Positions 1 to 64,000 of a stretch of 64,000 nt of DNA are shown in pieces. Position 1 is the first letter of the stretch; each line of letters opens with the position of its first letter. Location of the stretch: the NCBI GenBank assembly GCA_949296455.1, contig CASFOZ010000005.1, forward strand, positions 1 through 64,000. The letters are read 5' to 3'. Both the position numbers and the translations under genes were made by a program. This stretch comes from an uncultured Eubacteriales bacterium (lineage in GTDB: Bacteria > Bacillota > Clostridia > Christensenellales > CALVMC01). The notes beneath the pieces are model-generated. The model was not told the origin of the DNA and did not search any database. It saw only the letters and a program-made list of their open reading frames with translations.

Positions 1-92
1 CCACCTGTTCTCATACCGAACACAGAAGTTAAGCCCTTCAGCGCCGATGGTACTTAGTTGGAGACGGCTCGGGAGAGTAGGTCGTTGCCGGA
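1..92 (+). rRNA. rrf: 5S ribosomal RNA, 3' portion (5' end lies upstream of the window)
   Basis: Sequence ccgaacacagaagttaagcccttcagcgccgatggtac...gggagagtaggtcg matches the conserved 3' half of bacterial 5S rRNA (compare B. subtilis ...CCGAACACGGAAGTTAAGCTCTTCAGCGCCGATGGTAGT...GAGAGTAGG...). The exact 3' end is approximate. Confidence 0.9.
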
Positions 93-100
93 TTTTATTA

Positions 101-130
101 GAGAGAACTGTTGTTCTCTCTTTTTTATTT
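101..130 (+). terminator. Rho-independent terminator of the rrn operon
   Basis: Perfect inverted repeat gagagaac-tgtt-gttctctc followed by ttttttatttt, directly downstream of the 5S rRNA. Confidence 0.8.
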
Positions 131-159
131 TGTTAAAATTTTCGGACTGATTTCGGGAT

Positions 160-505
160 ATTTGGAGTTTACGGTTTTAAAGCAATTCAAACAAGCGAAG
201 AGTTTACAAAACTCAAATAAAAATGATTTACGGTAATTCAAAAAAGTTTTTAAAAAACAAGCGGACAGGTAACAGAAATTCAGAAAGCGAACGGCTTTCA
301 AAATTCAAATAACCGAAGGGATTGCAAAAAATTAAAAAAGCAAAAGGTTTAAGAAACGCAAACAAGTGTTTTATAGAAAATAAAGGAACGGCTTATAAAA
401 AACAGATAAGTATTTTCAAAAAAAGGCTAAAAACTCACGGAAATTCAAATACGGAAATTCAAATATCGGATGATTACAAAAAAATCAAACAGCGAACCGT
501 TTAAC
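160..505. repeat. Degenerate tandem array (~10-12 copies) of a ~26-29 nt A-rich unit, approx (A/G)GCGAA(C/G)GG-TTTaCAAAAtTCAAAtAA
   Basis: Successive units can be read by eye: ...gcgaagag tttacaaaactcaaataa..., ...agcgaacggc tttcaaaattcaaataa..., ...cggaaattcaaata cggaaattcaaata... (exact 14-nt tandem at ~436-464), ...cagcgaaccg tttaact. Units are not exact and no unique spacers are evident. Confidence 0.55.
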
Positions 506-753
506 TAATAAGTTATTTGATTTTTGATTTAAGCATAAAATAAAATCTTTTTTGTTCAGCGATTTAAAAAGGAAATATCGGCTAATTTTTCAAATTGATT
601 TTTTTAATTTTTATTAAAATCCATAAAAATAATATTTATTCTTTCGACTTAAACTTATACTTAAAAAAATAAAAAAATACCGAAAAAGACATATTAAAAC
701 ACAAAAATTCTGTCGTAAAAGGAATAATTTGGATAGAAAATAAATATCTGCTA

Positions 754-782
754 TTGACTTTAAATCTTTTTAAAGTTATAAT
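754..782 (+). promoter_or_regulatory. Sigma-A type promoter (TTGACT-17-TATAAT) for giant-protein pair 1
   Basis: ttgact at 754-759, a 17-nt spacer, tataat at 777-782. A nearly identical element (ctattgacttta...) lies upstream of the second pair. RBS aaggagag precedes the ATG at 851. Confidence 0.7.
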
Positions 783-850
783 AACCTTGTATTAAAATAT
801 TATATTTTTAGAAGTTAATGCTGCAAAGATAGTGATAAGGAGAGGTCTCT

Positions 851-3800
851 ATGAAAAAAAGCAAATTATTAACAGGCTCTGTACTTTTTGTAATAATTTC
901 TGCGATACTTGCGCTATTATTTACAAACAGTTACATTTCCGTTAAATCAACATCGAATTATATAAATTCAATCGGCGCAGAGGTTGCGGCAGGGGAAGTT
1001 TATATAAACAAAACAGGGGATACAGACAAAATATCCACAATACAAGGTAAGCAAAATTCTTATTCCTGGCTGGATATCTCTATTCCGGACGATGAGAGAC
1101 CGGAAGGAAGAGGAAACAACGACTCTCATTATATCATTGAAAATTCAGCGCAGCTCAGATGGCTTTCTCACAGGATAGGATTCGGGGGAAGCGGTTCGAA
1201 TAATAATATATATGTAGATTTAGCAGCGGATATCGATATGAGTACCGTTACAACGAAAGCAGTGGTCAATACGGCTGCTTTATCGCATAACGGTTATTAT
1301 AATACAAACGGCGTGCACAGTCCACTGAATGCCGACTATTTGGCTTGTACCGATTTTATAGATGTTGAAGTCGGCGAACAAATCGACGCTTCGGTTTATA
1401 GTTATTATCAAAAATCAAGCAGCGCTTATTTTTATACGATTTTAACTTTTGACGAACAAAAAAATTTATTACAGAATAAGATTAAAGCTTTCAACCTAAA
1501 ATATAACGGTAACGGGTCCACTCAGAGCACCTGGTTCACTGTACCCGAGGGAGTTGCCTATGTTAAATTACAAATAGGCAATACACAATCTATGCTTATC
1601 AATGAGACTGAGCTGACTTATACAATTTATAATCCCGACAGCACTCAAGAAAATACATACAACATGCATTCGTGGCTTCCGATAGGTAATGCTTCTAAGC
1701 CGTTTTCGGGATATTTCGACGGGAAAAATTATACAATTTCCAATTTAACAATCAGCACCGAAGTGCTTAATTCCGATATAAATAACTATGTAGGTTTCGG
1801 TTTATTCGGAACGGTTAAAGCCGGTGAGTTCAGAAATTTAAATATAATTAACAGCGCAATCGAAAGTTTAAATAAAACAACCGATGTTTATGTAGGCTTA
1901 TTTGCGGGACAAAGTACGGCAGGAAGCGGATTTTACGATATAACCGTAGGCTCTCAAGGTGCGGCCGGTGAAGAGTTTTCTTATGTAATAGGCGATTTTA
2001 CCTCTAATTCAAGGGTTGGCGGCGTTATAGGATACGGTAAGGGTTACTTTGCAGAAAGGCTTACAAATTATGCCCTTGTAAAGAGCGACTCTGTATTTAC
2101 GGGGGGAGTCTCGGGAGAGTTCGAAGGTCTTACGCAATATGAAACGAATGATATAAAAGTTTTAAAAAATTACGGATTGGTAACGAAAGACAGCGGCAAT
2201 CCGAACAATGGCGGCGTAATCGGTTATGCGTATCGTGTTAAAATATCTGACTGCATAAATTACGGTTCGGTAGTAGGATATACCTCGGGCGGAGTTATAG
2301 GAAGAATTTCAGACGGAACGGTATCGAGATGTGTTAACTACGGGGACTATGTCGAAGGAGCTATAGGAATAGGCGGCGTTTTAGGCAGAATACATACCGG
2401 TCAATCGGTAACGGTAAGCGAATGTTTGAATTACGGACTTATAAGGACTGCGTCTTCGGTCACCGAGCTTTCTTCAAGCACAACTTTAGGTATAGGCGGT
2501 ATAGTGGGAATAATAGACCAGGAAAGCAGTGCGACAAGGTATAAAACCGTATCCAATTGCAAGAACTACGGCGAAGTCAAAGACGAGTACAAGACAAATA
2601 CCATAAGAATGGGCGGCGTTGTAGGTCAGGCCTCTTCGGCTGATGTAAAAGAGTGTGAAAACAACGGATATATACATTCGTCAAACGCAGCCGAGGTCGG
2701 AGGAGTTTTAGGATATGCCGCAAGAACAGGAATAACAAGATGTTTTAATAACGGCGAAGTTTCCGGTGATACCTTTGTCGGCGGAATATTCGGAAATTTC
2801 GGCGGTTCGAGTTTCGACACAACCATAAGCGACTGTTATAACGAAGGAGATATAACGGCAACCGGGGCAAGCGGCAGCGGCGAAGGATACGCCAGCGCAG
2901 TAGCAGGCGGAATAGCCGGCAGGTACGATGCTTCGGGCAGGACAAACTCGACCTTTTTAAGATGCGTCAATATAGGTTCTGTCAGCGGTAACAATGCAGG
3001 CGGAATAGTAGGAAGTGCTTGGCAGTTAAATGCTAAAATGATAGATAATTATACATTAATGCAAGACTGTTACAACAAAGGCGCAGTAAACGGTGCTAAT
3101 TATGCAGGCGGTATATTCGGAACGATAATTTCGTCAAGTTATCATAAAGCGGGAACAATACTGATTAAAAATGTTTACAATTCCGGCACGGTTACATTGA
3201 ATTACGGGACGAATAAAGGAACGCTTGCAGGAAATGTATCTCTTCAAGCGGCTGACGAGCCCTTGCTCGAAGTCAGCAATTTTTATGCTTATTCAGAAGA
3301 TGGAACAACACAGAATAATGTAGGAGCGTCAAGCAGCGCAATTACCGTCACGAATTCCAATGTTAACATATCGGGTACGGTGGACGAGTCGGATTTTGCA
3401 GGTTTCGATTTCGGAGCGGACGAAACATGGGGATTGGTATCCACATATAATAACGGACTTCCTTATTTAAGAGCAATCGACGAAATTAATCTTACATTCA
3501 ACTACAACAGAAGCGGCATTGCAAGCGAGAGCATAGTAATACTGTATGGCGACGGCAATTACACGGTAAACAGCGAAGATTACAACGAAAAGGCAAATTA
3601 CAGATATCTTGTAGATTATTGGACTTTAAGCAGCGACGGTAGCGGTACGCAATACGGAGTGGAAAGCAAACTTCCGATAGAAAGGCTCAGGGATATAGAA
3701 ATATTTGCAAATTATGTTGCCGCACCTTACAGAATAAAGATAGAAGGAATAACTCAAACAATCAGCGGCGCTCTTAAAGAAACAAGCACCGATACCGAAG

Positions 3801-6157
3801 TTCCGACAAAAGAATCAAGCGAAACTTCAAAAACATATCAGGGAACATACACGATAGACAACGCTTCCTCTTACATTCTTGTGGCGTCAGGCGACAGTAC
3901 GGTAAGCGGCACTGATTACAACTTTGCAGGCTGGAATGTTTTAACTTCCGACGGAACATATTCGCCCGTCGCATACGGAAACGGAAATACGACAATATCG
4001 CTCAGCGAAGTTTTCAACAATATGATAGAAGGCTGGGATACCGACGGAGTTATAACTTTGGTTCCGAAAACCGGCAGCATTATCTACCTCGATTTTATGG
4101 TCGAAGGAGAAGAGCACGGTGCAATTCAAGTCAACGGAAGCACTATGGAGTTCGGAGGCAGAGAGTCGGCTTATGCAGGAATAAACTATATTATCAATTC
4201 TACCTTACAAAACTACTATGAAGTAGAAAAATATACTATAAGTTATCCTGAGGTTACAGGACAAGACGCAAAAGTCGAAGAGAAGACAACAAGGTCTTTC
4301 GAACTCAATTTAATTTCGGCTTACGAAGGTTCGGCAATTACAATTACGGTTAAATACAGACCTATGGATATAAGCTTTAACCTTTATGCGGTTGATTCCA
4401 ATTTGGCTTCCATAGGGAACGCAAGCGATTATGCAAGTTTGATTTCGGGAACCGTTGCAATAAACGGAATGTTTTCCGACGATATAAACATTTATGAATC
4501 GGAAAGATATAGATTTTCAGAAATGATAATAGTAAACAGAAGGACTTCCGAAAATCTCGTTTACAGCGCAGACGAACTTAATATGAGCACGGTTGAAGAT
4601 AATCCACAGTATGTGTTCGATAACGGTCTCATTACTTTCGACGAAACCAATCTTTATAATTACGCTTATAATAACGAAATCGTAATATATCTTGTCTACG
4701 AACAATACTATCTTATTAATTTTTCCGTTAATTCGGGCGGTTATGCTTTCTTATATGTAGATAACGGCTCAGGTTATACCGAAGTTTCGCTTATCGGTAT
4801 CAATATCGCAGAAGAAAATGAACCGGTAAATATTTTATACGAAGATTCCGTATATGTTAAAGGAAATTCGAGTATAAAAATCGAGGCATTTTCTTATGAC
4901 GCTTACGAGTTTTCAAACTACGATGTAATTCAGGGACCTTTGTATACAGTTATCGGTTCTCAGATGAATCTCGTAGCAAGTGAAGATGTCGAAATAGATG
5001 TTGTATTTGCCTTTGAAACTTATACTTTAAGGTATCTCGCAAAGACCGATACCGGTTCCAACATAAGTTCGATAGACGGCGGCTTCTATGTAAACGGCGA
5101 GCCCGGCAATGTGGTCAAACTCGGCGACATAGTTACTTTCGTGCTTCCCGAAGCTACAAAATATAAATTTACAGGTCTTAAAATAACTTTAAGAAACGGC
5201 GCCGAAACGGATATAGATTATAATACCTTAAAATCTTTCGAAGTGACCAACGAGTTTATCAATTCATACTTCGACAGCAAATCGGTTTCCACCGTAACCG
5301 CTACTTTTATAAGACAAAGACTTTTCAGTATCAGTACCGATTCAAAGGACGGCTCTTATGAAAGTATCAGCTGTTATGTCGTAAACGGCAGTGTGGAAAC
5401 GCCTTTCGAAGCGGTTTTAGGCGTTACTTATAATTTCGACGCAAATACCGTTATTAAAATTGTCGCAACGCCTGCAAAATATTACGAGTTTGTCGGATTC
5501 AAAGGTCAGATTGCTTCAAGCGAACTTACCGAAAACGACAATATCGTAAATATTAAATTAAATGCAGACCGTGTTATCCTTGCTTCTTTCAAAGCTACCG
5601 AATTCAATATCGAAGTTGTGGACGGTTCGGGCAAGGTTGACGGAGACTTTTCCGCAAATTCCAAAACTGCGGTAATAGGCGATAAAATCATTCTTACCTT
5701 CTCGCCTAAAACAGGCTACGCAATCGGAGATTGGACGGTTAACGGTATAGATGTAATGTCTTCCGATTTGCAGGAGAACATAGTATTTTCAGGAAATACC
5801 GTAACTATAACTCTCGATAAAAACTGGCTCGACACCTTTACCGACAATACAATAACGAGCGTCGTTAAAACTACGCTGTCGCCTCTTATCTTAGGTATCG
5901 TTATAGGAGGAAGTTTAGGAGTAGTTATCCTCGTTGCCGTTCTTATTGTGCTGATGATACTTTCTCAGAAACAGAATAAGAAAATTAAAGAAGAACTTCT
6001 CGAAGAAAACAAAGAAAAAATGAAGTTCGTCAGCGAAAGCAATATAGTAAGCAGATTAAGAGCGGGCGAAAATGTTACGCAAATCAGTGACGAAGATATA
6101 AAAGCTTTCAAAAAGGCTAAAAAGGCTGCAAAAAAAGCCGCTAAAAAAGATGAATAA
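851..6157 (+). CDS. Giant surface protein A1 (1768 aa). It has an N-terminal signal/anchor helix and a GLUG-like Cys-ladder beta-helix repeat region. Listeria-Bacteroides/InlB-B-repeat-like and Ig-like modules follow, then a C-terminal TM helix and a Lys-rich cytoplasmic tail.
   Basis: Uninterrupted 5.3-kb ORF with an RBS. The N-terminus MKKSKLLTGSVLFVIISAILALLF is hydrophobic. Motifs YIIENSAQL...DIDMS and PFSGYFDGKNYTISNLTI are present. About 10 rungs of C-x-N-Y-G-x-V-x-G...VGG(I/V)(I/L/V)G, plus FAGFDFGADETWG...NNGLPYL. The C-terminal half has repeated ~90-aa modules (V-DGSGKV...GD.I.LT.SP..GY.I..WTVNG). The C-terminus is LILGIVIGGSLGVVILVAVLIVLMIL followed by KQNKKIKEELLEENKEK...KKAKKAAKKAAKKDE. 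Confidence 0.9.
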   Translation: MKKSKLLTGSVLFVIISAILALLFTNSYISVKSTSNYINSIGAEVAAGEVYINKTGDTDKISTIQGKQNSYSWLDISIPDDERPEGRGNNDSHYIIENSAQLRWLSHRIGFGGSGSNNNIYVDLAADIDMSTVTTKAVVNTAALSHNGYYNTNGVHSPLNADYLACTDFIDVEVGEQIDASVYSYYQKSSSAYFYTILTFDEQKNLLQNKIKAFNLKYNGNGSTQSTWFTVPEGVAYVKLQIGNTQSMLINETELTYTIYNPDSTQENTYNMHSWLPIGNASKPFSGYFDGKNYTISNLTISTEVLNSDINNYVGFGLFGTVKAGEFRNLNIINSAIESLNKTTDVYVGLFAGQSTAGSGFYDITVGSQGAAGEEFSYVIGDFTSNSRVGGVIGYGKGYFAERLTNYALVKSDSVFTGGVSGEFEGLTQYETNDIKVLKNYGLVTKDSGNPNNGGVIGYAYRVKISDCINYGSVVGYTSGGVIGRISDGTVSRCVNYGDYVEGAIGIGGVLGRIHTGQSVTVSECLNYGLIRTASSVTELSSSTTLGIGGIVGIIDQESSATRYKTVSNCKNYGEVKDEYKTNTIRMGGVVGQASSADVKECENNGYIHSSNAAEVGGVLGYAARTGITRCFNNGEVSGDTFVGGIFGNFGGSSFDTTISDCYNEGDITATGASGSGEGYASAVAGGIAGRYDASGRTNSTFLRCVNIGSVSGNNAGGIVGSAWQLNAKMIDNYTLMQDCYNKGAVNGANYAGGIFGTIISSSYHKAGTILIKNVYNSGTVTLNYGTNKGTLAGNVSLQAADEPLLEVSNFYAYSEDGTTQNNVGASSSAITVTNSNVNISGTVDESDFAGFDFGADETWGLVSTYNNGLPYLRAIDEINLTFNYNRSGIASESIVILYGDGNYTVNSEDYNEKANYRYLVDYWTLSSDGSGTQYGVESKLPIERLRDIEIFANYVAAPYRIKIEGITQTISGALKETSTDTEVPTKESSETSKTYQGTYTIDNASSYILVASGDSTVSGTDYNFAGWNVLTSDGTYSPVAYGNGNTTISLSEVFNNMIEGWDTDGVITLVPKTGSIIYLDFMVEGEEHGAIQVNGSTMEFGGRESAYAGINYIINSTLQNYYEVEKYTISYPEVTGQDAKVEEKTTRSFELNLISAYEGSAITITVKYRPMDISFNLYAVDSNLASIGNASDYASLISGTVAINGMFSDDINIYESERYRFSEMIIVNRRTSENLVYSADELNMSTVEDNPQYVFDNGLITFDETNLYNYAYNNEIVIYLVYEQYYLINFSVNSGGYAFLYVDNGSGYTEVSLIGINIAEENEPVNILYEDSVYVKGNSSIKIEAFSYDAYEFSNYDVIQGPLYTVIGSQMNLVASEDVEIDVVFAFETYTLRYLAKTDTGSNISSIDGGFYVNGEPGNVVKLGDIVTFVLPEATKYKFTGLKITLRNGAETDIDYNTLKSFEVTNEFINSYFDSKSVSTVTATFIRQRLFSISTDSKDGSYESISCYVVNGSVETPFEAVLGVTYNFDANTVIKIVATPAKYYEFVGFKGQIASSELTENDNIVNIKLNADRVILASFKATEFNIEVVDGSGKVDGDFSANSKTAVIGDKIILTFSPKTGYAIGDWTVNGIDVMSSDLQENIVFSGNTVTITLDKNWLDTFTDNTITSVVKTTLSPLILGIVIGGSLGVVILVAVLIVLMILSQKQNKKIKEELLEENKEKMKFVSESNIVSRLRAGENVTQISDEDIKAFKKAKKAAKKAAKKDE

Positions 6158-6172
6158 TAAGGGGACGGTAAT

Positions 6173-9100
6173 ATGAATAAGAATTATAGTTTAAATAAGA
6201 GTTTAAGTAAAATATTATTTATTGCATTAGTTTTATTCCTTGCGGTTGCCCTTGCAGTTTGCACGGCTGTATCCGGCACGGGAAGTTTGATTGTTTCGGA
6301 AAATAAGGTAACTACAAATTCCGAAAATACTTCCACCATATACGGCGCAGATATAACGGAATACGACGGAACCGTCAGCGCAGCGGTGCAGGAAGATTTC
6401 GACGACGCTAATCTTGCAGGCCGTTGGCAGGGCACGATAGACACTGCCTACGACCCTTCTTCCGAGACGGTGAACGCAGGACAAGACGGCAGCTTTGCAA
6501 AACCGTACTATATCGAAACTGCCGAACAATTAATTAATGTTATAAACAACGCTTCTTCAAAAAGCGGCTCAGAATATACGGACGCTGCTTATAATAATGC
6601 GGACACCTACTTCATAATTAAAAATGATATCGATTTAGGCTCTAAAATGTATGCCGTTTCCGACCAGTCAAGAGCGCTATTCAATATCACCGGTTACGAT
6701 TACACGGCGCTTTCTGGCTATGAAGACTTTGCGACAAGCACAGGCTTTACCGACGGAGGAAACAATTATTCCGATACCGAAAATCCTTTTAAGGCAATTA
6801 AAAAATATCTTGACGACAAAAATATCGGAGAATCTGTTTCCGATATTCAGCAAACCGGCAACGATTTTGCAACGATATATAACTTATATATCGAACCGGA
6901 AAGCTCTTCAAACACAATAGAAGTCGGTCTCTTTAATTTATTCAACGCAAGTGCGTTAGGTATAAATATTTATAACGCTTATGCAAACAACAGTCTTGCT
7001 TTCGATAATTTCGGCTTTTTTGCAGGCGCAAGCACAACCGATGCGTATTTTGCCAAAATAAATATAAAAGGCGCTACCTTTGTTTATGGCGACTCTTATT
7101 CTTCAAGGTCAATAGGCGGTATTTTGGGAAGAGCGCAAGACGGTCATTCGGTAACTTTCGACTCGGTAGGGTTCGAAGGCGGAATAATTGCCGCAGGTAT
7201 AAGACATATCGGCGGTATGGTAGGTTATGTATATACAGGTACAAATCTCACTTTTACGGGAACCAATGAAACTTACGGTAAAATAAGCGCACAGCGGGAG
7301 AGCGGCGGTTTTGTAGGATATGTCGAGTCGAGCAATCTTGTTTTCGAATCGAATAACACCAACAATATCGATATCGACACAACCAACAATGCAGTCGGCG
7401 GCTTTGTCGGATTGCAATCTGAAGGTTCTTTGTCATTCACCGGCAGCAGTAAAAATCTCGGAACGGTAAGAGGGTATAGTTATGTAGGCGGCTTTGTAGG
7501 TTCTTTGGCTGCAAGAAATGTTACCATAACAGGCGGCGTTAACGGCTATAACGGCGGCGCTGCGGACGATACTCTTGTAGAAAAATATAACGATCCTAAT
7601 TCCGCAATAGAGGCAAGCAATATATATGTAGGCGGTTTTATCGGCCGTTTAAGAAGAGCGGAAGCGGTTTTAAGTATTACTAACTCTCATAACTATATGG
7701 TTTTAAAGAATGTTGCAGGAGTTGCGCCAAGTACGGCTTACGGCGGTATAGTCGGCGAGTTCGAGGGGGCTTCCGCAACAATTGAAAATTGCATAAACCA
7801 TGCAGATATCAATAATTTTTATAAGACAGCAGACGGGGCTCAAAGCAATGCCGTGGGCGGAATTGTCGGTAGTTTAAGAGCGGATTTTGTAATACAAAGC
7901 TGCAAAAACTACGGGGATATCAAATCTCATATGAGAGTGGGCGGTATTGCAGGTCTTGCAAACTATAACAATACTTCCGTGAAAATTTACGACAGTATAA
8001 ATTACGGAACTATTTACGCAACAGGATATGACGCAGCGGGAATATTTGCTTCGGCTTATGCAAATATTTATCCTATAAGAATAGAAAGATGCGAAAACTA
8101 CGCTTCAATTTATGTTTCGCCCACAATGAATTTGGCGGGAACCGCAAAACAGGACGGCAGTGTATACAGCGACGAAGAAGCTTTTGAGGTGACGACGGAC
8201 GACAAAAATACGAAATACAAAGATACTCCTACCGTTGCGGGCGGAATACTCGGCTACTATAAGCATTTGACAAACGAAGTAGACGGAGTTTATGTTATAG
8301 ACTGCGTCAACGGAACATCCGAAACACAAAACAAAATTAAAGTTTACGGAAGGAATGTAGGCGGTATTGTCGGAGGTAACGGAAGAAATGCCGCAAATAT
8401 AAACTTTACTATAAATCTCATAAATAATACTAACTATATGGATGTCCACTCAGGAGGCTTTGTCGGCGGTCTTTACGGATATATTACAGGCTATACAAAC
8501 CTTACTATCGGTAACCCGAGTTTCGATGAAGGGTATCAAAAAATATACGGAAACTTCGGCACGGTTTACTCTTATGTCGGCGGCGACGCAAATATAAGCG
8601 CAGATACGGGTAGTTTGATAGGTAAAATAGGCGGATACCTTAAACTTGTCGGTAAAAACGATTATATAAACGATACCGTTGTTAACAGCGAAAATGTCTG
8701 CGTAGGCGGAATTATAGGTTATATGACTTTAACATATTCCGAGTCGGTTGATTTATGCGCAAACTGGGGCAACGAAGAAACCATTAATGGTGGCAGAACC
8801 CATGTAGGTGGAATTTTAGGAGGGTACACAGGTGGCAGTGTAAAAATAACCGGTCAAATGTATAATACGGGCGAGGTTATCTGTCAATATGGAACCTCTT
8901 ATATAGGCGGACTTATTGGAAGAGCTTTAGGTGCATTAACTATAAGCGCCAAAGTTTATAATGAAGGGAATGTTTACAGTCAGCTTAAAACCACGGACGC
9001 ATCTTACGGTACAGTATCAGGCAGTATAGGCGGACTTATCGGCTCTATGGAAAACAATATTGAATTCACAGAAGGCGCCGCAGGCTCTTATAACAGCGGT

Positions 9101-12100
9101 ATAATTTACGCCAACTTTAGAAACATAGGCGGTATTATAGGTAGTTTGAATGGAACGGGATACTTCAGCGAAATTTATTCTTACGAAAATCCTTTAATAA
9201 AAGACGGTAGGGTATTAGACCTTATAATTTATGACGCACAAGGCAATAGCGAAAACATTTCTGTAAAAGAAACAATTTATGGGGAAGCTTGCGTATCCGG
9301 CTTTATAGGGTACGGCGGGAAAAACGCTAAAACTTTAATTTTTGGAAATTGCGACAATTACGCTACCTGCTATTCAACGGCTAACGATGTAGGCGGATTT
9401 ATAGGTCAAAGTACTTCTACAACTTCATTAACTATGAATAACTGCTTCAACTATGCAGACCTTACATCCGGTACAGGATTTATAGGCGGACTTGCAGGCT
9501 CTCATATTTCCGGACTTGATATTACAAATTGCGGAAATTACGGCGATATAACCGCTATATCGGGCTCCAAAGCGGGCGGTTTGTTTGCCTGGATCGGTGG
9601 CAACAATACTGTAGACGATGTTATTACGAACTGTTTTAACGAGGGGAATGTAGACTGCGCACAGGACGCAGGCGGTATAGTAGGACAAATAATAAATGTT
9701 AACGATGTCAAAATAATAAACTGTTACAATAAAGGAAATGTTTTCTATAGCAGAGATGTTTCATCGGGAACCACTACTCAGACTATCGGCGGTCTTGTAG
9801 GATATGTAACAAATGTTTACGGCGCGCTGACGGTGGATAACTGTTATGTTGAATGCGAGCAGGTGGGTAATAGTAACTCTATGTTTGTAGGTGGTCTTAT
9901 CGGGAATATATACTACACAATAAGCGATTCAAGCCTTGTAATTACAAATTGCCATACCGATATAAAAAACATTTATACATCAAGAGATGTAGGCGCAGCC
10001 GTAGGTTCTCTCAAAGCCAAATCAAATTCACAGGTAACGAACTTTACCATAACCGATTGCTATTTTATGGGAGAGACGATTACGGGTTCGGTGCTTGTAG
10101 GCGGTATCTTGGGAAATGTGGCAAATATTAAAAATCTGACGCTTAAAAGAATCGCTTTACTTGTAGACCGTATTGTACTTACCAGCAACAGCTATTCAAT
10201 AGGACTTATCGCACAGGCAATAGGCGGTTTTTCCGGGAAAATCGATATATCCGATATTTATATAACTAGCGATGCGGTTACAACTTCCGGAGCGGTGTCG
10301 TTCATTGTAAGGGATTTAAGATTCAGTTACAACAGCGCAGACCTTACCTTCCTTTTAAAGAACTATTATTACAGCGGCGATATCCGCGGTTCATACAATA
10401 ACGGCAGCGGCGAAGTAAATTTCAACGCTTCGGCGACAAACCTGTTCTCTAGAATAGACAACAGCGTTGCAAGTTCGAGTTATATGAAAACATTTTCCGT
10501 TCACAATGTTCTCATAAAACAAATTCCTTCGACAACTACTTTCAATATGGTCGGCGGCGTATTTGAAAATTCCGGAACGGGACTTCCTAATTTCAGCCCC
10601 GAAATCACTAATTCGATGGAATTTTCCTTCGGTGACGAATACGACAATAGATTCGTTACGGCTGCACAGTTGCAGGATATAGATACATTCGAAAATTGGG
10701 GTATAACAGAAGATGTCAGAAGCGGAAACGCTAATACTTCTCTCACCCCTTGGGGTATAGACCCTTCGGTAAACGAAGGAAAACCCTTCCTTATGGATAT
10801 ACTCAGAAAAGATATAGTAATTTACTATAACAACATAGGCGACGACCTCGATATATTCGATAACACCGTTATAAGAGGTAGTGACGAAATCGCAACGGAA
10901 ACCGTTGTCACTGTCATTACTTATATAACCGATACTATTACTTATAATCAGTTAACAGAAGGCGCTCAGGATTACAGCGACTACGAATACTTAAAGAAAA
11001 TCAACAGAGTAGGCTACGAGGTAACGGATTTTTATAAGGCAAGAGAAGAAGACGGTAGTTTTTTAGAAGAAAACAAATATACCGAATTCGTTAAAACCGA
11101 TTCCGGCAAAATTTACACTGTTTTCGACGATATGGTATTATATGTCGATTATGCGCTTGTTAACTATACAATTGCTCTCGATAACGGCGAAGAAATCAAG
11201 GTTATGGGAGCTGTAAACAACAGTTTCAATTTAAAATCGACCGGTATCTATATTGAAAATATCAACACTGCCGAATCGGTTGCACCTTTTGTATACTTTG
11301 CTTTAAAAGTTCCCTCAAGCGCACCCGCCGCTTTTGACGCAATCGGCGAAGATAAAATGGTTCTTATTTCGGGAGAGACTGGAACTACCAATGCAATTTA
11401 TAACTTAAGTTTCGAAAACTTTATAAATCAGCAGATTTTATACAGTTATGCAAACGGAACTACTCTTACATTCAAAGCAATGTTCGTTCCCGTTTACAAA
11501 GTCTCATTTGCTCTTTCCGACGGAACATTCCCGTCCTATCTTACCATTACCAATTCGAGCGGCGTCGCAGTCTCGTTCGGTTCGGTTATAAGTATTCAGG
11601 AAGGACAATCGGAAACTTTTACTATCTCTATCGCTAAACATTATAAGTTCGGCAATCTTTATGAGATTGACGCTGAAGGTGAAAAACATACTGTTATAGC
11701 AGGGAATTCCGATAACGGTTATTTGTACAACAATACTCTGCACACTATAACTATCTTAAACTGCACGGAAGGAGAGACATATAATTTTGAAATAAGTATT
11801 GGTGCTACCGAATATACCATTAACTACGAAATCTTAAATTCTTTCGGCGACTCTATCAATCCTTCGCAGGACGATGTAAGTCTTGCATATCCTTATCAAA
11901 GTGCTTACATAGGTAACACCGTGGCAGGTCAAAATATTTATATCAATCAGGATAGCGTTTATACTTTCGTCAAATACAGATATGCTTACATATTAAACGA
12001 TTCTATCGTTTATGAAGATATAGATACTGAAAATAATACGGCTTTAGGCGCTATTGTTTGTTCCTCGGATTTTCTGAGTAAATACGCAAACGGCAATATC

Positions 12101-13594
12101 ATTACAATTCAGATTATTCTCGAATCTAATGTAAGCGTTAATATCCAAATTTCCAATTTCACAGATTGGGACGACGATTACGGCTATGTATTGATTAATG
12201 TCTATAATGCAGATAATGTCTTGCAGAGCGAATTTACTTTGAATCAATCTTATAGTTCGTTTAACGAAACTTTCGATATAGGTTATATTATCGAAGTTAT
12301 TCCTTATGCAAATACCTATTTCGAAATTACTAAATTAATGCTTAACGGTTCCGATGCTTCTTTGTCTAGCGGCAAGATTACCTTGGTTTTGGAACAGAAC
12401 CAAACCTTGAATATCGAAATGGATTATGTTAAATTCTACGTCTCATATTCCGTTGTCGACGAGAATAATAACGAAATCGACGGCGCAAACGAAAATATGT
12501 CCGCTGGGTTGGTAAACGGTAATGATTATATTACTAAAACCGGCGATATCGTTAGAGGCTCCATGAGCGAAATTTCCGGCTTCGCCTTTAATTCTTGGGG
12601 AGTTTTAGTAGGGGATATTTACATTCCTTTCTCGTCCGATTCTTTCGCAACCGACGGAACCCTCATGAACGGAACCCTCGATATCAATATCTTAGATAAC
12701 TATTCCAACGGAAATAACGAAATCGTCGTCGTTTGTAAACTCTTTACTCTCTTTAATATTAACTTCGCTATTTCCGATACCGGCGATAATTTAGGTCAGT
12801 TCAAGGTCGAAGTATTTAACGATACTTTTAATCGTTTCGATGTTGTCAATGTCGCCGAACTCGAAGTCCTGCCGTTCAATTCAAATATCAGAATTACCGC
12901 TATCGACGGCGATTACTATGATTTCATTCAGTTTACAGGCGTTTACAGCGAAGAGGTCGACGCTCAGAATCCTTTGGTCGCACAGTTCCTTCTCACCGAA
13001 TCAAGAACGATACTTCTTCAATTCCGGGCTAAAAATATCGAAACTTCTTTAACCGAAGACCTTTCAAATGCTTCAGGTCAGCTCATTGTTTCAAGCTCTT
13101 CAGGAAGTACCGATACATGGAAAGCAGGCGATACCATTTCTTTCACCTTCGACGGCTCTTTCGGTCAGGAAATAGAGTCCTTCTCGTTAAACGGCATTGA
13201 CGCAAAGGAATTAGCTTCAACTTACGATAATATCACTTACGCTAACGGAGTTCTTACCGTTACCTTGACTATCGACTTTTTGGAAAACTTTAACCTTAAA
13301 GATTTCCAAATTTCAGTCTCTTCCGAAATCGGTACTGTTTATCTCGTTATGCTTCTCAGCATTATTATCGTTCCTATCGTGCTTACCGTGCTTATTTTGA
13401 TTTTCGTTATAATCAATATCAAGAGAAGAAAGAAAGCTATGGAAATCGTTGCTCAGAGAAAAGCTTCTATGTCGAGATTCGAAGCGTCCAGTATGGTAAG
13501 CGAACTTAAAAAAGGAACCTATCAGCAGGTGGACAGAAATGTTTCCAAAGAGGAAATAGAAAGACAGCTTAAAGCAAGAAAAGACAATAAATAA
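6173..13594 (+). CDS. Giant surface protein B1 (2473 aa). Signal peptide (possibly lipoprotein-like, ...LAVC), then a very long Cys-ladder GLUG-like beta-helix region and Ig-like C-terminal modules. It ends with a C-terminal TM helix and a basic cytoplasmic tail.
   Basis: A 7.4-kb ORF starts 15 nt after A1, with RBS aagggga. More than 20 rungs of the type NC(x)NYGDI...(V/A)GG(I/F)(I/V/A)G are visible. The motif TFENWG...PWGIDPSVNEGKPFL is related to the A-protein ETWG...NNGLPYL. The C-terminus is LVMLLSIIIVPIVLTVLILIFVIINI followed by KRRKKAMEIVAQRKAS...EIERQLKARKDNK. Confidence 0.9.
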   Translation: MNKNYSLNKSLSKILFIALVLFLAVALAVCTAVSGTGSLIVSENKVTTNSENTSTIYGADITEYDGTVSAAVQEDFDDANLAGRWQGTIDTAYDPSSETVNAGQDGSFAKPYYIETAEQLINVINNASSKSGSEYTDAAYNNADTYFIIKNDIDLGSKMYAVSDQSRALFNITGYDYTALSGYEDFATSTGFTDGGNNYSDTENPFKAIKKYLDDKNIGESVSDIQQTGNDFATIYNLYIEPESSSNTIEVGLFNLFNASALGINIYNAYANNSLAFDNFGFFAGASTTDAYFAKINIKGATFVYGDSYSSRSIGGILGRAQDGHSVTFDSVGFEGGIIAAGIRHIGGMVGYVYTGTNLTFTGTNETYGKISAQRESGGFVGYVESSNLVFESNNTNNIDIDTTNNAVGGFVGLQSEGSLSFTGSSKNLGTVRGYSYVGGFVGSLAARNVTITGGVNGYNGGAADDTLVEKYNDPNSAIEASNIYVGGFIGRLRRAEAVLSITNSHNYMVLKNVAGVAPSTAYGGIVGEFEGASATIENCINHADINNFYKTADGAQSNAVGGIVGSLRADFVIQSCKNYGDIKSHMRVGGIAGLANYNNTSVKIYDSINYGTIYATGYDAAGIFASAYANIYPIRIERCENYASIYVSPTMNLAGTAKQDGSVYSDEEAFEVTTDDKNTKYKDTPTVAGGILGYYKHLTNEVDGVYVIDCVNGTSETQNKIKVYGRNVGGIVGGNGRNAANINFTINLINNTNYMDVHSGGFVGGLYGYITGYTNLTIGNPSFDEGYQKIYGNFGTVYSYVGGDANISADTGSLIGKIGGYLKLVGKNDYINDTVVNSENVCVGGIIGYMTLTYSESVDLCANWGNEETINGGRTHVGGILGGYTGGSVKITGQMYNTGEVICQYGTSYIGGLIGRALGALTISAKVYNEGNVYSQLKTTDASYGTVSGSIGGLIGSMENNIEFTEGAAGSYNSGIIYANFRNIGGIIGSLNGTGYFSEIYSYENPLIKDGRVLDLIIYDAQGNSENISVKETIYGEACVSGFIGYGGKNAKTLIFGNCDNYATCYSTANDVGGFIGQSTSTTSLTMNNCFNYADLTSGTGFIGGLAGSHISGLDITNCGNYGDITAISGSKAGGLFAWIGGNNTVDDVITNCFNEGNVDCAQDAGGIVGQIINVNDVKIINCYNKGNVFYSRDVSSGTTTQTIGGLVGYVTNVYGALTVDNCYVECEQVGNSNSMFVGGLIGNIYYTISDSSLVITNCHTDIKNIYTSRDVGAAVGSLKAKSNSQVTNFTITDCYFMGETITGSVLVGGILGNVANIKNLTLKRIALLVDRIVLTSNSYSIGLIAQAIGGFSGKIDISDIYITSDAVTTSGAVSFIVRDLRFSYNSADLTFLLKNYYYSGDIRGSYNNGSGEVNFNASATNLFSRIDNSVASSSYMKTFSVHNVLIKQIPSTTTFNMVGGVFENSGTGLPNFSPEITNSMEFSFGDEYDNRFVTAAQLQDIDTFENWGITEDVRSGNANTSLTPWGIDPSVNEGKPFLMDILRKDIVIYYNNIGDDLDIFDNTVIRGSDEIATETVVTVITYITDTITYNQLTEGAQDYSDYEYLKKINRVGYEVTDFYKAREEDGSFLEENKYTEFVKTDSGKIYTVFDDMVLYVDYALVNYTIALDNGEEIKVMGAVNNSFNLKSTGIYIENINTAESVAPFVYFALKVPSSAPAAFDAIGEDKMVLISGETGTTNAIYNLSFENFINQQILYSYANGTTLTFKAMFVPVYKVSFALSDGTFPSYLTITNSSGVAVSFGSVISIQEGQSETFTISIAKHYKFGNLYEIDAEGEKHTVIAGNSDNGYLYNNTLHTITILNCTEGETYNFEISIGATEYTINYEILNSFGDSINPSQDDVSLAYPYQSAYIGNTVAGQNIYINQDSVYTFVKYRYAYILNDSIVYEDIDTENNTALGAIVCSSDFLSKYANGNIITIQIILESNVSVNIQISNFTDWDDDYGYVLINVYNADNVLQSEFTLNQSYSSFNETFDIGYIIEVIPYANTYFEITKLMLNGSDASLSSGKITLVLEQNQTLNIEMDYVKFYVSYSVVDENNNEIDGANENMSAGLVNGNDYITKTGDIVRGSMSEISGFAFNSWGVLVGDIYIPFSSDSFATDGTLMNGTLDINILDNYSNGNNEIVVVCKLFTLFNINFAISDTGDNLGQFKVEVFNDTFNRFDVVNVAELEVLPFNSNIRITAIDGDYYDFIQFTGVYSEEVDAQNPLVAQFLLTESRTILLQFRAKNIETSLTEDLSNASGQLIVSSSSGSTDTWKAGDTISFTFDGSFGQEIESFSLNGIDAKELASTYDNITYANGVLTVTLTIDFLENFNLKDFQISVSSEIGTVYLVMLLSIIIVPIVLTVLILIFVIINIKRRKKAMEIVAQRKASMSRFEASSMVSELKKGTYQQVDRNVSKEEIERQLKARKDNK

Positions 13595-13627
13595 TTGCTT
13601 TTAATTAAAAAATTGTATTTAGTATAT

Positions 13628-13656
13628 AGCCCGGTAGACTTACCGGGCTTTTACTT
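13628..13656 (+). terminator. Possible intrinsic terminator after B1 (weak T-run)
   Basis: Hairpin agcccggta-gact-taccgggct is followed by ttttactttaat. Confidence 0.45.
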
Positions 13657-13772
13657 TAATATGGTATATTTAATTTACCGTTTATTTTTTATCGGCTTAT
13701 TTAAATTAGTCTGTCTGAATTGTCATTTTTTTACTTATTACAATATTAATTTAACTTTAAAAAATATATAAT

Positions 13773-13794
13773 ATCGTTACAAAACGATTTTTTT
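13773..13794 (+). terminator. Intrinsic terminator after B1
   Basis: atcgtt-acaa-aacgat stem-loop followed by tttttt. Confidence 0.6.
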
Positions 13795-13854
13795 GCTTAC
13801 AAAATCTTTTTCTTTATCTTGTAATTTTTGGAATATTTTGTTTATTAGGTATCT

Positions 13855-13883
13855 ATTGACTTTATTTATAATAGATATTATAA
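13855..13883 (+). promoter_or_regulatory. Sigma-A type promoter (TTGACT-17-TATAAT) for giant-protein pair 2
   Basis: ttgact at 13855-13860, a 17-nt spacer, tataat at 13878-13883. It shares the ctattgacttta core with the 754-782 promoter. RBS aaggag precedes the ATG at 13945. Confidence 0.7.
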
Positions 13884-13944
13884 TATACTTACTGATAGTA
13901 TTGCTAAAATACTGTTATACAATTCTATATAAGGAGTTGTTATT

Positions 13945-16900
13945 ATGAGTTTAAAAAACAAACTGATATCATTATTTGTAATAACATTTATAATTATTAG
14001 TTTATTATGCATTTTGTTTTCAGGTAACAGTATTTCTTTAAACACATACCTTTCAAACGGCTCGGCGGCTAATACAGAGAGTACTGTCGATTATACAAAC
14101 AAAATGCCTACTAATAATAAGATTTCACAAATTCAGAGTTTGGCTAATCCTCTTAATTATGTCAGTATTTCCATACCCGACGATGAAAAACCTGAGGGAA
14201 GAGGAACTTATCGCGAACCGTATATAATTATGGACGCAGGCGATTTAAGATGGCTTACTAACAGGGTAGGTTACGGCGAGTCGGGTTCAAACACTAATAT
14301 ATATGTCGAACTCGGCGAAAATATAGATATGAGTAAACTTACCACAAAAGCCAGGGCACTTACAACTTCTTTGACTCACAGCGGTTATTATAAAAGCGGT
14401 TCAAGCTATGTTGCAAGAACGGCAAACTATATTGTTTGTACAGATTTTTTAGATGTAAAGGAAGGCGAACAGATAGATTCCCAGTTTTATGCTCAGTATC
14501 AGACTTCTACTTCCGATTATTTCTATACCATATTTCCTTTCGATTCCTCTGAAAAAATGATAGAGAGCGGAATTAAAGAATTTACTATAAAATACAACAC
14601 TAATGTCAGTACATGGTATACCGTTCCTGCGGGAGTTAAATATATTAAAATACAGGTGTGGAATACCGCTTCGGCAAATATAAACTCAAATAGATTGGTT
14701 TATACCAGCTATAAAAGCACAAATGCGGCAATCACTTACAACACATATTCCTGGATGCCGATAGGTAACGATATAAAGCCTTTCAGCGGTAATTTTGACG
14801 GGAAAAACCATACTATTTCGAATCTTACCATAAGCACCAACCTTTTGGCAGGCGCGGCAAGCGATTATACTATGCTGGGACTTTTCGGAAGAGTCAGCGG
14901 CGGCGAATATAAAAATGTCAATATCGTAAACAGCTGTATAGAAGGAACCTATACCGCAGGCGAAGTTCATTTAGGACTTTTTATGGGCGGCGGTACAGGC
15001 AGGGTTTCTCTCGATAACATTACGGTAGGGGCAAATGTTCCTTTGGAAGAAGAGGGATCGATTATTTCCGGTACATTCCCGCAAAACGCAAGGGTCGGCG
15101 GAGTTATAGGAAGTGCGGTAACTACAGCTCTTACCAATTTAAAGAATTATGCCTGGGTTCAAGGAAACTCTTCCTACATGGGCGGCATTGCAGGTTATGT
15201 AAGCGGACTTACAAATTTCGAATACAATAACTCTTCAAATTTATATAATTACGGAAGGGTAAAAAAGAACGACGGTTCTTCCGCCGATGCGGGAGGCATA
15301 TTCGGAACTGCCGAATATACTAATTTAGAAGATTCCGCAAATTACGGTACAGTTACCGGCGCAGTCGCAGGCGGTATTATAGGAAAACATAAAGGCGGAA
15401 CTATTTCTAGTTGCGTCAATAACGCCGTCTATGTCGAAGGAAAAGCAGGAGTAGGCGGTATCGTCGGGAATATTCTCAAAGGAGTAACGGCTTCGGTGAG
15501 CGACTGCACAAACAACGGCAGGGTTGTCACTACTCAGGAAAGTGCGGATAACGATAGCGATGTCTGCATAGGCGGTATTGTCGGAAGAATAGACGAGGAT
15601 ACCGTAGTAACAAGAAAAAAATATATTTCAGGCTGCGTAAATAACGGTCAGGTTTATGACCAATACAGAACGGCCGATACCGGCAACAACAACGCCAATG
15701 TTATAAGAATGGGCGGAATTGTAGGCGCTTCTTTCTACGCTTATATTATAGAGTGCGAAAATAACGGTGAAGTCCGTACGCCTTCTTACGAAGTAGGAGG
15801 GGTTTTAGGTTATGCTTCGGTAACCGATATCAGCAAATGCTACAATAACGGTAGGGTTCAAGGCGCAAGCAGAGTCGGCGGAATATTCGGAAATTTCGGA
15901 GGAAGAAATACGAATGTTACCGTTTCCGATTGCTTTAATCAGGGCGAAATAAGAGCAACTAAAACCAACGGCGGCTATGACGGCGCTGTCGCAGGCGGAA
16001 TAGCAGGCAGGTACGACGCCTCTTTAAAAACAAACAGTACTTTTATAAGATGTATAAACATAGGTACCGTCACAGGTAACAATGCAGGCGGTATCGCTGG
16101 CTGGGCAAAAGACCTTAACTCAAATAATTTAAACAATTATTTATTAATGGATAGCTGTTATAATGCAGGAGAGGTAAACGGCAAGAATTATGCAGGCGGT
16201 ATATTCGGCGTAATTACTTCTTCTACCGCTCACAAGACAGGCGTTATGAAAGTAATGAATGTTTATAACTCGGGACAGGTTAATTTAACGGGTAGCGGTC
16301 AGAAAGGTTCTTTTGCGGCTTTGATTTATAATAACGCTAATGCTAAGCCGGAATTAAATGTTTCTAACTTTTATGCCTATTACAGTTCGGGCACGCCTTA
16401 TTCTATTGTAAATCAAAACGGAAACGGAAGTTCATATCAGTTCAATCTTACCGGAATAAACGAAAGCACGAGCAATTTGGTAGGCTCGGTAAATCAATCG
16501 GATTTTGCAGGCTTCGATTTCGGGGCAGATGAAACCTGGGGAATCGTTCCCGGTTACAATAACGGTCTTCCTTACATAAGAGCTATTGATGAAATAGAAT
16601 TGACTTTCGATTATAATACTGTCGGAATAGAAAACGAAACTATTATTGTTCTTTACGGAACAGGCAGCTATACATTAAGCAATACAGTATATAATGAAGA
16701 CGCAAAATACGGCTATAAAGTAAGTAACTGGACTTTAAGTCAGGACGGAAGCGGTACAAGTTACGCCAACGGTGATTCCATTCCCGTTCAAAGACTCAGA
16801 GATATGGTAATATACGCAAACTATGTAGGTGCGCCTTATACTATAAAAATAGCCGGCATAACAAGTACGATAGACGGTGCGTTGACAAATGTCAGCGGCG

Positions 16901-19257
16901 GAGCGGAAGTTGCAATAAAGGAAGACAACGGAGATTCTAAAATTTATGACGGAACATTTACGATAGAAAGTTCTTCGAACTATAACATAGTGGCGTCAGG
17001 TAACAGCACTGTAAGCGGCTCTACATTTAACTTTGCAGGTTGGAATGTTTTAACTTCTGACGGAAGTTATGCGCCGGTAATTTATGGAGATACGGGAACG
17101 ACATTATCGCTATATGAAGTTTTCAGCAGAATGACCGAAGGTTGGGATTCAAACGGAGTTATAACCCTTGTTCCGAAAACAGGTAACATAATTACTTTAT
17201 CGTTTGAAGTAGATGGGGTTTCCCGTGGCGTGGTTCAGGTCAACGGCGTGTCAATGAATTTCGGCGGAAATTCCGCTGCGTATGCAGGAACGGATTATAC
17301 GGTAAGTTCAACCCTTGCAAGTTACTATGAGGTTGAAGAATATACGGTAAATTATCCTGCAGTATCAGGTATCAGCGCAAAAGAGGAAAAATACACTGCT
17401 CAGTCATTTGCGCTGTCGTTGGATTCAAGATACGAAGGAGCCGTTATAACCATAACCGTTAAATACAGGGCAATGGACTTAACATTTACGATATATGCAA
17501 TCGATACCAATCAGAACAGCATAGGCAACCCTTCGGAATTTGCAAGTTTAACAAGCGGAACTTTCAATGTAAACGGAAGATTATCGGAAAATATAGAAAT
17601 TTCCGAAACGCAAAGATACAGATTTTCCGAACTCAGAATTCTAAACAGGAGAACAAGCGAAAATTATACATTAACAAGCAACGATTTAAGTCAGGGCGAC
17701 GGATATGTTTTAAGAAACGATGCTATTTCATTGGACGAAGGCTTTTTATACAATTACAGCTATAACAACGAAGTCGTAATATATCTTGTTTATGAGGAAT
17801 ATTACCTTATAAACGTAACTTCCTCAGAGGGCGGATACCTTACCATATTCATTGACGAAGGTAACGGCTATATAGAAAGCGCTTACGCAGGTCTTGAAGA
17901 AAATACCGGAGGCGAAGGAGAAGAAGACAAAAAACCCGTAATAATAAGCACGGTATCCTTGTATCTTAAAAACGGCGTAAAAATCAGAATAGACGCTACC
18001 GCAAGCGACGCTTACAAGTTCGATACTTATTCAGTAGACGGCCCTCTTTATACAATAATCGGTACGCAGCTCAATTTTGTAGCCAGCGAAGACACCGTTG
18101 TGCTCGGTCAATTCGGTTTTGTTACCTATACAATTAAATACATTCCGAAAACCGACGGCGGTTCTACAATAGGCGTGATTGACGGCGGAATTTTCGTAAA
18201 CGGCGAAAAAACCAATATCGCAAAACTCGGCGATATCGTGACATTAGAACTTCCGCCGGTAAGTAAATATAAACTTTTAAATATTAAATTAACCTTAAAC
18301 AACGGAAGCGAAATCGAAGTCGGCTACGATGAAATAAAATCTTTTACTCTTACCAAAGATGCCGTAGTTAAATATTTCAATGAAAAAAATATCGCAACCA
18401 TTACCGCAACTTACAGCAGACAGAGAACCTTTACCGTTAATATCGACGATATTTCGTCAGGTTCCGTTGCTTGCTATATCGTCGAAGGAGACAGCGAAAC
18501 TTCGTTCGATGCGGTTATCGGTGAAACTTATATCTTTAACGCCAATACCGTTATTAAAATTGTCGCAACCCCTGCTAAATATTACGATTTTAATGAGTTT
18601 AAAGGACAGATTACAGCAAGCGAAATAACGGCGGACGATAATATCGTAAATGTAAAATTAAGTTCCGACAGAATAATACTCGTGTCTTTTACGCCTAAGG
18701 AATATTTCCTTGAAATAATAGACGCTTCCGGCGAAAATGTTAACGGTGAATTTTCCGCAAAATCAAGAAACATAAAAATAGGAGATACCGTTGTTCTGAC
18801 GTTTTCGCCAAATAACGGCTACGCTATTCGCACATGGACTATTAACGGCATAGATGTTCTTGCAGAAGATGTGCAGGATAATATCGTATTCTCCGGTAAT
18901 ACCGTCAGTATTACAATAGACAAAGATTGGCTTGACACATTTACCGACAATAAAATGACAAGTATTGTAACAACTCAGATATCGCCTCTTGTTATGGGTA
19001 TCGTTATAGGGGGCGGCGCAGGTATACTTTTGCTTGTGGCTATTTTAGTAATATTAATGGTTCTTTCGCAGAAGCAGAATAAAAAGATTAAAGAAGAACT
19101 TCTCGAAGAAAATAAAGAAAAAATGAAATTTATCGGCGAAAGTAATATCGTCGGCAGACTGAAAACAGGTGAAAATGTTACTCAGATAAAAGGCAGCGAT
19201 ATTAAAGCTGCTAAAAAAGCTAAAAAAGAAGCGAAGAAAAACGCTAAAAACAGGTAA
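13945..19257 (+). CDS. Giant surface protein A2 (1770 aa), a paralog of A1 with the same architecture
   Basis: Collinear with A1 over its whole length (e.g. SISIPDDEKPEGRG, ...DIDMSKLTTKA, PFSGNFDGKNHTISNLTIST, FAGFDFGADETWGIVPGYNNGLPYIRAIDEI, the InlB-B-like C-terminal modules). The TM and tail are almost identical to A1 (LSQKQNKKIKEELLEENKEKMKF...). Confidence 0.9.
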   Translation: MSLKNKLISLFVITFIIISLLCILFSGNSISLNTYLSNGSAANTESTVDYTNKMPTNNKISQIQSLANPLNYVSISIPDDEKPEGRGTYREPYIIMDAGDLRWLTNRVGYGESGSNTNIYVELGENIDMSKLTTKARALTTSLTHSGYYKSGSSYVARTANYIVCTDFLDVKEGEQIDSQFYAQYQTSTSDYFYTIFPFDSSEKMIESGIKEFTIKYNTNVSTWYTVPAGVKYIKIQVWNTASANINSNRLVYTSYKSTNAAITYNTYSWMPIGNDIKPFSGNFDGKNHTISNLTISTNLLAGAASDYTMLGLFGRVSGGEYKNVNIVNSCIEGTYTAGEVHLGLFMGGGTGRVSLDNITVGANVPLEEEGSIISGTFPQNARVGGVIGSAVTTALTNLKNYAWVQGNSSYMGGIAGYVSGLTNFEYNNSSNLYNYGRVKKNDGSSADAGGIFGTAEYTNLEDSANYGTVTGAVAGGIIGKHKGGTISSCVNNAVYVEGKAGVGGIVGNILKGVTASVSDCTNNGRVVTTQESADNDSDVCIGGIVGRIDEDTVVTRKKYISGCVNNGQVYDQYRTADTGNNNANVIRMGGIVGASFYAYIIECENNGEVRTPSYEVGGVLGYASVTDISKCYNNGRVQGASRVGGIFGNFGGRNTNVTVSDCFNQGEIRATKTNGGYDGAVAGGIAGRYDASLKTNSTFIRCINIGTVTGNNAGGIAGWAKDLNSNNLNNYLLMDSCYNAGEVNGKNYAGGIFGVITSSTAHKTGVMKVMNVYNSGQVNLTGSGQKGSFAALIYNNANAKPELNVSNFYAYYSSGTPYSIVNQNGNGSSYQFNLTGINESTSNLVGSVNQSDFAGFDFGADETWGIVPGYNNGLPYIRAIDEIELTFDYNTVGIENETIIVLYGTGSYTLSNTVYNEDAKYGYKVSNWTLSQDGSGTSYANGDSIPVQRLRDMVIYANYVGAPYTIKIAGITSTIDGALTNVSGGAEVAIKEDNGDSKIYDGTFTIESSSNYNIVASGNSTVSGSTFNFAGWNVLTSDGSYAPVIYGDTGTTLSLYEVFSRMTEGWDSNGVITLVPKTGNIITLSFEVDGVSRGVVQVNGVSMNFGGNSAAYAGTDYTVSSTLASYYEVEEYTVNYPAVSGISAKEEKYTAQSFALSLDSRYEGAVITITVKYRAMDLTFTIYAIDTNQNSIGNPSEFASLTSGTFNVNGRLSENIEISETQRYRFSELRILNRRTSENYTLTSNDLSQGDGYVLRNDAISLDEGFLYNYSYNNEVVIYLVYEEYYLINVTSSEGGYLTIFIDEGNGYIESAYAGLEENTGGEGEEDKKPVIISTVSLYLKNGVKIRIDATASDAYKFDTYSVDGPLYTIIGTQLNFVASEDTVVLGQFGFVTYTIKYIPKTDGGSTIGVIDGGIFVNGEKTNIAKLGDIVTLELPPVSKYKLLNIKLTLNNGSEIEVGYDEIKSFTLTKDAVVKYFNEKNIATITATYSRQRTFTVNIDDISSGSVACYIVEGDSETSFDAVIGETYIFNANTVIKIVATPAKYYDFNEFKGQITASEITADDNIVNVKLSSDRIILVSFTPKEYFLEIIDASGENVNGEFSAKSRNIKIGDTVVLTFSPNNGYAIRTWTINGIDVLAEDVQDNIVFSGNTVSITIDKDWLDTFTDNKMTSIVTTQISPLVMGIVIGGGAGILLLVAILVILMVLSQKQNKKIKEELLEENKEKMKFIGESNIVGRLKTGENVTQIKGSDIKAAKKAKKEAKKNAKNR

Positions 19258-19274
19258 CAGGAGGCAGGATAATT

Positions 19275-22200
19275 ATGAAAGGAAATTATTTTGCACATAG
19301 AAAAATATTTAAATTATCAGTAATATTATTGGTGCTTTCAATTTTAATTGCACTTTTTACAGGTGTACTGTTTGCAAATAAAGATAATTATTTTATAACA
19401 AATAATTCTTATTCGGAAATAGATACAGAAAATACCGGAACGATTTACGGTGGAAGCATTACCGAGTATAACGGAACCGTAAGTTCTGCAATTTCCAATG
19501 CTTACACTGCAGCTAAAAATGCCGGTAATTGGCAGGGTTCAATAAATACATCATACAATCCTGCAAGCGAAAGCATAAACTCGGGAAGAGCAGGAACTTT
19601 TACTCAGCCTTACTATATCGATACGGCAGATCAGCTCGTAAAAGCCATTAACAACGCTTCTACAAAAAGCGGTTCCGATTATACTTACGCAAGTTATAAT
19701 AATGCAAATACATACTTTGTTATAAGAAAAGATATTGATCTTGCTTCAAAATTATATATTGTATCCAATCAGTCAAAAGTTAATTTCAATATATCAGGTT
19801 ATGACTATACTGCAATAAGCGGATATGCAAATTTTGCTACATCGACAGGTGTGCAAAGAGACGGAAAAACATATTCTAATACAACCGATCCGCTCAGAGC
19901 AGTTAACGAATACTTAAAAGATAATAATATATTTGATAATGTATCTTCGATAAATGCGACAGGTAATACATTTAAGACTATAAGTAATTTATATTTGGGG
20001 TTTGCTTCTAATAACGGTTTGTTCAACGAATTGGAAGGGAGCGTTTTAGCATTGAATTTTTATAATGTATATTATAATGGAACAGGAAGCAATCTCAACT
20101 TTTTAGGAGCGTTAGCAGCAAAGAAATACGGGTATTCGGTAGCAAGCGTTAATGTAAGGGGGCTTACTTTTAACATAAGCGGAGGTACTTCATCTGGAAA
20201 TAGCGGATATGGCGGAATTTTAGGGTTTGCAACAAATGGCGGACTTATAGATAATTCTGGTTTCGAAGGAGGATTAATTGCAACAAGTCTAAGAAATGTA
20301 GCAGGTATTGTAGGCTTAACAGATACTAATTTTGACGGTTCTTTTGTCGACAATACAGTTTATGGAAATATTTTATCCGGTAGAGGTAATACCGGAGGTT
20401 TAGTAGGATATCTACAAGGGAATTGCGAATTTAGCGGGACTAATATCAATAATGCAGATATCGAATCGAATTCGGGCTCTTTAGGCGGTATAATTGGAAT
20501 TTTTTCGGGAAGTTCTACAAGTTTACAAATAAGCGGAAACACTAAAAATTTAGGAAATATTCGAGGAACCAGTTCGGTAGGCGGAATAATAGGAACGGTA
20601 AGAGGATATGTAATTATGTCTGATGCCGTAAACGGTTATAACGGCGGTGCCTCAGACAATAATTCAGTAGGAAATTATTGCGATCCTAATGCAAGCATTC
20701 AAGCTTCCGGAAGCGGCGTTGGTGGACTTTTTGGATATGTGTATAGCCAAATTGAAATTAGTAATTGCCATAATTTTATGGAAATCATGTCAGGGCCCAA
20801 ATACGATGTAGGAGGATTAATGGGTATAATTCAAAGCGGTAGCGTTATAGATTCCTGTGTTAACCACGCAGATATATCAATGTTCGACATTTCAAATCTG
20901 GGCGGAATAGTAGGAGTACTCTACGGAGACTCTGAAATTAAAAATAGTGTAAATTACGGAAATATTTCAGCTAAATCAAACGCAGGCGGAATAGCCGGCA
21001 TATCTTATGCTACTATAGAAAATCAAGTATTTAGTGGGTGTAAAAACTATGGAACAATTGCATGTATATCAGGAAGAGCGGCAGGAATCTTTGCTGCGGT
21101 TCATTCTACTGTTAATAATTTAATTATAGAAAACTGTTCTAATTTCGGCTCGGTTTATAACGCTTCTACTATGAACAAGGTAGGAACTGCGAAACCGGGC
21201 GGCGGCACCTACTCTTACGAAGAGGCTTTTAAAGAAAGTTCTTACTCTGCAGCAGCTGCATATGTGGCAGGCATTTTAGGTTATTACGATAATTTTAATG
21301 TAACGGGAGGGGTTACTGTACAAAACTGTACTAACGGAACCTCAGGGACAAACAGTGTGATCAAATCGTCTTATCGCTATATAGGCGGTATTGTCGGAGG
21401 TAGCGGTCTTGCGGAGGACGGAACAGGTACTTTATACGATAATTTCTTTATAACCTTAAAAAATAACACAAATTATATGGATATCTCGGGTTGCGGGTAT
21501 GCAGGCGGACTCTACGGTCATATGAGAGGAAAAATTAAACTTACCATAGGGAACCCCGATATAGATACCAAAACTTACGGAAATTTCGGAACAATAACTT
21601 CTTTTCATTCAACAAGTGCCGATATAGGTTCTATTGCAGGTTGTATAAGGGGAACTCTCGACCTTGTAGGAGACAATGCTTATAAAAATGAAGAAACAAT
21701 CGAGACAAGCGAAGCGGCTACAACCGCAGGTGGTATAATAGGATTTATAGAAGGCACGGGCAGCAATACAATAGAGCTCAGCGCCAACTGGGCAAACGAA
21801 GCCGATATCGTAACCGGCAGAAGTTATGTCGGAGGAATAATCGGCGGAACCAGCAGAGCAAACTTTGTAATTTCCGGCGCAATGTACAATACAGGAGATA
21901 TCATTTGTAAAGCGGGAACAACTTATATAGGCGGTTTGTTTGGCAGCATGGCTTTGTCTCTTAGCATAAAAGCTTATATTTATAACGAAGGTAATGTTTA
22001 CAGTCAGCTCAAAACCACTGACAGTACGGTCAGCAGTGCTTCGGGAAGCATAGGCGGAATTGTCGGAAATGTAGGCGGTAAACTTGAATTTACACAAAGC
22101 GCCGCAGGCTCTTACAACAGCGGTATAGTTTACGCCAATTTCAGAAAGGTCGGCGGTATTGCAGGTAATGTGGGCGGTACGGTATCGATGACCGGAGTTA

Positions 22201-25200
22201 TCAGTGACGAAAATGAAAAAATAAAAGATAAACAATATCCCACAATAAACATTTACAAACCGGGAAGCGATGATGCAGAAGTAGTTACAGTTCTTTCAAC
22301 GGTTTTTGCAGAAGCCTATGCCGGAGGATTTATAGGATATATGACAGGGACGACCGCAAGCTTTACGAACTGTATCAATTACGCTTCCGTTTACTGTACG
22401 GCAAACGATGTCGCAGGCTTTATCGGACAGGGTAATTCTATTACAAGTTTAAGCATGGTTAACTGCAAAAATTACGGCGATATCGCAACCCAGGCTTCGT
22501 GGGCGGGCGGTTTTACCGGTGGCGCACCTCTTGGAGTATATGTAGAAAACTGTGCAAATTACGGTAATATTTCAACTCGTATGAGTCAAAGTGCGGCAGG
22601 TTTCTTCTCGGGAATAGGTTTTAACGATAAAACAGCTTATTCGGTAACTATTAAAAACTCCTTTAACGCAGGTAACATAGCGGGCGCTCTTACAACGGGC
22701 GGACTCATAGGTTATATAAGAAACGCTGAAACCGTCGAAATTACTGACTCATACAGTACGGGCAATGTTTCTGTTGAAAGTGTCGGGACGGGTATTCAGG
22801 CTAGATCGATGGGCGGACTTATTGGTCATGCCGAAAGATTCAATTCCTTAACGCTCAGCAATTGTTATGTGGATTGCGAGAAAGTAGGCGACATAAGCTC
22901 TTTACGAATCGGAGGATTAGTCGGGTATATTTATTACGCAAAGGCGGGTACTGTAAATATCAATAACTGTTATGTGGATATCGATACCATTGTTTCATCG
23001 AGAGATGTAAGCGGAAGTATCGGGGGTATTTCATCTAACGCAAATATTGACAGCAGATTTATTATGAAAGACTGTTATTTTGCGGGCGAATCAATTACCG
23101 GTCAGACCATTGCAGGCGGAATTTTAGGTTTTACCGATGGGCTGAGAGAGATAACCGTTCAAAGAGTTGCTTGTCTTTACTTTGGAATCGAAATTACGAC
23201 AGCAGGAAAGGCTGTTTCAGCTCTTGCTCAGAGTCTTTATGATGTTTCAGGCACCGTTCTTTTCGAAGATATTTATGTAACCAGCAAATTGATTGCGGCA
23301 AACGGGACAGGAGATGTTTCATTGTTTGTAGAATATTTAGAATTTGACAATGCTTACCGAGATTTAAGCGTAACAATTAAAAATTATTATTTCAGCGGAA
23401 ATCCCCAAGATTTCGACTATTTTCAAGGAAGTGAAGATTCAAGCGCAAAAAATAATTATTATAAAGGGAATGTATCGGCAAAACACGCAAATTATTTCGG
23501 CGCAATTGACAATAACAGTAACGGAACGAGTTACAAAAAAACACTCAGTATTCACGATACCTATATAACAAAACTTTCGCAGACCATATCTTTCGACGAA
23601 ATAGGCGGTTCTTCTAATTTTTCCTCAACTTCGGCAGCTGACTTCAACCCGTCTTCAACAAATAACTGCGATTATGAGTTCGGTACGGGAACCGATAATC
23701 TGTTTGTAAATTACAGCGATTTACAAAATATCGATAATTTTAACGGATGGGGAGTTACTCAAGATGTAAGAAGCGGCAGTGCAAACACTTCTTCCACGCC
23801 GTGGGGAATCGACGCTGCCGTAAACGACGGTAAGCCCTTCCTTATCGTTGCAACGATGAAAGAGATCAATATATACTACAATAACATCGGCGACGATCTC
23901 GATATATTCGATAACTCGATTATAAGAAATGTCGATGAAAGGAATAACGAGACCGTAGTTAGTATTATAAGTTATTTTTCCGATACTTTATCTTACAATG
24001 ATATTAAAAACGGCAAACAGGACGACAGCGGTTATAGTTATATCAATGAAATAAAAAGAGTCGGTTATAATGTCAGCGAATTATATAAAGCAAGACAAGA
24101 AAACGGTTCCTATTTAGCAAGCGATAAATATACGGAAATGCCCGTTTCATCGCCGGATAAAGTAATGACATTGAGAAACGGAGCCGATATATATATTTCA
24201 TATTCTGCGATAGAATATACTATAATTATTCCTAACGGCGGTGCGGTTAATGTTGCAGGCGCTGCAAATAATAAATTTACCATAGATAATTTAAGCGGAA
24301 TTAGTATAACGAATAATAATGAAGGACAGTCTTCCTCGTTTGTATATTTTGCGTTACAGAATATAGACGGCGAATACGATTCCGTTGGCGAGAGCAGTAT
24401 GGTTCTTATTGAGGGTTCTCAGGGGACGACAAGTGCGGTATATAAATTGAATTTCGAAGCTTTTATCAACCAACAGCTCATACACAACTATGCAAAATCT
24501 TCCGGTGGTAATATGTCTCTTACCTTTAAGGCTATGTTTATCGAAGTATACGAGGTAACTTTCAATTTATCGGCTGATACCTTCCCGTCCTATGTTACCG
24601 TAATTAATTCAAGCGGAGTATCGGTAGATTTCGGAAATACGATAAGTATCGAAGCGGGAAAACAGGAAACATACACTATTATATTAACAAAGCATTACGA
24701 GCTAGAAAAAGGACCCGTAGATGAATCAACCGGTTCTCCGATAGAAGGAAATACCGCAAATTATAATTACGATAAAACAAAAATGGTTCTTACTATAACC
24801 AATACCAATGCAAACGAAAAATATAATTTTACTATCTATGTTCAGGCAATAGAATATACGGTAGAATACAAATTATATAACACTTCGGGCGAGATATTAA
24901 TGCCGGAGCCGGGCGATATAACATTGGCGACGGAAAGTGCGGTTGTTACGGTAGGAAACGTAATCAGTGCGCAGAATATTTCCATAAATCCGGACAGCGT
25001 CTATAAGTTCGTTACATACAGATACCGTTATACCGAAAACGGCAATGTTAAAACCGAAGATATAGATACGCAGGGCTCGACTGTTTTAGGAACTATTGTT
25101 TGTACTGCCGATTATCTCGATAAATATGTAACCGACGGCAAAATTGTATTTGAGATAATATTCGAGTCAGACGCAACTTTAATTTTAACTATCGGCAATA

Positions 25201-26639
25201 TTGCAGATTGGGACAATGATTACGGTTCGGTAATAATAAATATTTATGATGAAAATTATGTAATGCAGTCAACCGAAACTGTATCAAGGCTTATCAGCGA
25301 GTTCGAACAATCCTTCGACGTCGGATTTATTATAGAGATAATTCCGTGGGTTAATAATCATTTCGAAATAACTGCCTTTACATTGAACGGCGAAAATACC
25401 GAGCTTATTAACGAGAAATTAACCTTGCAGTTAGACTCAAACAAAACCGTCAATATAGAAATGGATTATATCAAGTACGGTATAAGATATTCTATAGTCG
25501 ATGAAAATCATACCGAAATCGACGGCGTTATGGATAATGTTACAATAGAGCTTGAAACAGGACTCGATTATATCACGGCAAGAGGAGACAATGTCACGGG
25601 TCAGATTAGTGAGATTGCAGGTTACGGATTCAATTCTTGGGGAATTTACTATATGGGTGAATTTATCCCATTCAGCGCAAGCGACTATTCGACGGACGGT
25701 TCTCTTAACAGTGCCGAAATAACTCTTTATATATTAGATAATTATATCGACGACAACGGCGAACTGGTAATAGCTAGCAGATTATATACTTTGTTCGATA
25801 TCGATGTTGTGCTTGCCGATATCGGAGACGATTTAGGCGAATTCGAAATCAGAATTTATAACGATATTTTAGACGAATACGGCGACCCTGTGAATATCGA
25901 AGATATCGAAAGTATGCCTTATCTTACTTTGATTAAAGTTACTGCTCTTCCCGGAGAATATTACGATTTCAGACAGTTTATCGGAATATCCGAAGATGAA
26001 ATCAATCAGGAAGATTCTAATATCGCAGAATTCTATCTTACCGAATCGAGAACGGTTATGCTGTATTTCGAAGCAAGACCTATAGCAATTTCAGTTATTG
26101 AAGATTTAACCAGTGCTTCCGGTGAATTGGTTGTTTCAAATTCAAGCGGCAACACCGACAGCTGGAAAGCAGGTGACACTTTGTCATTTACTTTCAACGG
26201 CGCTTTCGGTCAGGAAATCAAAAGCTTCAGCTTCAACGGAATGGACGCAAAAGAATTGTCAACTACTTATGAAAATATAAACTATGCTAACGGAATCCTT
26301 ACGGTTACAATGACTGCCGAATTCCTTGAAACATTGGAAAATAATGATTTCAATATATCCGTTACTTCTCAAATCGGAACGATTTATCTTATAATGTTGT
26401 TAAGCATTATAATTATTCCGATAGTACTAACTATTTTGATTTTGATTTTCGTGATAATCAACATCAAGAGAAGAAAGAAAGCTATGGAAATTGTCGCTCA
26501 AAGAAAAGCTTCAAAATCAAGATTCGAAGCTTCCAATATGGTAAGCGAACTCAGACAAGGTACTTATAAACAGGCAGACAGAAGCGTTTCCAAAGAAGAA
26601 ATCGAGCGTCAGCTTAAAGCAAGAAAAGATAATAAGTAA
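19275..26639 (+). CDS. Giant surface protein B2 (2454 aa), a paralog of B1
   Basis: Starts 17 nt after A2 with RBS aggagg. Collinear with B1 (NWQGSINTSYNPASE, the Cys-ladder rungs, NFNGWGVTQDVRSGSANTSSTPWGIDAAVNDGKPFL). The C-terminal TM plus tail (IKRRKKAMEIVAQRKASKSRFEASNMVSELRQGTYKQADRSVSKEEIERQLKARKDNK) is nearly identical to that of B1. Confidence 0.9.
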   Translation: MKGNYFAHRKIFKLSVILLVLSILIALFTGVLFANKDNYFITNNSYSEIDTENTGTIYGGSITEYNGTVSSAISNAYTAAKNAGNWQGSINTSYNPASESINSGRAGTFTQPYYIDTADQLVKAINNASTKSGSDYTYASYNNANTYFVIRKDIDLASKLYIVSNQSKVNFNISGYDYTAISGYANFATSTGVQRDGKTYSNTTDPLRAVNEYLKDNNIFDNVSSINATGNTFKTISNLYLGFASNNGLFNELEGSVLALNFYNVYYNGTGSNLNFLGALAAKKYGYSVASVNVRGLTFNISGGTSSGNSGYGGILGFATNGGLIDNSGFEGGLIATSLRNVAGIVGLTDTNFDGSFVDNTVYGNILSGRGNTGGLVGYLQGNCEFSGTNINNADIESNSGSLGGIIGIFSGSSTSLQISGNTKNLGNIRGTSSVGGIIGTVRGYVIMSDAVNGYNGGASDNNSVGNYCDPNASIQASGSGVGGLFGYVYSQIEISNCHNFMEIMSGPKYDVGGLMGIIQSGSVIDSCVNHADISMFDISNLGGIVGVLYGDSEIKNSVNYGNISAKSNAGGIAGISYATIENQVFSGCKNYGTIACISGRAAGIFAAVHSTVNNLIIENCSNFGSVYNASTMNKVGTAKPGGGTYSYEEAFKESSYSAAAAYVAGILGYYDNFNVTGGVTVQNCTNGTSGTNSVIKSSYRYIGGIVGGSGLAEDGTGTLYDNFFITLKNNTNYMDISGCGYAGGLYGHMRGKIKLTIGNPDIDTKTYGNFGTITSFHSTSADIGSIAGCIRGTLDLVGDNAYKNEETIETSEAATTAGGIIGFIEGTGSNTIELSANWANEADIVTGRSYVGGIIGGTSRANFVISGAMYNTGDIICKAGTTYIGGLFGSMALSLSIKAYIYNEGNVYSQLKTTDSTVSSASGSIGGIVGNVGGKLEFTQSAAGSYNSGIVYANFRKVGGIAGNVGGTVSMTGVISDENEKIKDKQYPTINIYKPGSDDAEVVTVLSTVFAEAYAGGFIGYMTGTTASFTNCINYASVYCTANDVAGFIGQGNSITSLSMVNCKNYGDIATQASWAGGFTGGAPLGVYVENCANYGNISTRMSQSAAGFFSGIGFNDKTAYSVTIKNSFNAGNIAGALTTGGLIGYIRNAETVEITDSYSTGNVSVESVGTGIQARSMGGLIGHAERFNSLTLSNCYVDCEKVGDISSLRIGGLVGYIYYAKAGTVNINNCYVDIDTIVSSRDVSGSIGGISSNANIDSRFIMKDCYFAGESITGQTIAGGILGFTDGLREITVQRVACLYFGIEITTAGKAVSALAQSLYDVSGTVLFEDIYVTSKLIAANGTGDVSLFVEYLEFDNAYRDLSVTIKNYYFSGNPQDFDYFQGSEDSSAKNNYYKGNVSAKHANYFGAIDNNSNGTSYKKTLSIHDTYITKLSQTISFDEIGGSSNFSSTSAADFNPSSTNNCDYEFGTGTDNLFVNYSDLQNIDNFNGWGVTQDVRSGSANTSSTPWGIDAAVNDGKPFLIVATMKEINIYYNNIGDDLDIFDNSIIRNVDERNNETVVSIISYFSDTLSYNDIKNGKQDDSGYSYINEIKRVGYNVSELYKARQENGSYLASDKYTEMPVSSPDKVMTLRNGADIYISYSAIEYTIIIPNGGAVNVAGAANNKFTIDNLSGISITNNNEGQSSSFVYFALQNIDGEYDSVGESSMVLIEGSQGTTSAVYKLNFEAFINQQLIHNYAKSSGGNMSLTFKAMFIEVYEVTFNLSADTFPSYVTVINSSGVSVDFGNTISIEAGKQETYTIILTKHYELEKGPVDESTGSPIEGNTANYNYDKTKMVLTITNTNANEKYNFTIYVQAIEYTVEYKLYNTSGEILMPEPGDITLATESAVVTVGNVISAQNISINPDSVYKFVTYRYRYTENGNVKTEDIDTQGSTVLGTIVCTADYLDKYVTDGKIVFEIIFESDATLILTIGNIADWDNDYGSVIINIYDENYVMQSTETVSRLISEFEQSFDVGFIIEIIPWVNNHFEITAFTLNGENTELINEKLTLQLDSNKTVNIEMDYIKYGIRYSIVDENHTEIDGVMDNVTIELETGLDYITARGDNVTGQISEIAGYGFNSWGIYYMGEFIPFSASDYSTDGSLNSAEITLYILDNYIDDNGELVIASRLYTLFDIDVVLADIGDDLGEFEIRIYNDILDEYGDPVNIEDIESMPYLTLIKVTALPGEYYDFRQFIGISEDEINQEDSNIAEFYLTESRTVMLYFEARPIAISVIEDLTSASGELVVSNSSGNTDSWKAGDTLSFTFNGAFGQEIKSFSFNGMDAKELSTTYENINYANGILTVTMTAEFLETLENNDFNISVTSQIGTIYLIMLLSIIIIPIVLTILILIFVIINIKRRKKAMEIVAQRKASKSRFEASNMVSELRQGTYKQADRSVSKEEIERQLKARKDNK

Positions 26640-26660
26640 TTATAGCGATTCAATAGAAAA

Positions 26661-26687
26661 ACTCCGAAAAATTCGGAGTTTTTTTAT
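26661..26687 (+). terminator. Rho-independent terminator after B2
   Basis: actccgaa-aaa-ttcggagt perfect hairpin followed by ttttttt. Confidence 0.85.
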
Positions 26688-26737
26688 TGCAAATTTTTAT
26701 TAATATAATTAAATTAATAATTTTTTTGCTTATATCT

Positions 26738-26766
26738 ATTGAAAAGATATATATTTTGTGCTAAAA
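26738..26766 (+). promoter_or_regulatory. Putative promoter (TTGAAA-17-TGcTAAAAT, extended -10) for the SPFH/zinc-ribbon gene
   Basis: ttgaaa at 26738-43, a 17-nt spacer ending in tgc, taaaat at 26761-66. RBS aaggag precedes the ATG at 26834. Confidence 0.5.
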
Positions 26767-26833
26767 TAATATCATTAATATTAGGAATTTTATTTTTATT
26801 CCTGTTTTATTAAGTTAGTTTAAGGAGCACGCT

Positions 26834-29287
26834 ATGGGGTTTTCGAAAAACCAGTTTTGTAAACATGTTGAATGGGAAGACAAGTCGTCAGACAGTATCG
26901 GTTTAAGATTTATCTCTAACGGCGATAAGGAAATCTCTAAAAATTCAAAAGTTATCGTTGAGGACAATCAACTCGCTTTATTTTATTTGGAAGGTCAAAT
27001 CACCGATGTTTTTTGGCCGGGTACTTATAAACTTTCCGATTCCGATAAGGTCGCTGTGACTTCGGAAATGTTAGGGTGGAGGCATCCTTTCGATACCCCC
27101 TATGAAGGCGATGTGTATTTTTTCAATACCGATAGTTTTTCAAAACAAAAATGGGTAACTCATTCTGCCGTAACCGTAAACGATAATGAAAGCGGTGGAG
27201 TTAAAATAAAATGTTTCGGAACTTTTTCTTATAATGTTATAAACCCCGGCAATCTTATTGCCAAAGCTTTCGGAGCAAAACCTCTTCTTAAAACCTCCGA
27301 TTTGGAAGCTTCTTTAAACGATATAATTACCAAAAATATTCCCGCTATTTTTTCGGAAAGTAAAATTTCCGTAAAAGCGGCAATTTCCGATTCAAGCGCT
27401 CTTTCCGAGACTGCTCTAAATGTCTTACAGAACGATTTTTCGGAATTAGGTTTAGAAGTAAGAGCTTTTGCTTTTGATAATATTACAAACGAGGATGAAA
27501 AGCCTACTTTAGCGGCTTACGAGGAAACGCCCGTCGAAATCAAAACCACAAAAACGGAAAATTTCCAAAATACTAACCAGCAGATACAATACCCGAATCA
27601 ACAAATGCCGCAATCAAATCAGCAGATACATTATCCGAATCAGCAGCCGCATTCTAACCAACAAATACAATATCCTAACCAACAGGCTCAGGCTTCAAGA
27701 TCGGAATCGGTTCAGTCACAACAGCAAAGACCGTCTAATCCGTCATCTTACAATAATTATCAAAATTCTTATCTTACACGCTCCCCGATGGGCGGAGCCA
27801 GCGGTGGCGGACTTGCTATAAACGACGCTTTTCTTAGAGCTAAAGGTGTTCAGCAGACAAATAAATTAGAAGAAAGAAAGGAATGTCCGAAGTGTCATAC
27901 TATGGTAAAAATTTCTTCAAGGTTTTGTCCTAACTGCGGCAGCGAAGTTAATGCGAAAAAAACTTGCAGTAATTGCGGAGCAGAAATAAACAGCAATGCC
28001 AAGTTTTGTCCTGAATGCGGAAAAACCGTTACCGATATTTTAGAATCAAAGAAAAATTGTCCCAACTGCGGTGCGGAACTCAAACCGGGAGCAAAATTCT
28101 GTCCTGAGTGCGGTACTTCTGTTTTGAATAATACTGTTTCTGCAAATATGCCTGCAAATCAGAATTCTGCCATAAACCAGAATGATTCCTTTGACGCAAA
28201 TCAGAGTGTACATGAAATTAGAGAGACGGTTGAAAATCCAAACGCTTCACAATTACGGAAAGATGAAAGCGAGGTTAATAATACTGTTTCAAGTGAAAGA
28301 CCTTTCGAAAACAATAATATTACTTCTTCCATGGACTCTTCTTCCGAAGAAAAAAAATCCGATATCTTAGAAAGCGAAAATGTTCAAGGTCAAAGTATCA
28401 AGAATTTGGAAAGCGAAAATGAAAACGATTTATCCGCAAACAGTGCTTCCGAAGAGTCGTTACAGACTGAAAGCAATAGTTTGAATGACGGTGAAAATCA
28501 CGCTCAATTCGTTGAGAACGGTTCTGTTTCGGAAGTTTTAAGTTCCGATAATAAAAAAGAAACGGCAGATTTAATCGACGAAACGAATAATGAAAATAGT
28601 GAAAATTTTAATCAGCAAAATATAGATAAGGAAGATAATAATGTTGTCGCCGAATCCGATTCGGAAGAAAAGGTAAATATAAATTTGTCTTCCGAAAATG
28701 AAGAAGTATCGCAAAACCCTATAAATAATGTTTCGGAAAATACTTCTGAATCTTCCGATTCCGATTTAAAAAATGCGGACACAAACGAAATTGAAGAAAA
28801 AAGTTCAGACAATTCTTTAAATCAAGACAGTATTAATGAAAGTAACGAAGAACGGTTTTTAAATCAGAACGAACAGATTGCTGAAAATCAAGATATTGAA
28901 GATAACTCTATTTCGGACAGCAGATACGAAAATCAATCCGTTGACGAGACTAATAATTTAAATGCTAACCTTGAAAACTTATCTCAGCAAAAAAACAGTT
29001 TTCAGAACGATATCGAAATGATGAAAAAAATAATCGTGGAAAGTGATAATGTTTCAAGAGAAAACACGGTTAAAAGTTCGGCTTTTGAAAACGATATCAA
29101 AAATATTTATCAAGGCGAGCAACCTAAAATGCCGTCGTCCGAAAATTCCGTTCCGTTTACAAACGGCGGTATGAATCAAAATCCGAATAACGATATCCAG
29201 TCAAGATTACAGCAGAATATCAATTCTTCGCAAAATAATTTCGCAGGTCAAAATGCGGAAAATTCCGAAGATGATAAAAAAAAATGA
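26834..29287 (+). CDS. SPFH-type (Band_7_1 / YdjI-like) domain protein (817 aa). It is fused to a Gln-rich tandem repeat, three double-zinc-ribbon motifs and a long acidic Ser/Asn/Glu-rich disordered tail.
   Basis: The N-terminus MGFSKNQFCKHVEWEDKSSDSIGLRFISNGDKEI...VEDNQLALFYLEGQITDVFWPGTYKLS follows the characteristic opening of Band_7_1 family proteins (MG..F....IEW.D.S.D.L.WRFP....I..G..L.V.E.Q.A.F...GQ..DVF.PG.Y.L). Three repeats of NQQIQYPNQQ. follow, then CPKCHTMVKISSRFCPNCGSEV, CSNCGAEINSNAKFCPECGKTV and CPNCGAELKPGAKFCPECGTSV. The remaining ~380 aa are low-complexity and acidic. Confidence 0.8.
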   Translation: MGFSKNQFCKHVEWEDKSSDSIGLRFISNGDKEISKNSKVIVEDNQLALFYLEGQITDVFWPGTYKLSDSDKVAVTSEMLGWRHPFDTPYEGDVYFFNTDSFSKQKWVTHSAVTVNDNESGGVKIKCFGTFSYNVINPGNLIAKAFGAKPLLKTSDLEASLNDIITKNIPAIFSESKISVKAAISDSSALSETALNVLQNDFSELGLEVRAFAFDNITNEDEKPTLAAYEETPVEIKTTKTENFQNTNQQIQYPNQQMPQSNQQIHYPNQQPHSNQQIQYPNQQAQASRSESVQSQQQRPSNPSSYNNYQNSYLTRSPMGGASGGGLAINDAFLRAKGVQQTNKLEERKECPKCHTMVKISSRFCPNCGSEVNAKKTCSNCGAEINSNAKFCPECGKTVTDILESKKNCPNCGAELKPGAKFCPECGTSVLNNTVSANMPANQNSAINQNDSFDANQSVHEIRETVENPNASQLRKDESEVNNTVSSERPFENNNITSSMDSSSEEKKSDILESENVQGQSIKNLESENENDLSANSASEESLQTESNSLNDGENHAQFVENGSVSEVLSSDNKKETADLIDETNNENSENFNQQNIDKEDNNVVAESDSEEKVNINLSSENEEVSQNPINNVSENTSESSDSDLKNADTNEIEEKSSDNSLNQDSINESNEERFLNQNEQIAENQDIEDNSISDSRYENQSVDETNNLNANLENLSQQKNSFQNDIEMMKKIIVESDNVSRENTVKSSAFENDIKNIYQGEQPKMPSSENSVPFTNGGMNQNPNNDIQSRLQQNINSSQNNFAGQNAENSEDDKKK
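27581..27712 (+). repeat. Three tandem ~40-nt repeats encoding (S/T)NQQI(Q/H)YPNQQ.. inside the SPFH/zinc-ribbon gene
   Basis: TNQQIQYPNQQMPQ / SNQQIHYPNQQPH / SNQQIQYPNQQAQAS read directly from the translation. Confidence 0.7.
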
Positions 29288-32200
29288 TTGAAGACGGAGA
29301 TGCCGTTGATTCTGATGAGTTTTTAAAAGTAAATAAAGACGATAACTATTATAATGACTCCTTTTCCGATAACGGTTCGGATAGGGAGTCTTTTTATGCA
29401 AATCAGCAAAGTACAAGTAATTTTGAAGATGAAAGTTTTTTGGGGCAATCCGATTTAGGAAATCGGCAATTTTCCGATAACGAATTCAATTCTCATTTTG
29501 AAAATCAAGCGGATAATTCAAACGGTAATGTTGATTTACATAATAATTTTAACGGTAAAGATGATTTAAATAATAATTTATATGATAACGATGTTTTAAA
29601 CACTTATAACGATAATGATTTATACGATAAAAATTTAAATTCTTATAACGATAACGATTCAATAAAAAACGATGTAAATTTATATAACCAAAATGATTTA
29701 TTCGACGATTCTGAAAATAGCGTAGATACTTTGCCGAATAATACAAACGAACAATACTATTTTGAGAATGATTTGAACGATAACGAAATCGTTGGGGAAT
29801 CGGAAAACCCGTTAAATCTTCATAACGGAAATTTTCAAAATTCTGAAAGCGACTTCGAAAATCCCGTAAAAGAATTGAAAAATTCTGAAAACGATGTTTA
29901 TAATTTCAAAAATCCAACAGAAAATCAATACGATTTTAAAAATGCCAACGGAAACGAAATGGCTGTTGATAACAAAATCGACAACGGTGAGAATATTGCA
30001 GATACAAACCCACTCTTTGGAAAAAGAGCCGAAAATTCACAAAACAACAGTGAAGAAGGAAATTTCAATTCGGATGTAGAAAGCCGATTTGTCCAAAATA
30101 CTGCAAATACAATGGACGAAAATACAACGGCTGAGAATTTTCTGAACGATACACGGACTGCTTTTCAAAACAAATTAGATAATGCCCTTTTTAAGGATTT
30201 CGATGATTTTGAGAAAAGTCAAAATACCGATGATTTTGGCGACGATAATTTCAGCGGTGCAGAGATTGCTTTGAAAAATCGAAAAGAAACAGAAGAAGAA
30301 TTTTCGAATGACACGGTAATAGAAAGGGAAACAACCGAAAAAGAATTTGAATCGAACAAAACCGTTTTCAATCCATATTTTAATGATGAAGATATAGAAG
30401 AAAAAGAAAATATCGAAAAAGCTTCTTTATCGGAAAATCATTTAAAAGAAGAAAATGAAAAAGAAATAGATTCAGAAATTAGTGAGTCGGAAAAGAAAGC
30501 TAAAGTAGAGATAGGCGAGTCGGAAAAGAAAATAAGAGTAGGAAATGATGAGTCGCAAGCAGATACAGAAGAAGAAAGCGATGAATCGATAGATGATAGG
30601 TCGTCTGATAAAGAAACAAACGACATAAAACCGACAGACGAGAAAAATCAAAATTCAGAAAACACCGAAGATTTTAACGACGGCAAAGAGGAAATAAAAA
30701 ACCGTTCTATAAATATAAATTTAACCAATCAATTTTTAAATAATTTAAGCATGGCTCAATCAAATGAGAAAATCAAACAAGAGCAGCCTATGCCGGTAGA
30801 TACCGATATAGAAAAGAAAGGGAATAAGAATATTTTAGGGAAGTATTCGGATTTTTTAGACAGCTTAAAAACTCAGGCGGGAGTAAATGATAAGAAAGAA
30901 GATAACTTAGATATTGAATCCGACGATAGCGAAAATGACGCAGATAATACGGAAAATATACAGGCTGAAAAAGAAGACCTTTCAGAAAGCGATGAATTGA
31001 ATTTTCCCGAGTCAAAAGTTTACGATAATTCAAATGCCGAAAACGAAAATATATTCAAAAATTCCGTTGACGAAAAAGAAGAGTCTGAACCTAAACAGGA
31101 GCAGCAGACTTTCGACCCCGGCGCATACCTTAAAAATGTAATAAATCAAAATCAAAATTCCGAAAATGACGCACCTAAAGAAAAAGTTAAAAGAACGATA
31201 TTTGACGAAGAAGATGATGAAGATATAAAGTCGTATAATAAAGAAGATATCAGAAAGTTATTGTTCGACGACGAAGAAGAGGACGAACAAGAAGAGATAC
31301 AAAAAGAAAATTATGTTCAAGCTAGCGAGCAAGACAAAAAGGAAGGGCAAGATAAAAGGGAAGAGCAGGTCAAACAGGAAAGTCAGCCTTTCGACGCAAG
31401 TTCTTATATTAAGAATTTAATATCTTCAAACCAAAAAGAAGTCAAGGAAGAAGAGTCGGAAAAGCAGTCGCCGAAAGCATTTGGAGAAGCTGCCGAAAAC
31501 GAAAACATATTCAAAAATTCCGTTGACGAAAAAGAAGAGTCTGAGCCTAAACAGGAGCAGCAGACTTTCGACCCCGGCGCATACCTTAAAAACATAATAA
31601 ACCAAAATCAGAATAAAGAAAATAAAGATTTAAACAATGAAATAAAAAAAGATAATTTGTTTGCCGATTTATCGAAAAACAATATTTCCGATAATTCAGA
31701 GTCCGATGCCGAAGACGCAAGTGATGGCGAAATGATTTCGAAAATAATGTTCCGAAAAATGGGTATAGAAGATATCGAAGACGATGAAGAGGATGAGAGC
31801 GAAAATGTTTCGGATAGAAAAATCGATTCTTCGGTTGCAGAAAGTCAGAAATTTTTATCGGATAACGAAGCCGTCAAAGATTCAGACAGAGAAACAAGGC
31901 CTAAGGTAAAAACAATTTTCGACGACGATGATGAAGAAGAGCCCGATAAAACTCCCCGTGGGGATTCTTTTGCCGAACAGTTGCTGCGAAAAATGCAGGC
32001 TATGAAAGAGGAAAGGGAGAAAGGCAAAAGAAATTTCGATACAAACGAAGCAAGATATAATCCTTTGTCCGAATACGGAAGCGGACGCAATTATTCAAGC
32101 AGGACGAACGAAAAAGCAAATAACGACGACAGAACTAATTTTGAAAGCAAACAGGAAATAAAAGAAACCGTTCAAGAAGAGCCGGTAAAGCAAAGTATTT

Positions 32201-32553
32201 CTCAAGAGATAAAATCGGATTCGTTTAAAGAAAGCGAAACACGCAAAGACGACATTTCTCTAAATACCGATATTTCAAGCAAAACCGGTGCGGATAATTT
32301 AAATACAAAATCCGAAAACAATAACGGATATGCAAAAGCTCAGCCGACCGGATATTCCCATTCTTTTGTCGATAATATTCTTACATACGGATACGGATGG
32401 GACGATGTGTATTCGTTCAATCAGGAAATTTCGGACGAAGAAGGACTTCTCAACGCATTCGGAGTGTCGAACAAAAGTTATGAAAATGCAGGTTTAAATC
32501 AGCCGTTGAGTTACGATAACGACGACCCGTTAAAAAACATAAAAAAGCCTTAA
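29284..32553 (+). CDS. Hyper-acidic low-complexity protein (1089 aa; Asp/Glu/Asn/Ser/Lys-rich, predicted disordered), with no TM segment or signal peptide
   Basis: A 3.3-kb ORF whose ATG overlaps the stop of the upstream gene (aaaaaaaaATGA). The composition is dominated by D/E/N/S/K and contains an internal duplicated block ENENIFKNSVDEKEESEPKQEQQTFDPGAYLKN(V/I)INQNQN. The coding potential is supported only by ORF length and codon continuity, and low-complexity ORFs can be overcalled. Confidence 0.65.
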   Translation: MIEDGDAVDSDEFLKVNKDDNYYNDSFSDNGSDRESFYANQQSTSNFEDESFLGQSDLGNRQFSDNEFNSHFENQADNSNGNVDLHNNFNGKDDLNNNLYDNDVLNTYNDNDLYDKNLNSYNDNDSIKNDVNLYNQNDLFDDSENSVDTLPNNTNEQYYFENDLNDNEIVGESENPLNLHNGNFQNSESDFENPVKELKNSENDVYNFKNPTENQYDFKNANGNEMAVDNKIDNGENIADTNPLFGKRAENSQNNSEEGNFNSDVESRFVQNTANTMDENTTAENFLNDTRTAFQNKLDNALFKDFDDFEKSQNTDDFGDDNFSGAEIALKNRKETEEEFSNDTVIERETTEKEFESNKTVFNPYFNDEDIEEKENIEKASLSENHLKEENEKEIDSEISESEKKAKVEIGESEKKIRVGNDESQADTEEESDESIDDRSSDKETNDIKPTDEKNQNSENTEDFNDGKEEIKNRSININLTNQFLNNLSMAQSNEKIKQEQPMPVDTDIEKKGNKNILGKYSDFLDSLKTQAGVNDKKEDNLDIESDDSENDADNTENIQAEKEDLSESDELNFPESKVYDNSNAENENIFKNSVDEKEESEPKQEQQTFDPGAYLKNVINQNQNSENDAPKEKVKRTIFDEEDDEDIKSYNKEDIRKLLFDDEEEDEQEEIQKENYVQASEQDKKEGQDKREEQVKQESQPFDASSYIKNLISSNQKEVKEEESEKQSPKAFGEAAENENIFKNSVDEKEESEPKQEQQTFDPGAYLKNIINQNQNKENKDLNNEIKKDNLFADLSKNNISDNSESDAEDASDGEMISKIMFRKMGIEDIEDDEEDESENVSDRKIDSSVAESQKFLSDNEAVKDSDRETRPKVKTIFDDDDEEEPDKTPRGDSFAEQLLRKMQAMKEEREKGKRNFDTNEARYNPLSEYGSGRNYSSRTNEKANNDDRTNFESKQEIKETVQEEPVKQSISQEIKSDSFKESETRKDDISLNTDISSKTGADNLNTKSENNNGYAKAQPTGYSHSFVDNILTYGYGWDDVYSFNQEISDEEGLLNAFGVSNKSYENAGLNQPLSYDNDDPLKNIKKP
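31035..31165 (+). repeat. Intragenic direct repeat, copy 1 (~130 bp)
   Basis: gccgaaaacgaaaatatattcaaaaattccgttgacgaaaaagaagagtctgaacctaaacaggagcagcagactttcgaccccggcgcataccttaaaaatgtaataaatcaaaatc... Confidence 0.8.
31492..31622 (+). repeat. Intragenic direct repeat, copy 2 (~130 bp, near-identical to copy 1)
   Basis: gccgaaaacgaaaacatattcaaaaattccgttgacgaaaaagaagagtctgagcctaaacaggagcagcagactttcgaccccggcgcataccttaaaaacataataaaccaaaatc... Only a handful of substitutions relative to copy 1. Confidence 0.8.
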
Positions 32554-32635
32554 AATTAATTTTAAGATAAAATTTTCAGGTCAATAAAACCCAAAAAACA
32601 GTAAAAAATTTTTAAAAAATTTCTTTGTAAAATGT

Positions 32636-32664
32636 TTGACAAGGAAATTTTTTTATTATAGAAT
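32636..32664 (+). promoter_or_regulatory. Sigma-A promoter (TTGACA-17-TAGAAT) of the S10 ribosomal protein operon
   Basis: ttgaca at 32636-41, a 17-nt spacer, tagaat at 32659-64, about 215 nt upstream of rpsJ. Confidence 0.7.
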
Positions 32665-32878
32665 ATAAAAGCTGCACAAAAAAGGATGATGCGGAAGGTT
32701 ACCTACGGGATAGTTTTCGCGGACTAGTTTAAATAATTAAACGACCGGAAAGGGGAAACCCTTTTTTAAAAAGCGGGCAGCGACACACACGAACGAGTGA
32801 ACGGCAAGTCCTTTATATATAAGACAAGCTCTCACAAGTCAACCGCTATCCGGGTATAAACAGGAGGATTGAACACCT
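32665..32878 (+). promoter_or_regulatory. S10 operon leader with an attenuator-like hairpin plus T-run (candidate L4 autoregulatory leader)
   Basis: The ~215-nt untranslated leader contains GGGG-AAA-CCC followed by tttttt at 32752-32767, and further GC-rich stems (gcgggcagcgac, cgaccggaaagg). The long structured leader position is analogous to the E. coli/Bacillus S10 leader. Confidence 0.45.
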
Positions 32879-33187
32879 ATGGCAGGTCAAAAAATCAGAA
32901 TCAAGCTTAAAGCTTACGACCACAACTTAATCGACAGTTCCGCTGAAAGAATAGTGGAAACCGTTAAAAGAACCGGTATCAAAGTTTCCGGTCCTATTCC
33001 TCTTCCGACCGAAAAGGAAGTTGTAACAATTCTCAGAGCTCCTCATAAATACAAGGACAGCAGAGAACAGTTCGAACTCAGAACTCATAAAAGATTAATC
33101 GATATTTATAATCCTACTTCTAAGACAGTCGATTCTTTAATGAAACTCGATTTGCCCGCAGGCGTGGATATAAAAATAAAACTGTAA
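32879..33187 (+). CDS. rpsJ: 30S ribosomal protein S10
   Basis: [21 protein letters not shown]...[12 protein letters not shown]... is unmistakable S10. RBS aggagg. Confidence 0.97.
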
Positions 33188-33214
33188 TAAAAAAGCGGAG
33201 GATGAACTTTATTT

Positions 33215-33844
33215 ATGAATAAAGCAATCATTGGAAAAAAGCTCGGTATGAGCCAAATCTTCAAAGAAGACGGCATTATGATTCCGGTTACCGTTATAGA
33301 AGCCGGTCCTTGCCCAATCGTTCAGAAGAAGACCGTCGATAAAGACGGATACGATGCCGTTCAGGTTGCCTTCGGCACCGTTAAGGAAAAGAATGTAACA
33401 AAACCGATTAAAGGTCAGTATGAAAAGGCTAAGGTTACGCCTTGCAGATTTTTAAGAGAACTCAAACTCGACGATTGCTCTGCCTACGAAGTCGGACAGG
33501 AAATCAAATGTTCGGTTTTCAGTGCAGGCGATAAAGTGGATATTACCGGAACATCTAAAGGTAGAGGTTTTTCGGGAACCATTCAGAGATGGAACACCCA
33601 CAGAGGCCCTATGGCTCACGGTTCGGGTTATCACAGGGGAGTAGGTTCGCTTTCTGCAAACTCCGACCCTTCGAGAGTATTCAAAAATAAAAAGATGCCC
33701 GGTCAGTACGGTAACGAACAGGTAACTGTTCAGAACCTCGAAATCGTCAAAATCGACGAAGGAAGAAATCTCCTTCTCGTAAAAGGCGCAGTGCCCGGAG
33801 CCAAAGGCGGCTTGCTTATCGTTAAGCAGTCCGTGAAGGCGTAA
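33215..33844 (+). CDS. rplC: 50S ribosomal protein L3
   Basis: GKKLGMSQIF...VTVIEAGPC...GTSKGRGFSG is an L3 signature. Confidence 0.97.
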   Translation: MNKAIIGKKLGMSQIFKEDGIMIPVTVIEAGPCPIVQKKTVDKDGYDAVQVAFGTVKEKNVTKPIKGQYEKAKVTPCRFLRELKLDDCSAYEVGQEIKCSVFSAGDKVDITGTSKGRGFSGTIQRWNTHRGPMAHGSGYHRGVGSLSANSDPSRVFKNKKMPGQYGNEQVTVQNLEIVKIDEGRNLLLVKGAVPGAKGGLLIVKQSVKA

Positions 33845-33855
33845 GGAGGCTTAAA

Positions 33856-34482
33856 ATGAGTATGAAAGTTAAAGTATATGATAAAAACGCCAATGTTGTA
33901 GGTTCGATGCAGCTTAAAAGCGAAGTGTTCGAACGTGAATATAACGAATCTCTCATTCATCAGGTTGTCGTAGCTCAGCTCGCTAACAAAAGACAGGGAA
34001 CAAAATCCACTTTAACGAGAAGCGAAGTAAGAGGCGGCGGCGCAAAGCCCTGGCGTCAAAAAGGTACGGGAAGAGCCCGTCAAGGTTCTATCCGTTCCCC
34101 GCAATGGATAAAGGGCGGCGTGGTTTTCGCTCCCAAGCCGAGAGATTTTTCTCAGAAAATCAATAAGAAAATGAAAAAGGCGGCTTTGGTCAGCGCTCTT
34201 TCCAAAAAACTTGCAGACGGAGATATTCTTGTTATCGACTCTTTTGCAATAGAAGAAGCTAAAACTAAAAATATAGCCGCAATATTAAAGGCTTTCGGTT
34301 TCGACAAAAAGACCCTTTTCGTTCTCGAAAACGACGACGAAAATGTTTTAAGAGCTTCCAAAAATATCGAAGAACTTACCACTCTCAATGTCGATTCCAT
34401 AAATGTGTATGACCTCGTGCGCAACGCAAAATGCGTTATCTCAAAAGAGGCTATCAAAAAAATTCAGGAGGTCTACGCTTAA
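33856..34482 (+). CDS. rplD: 50S ribosomal protein L4
   Basis: ...[33 protein letters not shown]... is an L4 signature. Confidence 0.97.
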
Positions 34483-34772
34483 TGAATTCTTACGATATAA
34501 TTATTAAACCCGTTCTTTCGGAAAAAAGTTATTCGGGTATCGCCGAAAAGAGATATACTTTCAAAGTTATTCCGTCGGCAACGAAAACGCAGATAAAGAC
34601 CGCCGTCGAAGAAATATTCGGCGTTAAAGTGGCTAAGGTCAATACAATAAACTGCGAGGGTAAACTTAAAAGACAAGGTAAATACGAGGGCAGACGCCCG
34701 AATTTCAAAAAAGCTGTCGTTCAGCTTACTAAGGAGAGCAAGGCAATCGAGTTCTTCGAGAGTCTGGCATAA
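34482..34772 (+). CDS. rplW: 50S ribosomal protein L23
   Basis: [16 protein letters not shown]... The start is chosen at the ATG overlapping the L4 stop (taATG). The longer upstream ORF in the track (34431) is an in-frame read-through of the L4 3' end. Confidence 0.92.
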
Positions 34773-34786
34773 AGGAGGATTAAAAA

Positions 34787-35614
34787 ATGGCTGTTAAAAG
34801 ATATAAACCTACTTCTCCTGCCCGTCGTTTCTACACGACTTCGACTTATTCGGAAATTACTACCGACAAGCCTTGTAAAAGCCTTCTCGTTTCCAAGTCC
34901 AAATCGGGCGGCAGAAACGCCAAAGGCAGAATTACCGTAAGGCATATAGGCGGCGGAAACAGACAGAAGTACAGAATTATAGATTTCAAAAGAAATAAGG
35001 ATAACATACCCGCAAAGGTTGTTTCCATAGAATACGACCCGAACCGTACCGCAAACATTGCTTTATTAAACTATGCCGACGGCGAAAAGAGATATATTCT
35101 CGCTCCCGTAGGTCTTAATAAAGGCGATATCATAACAAGCGGTGAAAATGCGGATATTAAAGTAGGAAATTGTCTTCCGCTTGCAAATATCCCCGTAGGT
35201 ACCATGGTTCACAATATAGAACTTAACCCGGGAAGGGGCGGTCAGATTGCAAGGTCTGCCGGTATCGAAGCTCAGCTTATGGCAAAAGAAGGTAAGTACG
35301 CTATCATAAGAATGCCGAGCGGCGAAATGCGTTACATACTCATTAATTGCAGAGCCACGATAGGACAGGTCGGAAATATCGAAAACGAAATTATCTCTCT
35401 CGGCAAAGCCGGAAGAAAACGCCATATGGGTATAAGACCTTCCGTAAGAGGTGTCGTTATGAACCCGTGCGACCACCCGCACGGCGGCGGAGAAGGCAAG
35501 TCTCCTGTCGGTATGGCAGGCCCTGTTTCTCCCTGGGGTAAACCTACTTTGGGTTACAAGACCAGAAAGAAAAAGAATAACACTGATAAGTATATTATCA
35601 AGCGTGTCAATTAA
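34787..35614 (+). CDS. rplB: 50S ribosomal protein L2
   Basis: [14 protein letters not shown]...GGGEGK... is an L2 signature. Confidence 0.97.
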
Positions 35615-35627
35615 TTGGAGGATATAA

Positions 35628-35906
35628 ATGAGCAGGTCTGTTAAAAAAGGTCCTTTCGTGCAAGAAAGCCTTATGAAAAAAATAAACGAAATGAACGAGA
35701 AGAACGAAAAGAAGGTTATTAAAACCTGGTCACGTTCGTCTACGATATTTCCCGAAATGGTCGGCCATACAATAGCCGTTCACGACGGAAGAAAACATGT
35801 GCCCGTTTATATCACCGAAGATTTGGTAGGATATAAACTCGGGGAGTTCGCTCCCACAAGAACCTTTAAAGGTCACGCCGGTGAAAAAACCACGGGCAAG
35901 AAGTAA
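35628..35906 (+). CDS. rpsS: 30S ribosomal protein S19
   Basis: [11 protein letters not shown]...[13 protein letters not shown]... Confidence 0.97.
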
Positions 35907-35918
35907 TAGGAGGATAAA

Positions 35919-36308
35919 ATGGCTACAAGAATCAGAGAAAAAGCCGCTCAGCGTAAAGCCAATGCGGACAAAAGACCAAAAGCTGTCGCTAAATATGTCA
36001 GAATTTCTCCTTATAAAGTGAGAATAGTCCTCGATATCATAAGAGGCGCTAAGTATACCGACGCCGTCGCTATACTCAAGAATACTCCCAAAGCTGCTTC
36101 CGAACCCGTGCTTAAATTGGTTAACTCGGCTGCGGCTAATGCGGAGAACAATATGAACCTCAGCAAAAGCGATTTATTTATAGCCGAAGCTTTCTGCGAC
36201 CAGGGTCCGATACTCAAACGTATCAATCCCGTTTCTCACGGCAGAGCGCACAGAATAAATAAAAGAACAAGTCATATTACCGTTATACTCGATACGGTAA
36301 ACGCCTAA
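35919..36308 (+). CDS. rplV: 50S ribosomal protein L22
   Basis: ...[17 protein letters not shown]... is L22 with a short basic N-terminal extension. Confidence 0.95.
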
Positions 36309-36318
36309 GGAGGACAGA

Positions 36319-36996
36319 ATGGGACAGAAAGTTAATCCGCACGGTTTAAGAGTAGGCATAATTAAAGATTGGGATACTCAATGGTATGCTTCGAAAAAGG
36401 ATTTTTCGGCAAATCTTATAGAAGATTACAATATCAGAAAATTCCTTAAAAAGAAATATTATCAGTCGGGTATTTCCAAAATCACCATTGACAGAGCCGC
36501 TAACAAACTCAATGTTAATATTTATACGGCTCGTCCGGGTGTGGTTATAGGAAAAGCCGGCGCAGGCGTTGAAATAATCAAAAAAGAAGTCGGCGCAATG
36601 TGCAAAGATAAAAACGTTAACATTAATATTCACGAGGTTAAAAGACCGGATATCGACGCTCAGCTTGTAGCGGAAAATATCGCTTCACAGCTTGAAAAGA
36701 GGGCTTCTTTCAGAAGGTCCATGAAACAGGCAATGTCCAAAGCCATGAAAGGCGGGGCTAAAGGTATTAAAACCATGGTGTCCGGAAGACTCGACGGCGC
36801 TGAAATCGCAAGGTCCGAACACTATCACGAAGGGTCTATTCCTCTTCAAACTTTAAGAGCCGATATCGATTACGGATTTGCAGAAGCTCTTACCACTTTC
36901 GGTATTATCGGCGTCAAAGTTTGGATTTATAAAGGTGAAATTTTCACTAAGGCTGAAAAGAAAGTCGAAGGAGGTAATGCAAATGTTAATGCCTAA
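36319..36996 (+). CDS. rpsC: 30S ribosomal protein S3
   Basis: [20 protein letters not shown]... shows the KH and S3-C domains. Confidence 0.97.
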
Positions 36997-37432
36997 AAGA
37001 GTTAAAAGAAGACGTGTTCACCGTGGCAGAATGAAAGGCCGTGCGACAAAAGGCAACATTATTGCTTACGGCGAAATAGGCTTAGTCGCAACAGAACCCG
37101 GTTGGCTTACCTCTAATCAGATAGAAGCTGCCCGTATCGCTATGACCAGATACACTAAAAGAGGCGGTAAAGTATGGATAGACATATTCCCGCATAAACC
37201 GGTTACCAAAAAACCTGCCGAAACCCGTATGGGTAGCGGTAAAGGCGCTCCCGAATATTGGGTTGCGGTTGTCAAACCGGGAAGGGTGCTCTTCGAAATG
37301 GCAGGAGTCTCCGAGGAAATCGCAAGAGAAGCTTTAAGACTTGCTTCCCATAAACTCGGAATAGGAACAAAAATTATGCTCAGAGACGAGCAGAACAAAC
37401 TCGATGCGGACACCGTAGGAGGTAACGTCTGA
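36983..37432 (+). CDS. rplP: 50S ribosomal protein L16
   Basis: [19 protein letters not shown]... The start at 36983 is favoured by the ggagg RBS at 36970-74. In-frame ATGs at 36977 and 36989 are alternatives. The ORF in the track (36878) is too long. Confidence 0.9.
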
Positions 37433-37665
37433 TGAAAACCAAAGAAATATTCGAAATGAACAACGAAGAATTAGCGGTAAAATTGGGCGCATTGAAACAG
37501 GAACTTTTCAATCTCCGCTTCAAACACGCAACCGGTCAGCTTACTAACGGAAATCAGCTTTCACAGTGTAAAAAGGATATAGCGAGAGTTAAAACCGTTA
37601 TTCGTCAAAGAGAGTTGAATATTGCCAAAGAGCCGTCCAAAAAAACGGCCAGAAAGGCTAAGTAG
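37432..37665 (+). CDS. rpmC: 50S ribosomal protein L29
   Basis: ...[25 protein letters not shown]... The start overlaps the rplP stop (TGATG). Confidence 0.95.
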
Positions 37666-37676
37666 GAGGCAGGAAA

Positions 37677-37946
37677 ATGGCAGAAAACAATGTGCAGAGA
37701 AATCTGAGAAAAACGAGAGTCGGCCTTGTGGTCAGCGATAAAATGGATAAAACCATTGTAGTTGCTATAGCCGAAAAGGTAAGACATCCGTTATATAAAA
37801 AGACAATCAACAGAACCAAAAAGCTTAAAGCTCACGACGAGCAGAATGCTTGCGGTATCGGCGATAAGGTTTTAATAGCCGAAACAAGACCTTTAAGCAA
37901 AGACAAATGCTGGCGCCTTGTAGAAATTATCGAAAAGGCTAAATAG
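37677..37946 (+). CDS. rpsQ: 30S ribosomal protein S17
   Basis: ...[19 protein letters not shown]...HPLYKK... is an S17 signature. Confidence 0.96.
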
Positions 37947-37957
37947 GAGGAAGGATT

Positions 37958-38326
37958 ATGATACAACCACAAACAAGACTCAATGTAGCCGATAATACCG
38001 GCGCCAAAGAACTTATGTGTATCAGAGTGCTTGGCGGTTCTTTCAGAAGAAGCGGCAACATAGGCGATGTTATCGTAGCTTCCGTTAAATCCGCTTCTCC
38101 CGGCGGCGTAGTAAAAAAAGGCGATGTCGTAAAGGCTGTTATCGTCAGAACTAGTAAGGGGATAGGAAGACCCGACGGTTCTCATATCAGATTCGACGAC
38201 AATGCCGCAGTTATTATAGATAACCAGAAAATGCCGAGAGGAACCCGTATCTTCGGGCCTATCGCAAGGGAACTCAGAGAGAAAGATTATATGAAAATTA
38301 TCTCTCTTGCGCCCGAAGTGCTTTAA
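37958..38326 (+). CDS. rplN: 50S ribosomal protein L14
   Basis: [17 protein letters not shown]... Confidence 0.97.
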
Positions 38327-38338
38327 TGGAGGAGTAAA

Positions 38339-38881
38339 ATGAATTATAGTATTAAAAAAGGCGACGCCGTTAAAGTTATAAGCGGTAAGGATAAAGGTAA
38401 ATCGGGACAAGTTATTGCCGTTCTTAAAGACCAGCACCGTGTTGTCGTAGAAGGCGTCAATATCGTTTCAAAACACACAAAGCCCAGAAACGCTCAGCAG
38501 AAAGGCGGAATCGTCAAAAGAGAAGGTTCTATCGACATTTCCAATGTAATGCTTGTTTGCGCAAGCTGCGGCAAACCTACGAGAGTAGGTCATAAAATCG
38601 AAAATAACGACGGAAAAGAAAATAAAGTCAGGGTATGCGTAAAATGCGGTTCGGTTATTGCCGAAAACAAAGCAAAAGCAGCCGTTAAAAAGGCTAAAAA
38701 GGCAGTAAAGAAAACCGACGGTAAAGAAGCAGAAGCTTCCGAACCCGTAAAAAAGAACGCTCCCAAAAAGAAAACTTCGGTAGCAGAAAATACAACCGAA
38801 GTCAAAACCGAAGTTAAAACCACAGTAAAAAAGAGGACGGCGGCCGACGCCGATAAAACCTCAGACGGAGGTAATGAATAG
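38339..38881 (+). CDS. rplX: 50S ribosomal protein L24 carrying an unusual Cys4 motif and a ~75-aa Lys/Ala/Thr/Glu-rich C-terminal extension
   Basis: The KOW core [45 protein letters not shown]...[17 protein letters not shown] is L24. It is followed by [13 protein letters not shown]...[11 protein letters not shown] (C-x2-C...C-x2-C) and then [38 protein letters not shown]... Confidence 0.9.
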
Positions 38882-39915
38882 TGGCTGAAAATAAAGTTCA
38901 GGTTGCTAAGGAAACTGCAACCGAAAAAGAAAAAGCTAAAAAGACAACCGAAAGCAAGCCTTCTGCGGAAAAGAAAACTGCCGCAAAAACGGCAACCGAA
39001 AAGAGTGCTTCCGCAAAAACGGTAAACGAGAAAAGCGAAACCGTTAAAAAGACCGCTGCTTCTAAAACAATTGCTTCCAAAACGGCAGCTGAAAAGAAAA
39101 CTTCTGCAAGCAAAACGGAAACCGTAAAGAAACCTGCTGCAAGCAAATCTGCCGATGCGGACAAAACCGCAAAAGCAACTGCCGCAAGCAAAACAACCGC
39201 AAAAACAGCGGCTAATAAAAGCGCTGCTTCTGCAAAATCTGTTTCCGGAACCGCTTCGACAGGAGCAGAGAAAAAAGCTCCCGAAAAAACCGAGAGCAAA
39301 ACTTCTGCCGCTCCCAAAAAAGCCGTAGCCGAAAAAAAGGCTCCCGCAAAACAGATCGAAGCAGAACAAAGCAGATTAAAGCTTCATTATAAAAATACCG
39401 TTGTTCCCGCTCTTATCAAAAAATTCGGATATAAAAACATAAATCAGGTTCCGAAGCTTGAAAAGATTGTCCTTAATATGGGACTCGGAGATGTCAAAGA
39501 CAATTCAAAAAGCGTTCAGATGGCTATCGACGAATTAAAAATGATTGCAGGGCAGAAACCCATTCCGACAAAAGCCAAAAAGAGCGTTGCAAACTTCAAA
39601 CTCAGACAGGGCGCAGTTATCGGTGCGAAAGTAACTCTGAGAGGCGGAAGAATGTACGATTTCCTCGATAAATTTATTTCAATAGCTTTACCGAGAGTAA
39701 GAGACTTCAGAGGTCTTTCGGATAAGTCTTTCGACGGCAGAGGAAATTACGCTACCGGTATCAAGGAACAGCTTATTTTCCCCGAAATATCTTATGACCA
39801 GATTGAAAAAATAAGAGGTTTCGATATCTGCTTCGTAACTACCGCTAAAAACGACGAAGAAGCAAAAGAGTTTCTTAAACTTTTAGGTCTTCCCTTCGTC
39901 AAAAAGGAGGCTTAA
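38881..39915 (+). CDS. rplE: 50S ribosomal protein L5 with a ~165-aa Ala/Lys/Thr/Ser-rich N-terminal extension
   Basis: The C-terminal 180 aa ([42 protein letters not shown]...[28 protein letters not shown]...) are canonical L5. The ORF opens with GTG overlapping the L24 stop (taGTG) and has no internal ATG before the L5 core. The extension reads [23 protein letters not shown]... and is histone-H1-like low complexity. Confidence 0.85.
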
Positions 39916-39918
39916 TTT

Positions 39919-40104
39919 ATGGCTAAAAAAGCAATGATAATGAAACAGCAAAGAGCTCCCAAATATTCTACAAGAGCATATACAAGATGCAAAATTTGCG
40001 GAAGACCTCATTCCGTGCTCAGAAAATACGGCATTTGCAGAATATGTTTCAGAGAATTATGTTACAAAGGGCAGATACCCGGCGTAAGGAAGTCAAGCTG
40101 GTAA
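39919..40104 (+). CDS. rpsZ: 30S ribosomal protein S14 type Z (zinc-binding)
   Basis: A 61-aa protein with C-x2-C...C-x2-C ([21 protein letters not shown]) that sits between rplE and rpsH. Confidence 0.95.
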
Positions 40105-40120
40105 GGAGGATATAAATATT

Positions 40121-40519
40121 ATGGCAGTAACCGACCAAATTGCAGATATGCTTACCCGCATCAGAAATGCGCTGACTGCAAAACACGAAACAGTTGAAGT
40201 ACCCGCCTCTAAAACAAAAAAGGCAATTGCCGATATCCTTGTCAGCGAGGGCTACATAGAAAGCGCAGAACTCGTGGAAGACGGCGTTCAGGGTAAAATA
40301 GTTATTAAACTTAAATACAGCAGCAAAGGCGAAAAAGTTGTGAACGGACTCAAAAGAATAAGTAAACCGGGTCTCAGAGTTTACGCAAATTGCGATAAAC
40401 TTCCTACCGTTCTTAACGGACTCGGTATAGCGATAATTTCCACTTCAAAGGGAATTATGACAAATAAGCAGGCCAAAGCCGAAAATGTCGGCGGTGAAGT
40501 TCTCGCTTATATCTGGTAA
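40121..40519 (+). CDS. rpsH: 30S ribosomal protein S8
   Basis: [17 protein letters not shown]... is an S8 signature. Confidence 0.97.
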
Positions 40520-40529
40520 GGAGGGTATT

Positions 40530-41069
40530 ATGTCAAGAATAGGTAGATTAGCAATAAAAATACCCGCAGGTACCACAGTTACCGTTCAGGACAGTATCGT
40601 CACTGTTAAAGGACCTTTGGGTGAACTTAAACAAAATTATAAAGCTCCTATCTCGGTTAATGTAGAAGGAGACGAAATTCACGTTACGAGGGGAGAAGAA
40701 ACAAAAGAAGCAAAATCTCTCCACGGTCTCTACCGTGCGTTAATTCAAAATATGGTTAACGGCGTTACAAAAGGTTACGAAAAAGGACTCGTTGTAAACG
40801 GCGTAGGTTACAAAGTCGCTATGAGCGGTAAAAAACTCGTTTTGAACCTCGGATTTTCCCATCCTATCGAAATGGAAACTCCCGCAGGTATTACCATTAC
40901 TTGCCCGAGCGCAACCGAAATTACCGTTAAAGGTATTGATAAAGAAGCGGTAGGTCAATGTGCCGCAAATATCAAAGCCCTTAAAAAGCCCGAACCTTAT
41001 CACGGTTACGGTATTCGTTACAACGACGAAGTTATCGAAAGAAAAGAAGGCAAGACGGCCGGTAAATAA
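40530..41069 (+). CDS. rplF: 50S ribosomal protein L6
   Basis: [19 protein letters not shown]... The start at 40530 follows the ggaggg RBS. The upstream ORF in the track (40485) overlaps the rpsH 3' end and was rejected. Confidence 0.93.
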
Positions 41070-41080
41070 AGGAGTTAATT

Positions 41081-41449
41081 ATGTTTAATAAAGTTGATAA
41101 AAATCTTGTCAGAAAGGACAGACATAAAAGAATCAGAAGCAAAATTAACGGTACCGCCGAAATGCCGAGACTTTGCGTTTACAGAAGCAACGCTCATATC
41201 TATGCTCAGCTCATCGACGATAATGCCGGTAAAACTTTGATTTCCGCTTCCACTACCGAAAAGGCTCTTTCGGAAAAGGTTTCCGGTAAAACCAAAAGCG
41301 AAGCCGCTTTCATGGTCGGAGAACTTATCGGTAAAAAAGCAGTTAAAAAAGGTATTAAACAAGTTGTTTTCGACAGAGGCGGCTACATTTACACCGGCAG
41401 AGTTCAGCAAGTTGCCGAAGGCGCTCGTAAAGCCGGCCTGGAATTTTAA
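41081..41449 (+). CDS. rplR: 50S ribosomal protein L18
   Basis: ...[34 protein letters not shown]... Confidence 0.96.
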
Positions 41450-41460
41450 GGAGGACTATT

Positions 41461-41973
41461 ATGGTTAAAAGAGATGACAGAGCTCAGAAATCCGACAGCG
41501 ATATAGCAAAAAAAGTCGTTGCAGTCAACAGAGTTACCAAAGTCGTTAAAGGCGGTAGAACTATGAGATTTGCAGCCCTTGTCGTTGTAGGTGACGAGAA
41601 CGGTAAAGTCGGCGTAGGTACGGGTAAGGCTTCGGAAGTTGCGGAATCCATAGAAAAAGCTACCAATGCCGCTAAAAAGAATATGTTCAGTTTCCCGATT
41701 ACAGGTACGAGTATCCCTCATGAAGTCGTAGGTATTTTCGGAAGAGGCAAGGTTTTAATGTTCCCCGCTTCCGCAGGTACCGGCGTTATCGCAGGCGGTG
41801 CGGTAAGAAGTCTTCTCGAAGTTTCGGGTATTAAGGATATCAGAACCAAATCTATCGGTTCCAACAATCCTATTAACAGCATTAAGGCGACTGTTGACGC
41901 TCTTAAACAGCTTAAAACTATCGAGGAAATTGCCGCTCTTCGCGGTAAAACCCCCGACGAAATCAGAGGTTAA
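41461..41973 (+). CDS. rpsE: 30S ribosomal protein S5
   Basis: ...[39 protein letters not shown]... Confidence 0.97.
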
Positions 41974-41980
41974 GTGAATT

Positions 41981-42178
41981 ATGGCAAAAAAATCCGATAA
42001 CAAAAAAGTTAAAGTTACACTCGTGAAAAGCACTATCGGCTGCGTTAAAAAACAAAAGGATACAGTAGCCGCTTTAGGGCTCGATAAAATTAATTCATTT
42101 AAAATTCACGACGATACCGCTACCTTAAGAGGTATGATTAGCGTTGTTAATCACTTGGTTAAAGTCGAGGAAGTTTAA
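41981..42178 (+). CDS. rpmD: 50S ribosomal protein L30
   Basis: ...[26 protein letters not shown]... in the expected position. Confidence 0.93.
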
Positions 42179-42189
42179 CGGAGGGTTAT

Positions 42190-42633
42190 ATGAAATTACA
42201 TAATATGTCGCCCGCTCCCGGAGCTAAAACCAATGCTAAAAGACTCGGTAGAGGTATCGGTTCGGGCTTAGGTAAAACCAGCGGTAAAGGTCACAAAGGT
42301 CAATGGGCAAGAAGCGGAGGCGGAGTAAGGCCCGGCTTCGAAGGCGGTCAGATGCCCCTTATCAGAAAGGTTCCTAAAAGAGGTTTTACCAATATATTCA
42401 AAAAAGAGTATACTATCGTAAATCTCGAACAACTTAACGCTTTCGACGACGGCGCTGTCGTTAATGCGGAAAAACTTCTCAAAAAAGGTATTGTTTCCAA
42501 AATCGAACCCTATGGTTTGAAAATTCTCGGCGACGGAAAGCTTACTAAAAAACTTACCGTCAAAGCAAATAAATTTTCCGAATCGGCGGCAAAAGCTATC
42601 GAAAAGGCCGGCGGTAAGGCTGAGGTGCTCTGA
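42190..42633 (+). CDS. rplO: 50S ribosomal protein L15
   Basis: ...[38 protein letters not shown]... TGA stop overlapping the secY ATG. Confidence 0.96.
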
Positions 42634-43949
42634 TGTTCCATACATTGGTAAACGCTTTTAAAGACAGAGACGTAAGAAGAAAAATACTTCTTACATTTCT
42701 GTTTATAGTGATTTTCAGAATTGGATGTTATATCCCCGTCCCCGGACTCGATATCGACGCCGTTCAAGGTCTTTTCAGCGGTGAAAATGCAGGCTTCGAT
42801 TTCTTTTCCGTTATGGCGACAATAACCGGCGGTTCTTTAAGTAACGGCACGCTGTTTGCTTTGGGTATCGTACCGTATATCAACTCTTTCATTATAATGC
42901 AGCTTTTGACTCTCGTTATTCCTCCGCTCGAAAGACTTTCCAAGGGCGGTGAAGAAGGCAGAGCTAAAATGGTTCAGATTACAAGATATGTCGCTATTGT
43001 TCTCGGTATAGTTCAGGCTATCGGTATTGTTATTTCATGGAATAACAGCGGCGCTATAAGAGATGTTTTCACAAACGGCGAGACCTTGGGTACCGTATTT
43101 ACTATGATTATGGTTATCATTATTCTTACGGGCGGTTCGGTCGGCGTTATGTGGATTGCCGAAAAAATTACCGAATACGGTATCTCTAACGGTACTTCAA
43201 TTATTATCTTTGTCGGTATTATTGCAACGGCAGGAACAAACTTCATAAGCGCTTTCCAGACCGCAACTTCCGATACTACCGTTATATGGTATATCTTAGG
43301 TTACATTCTTATAGTTATTGCAGTTTTCGCTTTGATAGTTTTTGTAGACTTATCGGAAAGAAGAATTACCGTAGTTTACGCTAAACAAGTCAAAGGAAAC
43401 AAAATGTACGGAGGACAGTCTTCGAATATTCCGATAAGGGTAAACGCTTCCGGCGTTATGCCGATTATATTCGCTTCTTCCTTCCTTATGTTTCCGCAGA
43501 TGATTGCCTCTTTCTGGCCTGAAAGCGATTTCTATATTTGGTATTCGCAGTATCTCGGAACGGGTACCTGGGCTTATTCGGTTCTTATGTTTCTGCTTAT
43601 AATATTCTTCTCTTACTTCTATGCGCAGATACAATTTAACCCCGACGATATCGCAAGAAACATACAGCAGTATGCAGGTTCTATTCCGGGTATCAGACCA
43701 GGCAAACCTACAAGCGATTACCTCAGAAGAATCAATAACAGAATCACGCTTTTCGGCGCTCTGTTCCTTGCCTTTGTCGCTCTTATCCCGAGTTTGATTT
43801 TTACGGCAATAGGACAGAAATCAGGTACGGCTCTTTACAATGCTTTCTCTGCAACCGGTATGTTAATCGTAGTCAGCGTTGCTCTCGAACTCAACAAAAA
43901 GTTAGAGTCTCAGATTATGATGAAGCATTACAAAGGTTTCTTGAAATAA
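42633..43949 (+). CDS. secY: Preprotein translocase subunit SecY
   Basis: A 438-aa polytopic membrane protein in the canonical position after rplO, with conserved SecY segments (GIVPYINSFIIMQLLT..., ...NIPIRVNASGVMPIIFASS...). Confidence 0.96.
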   Translation: MFHTLVNAFKDRDVRRKILLTFLFIVIFRIGCYIPVPGLDIDAVQGLFSGENAGFDFFSVMATITGGSLSNGTLFALGIVPYINSFIIMQLLTLVIPPLERLSKGGEEGRAKMVQITRYVAIVLGIVQAIGIVISWNNSGAIRDVFTNGETLGTVFTMIMVIIILTGGSVGVMWIAEKITEYGISNGTSIIIFVGIIATAGTNFISAFQTATSDTTVIWYILGYILIVIAVFALIVFVDLSERRITVVYAKQVKGNKMYGGQSSNIPIRVNASGVMPIIFASSFLMFPQMIASFWPESDFYIWYSQYLGTGTWAYSVLMFLLIIFFSYFYAQIQFNPDDIARNIQQYAGSIPGIRPGKPTSDYLRRINNRITLFGALFLAFVALIPSLIFTAIGQKSGTALYNAFSATGMLIVVSVALELNKKLESQIMMKHYKGFLK

Positions 43950-44331
43950 AAAGTAAATTGAATACAAGTTACTTGAAATAAAGTTAAGTTTTATTAAATA
44001 ATCGATGGAAATAAGACTGAATAAATTGCCGACCAAGGTAATTCGGATGAATTAATATCTGTCGTAAAAAATTAATAAAATCAAAAAAACGAAAGTCTGA
44101 AAAAATAATTATTTCTTAAATATCGGTAACTGCAATTGCCTATTAAATCGAGAGATAAAAGGACAGGCTGCCGATTTAAAAGAAAAACCGAATTATAACA
44201 ATACGGTAAAGGGCAGGCAGCTTTTAAAAGCAAGTATGTTCATTAATAATCTTAATAGAACATAGACATAAAAATTTCCGTAAATGCGGAAACAGGGCAA
44301 CCCAAAAGAGATTTATAAAAAGGAGATAAAA

Positions 44332-44949
44332 ATGAAAGTTATATTTTTAGGCGCACCCGGCGCAGGTAAGGGTACTCAGGCTGAGATAATTTGCGATAAA
44401 CTTTCAATACCCCATATCTCGACAGGGGATATATTAAGAAAAAATATCAAGGAAGAAACCGAACTCGGTAAACTTGCCAAAAGTTATATCGACAGCGGAA
44501 AGCTCGTTCCCGACGAAGTGGTTATAGGTCTTATGAAAAACAGACTTCAAGAGAGCGATTGCAAAAAAGGTTATCTTCTCGACGGCTTCCCGAGAACGGT
44601 AGTACAGGCTCAGGAACTCGATAAATTCGCCTCAATAGATAAAGTCGTAAATATCGATATCGATACCGCTCTTTTAACAGCCCGTATAACAGGCAGAAGA
44701 ATGTGTCAGTGCGGAGCAAGCTATCATATTTCAACGCACAGTTCCGATATATGCGACAAGTGCGGTGCAAAACTTTATCAGAGAGACGACGATAAGGAAG
44801 AAACTGTTAAAAACAGAATTTCCGTTTATAATCAGCAGACAAAACCTTTAATCGACTACTATGATAAACAAGGTAAACTTGTCACCGTAGACGGGAGCGC
44901 CGAAATTAACAAACTTTCCGAAATTATCTTAAAAGAGCTTAGTAAATGA
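44332..44949 (+). CDS. adk: Adenylate kinase (zinc-binding lid variant)
   Basis: MKVIFLGAPGAGKGTQA... is a P-loop, and the lid carries CQCG...CDKCG. The start at 44332 follows the aaaaggag RBS. The longer ORF in the track from 44284 was rejected. Confidence 0.95.
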   Translation: MKVIFLGAPGAGKGTQAEIICDKLSIPHISTGDILRKNIKEETELGKLAKSYIDSGKLVPDEVVIGLMKNRLQESDCKKGYLLDGFPRTVVQAQELDKFASIDKVVNIDIDTALLTARITGRRMCQCGASYHISTHSSDICDKCGAKLYQRDDDKEETVKNRISVYNQQTKPLIDYYDKQGKLVTVDGSAEINKLSEIILKELSK

Positions 44950-45689
44950 TGATTGTTAAAACGGCAGAGCAAATCGAAAGAATGCGTGAGCCTTGCCTTA
45001 TTGTCAGAGATTTACTGAAAATGATAGAAAGCGAAATCAGACCGGGCATAACTACCAAAAAACTCGATTTACTGATTTTCGATTTTATAAAAAAACACGG
45101 AGCCGTACCTTCCTTTCTCGGCTATAACGGTTATCCCGCTTCGGCTTGTATATCCGTTGAAGACGAGGTTGTGCACGGAATTCCTTCGGACAGAATTTTG
45201 CACGAAGGCGAAATAGTCAGTATAGATGTAGGAGCCTATAAAAACTCTTTCCATTCAGACGCAGCAAGAACCTTCCCGGTAGGAAGAATAAGCCCTTTGA
45301 AAGAAAAACTTATCAAGGTTACCGAAGAATGTTTCTTTAAAGGTTTTGATATTTTGAAAGACGGAGTAAGACTCGGCGATTTAGGTTATGCTATTCAAAG
45401 CCATGCGGAAAATAACGGCTTCTCCGTCGTAAGGTCTCTTGTAGGACACGGTGTGGGACTCAATCTTCACGAAGACCCTAATATCCCAAACTACGGTAAG
45501 CCGGGAAGAGGACTCAGACTCAGAGCCGGTATGACCGTCGCTATCGAACCTATGATTAATGCGGGCGTTTACGAAGTCAATGTTTTAGACGACGGCTGGA
45601 CGATAGTTACGGCAGATTCGAAACCTTCCGCCCATTACGAAAATACCGTTCTTATTACGGAAGACGGTGCGGAAATTCTGACACTGTGA
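44946..45689 (+). CDS. map: Methionine aminopeptidase type I
   Basis: ...HGIPSDRILHEGEIVSIDVGAYKNSFHSDAARTF...GHGVG..LHEDP... ATGA overlap with adk. Confidence 0.95.
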   Translation: MMIVKTAEQIERMREPCLIVRDLLKMIESEIRPGITTKKLDLLIFDFIKKHGAVPSFLGYNGYPASACISVEDEVVHGIPSDRILHEGEIVSIDVGAYKNSFHSDAARTFPVGRISPLKEKLIKVTEECFFKGFDILKDGVRLGDLGYAIQSHAENNGFSVVRSLVGHGVGLNLHEDPNIPNYGKPGRGLRLRAGMTVAIEPMINAGVYEVNVLDDGWTIVTADSKPSAHYENTVLITEDGAEILTL

Positions 45690-45696
45690 GGCTCGT

Positions 45697-45936
45697 ATGA
45701 TTATAGGTGATATAGTTCTTTCAAAATCGGGCAGAGATAAAGGGTGCAGATATATGGTCGCAGATATCATTAACGAGAAATTCATTCTCGTGTGCGACGG
45801 AAAACACCACTCGATTCAAAGTCCGAAAACCAAGAATGTAAAGCATGTCGTAAAATTATCGGACGGTAACCCCGATTATCTTTCGGATAAACCAGGGTCG
45901 GATAAAAAGCTGTATAAATACTTAAACAGCGATTAG
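45697..45936 (+). CDS. KOW-domain RNA-binding protein (ybzG-like), the typical Firmicutes gene between map and infA
   Basis: A 79-aa protein reading MIIGDIVLSKSGRDKGCRYMV...FILVCDGKHH (KOW motif). Position and size match the conserved map-KOW-infA arrangement of Bacilli/Clostridia. Confidence 0.8.
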   Translation: MIIGDIVLSKSGRDKGCRYMVADIINEKFILVCDGKHHSIQSPKTKNVKHVVKLSDGNPDYLSDKPGSDKKLYKYLNSD

Positions 45937-45948
45937 GAGGTAAATGTT

Positions 45949-46170
45949 TTGTCAAAAGACGATGTTATCGAAGCCGAAGGCAAAGTCGTGGAAGTACTGC
46001 CTAACGCTAACTTTAAAGTAAAACTTTCAAACGACAGAGTTATTCTCGCTTACCTTTCGGGAAAGCTCAGAATGAACTATATTAAAATTCTCGAAGGCGA
46101 TAATGTCACGGTCGAAATGAGTCCTTACGACTTGACCAAAGGCAGAATCGTTTGGAGAAGTAAAAATTAA
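45949..46170 (+). CDS. infA: Translation initiation factor IF-1
   Basis: [72 protein letters not shown] start 8 nt after the aggagg RBS. Confidence 0.95.
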
Positions 46171-46228
46171 TTTACAATTTTCGGTTTTTCTTTGATTAAA
46201 GATTTACCGCTATCAATGGAGGATAAAT

Positions 46229-46345
46229 ATGAAAGTAAGACCATCTGTAAAGCCTATGTGCGATAAATGTAAAATCATTAAAAGACACGGCAATGTTATG
46301 GTTATATGTCCTAAAAGCAAAAGCCATAAACAAAAACAAGGTTAA
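46229..46345 (+). CDS. rpmJ: 50S ribosomal protein L36 (38 aa, not in the ORF track because it is under 60 aa)
   Basis: [38 protein letters not shown], read manually. RBS ggagga. Confidence 0.93.
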
Positions 46346-46394
46346 AGTTAATTCGGTTTTTATATTAAAATCGTTTGTTAATTAATTTTCTTTG

Positions 46395-46403
46395 TGTTAT
46401 AAT
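46395..46403 (+). promoter_or_regulatory. Extended -10 element (TGtTATAAT), candidate internal promoter for the alpha operon
   Basis: tgttataat lies ~130 nt upstream of rpsM in a 190-nt non-coding gap. No good -35 is present. Confidence 0.4.
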
Positions 46404-46534
46404 AATGTTCTGTTAAATTCCCGTATATGAAGCGGCTGAGCCTGTATCATTCCGATTTCATACAGGTGCAAGTATCGGGTGTTTATATATTACTAACAGG
46501 GTAATAACCCGCAAAACCTAACGGAGGTATTTTA

Positions 46535-46906
46535 ATGGCTCGTATAGCTGGTGTAGATTTACCACGCGAAAAGAGAGTGGAAATCGGTTTAACCTACATT
46601 TACGGTGTAGGCAGAGTAACCTCGAATAAAGTGCTCGAAGCTACCGGTATTAATCCCGATACAAGAGTCAAGGACCTTACGGAAGAGCAGATTTCGGCTA
46701 TCCGTGAATACCTTGAAAAGCACGTTACCGTCGAGGGCGATTTAAAAAGAGAAGTAATGTTAAATATCAAAAGGCTTAATGAAATAGGCTGCTACAGGGG
46801 TGTTCGTCACAGAAAACACCTTCCTTGCCGTGGCCAAAGCACTAAGCAAAACGCTAGAACCTGCAAAGGTCCCAAGCGCACGGTTAGCCGTAAAAAAAGC
46901 AAGTAG
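46535..46906 (+). CDS. rpsM: 30S ribosomal protein S13
   Basis: [26 protein letters not shown]... Confidence 0.97.
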
Positions 46907-46916
46907 GAGGTAGAAT

Positions 46917-47312
46917 ATGGCAGCAGCAGCTAAAAGCACAGCTAAAAAGCGTAAAGATTCCAAGCGTGTTGACAAAGGTATTGTACATATTCATTCTTCC
47001 TTCAACAACACAATAGTAACTATAAGTGATACTTTCGGCAATGTTCTTTCTTGGTCCAGCGCCGGAAAACTTAAACTTTCAGGTTCAAGAAAGGGTACGC
47101 CGTTTGCAGCTCAGATGGCAGCAGAAGACGCAGCCAAAAGAGCAAAAGAATACGGACTCCGTTCAGTCGAAGTCTATGTAAAAGGACCCGGTAACGGTAG
47201 AGAATCCGCTATCCGTGCCCTTCAAACAGCTGAACTCGAAGTAACTTTAATTAAAGATGTTTCGCCGATACCCCATAACGGGTGCCGTCCCCCGAAACGC
47301 AGAAGACTGTAA
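46917..47312 (+). CDS. rpsK: 30S ribosomal protein S11
   Basis: ...[30 protein letters not shown]... Confidence 0.97.
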
Positions 47313-47323
47313 GGAGGTTATAT

Positions 47324-47947
47324 ATGTCTAAATATACAGGTCCCGATTGTCGTCAGTGCAGAAGGGAAGGCGCTAAACTCTTCCTTAAAGGCGACAGATG
47401 TTATTCGGCAAAATGCGCATTAGTTAAAAGAAGTTCTGTTCCCGGTCAGCACGGCGTAAGCAGAAAAAAAATTACCGACTACGGTCAACAGCTTCGTGAA
47501 AAACAAAAAACCAAAAGAATTTACGGCCTCGGAGAAAAACAGTTCCATAACTATTACCTTAAAGCTGAAAAAATGCGCGGAGTTACAGGTACGAATATGC
47601 TTGTTCTCTTAGAGCGCAGACTCGATAACGTAGTTTACAGATTAGGTCTCGGAACTTCCCGTGCTCAGGCAAGACAAATAGTAAATCACGGTTTAATTAC
47701 CGTAAACGGCAAAAAAGTCAACATACCTTCTTATCTTGTCAGCGTCGGCGACATTATAGCCGTTAAAGAAAATAAACAGGAAAAGATGAATTTCAAAGAA
47801 CTCAAAAGTGCCAAACCCACTCCCACTTTGAAATGGCTCACTTTCGACAACGCTAAGCTCAGCGGTACGGTCACCGCTTTGCCTGAAAGAGAAGATATCG
47901 ACCCGACAATTGCCGAACATATGATTGTCGAGCTCTATTCCAAATAA
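47324..47947 (+). CDS. rpsD: 30S ribosomal protein S4
   Basis: [26 protein letters not shown]... The start at 47324 follows the aaggagg RBS. The ORF in the track (47282) overlaps rpsK and was rejected. Confidence 0.94.
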
Positions 47948-47962
47948 GACAGGAGGATTCAA

Positions 47963-48940
47963 ATGATAGAAATTATCAAACCGAAAATTGTCTGTGAGGA
48001 AAGCGTAAAAGACAAATCCGCTAAATTCGTTATCGAACCTTTGGAAAGAGGTTTCGGAACAACTTTGGGGAACGCTTTAAGGCGTATTCTTCTTTCCGCT
48101 CTTCCCGGCGCTGCCGCTCTCGGCATTAAAATCAACGGGGTAAGCCACGAATTTTCTACTATCCCCAATGTAAGAGAAGATGTTTCGGAAATAATTCTCA
48201 ACATTAAAAGTCTTGCTCTTAAAATCAATTCGCCCGAACTTAACGAAGTTAACTATTCCGATAACGATTATACAAAAACCGTTTATATCAGAAAAAATAC
48301 TCCGGGCGATGTTACCGCAAAAGATATCGAACACGATTCCGAAGTCGAAATTAAAAATCCCGACCTTTATATCTGTCATTTGGATGAAGGCGCTAAACTC
48401 GATATGGAAATCGTTTTAGGCGTAGGCAGAGGTTATGTTTCCGCCGATAACAATAAATCGGTTAAACAGCCTATCGGTTATATTCCAATCGATTCTATCT
48501 TTACTCCCGTAGAAAGCGCAAGCTATGCGGTTGAGGGAACCCGTGTCGGTCAGAGCATGAACTATGATAAACTTACTCTCGAAGTTTCCACTAACGGCGC
48601 TTCCACTCCTAAGGAAGTTGTAAGCCTTGCTTCGAGAATTATGGAAGACCACCTCAAATTGTTTGTTAATCTCGTCGATATGATGAGCGGCTACGAAATT
48701 ATTATTAATACCGATAACGATAAACAGCATAAGATTCTCGATAAAAATATCGAAGATTTGGATTTATCCGTTCGTTCTTATAACTGTCTTAAAAGAGCCG
48801 CTATTCATACCGTAAAAGATTTAACTAAACTTTCGGAAGACGATATGCTTAAAGTCAGAAATCTCGGCAGGAAATCACTTGACGAGGTTATTCAGAAACT
48901 TAACGCACTCGGACTCAATTTACGAAATAAGGACGAGTAA
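47963..48940 (+). CDS. rpoA: DNA-directed RNA polymerase subunit alpha
   Basis: ...[24 protein letters not shown]... and the C-terminal domain ...[22 protein letters not shown]... Confidence 0.97.
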
Positions 48941-48952
48941 GGAGAAAAAACA

Positions 48953-49459
48953 ATGGCTAAAAAATTAGGCAGACCTACCGACCAGAGAATGGCTATTATT
49001 AAAAATCAGGCTTCAGAACTTCTTTGGTACGGAAGAATAGAAACAACCGTCGACAGAGCAAAGGCTATCGGCAGATATGCCGAAAAAATGCTTACTCTTG
49101 CAATCAATTCCTATGACGATGTCGCTACGGCAACGAAAAAGAAAGTAAACCTTAAAGGTAATGCCGTTAATGTTAAATTTGAAAACGACGGCGTTAAAAA
49201 GCTTAATGCAAGACGCAGACTTATGGCAGGACTTGTCGACCTTAAACCGGTCAAGAGCAAGGACCAGTCCAAAAGCGAATACCGTAACGAAAACAAGGAT
49301 GTCAATCACCCTCTCATTGAAAAGATATTCAGAGAATACGCTCCCAAATATGCAAAGCGTAATCAGGAAAACGGAAAGGGCGGCGGTTATACAAGAGTTA
49401 TAAAATTAGGTCAAAGAAGAGGCGACGCCGCTGAAATGGCTATCGTAGAACTTGTATAA
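48953..49459 (+). CDS. rplQ: 50S ribosomal protein L17 (168 aa, with an internal insertion relative to typical ~120-aa L17)
   Basis: ...GRPTDQRMAIIKNQASELLWYGRIETTVDRAKA... and the C-terminal ...GGGYTRVIKLGQRRGDAAEMAIVELV. Confidence 0.94.
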   Translation: MAKKLGRPTDQRMAIIKNQASELLWYGRIETTVDRAKAIGRYAEKMLTLAINSYDDVATATKKKVNLKGNAVNVKFENDGVKKLNARRRLMAGLVDLKPVKSKDQSKSEYRNENKDVNHPLIEKIFREYAPKYAKRNQENGKGGGYTRVIKLGQRRGDAAEMAIVELV

Positions 49460-49485
49460 TCAATAAATCCTTTAAAGAAAAAAGA

Positions 49486-49510
49486 AAACAGCTTTAAAAG
49501 CTGTTTTTTT
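49486..49510. terminator. Bidirectional intrinsic terminator between rplQ (+) and ispDF (-)
   Basis: aaacagcttt-a-aaagctgttt palindrome is flanked by an A-run on one side and ttttttt on the other. Confidence 0.8.
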
Positions 49511-49553
49511 ATTTTATTAAATTTACTTAATATAAGTTATAGAATGTAGAATT

Positions 49554-50696
49554 TCAATAAATGATAAGACTGCAAGTTGCCGAAACACTTATTGCTTTCT
49601 GTCTTCCGACGCTTCCCATACCTTCGGTAGTCGTTGCGGATATGCAGACTGCGCTTTCATTGATATTGAGTATGTCTGCAATTTTTTTGCACATTTTAGG
49701 TATATGCGGAGAAAGACGAGGTCTTTCGGCAAGAATTACGGCGGAAACATTATTTACTATAAAGTTTTTCTTTTCCACCTTTTCGTAAACCCTTTTTAAA
49801 AGTTCTATGCTCGATATATCTTTAAACCTCGGGTCGTTATCCGGGAACTGTACTCCTATATCTCTTTCGCCGCAAGCGGAAAGCAAACTGTCCATAATTG
49901 CGTGAAGAAGAACATCTGCGTCGCTGTGACCTTCGAGTCCCAAATAATGCTCTATTTCCACACCGCCTAAAATAAGTTTTCTTCCGGCAACGAGTTTATG
50001 GGTATCGAACCCGACTCCGACGGTGTAATTTCTCGGAATAAATCTGCATATATCCACAGGAGTTGTGATTTTAATGTTTTCGCTGTCACCTTCAACAATA
50101 TCGACAGGCCCTACGAATTTTTCGTAAACCGAACTGTCATCGGTAAAATCTCCGTCCGCTTTGTTGTACGCTTCTATAAGCGCCTGCTTTTTAAATGCCT
50201 GAGGGGTTTGAGCAAAATAGTATTTGCTTCTGTCCTCGCTTTTTATTATCTTTCCGTCTTTGACTACTTTTACCGTATCGGTGACGGGGATAGCCGCCGC
50301 GCAGGCTCCCGTTTCTTTTGCTTTCTTTATACAGTTATTTATTATCTTTTGCGATACGAAAGGTCTTGCGCCGTCGTGTACCATAACTATATCGGCATCG
50401 TCGTCTATGTAGAACATTGCTTTTTTAATCGATTCGAATCTTGTTTTGCCGCCTTCCGAAAGCACTATTTCTTTTTCCTTTCCGGTAGTAAAATATTTAA
50501 TATAAGGTAAATCCGAAGGCGCATAAGTTATTATTATTTTAGAAATGTTTTCATTGTAAATAAAGGGTGCAAGACTCCTTTCAAAGACGGTTAATCCGCC
50601 CACTCTCAAAAGCAGTTTATTGATTCCGAGTCCCATTCTTTTTCCCGACCCTGCGCAAGCAAGTATAACGTTAGTTTTTACCATTTTCATCTCCAA
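49554..50696 (-). CDS. ispDF: Bifunctional 2-C-methyl-D-erythritol 4-phosphate cytidylyltransferase / 2-C-methyl-D-erythritol 2,4-cyclodiphosphate synthase (IspD-IspF fusion)
   Basis: The N-terminal half VILACAGSGKRMG... matches the IspD motif. The C-terminal half GVGFDTHKL..GRKLILGGVEIEHYLGLEGHSDADVLLHAI.DSLL matches the IspF metal-binding signature. The exact start (MEMKM/MVKTNV) is uncertain. Confidence 0.88.
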   Translation of the reverse strand: MEMKMVKTNVILACAGSGKRMGLGINKLLLRVGGLTVFERSLAPFIYNENISKIIITYAPSDLPYIKYFTTGKEKEIVLSEGGKTRFESIKKAMFYIDDDADIVMVHDGARPFVSQKIINNCIKKAKETGACAAAIPVTDTVKVVKDGKIIKSEDRSKYYFAQTPQAFKKQALIEAYNKADGDFTDDSSVYEKFVGPVDIVEGDSENIKITTPVDICRFIPRNYTVGVGFDTHKLVAGRKLILGGVEIEHYLGLEGHSDADVLLHAIMDSLLSACGERDIGVQFPDNDPRFKDISSIELLKRVYEKVEKKNFIVNNVSAVILAERPRLSPHIPKMCKKIADILNINESAVCISATTTEGMGSVGRQKAISVSATCSLIIY

Positions 50697-50925
50697 GTAT
50701 TTCGTATGCCGAACTTTCTTTCTGGTTCAGGTTTTCCGTTTTCAGTACCTTAACTTTCAGCATTTTGGTGCCGAAATCTATTTCTATTATATCTCCCTCT
50801 TTTACGGCAGCGCAGGCTTTTGCCGTTCTGCCGTTGAGATATACTCTTCCGTTATCGGCAGCCCCGTTTGCCACCGTTCTTCTCTTTATTATTCCCGTTA
50901 CTTTCAAATATTTATCTATTCTCAT
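50671..50925 (-). CDS. Small S4-domain RNA-binding protein (Hsp15/YabO-like)
   Basis: MRIDKYLKVTGIIKRRTVANGAADNGRVYLNGRTAKA...GDIIEI is an S4 RNA-binding fold motif. 84 aa. Its 3' end overlaps the ispDF start. Confidence 0.75.
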   Translation of the reverse strand: MRIDKYLKVTGIIKRRTVANGAADNGRVYLNGRTAKACAAVKEGDIIEIDFGTKMLKVKVLKTENLNQKESSAYEILGDENGKN

Positions 50926-51066
50926 ATCATACCGTTATATAAACTTAAAAGAAAATTTTTTTACTCTTATCGTTTAGTCGCAAGATTTTATTTAAGTCTT
51001 TAATGTTTAATAGTCGCAAGGCTTAGAGCCTTTAACGTTCATTGTGTTTTTTGATTTCCTTTTATA

Positions 51067-51768
51067 TTATTTCATTTGCTTTATCGTTTCCGAAAGCATA
51101 CTGAAATCTTTGCAGTAGTAAGGATAATCATACAAGTTATCTTTGCGGACGAGTATTCCTTTTATTCCCGCTTTTAATGCACCCAGTATATCCGCTTGAT
51201 AATTGTCGCCTATCATAAGAGAATTTTCGGCTTTTGCTCCGCATTCTTTCAATGCGTATTCGAATATCTTTATGTTAGGCTTCTCGTATTCGTACTCCGA
51301 CGAAAATATCATTTTGTCAAAGTAAATGTCGAGTTTAAGTTCTTTCGCAATTTCTCTTGCTTCGGGTACATGGTTGGATAATATAAAAAGTTTATATCCT
51401 TCCTTTTTAAGTTTTTCAAGGGTAGGAACGGTATCCTCGAATACCCGCCAATATTTTATGTCGCAATACCTTTTCGGAAAAGCTTCCGCTACTCTTTCAG
51501 CCGTTTCGTAAGGGTATTTTTCGGAAAGCTTTTTAACGATATATCTTTTGACGAACTCCCACCATTCTATGCCCTTAAAAAATTCCGTATGAGAAAGGTC
51601 GCTTCTTGCCCACGGATATTTTCGGTCTTTCAGAAAATCGGGACAGTCTGTTTTTTTGGCTTTAATGTTTTCTTCCGACAGAAGTTCTCTTACCGTGTCC
51701 CGCCACATTTTTAAACGATAGGCGAGAGTCATATCGAAGTCGAAAAACAAATTGCCAAAATTTACCAT
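51067..51768 (-). CDS. HAD-superfamily hydrolase
   Basis: The N-terminal FDFDMTL motif (DxDxT) and the ...ILSNH... / ...IGDNYQADILGA... motifs match the HAD fold. Confidence 0.8.
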   Translation of the reverse strand: MVNFGNLFFDFDMTLAYRLKMWRDTVRELLSEENIKAKKTDCPDFLKDRKYPWARSDLSHTEFFKGIEWWEFVKRYIVKKLSEKYPYETAERVAEAFPKRYCDIKYWRVFEDTVPTLEKLKKEGYKLFILSNHVPEAREIAKELKLDIYFDKMIFSSEYEYEKPNIKIFEYALKECGAKAENSLMIGDNYQADILGALKAGIKGILVRKDNLYDYPYYCKDFSMLSETIKQMK

Positions 51769-52258
51769 ATTTTTATTTTAACACAATAAATATTTAAGGG
51801 CAATAGTTTTTCGAATTTATTCGACACAATTAAAAGATATTGTATTCATAATTTTACCGTTTCAAAAGGAATTGTATTTAATGATTAACCGTCTTTTGAA
51901 GTAAACCCAAAATCCTTTCTGTTTTAAATTTGTTGAGAACACTTTTTTATTTATTCGTTAAGAACAAGTTTTTATTTGTCTTTAAGTGCATTATCGTACT
52001 TGAGTCTCTTACTTCAAGTTGCTGAATCAGGTTTTTACCGAAATAAAAATTAATAAAAAAAATAGGCGATAATGACTTTTATATCCTTTACAAAATACGA
52101 TAAATGTTGTATCCTATTTAAAATTAATCTTTAAGCGCAGTACAGAGATACTCGTAAGATTTAAAATAATTTCAAAATACCCTTGCGGGTGTTTTCAATA
52201 TCTTTTTAAGTCTTGCTACGAGTCCGTGTAAGACTTTATTTATACAAAGGAGGTTTAA

Positions 52259-53335
52259 ATGGCTTATTTAACTCTTGTTGACGGAACTATTTTTGAAGGT
52301 GCGTCTTTCGGATATGAAGGCGATGTTATAGGCGAAGTCGTTTTCAATACGGGAATGACAGGTTATCAGGAACTTCTTACCGACCCTTCCTATGTAGGAC
52401 AGATTGTCAATATGACCTATCCGCTCATAGGCAATTACGGAGTAAACTCTAACGATACCGAATCGGATTCTCCTAAGGTAAGGGGCTTTATAGTAAGGGA
52501 TTACTGCGAAGCGCCGAGCAACTGGCACTGCGAAAACACTCTCGACAGTTATCTGAAAGAAAATAAAATAGTCGCTTTGCGCTCTATCGATACCCGTGCT
52601 TTAACGAGAAAAATCAGAGAAATGGGCACAATGATGGGAATTATTTCCCAAAAACTTCCTACAGCGAAGCAACTTCTCGAAGTTCAGAATTATAAAATAG
52701 AAAAGTCCGTTCAGTCGGTTACCACTCAGAAAAAATACACCGTGCCTTTGAAAAACGGACTGAAAGCCGCAGTTATAGATTACGGTCTTAAAAGAAACAT
52801 TTTGGACTCTTTAACAAGAAACGGATTCGAGTCCACGGTCTATCCTTGTTTTACCAAAGCCGAAGATATTTTAAAAGACAATCCCGACGCCATTATGCTG
52901 ACAAACGGTCCCGGCAACCCCAAAGACAACGAGTTCGAAATAGAACAGATAAAAAAACTTGTCGGCAAAAAACCACTTTTCGGAATATGTTTAGGCCATC
53001 AGCTTCTTGCCCTTGCGCACGGTGCGGACACTTATAAACTTAAATACGGTCACAGGGGTTCCAACCACCCGGTAAAAGATATTGACAGCGGTAAGGTTTT
53101 CATAACAAGTCAGAACCACGGTTATGCCGTTGACGAAAATACCGTAAAAGGATTCGGCAGGGTTTCCCATACCAACTGGAACGACAGAAGCGTCGAAGGT
53201 ATTATTTATAACGACGGAATAAGTTTTTCCGTTCAGTTCCACCCCGAAGCAAGCCCGGGTCCAAACGACACCGAACACCTTTTCGGCAAGTTCAACAGAC
53301 TTGCAAGAGAATTCAAGCAAGGGGGTAAAAAATAA
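52259..53335 (+). CDS. carA: Carbamoyl-phosphate synthase small (glutamine amidotransferase) subunit
   Basis: MAYLTLVDGTIFEGASFGYEG...GEVVFNTGMTGYQE... The GATase catalytic region is GICLGHQLL. Confidence 0.96.
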   Translation: MAYLTLVDGTIFEGASFGYEGDVIGEVVFNTGMTGYQELLTDPSYVGQIVNMTYPLIGNYGVNSNDTESDSPKVRGFIVRDYCEAPSNWHCENTLDSYLKENKIVALRSIDTRALTRKIREMGTMMGIISQKLPTAKQLLEVQNYKIEKSVQSVTTQKKYTVPLKNGLKAAVIDYGLKRNILDSLTRNGFESTVYPCFTKAEDILKDNPDAIMLTNGPGNPKDNEFEIEQIKKLVGKKPLFGICLGHQLLALAHGADTYKLKYGHRGSNHPVKDIDSGKVFITSQNHGYAVDENTVKGFGRVSHTNWNDRSVEGIIYNDGISFSVQFHPEASPGPNDTEHLFGKFNRLAREFKQGGKK

Positions 53336-56300
53336 TGCCAAAAGATAAATCCATAAAAAAGGTTCTTATTATCGGAAGCGGTCCTATCGCAATAGGACAG
53401 GCGGCTGAGTTCGACTATGCGGGAACTCAGGCTTGTAAGGCTCTCAAAGAGGAAGGTATAGAAACCGTTCTTGTAAACAGCAACCCCGCAACCATTATGA
53501 CCGATAAAAATATGGCGGATAAAGTATATCTCGAACCGCTTACGGTAGAAGTCATAAAGAATATTATTATCAAAGAAAAACCCGACAGCATTCTTCCCAC
53601 TCTCGGCGGACAAACCGGACTTAATCTTGCATGCGAAATTGCAGAAAGCGGTTTTTTAGAAGAACATAACGTAAAACTTCTCGGCACCACCGTCGAGTCC
53701 ATAAAAAAATCGGAAGACAGAGAGCTTTTCAAAAAGACTATGGAAGAAATCGGCGAGCCTTGTATCGAGAGCGTTATAGTTCATAAAGTAGAAGAGGCTT
53801 TGGAATTTTCCGAAAAGGCAGGATTCCCTCTTATCGTAAGACCTGCTTACACTCTGGGCGGTACCGGCGGCGGTATGGCGGATAACCGTAAGGAACTTGA
53901 AGAAATCTGCAAAGCCGGTCTTAAAGCAAGCCGTGTAGGTCAATGCCTTATAGAGAAATCCGTTGCAGGCTGGAAGGAAATAGAATACGAAGTAATGAGA
54001 GATTCGGCAGGGAATGTTATTACTATCTGTAATATGGAAAATCTCGACCCGGTAGGAATACATACCGGCGACAGCATAGTTCTTGCACCTTCTCAGACTT
54101 TAAGAGAAAAAGAATATCAGATGCTCAGAACGGCAAGTTTAAATATTATTTCCGCCCTTAAAATCTGCGGCGGCTGTAACGTGCAGTTTGCTCTCGATAC
54201 CGAGAGTATGAAATATGCCGTTATAGAAGTTAATCCCCGTGTTTCCCGCTCTTCCGCTCTTGCAAGCAAAGCAACGGGATATCCTATCGCAAGGGTGGCT
54301 TCTCTTGTTGCGGTAGGGTACTGTCTTGACGAAATTAAAAATATGGTTACGGGTAAAACTTATGCTTGTTTCGAGCCTACGATAGATTATGTCGTTTGTA
54401 AATTTCCACGCTGGCCTTTCGATAAATTCACGGCTGCAAATAAAACTCTCGGAACGAGAATGAAAGCCACGGGCGAAGTTATGTCGATAGGAAGCAACTT
54501 CGAATCGGCTCTTTTAAAATCTTTAAGGTCACTCGAACTCGGCTACTACTCGACCGAAAGCAAGAAGTTTTTAGAGATGAGCGATAAGGAAGTCAAGGAA
54601 AATCTTAAAATCAAGAACGACGAAAGACTCTTTTGCGTCTGCGAAGCTTTAAGAAGAAAAATAGATATTTCCTTTATCAATAAAGTTACTCAGATAGATA
54701 AATGGTTTTTAACAAAACTCAACAATATTGTTCAACTCGAAGAAAAGGTCAAAAAGGAAAAATTAGACTGTCTCGACGCTCACACTCTTAAAAAACTGAA
54801 ACAGACGGGATTTTCCGATAAAGCCATTGCAGGCTGGTGCGGAATCGACGAAAGATATATAAGAAATTTAAGAAAACAGTTCAATGTTATGCCGGTTTAT
54901 AAAATGGTGGATACATGCGGTGCGGAATTCGAAGCGGTAAGTCCATACTACTATTCGACATACGAGCAGGAAAACGAAAGCGTTCCCGACCATTCCAAAA
55001 AAACCGTCGTTGTTCTCGGAAGCGGTCCTATAAGAATAGGTCAGGGCGTGGAATTCGATTACTGTTCGGTTCACTGTATATGGGCTCTCAAAAAACTCGG
55101 ATATCAGGCTGTAATTATAAATAACAACCCTGAAACTGTTTCAACCGATTTCGATACATCGGACAAACTTTACTTCGAGCCTTTGACAAGCGAAGAAGTA
55201 TGGAATATTCTCGAACTCGAAAAACCCGAAGGAGTAATAGTTCAGTTCGGCGGGCAGACCGCAATCAAACTTGCCGAAGCCGTGGAAAAGGGCGGATTCA
55301 AAATTCTCGGGACAAGCGTTAAATCAATAAACGACGCAGAAGATAAGGAAGCCTTTGACGAACTTTTGGAAAAACTGAATATTTCCCGCCCCAAAGGTCT
55401 TACCGTATTCAATAAAGAAGAGGCAGTCAAAGCCGCAGAAGAATTAGGGTACCCCGTGCTCGTCAGACCTTCTTATGTTCTCGGCGGTCAGGGTATGGAA
55501 ATCGCCTACAAGAGTTCGGATATAGAAGAGTATATGGATATTATCTGTATGCATAAGCAGGAACACCCCGTGCTTGTAGATAAGTATATCTCGGGTATGG
55601 AACTCGAAGTGGACGCAATCTGCGACGGTAAAGATATTTTGATTCCGGGAATTATGCAGCATATAGAAAGAACGGGCGTCCACAGCGGCGACAGCATAAG
55701 CGTTTATCCTCCCGTAGGTCTTTCTGAAAAAACAATAGATAAAATCGTAAAAATGACAAAAGAACTCGCTTTCGGTACCGGTACGATAGGATTAATCAAT
55801 ATACAGTATATTCTCAAAGACGAAGACCTTTATGTAATAGAAGTCAATCCCCGTTCGTCAAGAACCGTTCCTTATATCAGTAAGGTAACGGATATTCCTA
55901 TGGTTCAGCTCGCTACCCGCTGCTGTTTAGGCGAAAAATTAAAATCAATGGGCTGCGGTACGGGACTTCACAAGGCTTCAAAGGTTTATGCAATCAAAGT
56001 TCCGGTATTCAGCAACGATAAAATTCCCGACCTCGAAATATCTTTAAGTCCCGAAATGAAATCGACGGGAGAGGTTTTGGGACTTTCGGAAAATTACAGC
56101 GAAGCCCTTCTTAAAGGACTTTTTGCAAGCGGTCTTAAAGTCGTTAAGGGCGGCGGAGTATTCGTTTCGGTTTCTGACAACTGCAAGGAAGAAGCGGCTC
56201 CTCTCGTTAAAAGCCTTGCCGATATGGGATTTACGATTTATGCAACGGGAGGGACTTCCGCATACCTTAAAGAAAAAGGAATTAATTCCGTTACCGTTAA

Positions 56301-56574
56301 AAAACTGCACGAGTCGGACGATATTTCCGATTTAATAAAATCGGGTAAAGTCAAAGTCATAATCAATACTCCGACAAAAGGAAGAAATTCAAACAGAGAC
56401 GGTTTCAAAATCCGCCGTATGGGAGTAGAACAGGGTGCAACCTGCTTCACTTCGCTCGATACCGTAGGCGCTTTCGTCAATGCTTTGAAAATAAATAAAA
56501 GCGATAAGGACCTTAAACTCTGTTCTCTTCAGGATGTGGAAAAAATCAACGGAAAGGTTAAAATAAAAGGTTAA
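53335..56574 (+). CDS. carB: Carbamoyl-phosphate synthase large subunit
   Basis: 1079 aa, with ...KVLIIGSGPIAIGQAAEFDYAGTQAC... and duplicated ATP-grasp halves. Its start overlaps the carA stop. Confidence 0.97.
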   Translation: MPKDKSIKKVLIIGSGPIAIGQAAEFDYAGTQACKALKEEGIETVLVNSNPATIMTDKNMADKVYLEPLTVEVIKNIIIKEKPDSILPTLGGQTGLNLACEIAESGFLEEHNVKLLGTTVESIKKSEDRELFKKTMEEIGEPCIESVIVHKVEEALEFSEKAGFPLIVRPAYTLGGTGGGMADNRKELEEICKAGLKASRVGQCLIEKSVAGWKEIEYEVMRDSAGNVITICNMENLDPVGIHTGDSIVLAPSQTLREKEYQMLRTASLNIISALKICGGCNVQFALDTESMKYAVIEVNPRVSRSSALASKATGYPIARVASLVAVGYCLDEIKNMVTGKTYACFEPTIDYVVCKFPRWPFDKFTAANKTLGTRMKATGEVMSIGSNFESALLKSLRSLELGYYSTESKKFLEMSDKEVKENLKIKNDERLFCVCEALRRKIDISFINKVTQIDKWFLTKLNNIVQLEEKVKKEKLDCLDAHTLKKLKQTGFSDKAIAGWCGIDERYIRNLRKQFNVMPVYKMVDTCGAEFEAVSPYYYSTYEQENESVPDHSKKTVVVLGSGPIRIGQGVEFDYCSVHCIWALKKLGYQAVIINNNPETVSTDFDTSDKLYFEPLTSEEVWNILELEKPEGVIVQFGGQTAIKLAEAVEKGGFKILGTSVKSINDAEDKEAFDELLEKLNISRPKGLTVFNKEEAVKAAEELGYPVLVRPSYVLGGQGMEIAYKSSDIEEYMDIICMHKQEHPVLVDKYISGMELEVDAICDGKDILIPGIMQHIERTGVHSGDSISVYPPVGLSEKTIDKIVKMTKELAFGTGTIGLINIQYILKDEDLYVIEVNPRSSRTVPYISKVTDIPMVQLATRCCLGEKLKSMGCGTGLHKASKVYAIKVPVFSNDKIPDLEISLSPEMKSTGEVLGLSENYSEALLKGLFASGLKVVKGGGVFVSVSDNCKEEAAPLVKSLADMGFTIYATGGTSAYLKEKGINSVTVKKLHESDDISDLIKSGKVKVIINTPTKGRNSNRDGFKIRRMGVEQGATCFTSLDTVGAFVNALKINKSDKDLKLCSLQDVEKINGKVKIKG

Positions 56575-56601
56575 TTGATTTTAAGATATCGATTTTGTTT
56601 C

Positions 56602-56640
56602 AAAGACTTATCTTTTTCGGATAAGTCTTTTTATTTTTTT
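56602..56640 (+). terminator. Rho-independent terminator after carB
   Basis: aaagacttatc-tttttcg-gataagtcttt hairpin followed by ttattttttt. Confidence 0.85.
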
Positions 56641-56685
56641 AAAATTTTAAATTTTGAAAAAATTTTATTAATTTGTTAAAAATAC

Positions 56686-56714
56686 TTTACACCTTTACAA
56701 ATTTAAGTTATAAT
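56686..56714 (+). promoter_or_regulatory. Sigma-A promoter (TTTACA-17-TATAAT) upstream of rpoB
   Basis: tttaca at 56686-91, a 17-nt spacer, tataat at 56709-14. The ~130-nt leader contains a cccgca...tgcggg hairpin. Confidence 0.6.
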
Positions 56715-56846
56715 CTATACTTGCATTATTATGTGGTAATATCCCCTTTTTGTATCCCGCAGGGCAATTTTTGCGGGTAAGGGGCGGTTTTTAAAGATTG
56801 AAAACGGTTCATCGGCCTTTCAAATAAATTTAAGGAGAGTGACAAA

Positions 56847-59800
56847 ATGTCTCAAAGAATTCATAAGGTAAAATTCGGAAATACTGACAGATACAGCTTC
56901 TCGCAAATAAAAGAGACGCTGGAAATTCCGTATTTTATCGAAGTGCAAAAGGAATCTTATAAGAATTTCCTTAAGTACGGAATCAAGGAAGTACTCGACC
57001 AGATTTCTCCGATACAGGATTTCGGCGGAAGAATGGAAATACATTTCCTCGATTACACTTTAACGGGCGAGCCTAAGTACGATGTCAAAGAGTGCAAGGA
57101 CAGAGATGCTACCTATGCTCTTCCGCTCAGAGTCAAGGTTCGTCTTATAAACAAGGAAACAAACGAGCATATCGACCAGGAAGTTTTTATGGGTGATATT
57201 CCTTTGATGACCGAAAGCGGTTCTTTCGTTATTAACGGAGCCGAAAGGGTCATTGTCAGCCAGCTTGTAAGAAGCCCCGGCGTTTACTCCGCAAAAGAGT
57301 ACGACAAAAACGGTATTTACAGATATCAGACCACCGTTATGCCGAACAGGGGAGCTTGGCTTGAATTCGAGCAGGACGCAAATAACTTGCTCTGGGTACA
57401 TGTCGACAGAACAAGAAAAATTACCGCTACCGTTCTTTTAAGAGCCTTAGGATTCGGAACGGACGAAGAGCTTATGACTCTTTTCGGCGGCGACAATATG
57501 ATTGCAAAAACCATAGAAAAAGACGTGGTTAAAAATTGCGAAGAAGCAAAAGTCGAACTCTATAAAAGACTCAGACCGGGCGAAGTTCCGACTGTAGAAG
57601 GCGTAGATTTGCTTATAAAAAACATTTTCTTCGACCCGAGAAGATACGACCTTGCAAGGGTAGGAAGGTTCAAGTTCAATTCCAAACTTTCCCTTGCCGA
57701 CAGAATTAACGGTCAGGTTCTCGAAGAAGACGCAGTTAGCCCTTTAACCGGTGAAATTCTCGCTAAAAAAGGCGACAAAATAACTTTTGAAAAGGCTTGG
57801 GAAATACAGAACAGCGGCCTTAACGAAGTATGGGTTAAAGCTCCGACCGGTATTCCTTTCAAAATGATAGGTAACGCAACCGTGGATATCGAAAAGGTTT
57901 TAGACTGCAACGCAGAAGAACTCGGCATAAAAGAACTTGTTTATTTTCCATTCCTGTCAAAGTTAATGCAGGAGTTTACAGATAAAAAATCTCTTTTGAA
58001 AGCCATAGAAATGAATGTCGACAATCTCGTCGTTAAACATGTTACGGTTGAAGATATCGTCGCTTCCGTTTCCTATAACCTTTCTTTGTCTCAAGGCTTC
58101 GGTATGGTTGACAATATCGACCATTTGAGCAACAGAAGGGTTCGTTCGGTTGGCGAACTTTTACAAAATCAGTTCAGAATAGGTATGATAAGACTCGAAA
58201 GAGTTATTAAGGAAAGAATGAGCGTTGCTCAGGATTTGAGCGCAATAAGCCCTCAAAGCCTTATCAATATAAGACCTATTACAAGCGCTATAAGAGAGTT
58301 CTTCGGTTCTTCTCAGCTTTCGCAGTTTATGGACCAGCCCAACCCGATTGCAGAACTTACTCATAAAAGAAAACTTTCCGCACTCGGTCCCGGCGGTCTC
58401 AACAGAGAAAGAGCAAGTTTCGACGTGCGTGACGTTCACCACTCCCATTACGGTCGTATGTGTCCTATCGAAACGCCGGAAGGTCAGAATATCGGTCTTA
58501 TAACTTCTCTTTCAACCTATGCGAAAATAAACGAATACGGTTTTATCGAATCCCCTTACAGAAAGGTAGATAAGGAAAAAGGTATCGTTACCGATAAAGT
58601 AGAATATCTTACCGCAGAAGAAGAGGACAGATATGTTGTCGCTCAGGCTAACGTTCCGCTTGACGAAAACGGCAGATTCCTCGAAGACCGTGTAACTTGC
58701 AGAAGAAGGGAAGAAATCGTAGAGGTAAACTCTTCCGAAGTCGATTATATGGACGTTTCGCCCAAACAGCTTATTTCCGTTGCGACTTCTCTTATTCCCT
58801 TCCTTGAAAACGACGATACCAACCGTGCTCTCATGGGTTCTAACATGCAGAGACAGGCTGTTCCTCTTTTAAGACCGGAAGCTCCGATTATCGGAACAGG
58901 TATGGAACATAAGGTAGCATACGACAGCGGTGTTATGGTTATCGCAAAAAGAGGCGGTACCGTTGTAAAGGCTTCCGACACAAGTATCGTAATAGATACG
59001 GGTAAAGAAAAAGACGTTTACAGACTCAAAAAATTCGAAAGAAGTAATCAGGGAACATGCGTTAATCAGAAACCTATCGTAAAAATAGGGCAGATTGTAA
59101 AAGAAGGCGACGTTCTTGCCGACGGACAGTCAACCGACGGCGGCGAACTTGCCCTCGGAAGAAACATACTCGTAGGTTTTATGTCTTGGGAAGGTTATAA
59201 CTTCGAGGACGCAATTCTCATAAGCGAAGACCTTGTCAAAGACGATGTGTTTACTTCAATCCATATAGAAGAATACGAACTCGAAGCAAGAGATACAAAA
59301 CTCGGCGAAGAAATCATAACAAGAGATATTCCGAATCTCGGCGACGACGTTCTCAGAAATCTCGACGAAAACGGTATCGTTATGATAGGTGCGGAAGTTT
59401 CGAGCGGCGATATCCTTGTAGGTAAGGTTACCCCTAAGGGCGAAACCGAACTTACTCCCGAAGAAAGACTTCTCCGTGCTATTTTCGGCGATAAAGCAAG
59501 AGAGGTTCGTGACACCTCTTTAAGAGTTCCTCACGGCGAAGGCGGTATTGTCGTTGACGTCAAGGAATTTACAAGAGAAAACAAAGACGAACTTCCCCCT
59601 AGCGTAAACAGACTTGTCAGAGTTTATATCGCTCAGAAAAGAAAAATATCCGTCGGAGATAAAATGGCGGGTCGTCACGGAAACAAGGGCGTTATTTCCC
59701 GTGTTCTTCCCAAAGAAGATATGCCGTTCCTTCCCGACGGAACACCTTTACAGATTGTTTTAAACCCGTTAGGCGTTCCTTCCCGTATGAATATCGGGCA

Positions 59801-60596
59801 GGTTCTCGAAGTGCATTTGGGTCTTGTCGCTAAACTGTTGGGCTGGAAAGTCGCAACCCCCGTTTTCGACGGCGCAAACGAAACGGATATAAGACAACTC
59901 TTTATCGAAAACGGACTTCCCGAAAACGGTAAAATGCAACTCTACGACGGAAGAACGGGCGAACCTTTCGAAAACAAGGTTACCGTAGGTTATATGTATA
60001 TGCTTAAACTCGTTCACTTGGTCGACGATAAAATTCACGCCCGTTCGACAGGTCCTTACAGCCTTGTTACGCAGCAGCCTCTCGGCGGTAAAGCGCAGTT
60101 CGGCGGTCAGCGTTTCGGTGAAATGGAAGTTTGGGCTCTCGAAGCTTACGGTGCGGCTAATTTGCTTCAAGAAATACTTACCGTTAAGTCCGACGACGTG
60201 GTAGGCAGAGTTAAAACCTACGAGTCAATCGTCAAGGGCGTTAATATAAGCGAACCCGGTATTCCCGAATCCTTTAAGGTTCTTATCAAAGAAATGCAGA
60301 GCCTTGCTCTCGATGTAAAAGTCCTTACCGAAAGCAAGGAAGAAATCGGCCTTAAAGACCTTATCGACGAAGACCGTGACAACGATGTCGTTGTTAAAAA
60401 GGATAAAGACCTTACCGAAATCGATATCAACTTTAACGACGACGAAGAAGAAAAAGGAGAAGAAGGTTCCATTTTTGAAATCTTCGGCTCCGAAGACGGT
60501 ATCAGCGAAGACCTTAAACTTTTCGATGACGACGACGAAAATACCGTTTCGCTTTCCATCACCGACAGCGGCGATGACGACGAGGATTTAGATTAG
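56847..60596 (+). CDS. rpoB: DNA-directed RNA polymerase subunit beta (1249 aa) with a ~70-aa acidic C-terminal tail
   Basis: Conserved rpoB blocks are present (…NIGLITSL…, …[45 protein letters not shown]…). The C-terminus reads [35 protein letters not shown]...[10 protein letters not shown]. Confidence 0.97.
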
Positions 60597-60607
60597 GAGG
60601 GTAATCG

Positions 60608-64000
<3,393 letters not shown>

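Follow-up and report, generated by a model that had tools for sequence, protein, structure and literature searches.

Gene layout at the locus

The window, a 64-kb stretch of DNA from an uncultured Clostridia species, contains a long acidic open reading frame (ORF) preceded by a gene for an SPFH/zinc-ribbon protein and followed by the S10-spc ribosomal-protein operon. The elements that define this arrangement are as follows:

26651-26689, + strand: terminator-like hairpin (18-pair stem) and T-run, after the last giant surface-protein gene
26739-26767, + strand: promoter-like site TTGAAA-17-TG-TAAAAT upstream of the SPFH gene, called by consensus match alone
26834-29287, + strand: SPFH/zinc-ribbon gene, 817 aa, assigned by Pfam
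29276-29284, + strand: A9 run, forming AAA AAA AAA codons of the SPFH frame, its last A being the A of the acidic ATG
29284-29287, + strand: ATGA start/stop overlap of the SPFH gene and the acidic ORF
29284-32553, + strand: gene for the acidic disordered protein, ATG start, 1089 aa
32636-32664, + strand: near-consensus promoter-like site TTGACA-17-TAGAAT of the S10 operon, whose rpsJ starts at 32879

The SPFH protein carries a Band_7_1 domain at aa 31-221 (PF13421, E=3.9e-41; AlphaFold pLDDT 82-97), followed by a Q/P-rich linker and zinc ribbons at aa ~340-430 (Zn_Ribbon_1, E=1.3e-22). It ends in a low-complexity tail of ~380 aa, rich in N/S/E and absent from all other homologues (345-396 aa), and the composition of this tail runs on seamlessly into the acidic ORF. 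The hairpin at 26651-26689 parts the giant genes from the SPFH/acidic unit, and no terminator-like site was found between the acidic ORF and the S10 promoter-like site.

The acidic ORF is a gene under purifying selection

An earlier note, made from the sequence alone, had described the acidic product as a polyanionic protein of low complexity but lacked two pieces of key context, namely the overlap with the SPFH gene at a conserved A9 run and the variability of the ORF within the species. Much of its description was borne out. The 1089-aa product has a net charge of -155, a pI of 4.2 and a GRAVY of -1.46, with no Cys and a single Trp, and hydrophobicity is too low in all 19-residue windows for a TM segment or signal peptide. 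Five residues (E 13.9%, N 13.9%, D 11.8%, S 9.2%, K 9.0%) sum to 57.8% of the chain; the wording "almost exclusively" D/E/N/S/K was mildly overstated, as 20% of residues are hydrophobic or aromatic and cluster in conserved islands. The suspected disorder is likewise predicted throughout, with a mean AlphaFold2 pLDDT of 33.5, 1052 of 1089 residues below 50, and short helices only, at the islands.

The ORF was compared among seven conspecific alleles from assemblies of different samples and studies. More than 20 indels separate these alleles, all of them multiples of 3 except a 17-nt deletion in allele L006, and dN/dS between alleles is ~0.37 (0.37-0.39); the longest listed ORF in the other frames across this interval encodes 81 aa. 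Because the indels are in frame and dN/dS is below 1, the acidic ORF is a real gene under purifying selection. Loss of the frame in relatives, which the earlier note had named as evidence against a protein product, was not seen: apart from the 17-nt deletion of L006, the seven alleles keep it, even though the ORF evolves as fast as that note had suspected. A profile search of 1.84e9 representative proteins gave three matches, all of the same family, and no Pfam, NCBIfam, PADLOC, PHROG or PDB match was obtained. As judged from this search, which finds its own family alone, the protein is an orphan confined to one uncultured Clostridia species. Its codon usage (GC3 0.32 vs 0.41; TTT/TTC 0.63 vs 0.28) is typical of weakly expressed genes.

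No other part of the 23 kb compared between strains varies as much as the acidic ORF. Flanks are ~97% identical in nucleotides, whereas blocks inside the ORF fall to 65-82% (~30-55% in amino acids) and are shuffled between strains. These mosaic blocks belong to two sequence types, with dS reaching ~1-1.5 against 0.05-0.18 in the flanks, the values for the most diverged blocks being inflated by alignment uncertainty; even the otherwise near-identical strain L006 differs by 13% of nucleotides in one block. One natural allele (P0007, 5 contigs) lacks ~180 aa of the N-terminal region, and in L006 the 17-nt deletion splits the ORF, so an intact acidic chain may be dispensable. Conserved segments and repeats are distributed along the ORF as follows:

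29513-29688, + strand: in-frame tandem repeats with 30-nt (10-aa) and 39-nt (13-aa; YNDNDLY...) units, whose number varies by allele
30474-30555, + strand: in-frame 33-nt tandem repeat (SESEKK...), with a 33-nt indel between alleles
30682-32475, + strand: region with twelve hydrophobic-enriched islands defined by allele conservation (aa 467-490, 533-547, 561-584, 606-628, 649-660, 707-720, 758-773, 808-832, 894-907, 916-936, 1026-1039 and 1049-1064)
31035-31167, + strand: sequence repeat, copy A-first (AENENIFKNSVDEKEESEPKQEQQTFDPGAYLKNVINQNQNSEN)
31384-31443 (aa 701-719), + strand: B motif, a degenerate third copy (QPFDASSYIKNLISSNQKE / QPFDASSYIKNLISSNQKEV)
31491-31623, + strand: sequence repeat, copy A-last

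The islands are short, hydrophobic and helix-prone, and several coincide with the sole helices of the AlphaFold model. Their omega is ~0.1 (dN 0.03-0.04 vs dS 0.32-0.36), a value that is partly circular as islands were picked for invariance, compared with 0.46-0.49 in the N-terminal part of the protein. Across the ORF, dN/dS stays below 1 in every window, reaching 0.6-0.9 in some.

The two A copies differ at 9 of 133 nt (93% identity) with a spacing of 456 nt, a likeness that cannot be chance; six of the differences are synonymous third-position changes and the remainder (V->I, S->K) lie close together near the 3' end. The earlier note had correctly recognised two near-identical copies and a degenerate third, but what it took for a recent duplication is a 456-nt module that varies in copy number, here in one of its states. 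The layout A (FDPGAYLKN), B (FDASSYLKN), A is present in all alleles, and two alleles extend it to A-B-A-B-A. The window allele and its closest relative, L006, are separated by one 417-nt in-frame indel with A copies at its bounds; the 5' part of A-last matches A2, and its 3' part A3, of the five-motif L006 allele. Given the A-B-A and A-B-A-B-A states and the A-bounded indel, the near-identity of the A copies is therefore due to unequal crossing-over and gene conversion within a repeat of variable copy number. Elsewhere in the ORF, the repeats at 29513-29688 show a 30-nt gap in most alleles and an additional 13-aa unit in P0007.

Such a pattern could arise if runaway expansion of repeats had given rise to a fast-evolving, stand-alone protein of low complexity, with little sequence-specific function and an SPFH neighbourhood that is incidental. 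We regard this as unlikely, though it is an alternative with appreciable weight: orphan status in one species, no predicted fold, the divergence from the flanks, windows of elevated omega, several in-frame variable-number repeats, the 180-aa deletion and the frameshift, and the codon usage all fit it, whereas a frame that survives more than 20 indels and twelve islands held at omega ~0.1 do not.

A second reading of the same variability is that the protein is exported or exposed at the surface through non-classical secretion, for instance as an antigen or a target of phages, with diversifying or balancing selection acting on it. The two-type mosaic with its high dS, the divergent block of L006, the length polymorphism of the repeats and the adjoining genes for variable giant surface proteins would be expected in that case. 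We nevertheless consider it improbable: the protein has neither a signal peptide nor a TM segment and lacks anchor motifs and Cys, its ORF is apparently coupled to that of a cytosolic-type SPFH protein, and no window reaches a dN/dS of 1, so that positive selection is not indicated. The variability pattern is explained by recombination together with fast neutral drift in the disordered spacers. In staphylococcal Ser-Asp repeat proteins, in-frame copy-number variation and fast-evolving low-complexity spacers are combined with conserved functional ends. The acidic protein resembles them in the in-frame variation of repeat copy number between strains and in having fast-changing spacers beside conserved functional ends, but they are secreted and wall-anchored, whereas it carries no export or anchoring signal.

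The A9 junction with the SPFH gene

At its start the acidic ORF shares 4 nt with the end of the SPFH gene (AAAAAAAAATGA), and the overlap is identical in 7/7 alleles although the surrounding region is variable, an invariance that also counts against an incidental SPFH neighbourhood. The A9 run that leads into it is the sole homopolymer of at least nine in the 64 kb and is equally invariant in 7/7 alleles; synonymous shuffles would yield 4.5+-1.6 runs of nine or more A, against the one observed, and the other four KKK tripeptides in ORFs of the window are each interrupted by AAG. The run contains an in-phase A_AAA_AAA heptamer, and one additional A would fuse the two ORFs. As the acidic frame has a TAA at 29275-77, the A-run is the sole place where the frames could be joined.

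A9/T9 runs undergo efficient slippage in vivo (PMC5009743). The A9 of Clostridium thermocellum IS1447 slips at ~16% in each direction (PMC6211511), and in Citrobacter TssM an A11 before the stop codon yields two functional forms (PMC4256274). The junction resembles such poly-A slippage cassettes (Citrobacter rodentium tssM1, Thermus thermophilus dnaX, IS1447) in having an A-run of at least nine at or just before the upstream stop, with the downstream frame one A away, and in that its run is conserved and atypical for the genome. It differs in that slippage here is suggested by sequence, in that an ATG at the stop makes fusion unnecessary, and in that disordered orphan sequence, not a conserved domain, lies downstream. 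No stimulatory RNA structure was detected downstream of A9 (z -0.08); a hairpin upstream (z -2.0) is not conserved between alleles, and none of the seven alleles has the fused A10 form. A9 may also be conserved merely for KKK coding, or as an A-rich leader aiding reinitiation.

The position of the junction in a homopolymer, and the seamless continuation of tail composition across it, would also be expected if one gene had been mis-assembled (the true sequence being A10) or if the ORF were non-coding. We attach very little probability to such an artefact, given that all seven assemblies, from different samples and studies, read A9 and that in-frame indels and dN/dS show coding.

Candidate partners and a possible role

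SPFH proteins usually act with operon-encoded partners, and the soluble Band_7_1 protein YdjI/SamI of B. subtilis requires YdjG/H (PMC8581546; bioRxiv 10.64898/2026.02.06.704340; PMC2636767). At four of five sampled SPFH-zinc-ribbon loci of other Clostridia, a gene 0-20 nt downstream encodes a conserved protein of ~360 aa that has two zinc ribbons and, at its C terminus, a TM segment. It is this slot, filled in relatives by a zinc-ribbon, membrane-anchored partner, that the acidic ORF occupies, a position that again speaks against an incidental neighbourhood; the distant relative L009 has the same synteny upstream of rpsJ with a membrane-protein partner in the slot. A gene for the canonical membrane partner might still lie at another place in this genome.

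The flanking genes suggest other partners. The four giants (G1-G4) are type-I-like membrane proteins whose cytoplasmic tails, 58-64 aa long, carry a net charge of +6 to +10, their paralogue pairs are most conserved in TM segment and tail (73-100% identity vs 36-65% in the ectodomain), and their genes adjoin the SPFH/acidic pair in all strains with the upstream flank recovered. Since the SPFH and the acidic protein both lack a membrane anchor, the latter could be a cytoplasmic adaptor for these basic tails, the first partners that the earlier note had proposed, perhaps linking the giants to the SPFH scaffold. Adjacency and charge would allow such binding, but we hold the adaptor role to be rather improbable: the giants form a separate transcription unit ending at the terminator at 26651-26689, the tail charge is modest, and evidence of co-occurrence comes from this one species, L009 having an SPFH gene without adjacent giants.

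On the other side, the earlier note had pointed to the Lys/Ala-rich extensions of ribosomal proteins as basic partners. A counter-ion or chaperone for those of L5, L24 and L17 would fit an ORF directly upstream of the S10-spc operon, without an intervening terminator-like site, and the long basic extensions of L5 (344 aa, net +33) and L24 (180 aa, net +20). Yet L009 shares the rpsJ adjacency with a membrane protein as partner, so that this adjacency came along with the SPFH gene by inheritance and is not specific; a separate promoter-like site serves the S10 operon; and codon usage unlike that of ribosomal-protein genes argues against stoichiometric expression. In addition, blocks of 30-55% amino-acid identity would be unexpected in a general chaperone of core ribosomal proteins that are themselves 99-100% identical between the same strains. 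We accordingly disfavour this role as quite improbable.

The closest known arrangements are the pspA-ydjGHI (samGHI) operon of Bacillus subtilis, which shares the soluble Band_7_1-type SPFH class, whose members need partners from their own operon in order to localise and function, and SPFH/partner operons more widely (stomatin-NfeD, HflK/C). In a pair of this kind the acidic ORF is the downstream gene, tightly linked to the first. The acidic protein, however, lacks the zinc ribbon, Cys and TM segment of the canonical partner and is unlike it in sequence, no pspA lies adjacent, and the SPFH protein here has zinc ribbons and the ~380-aa disordered tail. PopZ of Caulobacter offers a likeness as an acidic, multivalent cytoplasmic scaffold. 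The polar landmark proteins HubP/FimV of Vibrio and Pseudomonas have very large or highly acidic, repeat-containing and poorly conserved cytoplasmic regions acting as multivalent scaffolds (PMC12918733), and the acidic protein is comparable in size, charge and beads-on-a-string layout. None of the three shows sequence similarity to the acidic protein, and the lineage here is Gram-positive.

Our preferred reading, held tentatively and at slightly less than even probability, is that the acidic product is a cytoplasmic disordered polyanion that serves the SPFH/zinc-ribbon scaffold as a partner or as a detachable tail at its C terminus. The two ORFs would be expressed as a unit, from a promoter-like site of their own and set off by a terminator upstream, their frames meeting at ...GAT GAT AAA AAA AAA TGA, where the acidic ATG overlaps the SPFH stop. 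Through translational coupling, ribosomes terminating on the SPFH gene would reinitiate to give the free 1089-aa protein. As A9 is known to be slippery for bacterial RNA polymerase, a fraction of transcripts would be expected to carry A10 and to encode an SPFH-acidic fusion of ~1906 aa. In an AlphaFold2 model of an artificial SPFH(1-439)+acidic(466-1089) chain, judged from pLDDT, no sign of docking was seen, and in the acidic part only isolated helices rose above 50.

In either form, and if the two proteins associate physically, the SPFH oligomer would be decorated with a long, highly charged, expanded chain. We infer a division of labour along this chain, in which the first ~460 residues would serve as a spacer or bristle of variable make-up, while the C-terminal ~620 residues, with about a dozen conserved short amphipathic or hydrophobic motifs (among them 3-5 copies of FDxxxY(L/I)KNxI and three of (I/L)FD[DE]n), would provide multivalent docking sites for the SPFH oligomer and/or basic clients.

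An acidic protein of predicted disorder and its neighbourhood

The acidic open reading frame (ORF) follows a gene for an SPFH/zinc-ribbon protein and precedes rpsJ, the first gene of the S10 ribosomal operon.

26834-29287, + strand: SPFH gene, 817 aa
29284-32553, + strand: acidic ORF, 1089 aa

E, N, D, S and K together account for 57.8% of the residues of the acidic protein, which has no cysteine and one tryptophan, a net charge of -155, a pI of 4.2 and a GRAVY of -1.46. With a charged-residue fraction of 0.37 and a net charge per residue of -0.14, it combines the high charge and low hydropathy of disordered chains, and no segment is hydrophobic enough for a signal peptide or transmembrane (TM) helix. 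The ORF and internal repeat reported in an earlier note are both present in the sequence where it had placed them. AlphaFold2 modeling, on an alignment of 10 sequences whose shallowness itself lowers confidence, gave a mean pLDDT of 33.5 and a pTM of 0.22, with 1052 of 1089 residues below 50. No stable tertiary structure is therefore predicted, in agreement with the disorder that the note had proposed; the model contains short helices only (residues 279-312, 482-492, 515-531, 612-624, 705-715, 764-779, 815-825 and 896-916, among others), and the acidic part of an SPFH-acidic fusion model was likewise without stable predicted tertiary structure. As the sole Trp- and aromatic-rich part, the last 70 aa were considered as a possible folded domain, a reading rejected at pLDDT 27-39.

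Nine homologues of the acidic protein were found, all metagenomic and 59-95% identical to it, and seven loci share the same gene order (giant surface-protein gene, SPFH gene, acidic ORF, rpsJ), one of them from a GTDB metagenome-assembled genome labelled 'uncultured Clostridia bacterium'. Because these loci match at ~97% in flanking DNA and at 99-100% in ribosomal proteins, they were treated as strains of one species. Alleles of the ORF differ by more than 20 indels of 3 to 468 nt, all multiples of three save a 17-nt deletion in the allele L006, so that the reading frame, whose conservation in relatives the note had left to be checked, is kept with this sole exception. The Nei-Gojobori dN/dS of the ORF is 0.37-0.39, and the longest ORF listed in the other frames across the region is 81 aa. 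By these sequence measures the acidic ORF is a real, selected gene, and we consider an artefact barely credible.

Searches of Pfam, NCBIfam, PADLOC, PHROGs and PDB sequence profiles returned no match to the acidic protein, a Pfam 'Churchill' match (E 0.07) being dismissed as noise, and Pfam and NCBIfam were equally empty for its C-terminal 117 aa. Among 1.84 billion representative proteins, a HMMER profile yielded three matches, all from its own family; no relative was found among IMG/VR viral contigs, and the motif FDPGAYLKN, searched as a degenerate DNA pattern in JGI metagenomes, gave 0 matches. A phage or defence origin was rejected, PADLOC, PHROGs and IMG/VR all being without matches. As judged from these collections, the acidic ORF is an orphan gene confined to one species.

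Upstream lie four giant genes in two tandem pairs, encoding type-I-like membrane proteins of 1768-2473 aa, each with an N-terminal signal/TM segment, a C-terminal TM segment and a basic cytoplasmic tail of 58-64 aa.

Giant genes, window 851-26639
G1: 851-6157
G2: 6173-13594
G3: 13945-19257
G4: 19275-26639

Among these paralogues the TM segment and tail are best conserved (73-100%, vs 36-65% in the ectodomains), and the ectodomains contain patches of 81-88% nucleotide identity between strains. The 3' part of a 5S rRNA gene at 1-93 (RF00001, 70.6 bits), the sole Rfam match in the window, places an rRNA operon just upstream of them. The 325-nt gap before rpsJ (32554-32878) contains a promoter-like site close to consensus (32636-32664) as well as a ~200-nt leader; as no Rfam family reaches threshold there, any S10-leader-type regulatory RNA in the gap would be an undescribed one. 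A candidate internal promoter in the acidic ORF (TTGAAA-18-TATAAT, 29875-29904, 11/12 match) was judged probably a chance occurrence in AT-rich DNA, promoter-like sites being just as numerous overall as shuffles predict. Further downstream, three ribosomal proteins are unusually long.

Unusually long ribosomal proteins
L24: 38339-38881; ~70-aa basic C-terminal extension
L5: 38881-39915; ~165-aa Lys/Ala/Thr/Ser-rich N-terminal extension with a weak Pfam HC2 histone-H1-like match; 295, 328 or 344 aa in conspecific strains, varying via this extension
L17: 48953-49459; 168 aa, Pfam match stretched over 153 residues for a model of 97 positions

A fused, bifunctional IspD-IspF gene of the MEP pathway (49554-50696, - strand) is followed by a HAD hydrolase, carAB and rpoB, and the remaining window consists of ordinary housekeeping genes.

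The SPFH gene and its proposed operon partner

SPFH scaffolds are present in most cells, with an obscure mechanism, and to our knowledge their behaviour depends on the operon partner in every studied case. In the window, a terminator-like hairpin (26651-26689) closes the giant-protein genes and is followed by a promoter-like site (26739-26767) ahead of the SPFH gene. The 817-aa product consists of an SPFH Band_7_1 domain, zinc ribbons and an N/S/E-rich tail of ~380 aa; its domain scores 141.4 bits against PF13421 (cut-off 24, E=3.9e-41), which places it in Band_7_1. All 1287 SPFH homologues found (345-396 aa, ~30% identical) are without the tail. The low-complexity tail is encoded at 28154-29287 and the linker contains a 39-nt tandem repeat encoding QQIQYPNQQ (27573-27684); both are absent from all of these homologues, and both also vary more between strains, at 82-89% nucleotide identity.

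Operons of SPFH and partner genes are the rule (PMC2636767), and the Bacillus subtilis Band_7_1 protein YdjI/SamI is soluble and requires operon-encoded membrane partners (PMC8581546; bioRxiv 10.64898/2026.02.06.704340). At four of five sampled loci of other Clostridia, a conserved protein of ~360 aa is encoded 0-20 nt after the SPFH gene.

Genes for the ~360-aa partner in other Clostridia
L009: 7193-8311
L013: 5146-6258
L014: 5062-6120
L015: 5971-7035

This partner has two N-terminal CxxC...CxxC zinc ribbons, a central domain and a C-terminal TM helix; in an alignment of its members eight cysteines are invariant and the proteins end in a TM helix. Pfam has no family for it, and we infer that it is probably a YdjG-like membrane anchor of this SPFH class. 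At L009, where ribosomal proteins L3 and L4 are 67% identical to those of the window, the SPFH/partner pair also stands just upstream of rpsJ.

The acidic ORF occupies this partner slot, on the same strand as the SPFH gene and overlapping it by 4 nt, well within the spacing of at most 20 nt. Whereas the canonical partner carries two zinc ribbons and a C-terminal TM anchor, the acidic protein has neither a cysteine nor a hydrophobic segment. An hhalign comparison of the acidic-protein and partner alignments gave a probability of 0.1%, as did comparison of the former with the L009 partner protein, and a tblastn search of the window with the canonical partner matched solely the zinc ribbons of the SPFH protein itself. 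Descent of the acidic ORF from the canonical partner or from the SPFH tail was rejected, hhalign and BLASTP revealing no similarity. When SPFH and acidic protein were modeled as one artificial chain (AlphaFold2, without PAE), the SPFH fold (pLDDT 82-97) and the zinc ribbons were confident, with no sign that conserved segments of the acidic protein dock onto the SPFH domain; the gain in confidence was limited to isolated helices and most likely reflects single-sequence helix bias. The locus is read here as an SPFH/partner operon with an unprecedented type of putative partner. By the evidence, the acidic gene is under selection and belongs to a defined two-gene unit, although it would ordinarily be passed over as a low-complexity hypothetical protein. 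We lean, tentatively and a little short of an even chance, toward a cytoplasmic polyanionic disordered protein that would serve as partner or tail of the SPFH scaffold.

The A9 run at the gene junction

The two genes join at GAT GAT AAA AAA AAA TGA, where the final A of the run and the TG of the SPFH stop codon together make up the start codon (ATG) of the acidic ORF. This A9 (29276-29284) is the sole homopolymer of at least nine A or T in the 64-kb window, and each of the other four KKK tripeptides in window ORFs is interrupted by AAG. Synonymous shuffles predict 4.5±1.6 in-ORF runs of A≥9 compared with the one observed, and only 3% of shuffles contain one or fewer. The junction is identical, with A9 kept, in all seven alleles, a small sample from a single species. 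Relative to the SPFH gene, the acidic ORF lies in the -1 frame, which a 1-nt insertion reaches; since a TAA at 29275-77 closes this frame before the run, the A-run is the sole place where the frames can join. In its length, its insertion frame with a sole entry point and its conservation against a background of avoidance, the run resembles known poly-A two-product cassettes and is a candidate for one. Efficient slippage in vivo is documented for runs of nine A or T (PMC5009743), the A9 of Clostridium thermocellum IS1447 slips ~16% in each direction, with runs of 7-9 sufficing there (PMC6211511), and in Citrobacter an A11 before a stop codon gives two TssM forms, both of which are required (PMC4256274).

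A fusion of ~1906 aa, joined as ...DDKKK-MIEDG... (NSEDDKKKMIEDG), would result if one A were added to the mRNA or if the ribosome slipped by -1. The SPFH frame contains an in-phase slippery heptamer, A_AAA_AAA (29278-29284), of the X_XXY_YYZ pattern. As a stimulatory structure, the 80 nt that follow have a folding energy of -9.1 kcal/mol (z -0.08), no better than shuffles; a hairpin upstream is marginal (z -2.0), with a stem that varies between alleles without compensation, and no GGAGG-like element is visible by eye upstream of the junction. An RNA structure that stimulates ribosomal frameshifting was accordingly rejected: the heptamer is present, but with no convincing stimulatory RNA structure or Shine-Dalgarno-like element. 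If the fusion is made, polymerase slippage would be the more likely route. The junction yields a concrete and cheaply testable prediction.

Variation within the species and a proposed role

Of the 23 kb compared between strains, no stretch diverges more than the acidic ORF, whose nucleotide identity falls to 65% at 29784-30284 and 74-77% at 30284-30784 vs 94-99% in ribosomal genes, and whose dS is 0.44-0.56 vs 0.05-0.18 in the neighbouring ribosomal-protein genes. Blocks of the protein occur as two sequence types, recombined in differing combinations between strains; L006, the allele closest to that of the window, has 100% identical flanks, yet differs by 13% of nucleotides at 31784-32284.

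Divergent blocks of the acidic protein (amino acid identity)
aa 236-380: 29-38% to every allele but P0004
aa 825-875: 52-94%
aa 925-1022: 52-100%

A largely functionless, fast-evolving protein is one reading of such divergence, and one that we hold to be unlikely though worth keeping in view. That the protein is an exported variable antigen seems very improbable, since it carries no export signal and dN/dS nowhere reaches 1. Seven full-length alleles share twelve invariant islands, located between aa 467 and 1064; these are richer in hydrophobic residues (29% vs 19%), and several overlap predicted helices. Islands and spacers have similar dS (0.32-0.36 in the islands), but island dN is 0.03-0.04, so that omega comes to ~0.1 there, vs 0.33-0.38 for spacers and 0.46-0.49 for the first 460 aa; the comparison is partly circular, since the islands were picked for invariance. 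A widespread allele, P0007 (5 contigs), lacks ~180 aa of the N-terminal region. The 17-nt deletion in L006 (AAAAGTTAAAAGAACGA, window ~31180-31196) splits the gene (L006 10001-13676) into ORFs of 634 and 597 aa that overlap by 23 nt, and is either a natural truncation/split allele or an assembly error.

The internal repeat consists of two direct 133-nt copies (31035-31167 and 31491-31623), 456 nt apart and 93% identical, with six of their nine differences synonymous, and a degenerate third motif lies at aa 701-719. Self-BLASTP with composition correction does not report it, and the repeat rests on DNA-level evidence. Its motif A (FDPGAYLKN) alternates with a motif B (FDASSY[LI]KN), in the order A-B-A in most alleles and A-B-A-B-A in L008 and L006. 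The earlier note had taken the repeat for a recent duplication of ~130 bp: the repeat itself stands, and comparison with L006 and L008 replaces the duplication by a module of variable copy number. The first and last A copies differ clearly from each other in other alleles, and the last A copy of the window matches the second A copy of L006 in its 5' part and the third in its 3' part. This chimeric copy, together with a single 417-nt in-frame indel between window and L006, points to gene conversion and unequal crossing-over. Read from the alleles, the repeat is a module of ~152 aa with variable copy number, shaped by both processes. Smaller in-frame tandem repeats (30, 39 and 33 nt) also differ between alleles.

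In the mechanism that we propose for a polyanionic partner of the SPFH scaffold, free acidic protein would be made by reinitiation at the ATGA, an SPFH-acidic fusion would probably be made as well, and the chain would consist of a variable N-terminal spacer and a conserved set of multivalent short helical motifs. A bolder version, improbable as a whole, has the zinc-ribbon membrane-anchor partner replaced by a disordered polyanion of ~1100 aa, both free (ATGA reinitiation) and SPFH-fused (programmed slippage at the conserved A9), that would tether the scaffold, electrostatically and by repeated helical motifs, to the basic tails of the giants as a species-specific cortical scaffold with strain-variable spacer length. 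That the acidic protein binds the giant proteins by their conserved basic cytoplasmic tails, a reading compatible with that of an SPFH partner, is rather improbable in our estimate. The earlier note had also named the Lys-rich ribosomal-protein extensions as an obvious basic partner; a role as their counter-ion is very improbable indeed, being disfavoured by inherited synteny, a separate promoter of the S10 operon, codon usage and the strain-level variability of the acidic protein.

In its proposed working, the protein is most like the acidic, repeat-rich and poorly conserved scaffolding regions of HubP/FimV. Like HubP/FimV, the acidic protein has a long acidic repeat-containing region; whereas they carry an N-terminal LysM-like periplasmic domain with a TM segment and a C-terminal FimV/TPR domain, it has no Pfam or NCBIfam match and no TM-like segment, and so lacks every defining domain of HubP/FimV.

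Taken together, the locus shows the evolution of a disordered protein within one bacterial species, in which islands resembling binding motifs are under strong purifying selection and spacers diverge to ~30% identity, change length via in-frame repeats and are reshuffled by recombination. If the partner reading is true, a partner slot filled by a giant disordered polyanion would be a natural experiment on how SPFH scaffolds recruit clients or find membranes, and the slippery A9 could set a tunable ratio of the scaffold-fused form.

Follow-up and report, generated by a model that had tools for sequence, protein, structure and literature searches.

Low-complexity tails on ribosomal proteins uL24 and uL5 of a Christensenellales bacterium and a conserved RNA hairpin, a candidate translational operator, at the start of rplE

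The window considered here, that is, the whole 64-kb stretch of DNA that was analyzed, belongs to an uncultured gut or rumen member of the Christensenellales (Clostridia), in agreement with the first-pass annotation, which had placed the organism among the Firmicutes. It carries ribosomal protein genes in the spc order L29-S17-L14-L24-L5-S14-S8-L6-L18-S5-L30, with S8 encoded at 40121-40519 and with rplX, the gene for uL24, sitting between rplN and rplE, the gene for uL5. Both proteins are extended by low-complexity segments, at the places given in the first-pass annotation, and the GTG start codon of rplE overlaps the TAG stop codon of rplX by 1 nt (Table 1).

Table 1. Features of the rplX-rplE region (positions are those of the window)
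Feature	Position	Strand	Basis
rplX, uL24, 180 aa (core residues 1-107)	38339-38881	+	ORF, Pfam, solved-chain match, AF2
Cys4 zinc-ribbon knuckles of uL24, C+ isoform (predicted zinc-binding)	38558-38647	+	Cys-for-Cys alignment with T. thermophilus uL24
uL24 C-terminal tail, residues 108-180 (73 aa)	38660-38878	+	AF2, homologue consensus, dN/dS
GGAGG Shine-Dalgarno of rplE, in the last rplX codons (...DGG... end of L24)	38867-38871	+	Sequence
rplE, uL5, 344 aa, GTG start	38881-39915	+	ORF; sole in-frame start before core
RNA hairpin, rplE codons 6-15	38897-38925	+	Synonymous-site conservation, pairing statistics, RNAalifold
Low-complexity A/K/T/S/E insert of uL5, residues 16-163 (148 codons)	38926-39369	+	Relatives, repeats, AF2
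Canonical uL5 core, residues 164-344	39370-39915	+	Solved chains, Pfam, dN/dS
Antisense ORF, 259 aa, by-product, not a gene	38590-39369	-	Composition, length scaling
Antisense ORF, 139 aa, by-product, not a gene	38898-39317	-	ORF list

Residues 5-107 of the rplX product match solved uL24 chains (E = 1.6e-27), the Pfam domains KOW and ribosomal_L24 span residues 7-107 with scores above the respective thresholds (29.2 bits against a cut-off of 22.3, and 94 bits against 27), and the pLDDT of this core in the AF2 model is 80-93. Its C-terminal beta-hairpin contains four cysteines, C74-x2-C77 and C100-x2-C103, with the zinc-ribbon spacing that the first-pass annotation had recognized. In a residue-by-residue alignment with uL24 of Thermus thermophilus (chain 10px_1Y and others), these cysteines occupy the same positions as the zinc ligands of that protein and are homologous to them, and the pattern agrees with the (CXXC)-(CXXC) definition of the C+ isoform of uL24, which has been described previously and binds zinc in T. 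thermophilus (PMC10450194). This isoform contradicts the earlier view that L24 usually lacks a metal site and that the motif was gained here, as does the conservation of the cysteines in relatives, a check that had been proposed at the same time: C74, C77, C100 and C103 are invariant among 84 uL24 homologues, and four cysteines are present in 120 of the 120 nearest homologues (the strict pattern in 93, CxxC..CxC or CxC..CxxC in the other 27). The motif was found in every Christensenellales locus from which uL24 was recovered and is absent from the Tissierellales/Finegoldia outgroups. Because all 120 nearest homologues possess the four cysteines, the Cys4 motif is ancestral in Christensenellales rather than gained, and uL24 of the window is, by this comparison, the documented C+ isoform, predicted to bind zinc. 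The Thermus protein (ICPACGKPTRV...RVCAKCG, against ...RVCVKCG in the window) differs in that it ends 7 residues past the last cysteine, compared to 77 in the window, and in that its loop between the knuckles is 4 residues shorter; furthermore, C+ uL24 had been discussed as a thermophile-enriched trait, and the present host is a mesophile, an anaerobe of the gut. The C+ form is common in mesophilic gut Clostridia, beyond thermophiles.

The tail that follows the zinc ribbon (K 26%, A 18%, net charge +8) consists of a proximal basic helix at residues ~112-125 (nt 38672-38713), modeled by AF2 with pLDDT of ~60-78, and a K/A/T/E segment; pLDDT is below 50 across residues 124-180. A basic K..KK.AKK consensus past the zinc ribbon is common to uL24 homologues, and the tail is only 28-38 aa long in ~55 Christensenellales species. 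Within the genus of the window, the length of uL24 is steady, at 180-181 aa; dN/dS, a measure that depends on the alignment in low-complexity sequence, is 0.13-0.58 in the tail versus 0.04-0.09 in the core. The tail appears to have expanded, in this genus, over what used to be the rplX-rplE spacer, which places the Shine-Dalgarno sequence of L5 inside the last L24 codons, 9 nt upstream of the rplE GTG. In most relatives, this sequence is intergenic, with an rplX-rplE gap of 15-28 nt, and the form cGGAGGt precedes the GTG in 65 rplE loci.

The rplE product contains 163 low-complexity residues ahead of a canonical core, which matches L5 of Geobacillus (1iq4) over residues 164-341 (E = 2.5e-76) and, over residues 186-339, the Pfam domains Ribosomal_L5 (86.4 bits, cut-off 34.9) and Ribosomal_L5_C (134 bits, cut-off 27.8). 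The earlier choice of the GTG overlapping the L24 stop as the start of L5 is upheld: the start codon is GTG in all 65 hairpin-bearing loci (the hairpin is described below), and no in-frame ATG, GTG or TTG occurs in rplE from codon 2 to codon 175, which leaves no place for the internal start near 39370 that had also been considered. Because the GTG at 38881 is the only possible start, the 163-residue N-terminal extension should be translated, and both tails, that of uL24 and that of uL5, are translated, as judged from the reading frames and from dN/dS values below 1. The opposite explanation, namely, that the extension is not real, either because translation of L5 begins at an internal codon close to the core or because the stretch is an artefact of assembly or gene calling, could appeal to the propensity of low-complexity DNA for mis-assembly and to the actual occurrence of a frameshifted tail in one homologue and of a homopolymer frameshift in one long-read metagenome-assembled genome. 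However, in addition to the lack of in-frame start codons, there is no sequence resembling a Shine-Dalgarno near 39370; the same 344-aa uL5 is found in independent assemblies (NCBI, ENA, Logan); the rplE frame stays open across uL5 lengths of 242-346 aa among relatives; and more than 20 variant uL5 alleles are all in frame. This explanation is already largely refuted, and we consider its residual probability negligible.

The uL5 extension is composed primarily of A (25%), K (23%), T (15%), S (12%) and E (10%), lacks aromatic residues and, with a net charge of +19, that is, only +0.12 per residue, is a polyampholyte. The AF2 pLDDT is ~30 across residues 1-161, and no secondary structure was predicted in the insert; both tails are predicted to be disordered, the low pLDDT values not amounting to proof of disorder. 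The insert is missing in ~55 Christensenellales species, in which the N-extension of L5 is just 19-25 aa long, and within the genus the extension ranges from 62 to 169 aa through in-frame indels, a 2.7-fold spread among near relatives; its dN/dS is 0.19-0.60 versus 0.02-0.06 in the uL5 core, with the same dependence on the alignment. Unlike the order-wide Cys4 motif, the L5 insert is lineage-specific. The low-complexity DNA proper, described earlier as a stretch of ~800 bp, is indeed present but shorter (~38660-39369, 710 bp), and no other ORF in the 64-kb window contains such a segment. It contains degenerate repeat units of 30 and 33 nt, the spacings of which are nearly all multiples of 3 (TRF and a repeat finder). 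The single event suggested by the description of this DNA as one contiguous stretch does not hold, with uL24 stable at 180-181 aa and the L5 extension so variable; a single insertion creating both tails was ruled out given that the tails differ in phylogenetic distribution and in dynamics. Instead, the tails appear, from the comparison of the genes, to be expansions of shorter ancestral tails via these degenerate repeats. The uL5 insert would have arisen by in-frame expansion of the 30-33-nt units, probably through slippage or unequal recombination, and would form a disordered, mildly basic linker in which composition is constrained, and sequence and length are not.

Directly 5' of the low-complexity insert, the rplE transcript can form a 29-nt hairpin, UUC-A-GGUUGC-[UAAGGAAACU]-GCAACC-GAA, whose stem of 9 bp has one bulged A and closes a 10-nt loop. 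The distance from the start codon to the hairpin is 14-23 nt (in the window, the hairpin begins 16 nt past the first GTG base). The hairpin has a folding energy of -9 to -11 kcal/mol and is the sole helix found by RNAalifold in the rplE leader. Among 30 distinct sequences, pairing is preserved in 98.9% of the cells, compared to at most 43% when the pairing is slid. Of the nine pairs, eight are either invariant or change on one side only; the remaining one, the outer pair, covaries (AU 23 / UA 4 / CG 1) and is mismatched in ~5 sequences, and one G-C to G-U change was detected as well. The hairpin is retained in lineages where rplE starts with ATG and where the distance to the start codon differs; one Christensenellales species has a low-complexity N-extension without it. 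A search of the 64-kb window allowing up to 3 mismatches detected no second copy. A metagenome scan with the stem and any loop, which is informative on the specificity of the hairpin and not on its distribution, gave at least 120 matches; among the 120 listed, 6 contain the loop consensus, and exactly these 6 precede the L5 core in frame and are true rplE hairpins, and the other 114 are chance matches. In Rfam 15, no plus-strand hit was obtained at E <= 10 in 38300-39500, and in the whole window only 5S rRNA reaches the gathering score, with nothing for the rplE hairpin; three weak minus-strand hits in the region are low-complexity noise. The hairpin, which lies inside the first 15 rplE codons, had been missed in the first-pass annotation.

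The conservation of this segment could, in principle, be that of a peptide, with the cap MAE(K/N)KxQVAKxxAT(D/E) serving as a docking signal on a variable linker. The residues Q7, V8, A9, A13 and T14 are indeed at least 90% conserved at the protein level, and the cap stays at the extreme N-terminus regardless of the length of the linker. The synonymous sites, however, where change would be free, speak for RNA: they are invariant in more than 60 species, with third-codon entropy of approximately 0 in 8 of the 9 hairpin codons against 1.2 bits on average in the L5 core, and third positions are fixed at CAG, GTT, GCT, GCA and ACC in 63-66 of 66 sequences. Moreover, codons 11 and 12 change the encoded residue, with a change in chemistry (A/E/V and T/P/A, respectively), and their third bases are invariant; the joint replacement of N6V and D15E is compensatory by Watson-Crick pairing in the hairpin; and the cap, with an AF2 pLDDT of ~43, has no predicted structure. 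We regard the peptide explanation as quite improbable. The first 15 codons of rplE are, rather, an order-wide leader that is conserved at the RNA level.

Solely because of its conservation, the hairpin is considered here a candidate translational operator, and most likely it would be a cis-regulatory one, acting on the translation of rplE and of the coupled downstream spc genes. Taken as a whole, the region is probably that of genuine Christensenellales uL24 and uL5 with translated, disordered tails and a hairpin leader that is most likely an operator. The obvious system for comparison is that of E. coli, where S8 represses the spc operon at the start of rplE, and the regulation of this operon outside the gamma-proteobacteria has been described as unknown (PMC10931766, PMC3616713); according to a review, it is known beyond E. 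coli apparently only in Vibrio cholerae, with B. subtilis and others unknown (PMC10931766). The E. coli site is likewise located in the region of the rplE translation start, mostly inside the coding sequence, and its strands in rplE, AAGU (+80..+83) and GAAACUG (+6..+12) in the numbering of PMC4176348, both of which we found in the E. coli rplE sequence, resemble the loop of the window hairpin, UAAG|GAAACUG. The architecture is different: instead of two helices around a conserved 7-nt asymmetric internal loop that mimics helix 21 of 16S rRNA, the hairpin of the window has a single helix, and its two loop strands run into each other in one 10-nt loop. When compared to the core of the S8 site, A595-A596-G597 / A640-N641-A642-C643-U644, the lineage of the window has UAAG and GAAACU, but across 65 loci the base equivalent to A642, which is invariant in the S8 site, is A in 37, C in 18 and G in 10, and that equivalent to G597 is A in 35, G in 23, C in 5 and U in 2. 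A further difference from the E. coli operator is that the window hairpin has no Rfam link and is known from sequence comparison alone. Possibly, it is a minimal hairpin that imitates the S8 site in helix 21 of 16S rRNA, in which case the uL5 N-extension of Christensenellales would exist because translated sequence had to house the operator, and would have become a permissive leader peptide that several lineages inflated independently to disordered tails of 60-170 residues; we put this forward tentatively, as possible rather than probable. A mimic of 5S rRNA of the L5/L18 kind was set aside, since no likeness was seen by eye between the hairpin and the 5S rRNA of the same organism (window 1-93), compared at helix III / loop C. 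In our view, the hairpin is of greater weight than the tails: it is a small, strictly conserved and readily synthesized RNA and a directly testable candidate for spc regulation, and it would also illustrate how the N-terminus of a universal protein can be shaped by a regulatory RNA.

In ribosome structures, the N-terminus of uL5 and the C-terminus of uL24 are exposed to solvent. The tails would then be flexible appendages on the surface of the ribosome, that of uL24 near the tunnel exit and that of uL5 on the central protuberance, and, if they act at all, would do so through generic electrostatics or steric effects; pure neutrality is disfavored because ~236 extra residues per ribosome are costly. 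A more specific function can be envisaged, in which the tails are nucleic-acid-binding modules similar to histone H1 or Hc2, with an extra-ribosomal, nucleoid-condensing or an rRNA-clamping role, and are maintained by selection. Like the C-terminal domain of H1, chlamydial Hc2 and Pseudomonas AlgP, they are Lys/Ala-rich, repeat-derived and predicted to be disordered; they have a net positive charge and weak similarity to Pfam HC2; many Clostridia share the conserved basic helix in the proximal part of the L24 tail; dN/dS in the tails is below 1; and in B. subtilis, uL24 binds DNA and condenses it in vitro, and its overproduction perturbs nucleoids (PMC10931766). However, the HC2 (PF07382) score is 29.5 bits (E = 1e-6) against a gathering cut-off of 40, so assignment to the HC2/H1 family was rejected. 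Unlike those proteins, the uL5 extension is rich in Thr, Ser and Glu, with a charge of only +19 spread over 163 residues; of the residues in the tails, 12-16% are acidic, and the charge density is far below that of H1/Hc2 tails; and the tails are fused to ribosomal proteins instead of standing alone. Nor would a required module be expected to vary 2.7-fold in length, as the L5 extension does, and to be absent in most of the order. The resemblance to H1/Hc2, which the first-pass annotation had extended to AlgP, is compositional only, and we consider such a function unlikely.

Still less probable, in our opinion, even compared to the peptide explanation of the hairpin, is that the L5 extension is a pro-sequence that is cleaved during or after assembly, leaving a mature uL5 of normal size. 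Proteolytic removal of an N-terminal propeptide occurs in Firmicutes with bL27, and both the weak constraint on length and the conserved ...AE(R/Q)(Y/S) junction immediately before the uL5 core are compatible with processing, which otherwise has no direct support; however, no protease or recognizable cleavage motif was identified, many unrelated lineages have A/K-rich, low-complexity N-extensions of uL5 that do not share a junction, and the known extensions of bacterial ribosomal proteins, e.g., in the ribosome of C. acnes (PMC10085706), remain attached.

The tails are lineage-specific growth, real but not of an unusual kind. In the C. acnes ribosome, uL4 is extended by 100 aa and uL5 carries a C-terminal extension of 31 aa (PMC10085706), and the extensions in this bacterium and in Mycobacterium smegmatis are, similarly, terminal, from tens to ~100 residues long, solvent-exposed, and invisible or poorly ordered in cryo-EM. 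By contrast, uL5 of the window carries its extension at the N-terminus, where 163 additional aa make the protein almost twice as long, and the extension is repeat-derived and varies in length between sister species. Taken alone, the tails are further cases of disordered, lineage-specific extensions of bacterial ribosomal proteins; they show that such extensions can nearly double an essential protein and shift in length between sister species, and are relevant to metaproteomics and to the idea of a flexible protein coat on ribosomes. For genome annotation, they are a reminder that real genes can be lost through the choice of start codon and through filters on protein length.

The low-complexity DNA also yields long antisense ORFs, which the first-pass annotation had deemed spurious, and this view is borne out. 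Phe accounts for 23% of the antisense residues, a mirror of the AAA, GCN and GAA codons of the sense strand, on which TTA, CTA and TCA triplets are few, and the length of the stop-free antisense stretch scales with that of the low-complexity segment in relatives. Both the mirror-codon Phe content and this scaling rule out genuine antisense genes.

The identities of the two proteins encoded by rplX and rplE, which lie side by side on the plus strand in a standard S10-spc-alpha ribosomal gene cluster, are clear: Pfam places KOW and ribosomal_L24 at residues 7-107 of L24 and Ribosomal_L5 and L5_C at residues 186-339 of L5, and residues 5-107 (E = 1.6e-27) and 164-341 (E = 2.5e-76), respectively, align to solved structures. 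These cores leave a 73-residue C-terminal tail in L24 and a 163-residue N-terminal extension in L5, which confirms the first-pass annotation that both proteins are extended; the observation is real, and its interpretation is supported in part. The low-complexity composition is also as described: the L5 extension (A 25%, K 23%, T 15%, S 12%, E 10%) lacks aromatic residues and has a net charge of +19, and the L24 tail (K 26%, A 18%) has a net charge of +8. No comparable low-complexity segment was found in any other ORF of the 64-kb window. The two ORFs previously located on the opposite strand are indeed present in the ORF listing.

Coordinates of the features discussed in the text
Feature	Coordinates	Strand	Size and remarks
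5S rRNA, 3' part	1-93	+	Rfam RF00001, 70.6 bits; cut by window edge
Two tandem paralogous giant-ORF pairs	851-13594; 13945-26639	+	1768 + 2473 aa; 1770 + 2454 aa
SPFH/Band-7 protein and acidic protein	26834-32553	+	817 aa, double zinc ribbons; 1089 aa; 4-nt overlap
rplX (uL24)	38339-38881	+	180 aa (ORF listing and raw sequence)
Last L24 residues	38864-38881	+	...SDGGNE
rplE (uL5)	38881-39915	+	344 aa (ORF listing and raw sequence)
Hairpin	38897-38925	+	29 nt, rplE codons 6-15
Antisense ORFs	38590-39369; 38898-39317	-	
bL17	48953-49459	+	168 aa; Pfam L17 profile (97 positions) covers residues 16-168

Judging from the reading frame, the L5 extension is obligatorily translated. A sequence scan revealed no in-frame ATG, GTG or TTG between rplE codons 2 and 175 and, therefore, the essential L5 core can be made only together with the extension, which leaves no place for the internal start envisaged previously. 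A stop codon lies in frame two codons upstream of the rplE GTG, GGAGG ends 9 nt before it, and all 65 hairpin-bearing loci share cGGAGGt followed by GTG. In the database relatives of the window protein, L5 is 242-346 aa long, in every case in frame, and the identical protein is present in independent Logan, ENA and NCBI assemblies. In a scan with one genome per species, the nearest relatives were uncultured Clostridia, namely, gut and rumen MAGs labelled Christensenella or Christensenellales, with CALVMC010000006 (L5 of 295 aa) as the nearest species representative. For the pairs with unsaturated dS among the comparisons of the window with seven relatives, this one included, dN/dS was 0.19-0.60 in the L5 extension vs 0.02-0.06 in the core, and 0.13-0.58 in the L24 tail vs 0.04-0.09 in the core; subject to the usual caution called for by low-complexity alignments, these values indicate that both tails are under relaxed but real purifying selection.

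Alignment with relatives, as proposed in the first-pass annotation, revealed short tails in about 55 Christensenellales species, with L5 of 198-202 aa that carries an N-extension of 19-25 residues (MAEKKNQVAKAxATD...NAERY) and L24 of 132-142 aa with a basic tail of 28-38 residues; the expansions are lineage-specific. In the window genus, the ancestral L5 extension has gained about 148 codons between its ...ATE and ...AEQS segments, and the L24 tail is lengthened to 77-78 residues past the last Cys. The tails are encoded by degenerate 30- and 33-nt units, the copies of which are spaced almost exclusively at multiples of three, and sister alleles differ by block indels (e.g., the window and L082 differ by a block of 16 residues), a pattern that fits growth by slippage or unequal recombination within a coding repeat; the origin of the L5 extension is thus repeat-driven and lineage-specific. 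Outside the window genus, L5 has expanded independently, reaching 217-346 aa, with lineage-specific composition, in P0031, P0057, P0072, P0073 and P0093 (database homologues). Separate, independent expansions of the uL24 tail occurred in four Christensenellales species, L057 and L059-L061, where L24 is 228-283 aa long. In these species, the uL24 tails measure 124-179 residues and the uL5 leader is still short (21-22 residues).

The two tails adjoin, so the low-complexity DNA is indeed one contiguous stretch; however, a single event was rejected because, genus-wide, L24 is fixed at 180-181 aa whereas the L5 extension varies from 62 to 169 aa. Given this different behavior, the contiguity reflects gene adjacency. 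In most relatives, rplX and rplE are separated by a 15-28 nt spacer, through which the L24 frame reads in the window genus, so that the L5 Shine-Dalgarno sequence codes for ...DGG... close to the end of L24, and the L24 TAG stop overlaps the L5 GTG. The last L24 residues are encoded by DNA that in most relatives is intergenic spacer and L5 Shine-Dalgarno sequence.

Extensions of this kind are not without parallel. Among the best 150 matches of an exhaustive phmmer search of 1.84 billion cluster representatives with the L5 core, many unrelated L5 proteins (e.g., P0241, P0242, P0246, P0252, P0256, P0266, P0329, P0336 and P0351) have N-extensions of 50-160 residues rich in A, K, E, P and T, none with the Christensenellales cap (the conserved first residues of the extension, with the QVAK motif), and further ones have C-terminal extensions. 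The Cutibacterium acnes ribosome similarly has disordered lineage-specific extensions, about 100 extra residues in uL4 and 31 in uL5 (PMC10085706), although its uL5 is extended C-terminally and that of the window N-terminally. The tails are therefore a new, large instance of a recurrent, known phenomenon.

In AlphaFold2 models built with family alignments, the L24 core has a pLDDT of 80-93, residues 112-125 form a single helix (about 60-78) and residues 124-180 fall below 50; over L5 residues 1-161 the pLDDT stays at about 30, without any secondary structure, and the core beyond is well predicted. Both tails are thus predicted to be disordered. In the ribosome, uL24 is located at the tunnel exit and uL5 in the central protuberance, so the tails would be flexible surface appendages that act, if at all, via generic charge or steric effects, with tail length close to neutral. 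Membership in the HC2/H1 family was rejected, with a Pfam HC2 score of 29.5 bits under a 40-bit cut-off. That the tails are nevertheless H1-like nucleic-acid-binding modules, as their lysine/alanine-rich composition and the precedent of Bacillus subtilis uL24 might suggest, is unlikely given this score and the modest charge density; the resemblance of the L5 extension to histone H1/Hc2, previously described as histone-H1/AlgP-like, is compositional. That the L5 extension is a propeptide, later removed, seems highly improbable. The first codons of rplE harbor an apparently undescribed candidate regulatory RNA, the feature that merits follow-up.

This element is a hairpin whose synonymous sites do not vary across more than 60 Christensenellales species. 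GGUUGC (38901-38906) is complementary to GCAACC (38917-38922); together with the UUC/GAA flanks, they build a 9-bp helix in which one A is bulged and the loop measures 10 nt (U-A-A-n-G-n-A-n-C-U). Across 65-66 loci, CAG GTT GCT (codons 7-9) and GCA ACC (codons 13-14) show little or no variation in their third bases, and codons 11 and 12 vary in amino acid (A/E/V and T/P/A) with their third bases fixed, so conservation of the cap as a peptide motif is quite unlikely. In 8 of 9 consecutive hairpin codons, the entropy at third positions is close to zero; these genomes average 1.2 bits in the L5 core, where only 3 of 125 conserved-residue codons, no two neighbouring, fall below 0.2 bits. Among 30 distinct sequences, 98.9% of cells are paired, vs at most 43% when the partner is shifted by 1-3 columns; the outer pair is A-U in 23, U-A in 4, C-G in 1 and mismatched in 2, with N6V + D15E in the window clade a compensatory change, and in a single sequence a G-C pair has become G-U. 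RNAalifold recovered the 9-bp helix and nothing else between -55 and +35, and five variants adopt the same fold (-9 to -11 kcal/mol). The hairpin persists in lineages that use ATG as the start, and the number of codons ahead of it ranges from 4 to 7. By its substitution pattern, then, it is conserved at the RNA level. No Rfam match and, within the 64-kb window, no second copy were found; among 120 listed metagenome matches to the stem, whatever the loop, exactly the six that show the loop consensus precede an in-frame L5 core. An exception to the order-wide pattern is the Christensenellales genome L062 (JBMNLD010000003), in which L5 has a K/A/P-rich N-extension of 60 residues with neither the QVAK cap nor the hairpin. 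In the metagenome lineage L089 (JGI 3300042619, Ga0466726_351810), several ribosomal proteins are inflated (S17, 355 aa; S5, 255 aa; L29, 95 aa; L5, 339 aa), the L5 extension is P/A/K-rich, and the hairpin and an ATG start are present. In L003 (CP091723, a long-read MAG, about 3930-3960), the poly-A run that directly precedes the hairpin has one A too many, which apparently frameshifts rplE, probably a long-read homopolymer error rather than a pseudogene.

The hairpin is likely a cis-regulatory RNA, probably a ribosomal-protein operator, and a candidate for that of the spc operon, perhaps modulating initiation at rplE. In Escherichia coli, S8 represses this operon via an mRNA structure at the rplE start that mimics 16S helix 21 (PMC10931766, PMC3616713), with the strands AAGU at +80..+83 and GAAACUG at +6..+12 (numbering of PMC4176348), a sequence that we confirmed in 5,426 E. 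coli genomes. The window loop UAAG-GAAACU, then G, contains both S8-core strands, but the helix/internal loop/helix architecture is absent and, across Christensenellales, the invariant A642 is matched by A, C or G and G597 mostly by A, so that S8 as the ligand is only a lead by analogy. Whatever its ligand, the hairpin accounts for the frozen extreme N-terminus of the extension, next to 3' sequence that can expand freely, and it also suggests a reason for the N-terminal leader on Christensenellales L5.

The Cys4 site of L24 had been regarded as a gain in a protein without a metal site. However, zinc-coordinating ribosomal proteins of Thermus thermophilus include uL24, and the C+ isoform is defined by a (CXXC)-(CXXC) pattern (PMC10450194). 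The window L24 has exactly this pattern, its ...RVCVKCG pairing Cys for Cys with T. thermophilus ICPACGKPTRV...RVCAKCG in a C-terminal segment search. The strict pattern occurs in 93 of the 120 nearest homologues, the other 27 having four Cys spaced CxxC...CxC or CxC...CxxC; all four are invariant in an 84-sequence alignment and, in the species-level loci, are present in all Christensenellales uL24 that could be delimited. Cysteine-free uL24 of 102-105 aa is found in the outgroups Tissierellales, Finegoldia and Caloranaerobacter. By its motif and distribution, the site is therefore the known C+ isoform, ancestral in the order; S14, the neighbouring gene product, is likewise a short Cys-containing form.

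Elsewhere in the window, the partial 5S rRNA implies an rRNA operon just upstream. The giant-ORF pairs (53% and 46% identical), with hydrophobic N-termini, Gly/Asn-rich repeats and a weak InlB B-repeat as the sole Pfam match, are probably huge surface proteins. The 1089-aa protein, without a Pfam match, is extremely acidic, of N/D/E/S-rich low complexity, with a block duplicated internally (AENENIFKNSVDEKEESEPKQEQQTFDPGAYLKN). The profile span in bL17 implies that about 50 residues are inserted internally, and this insertion lacks low complexity.
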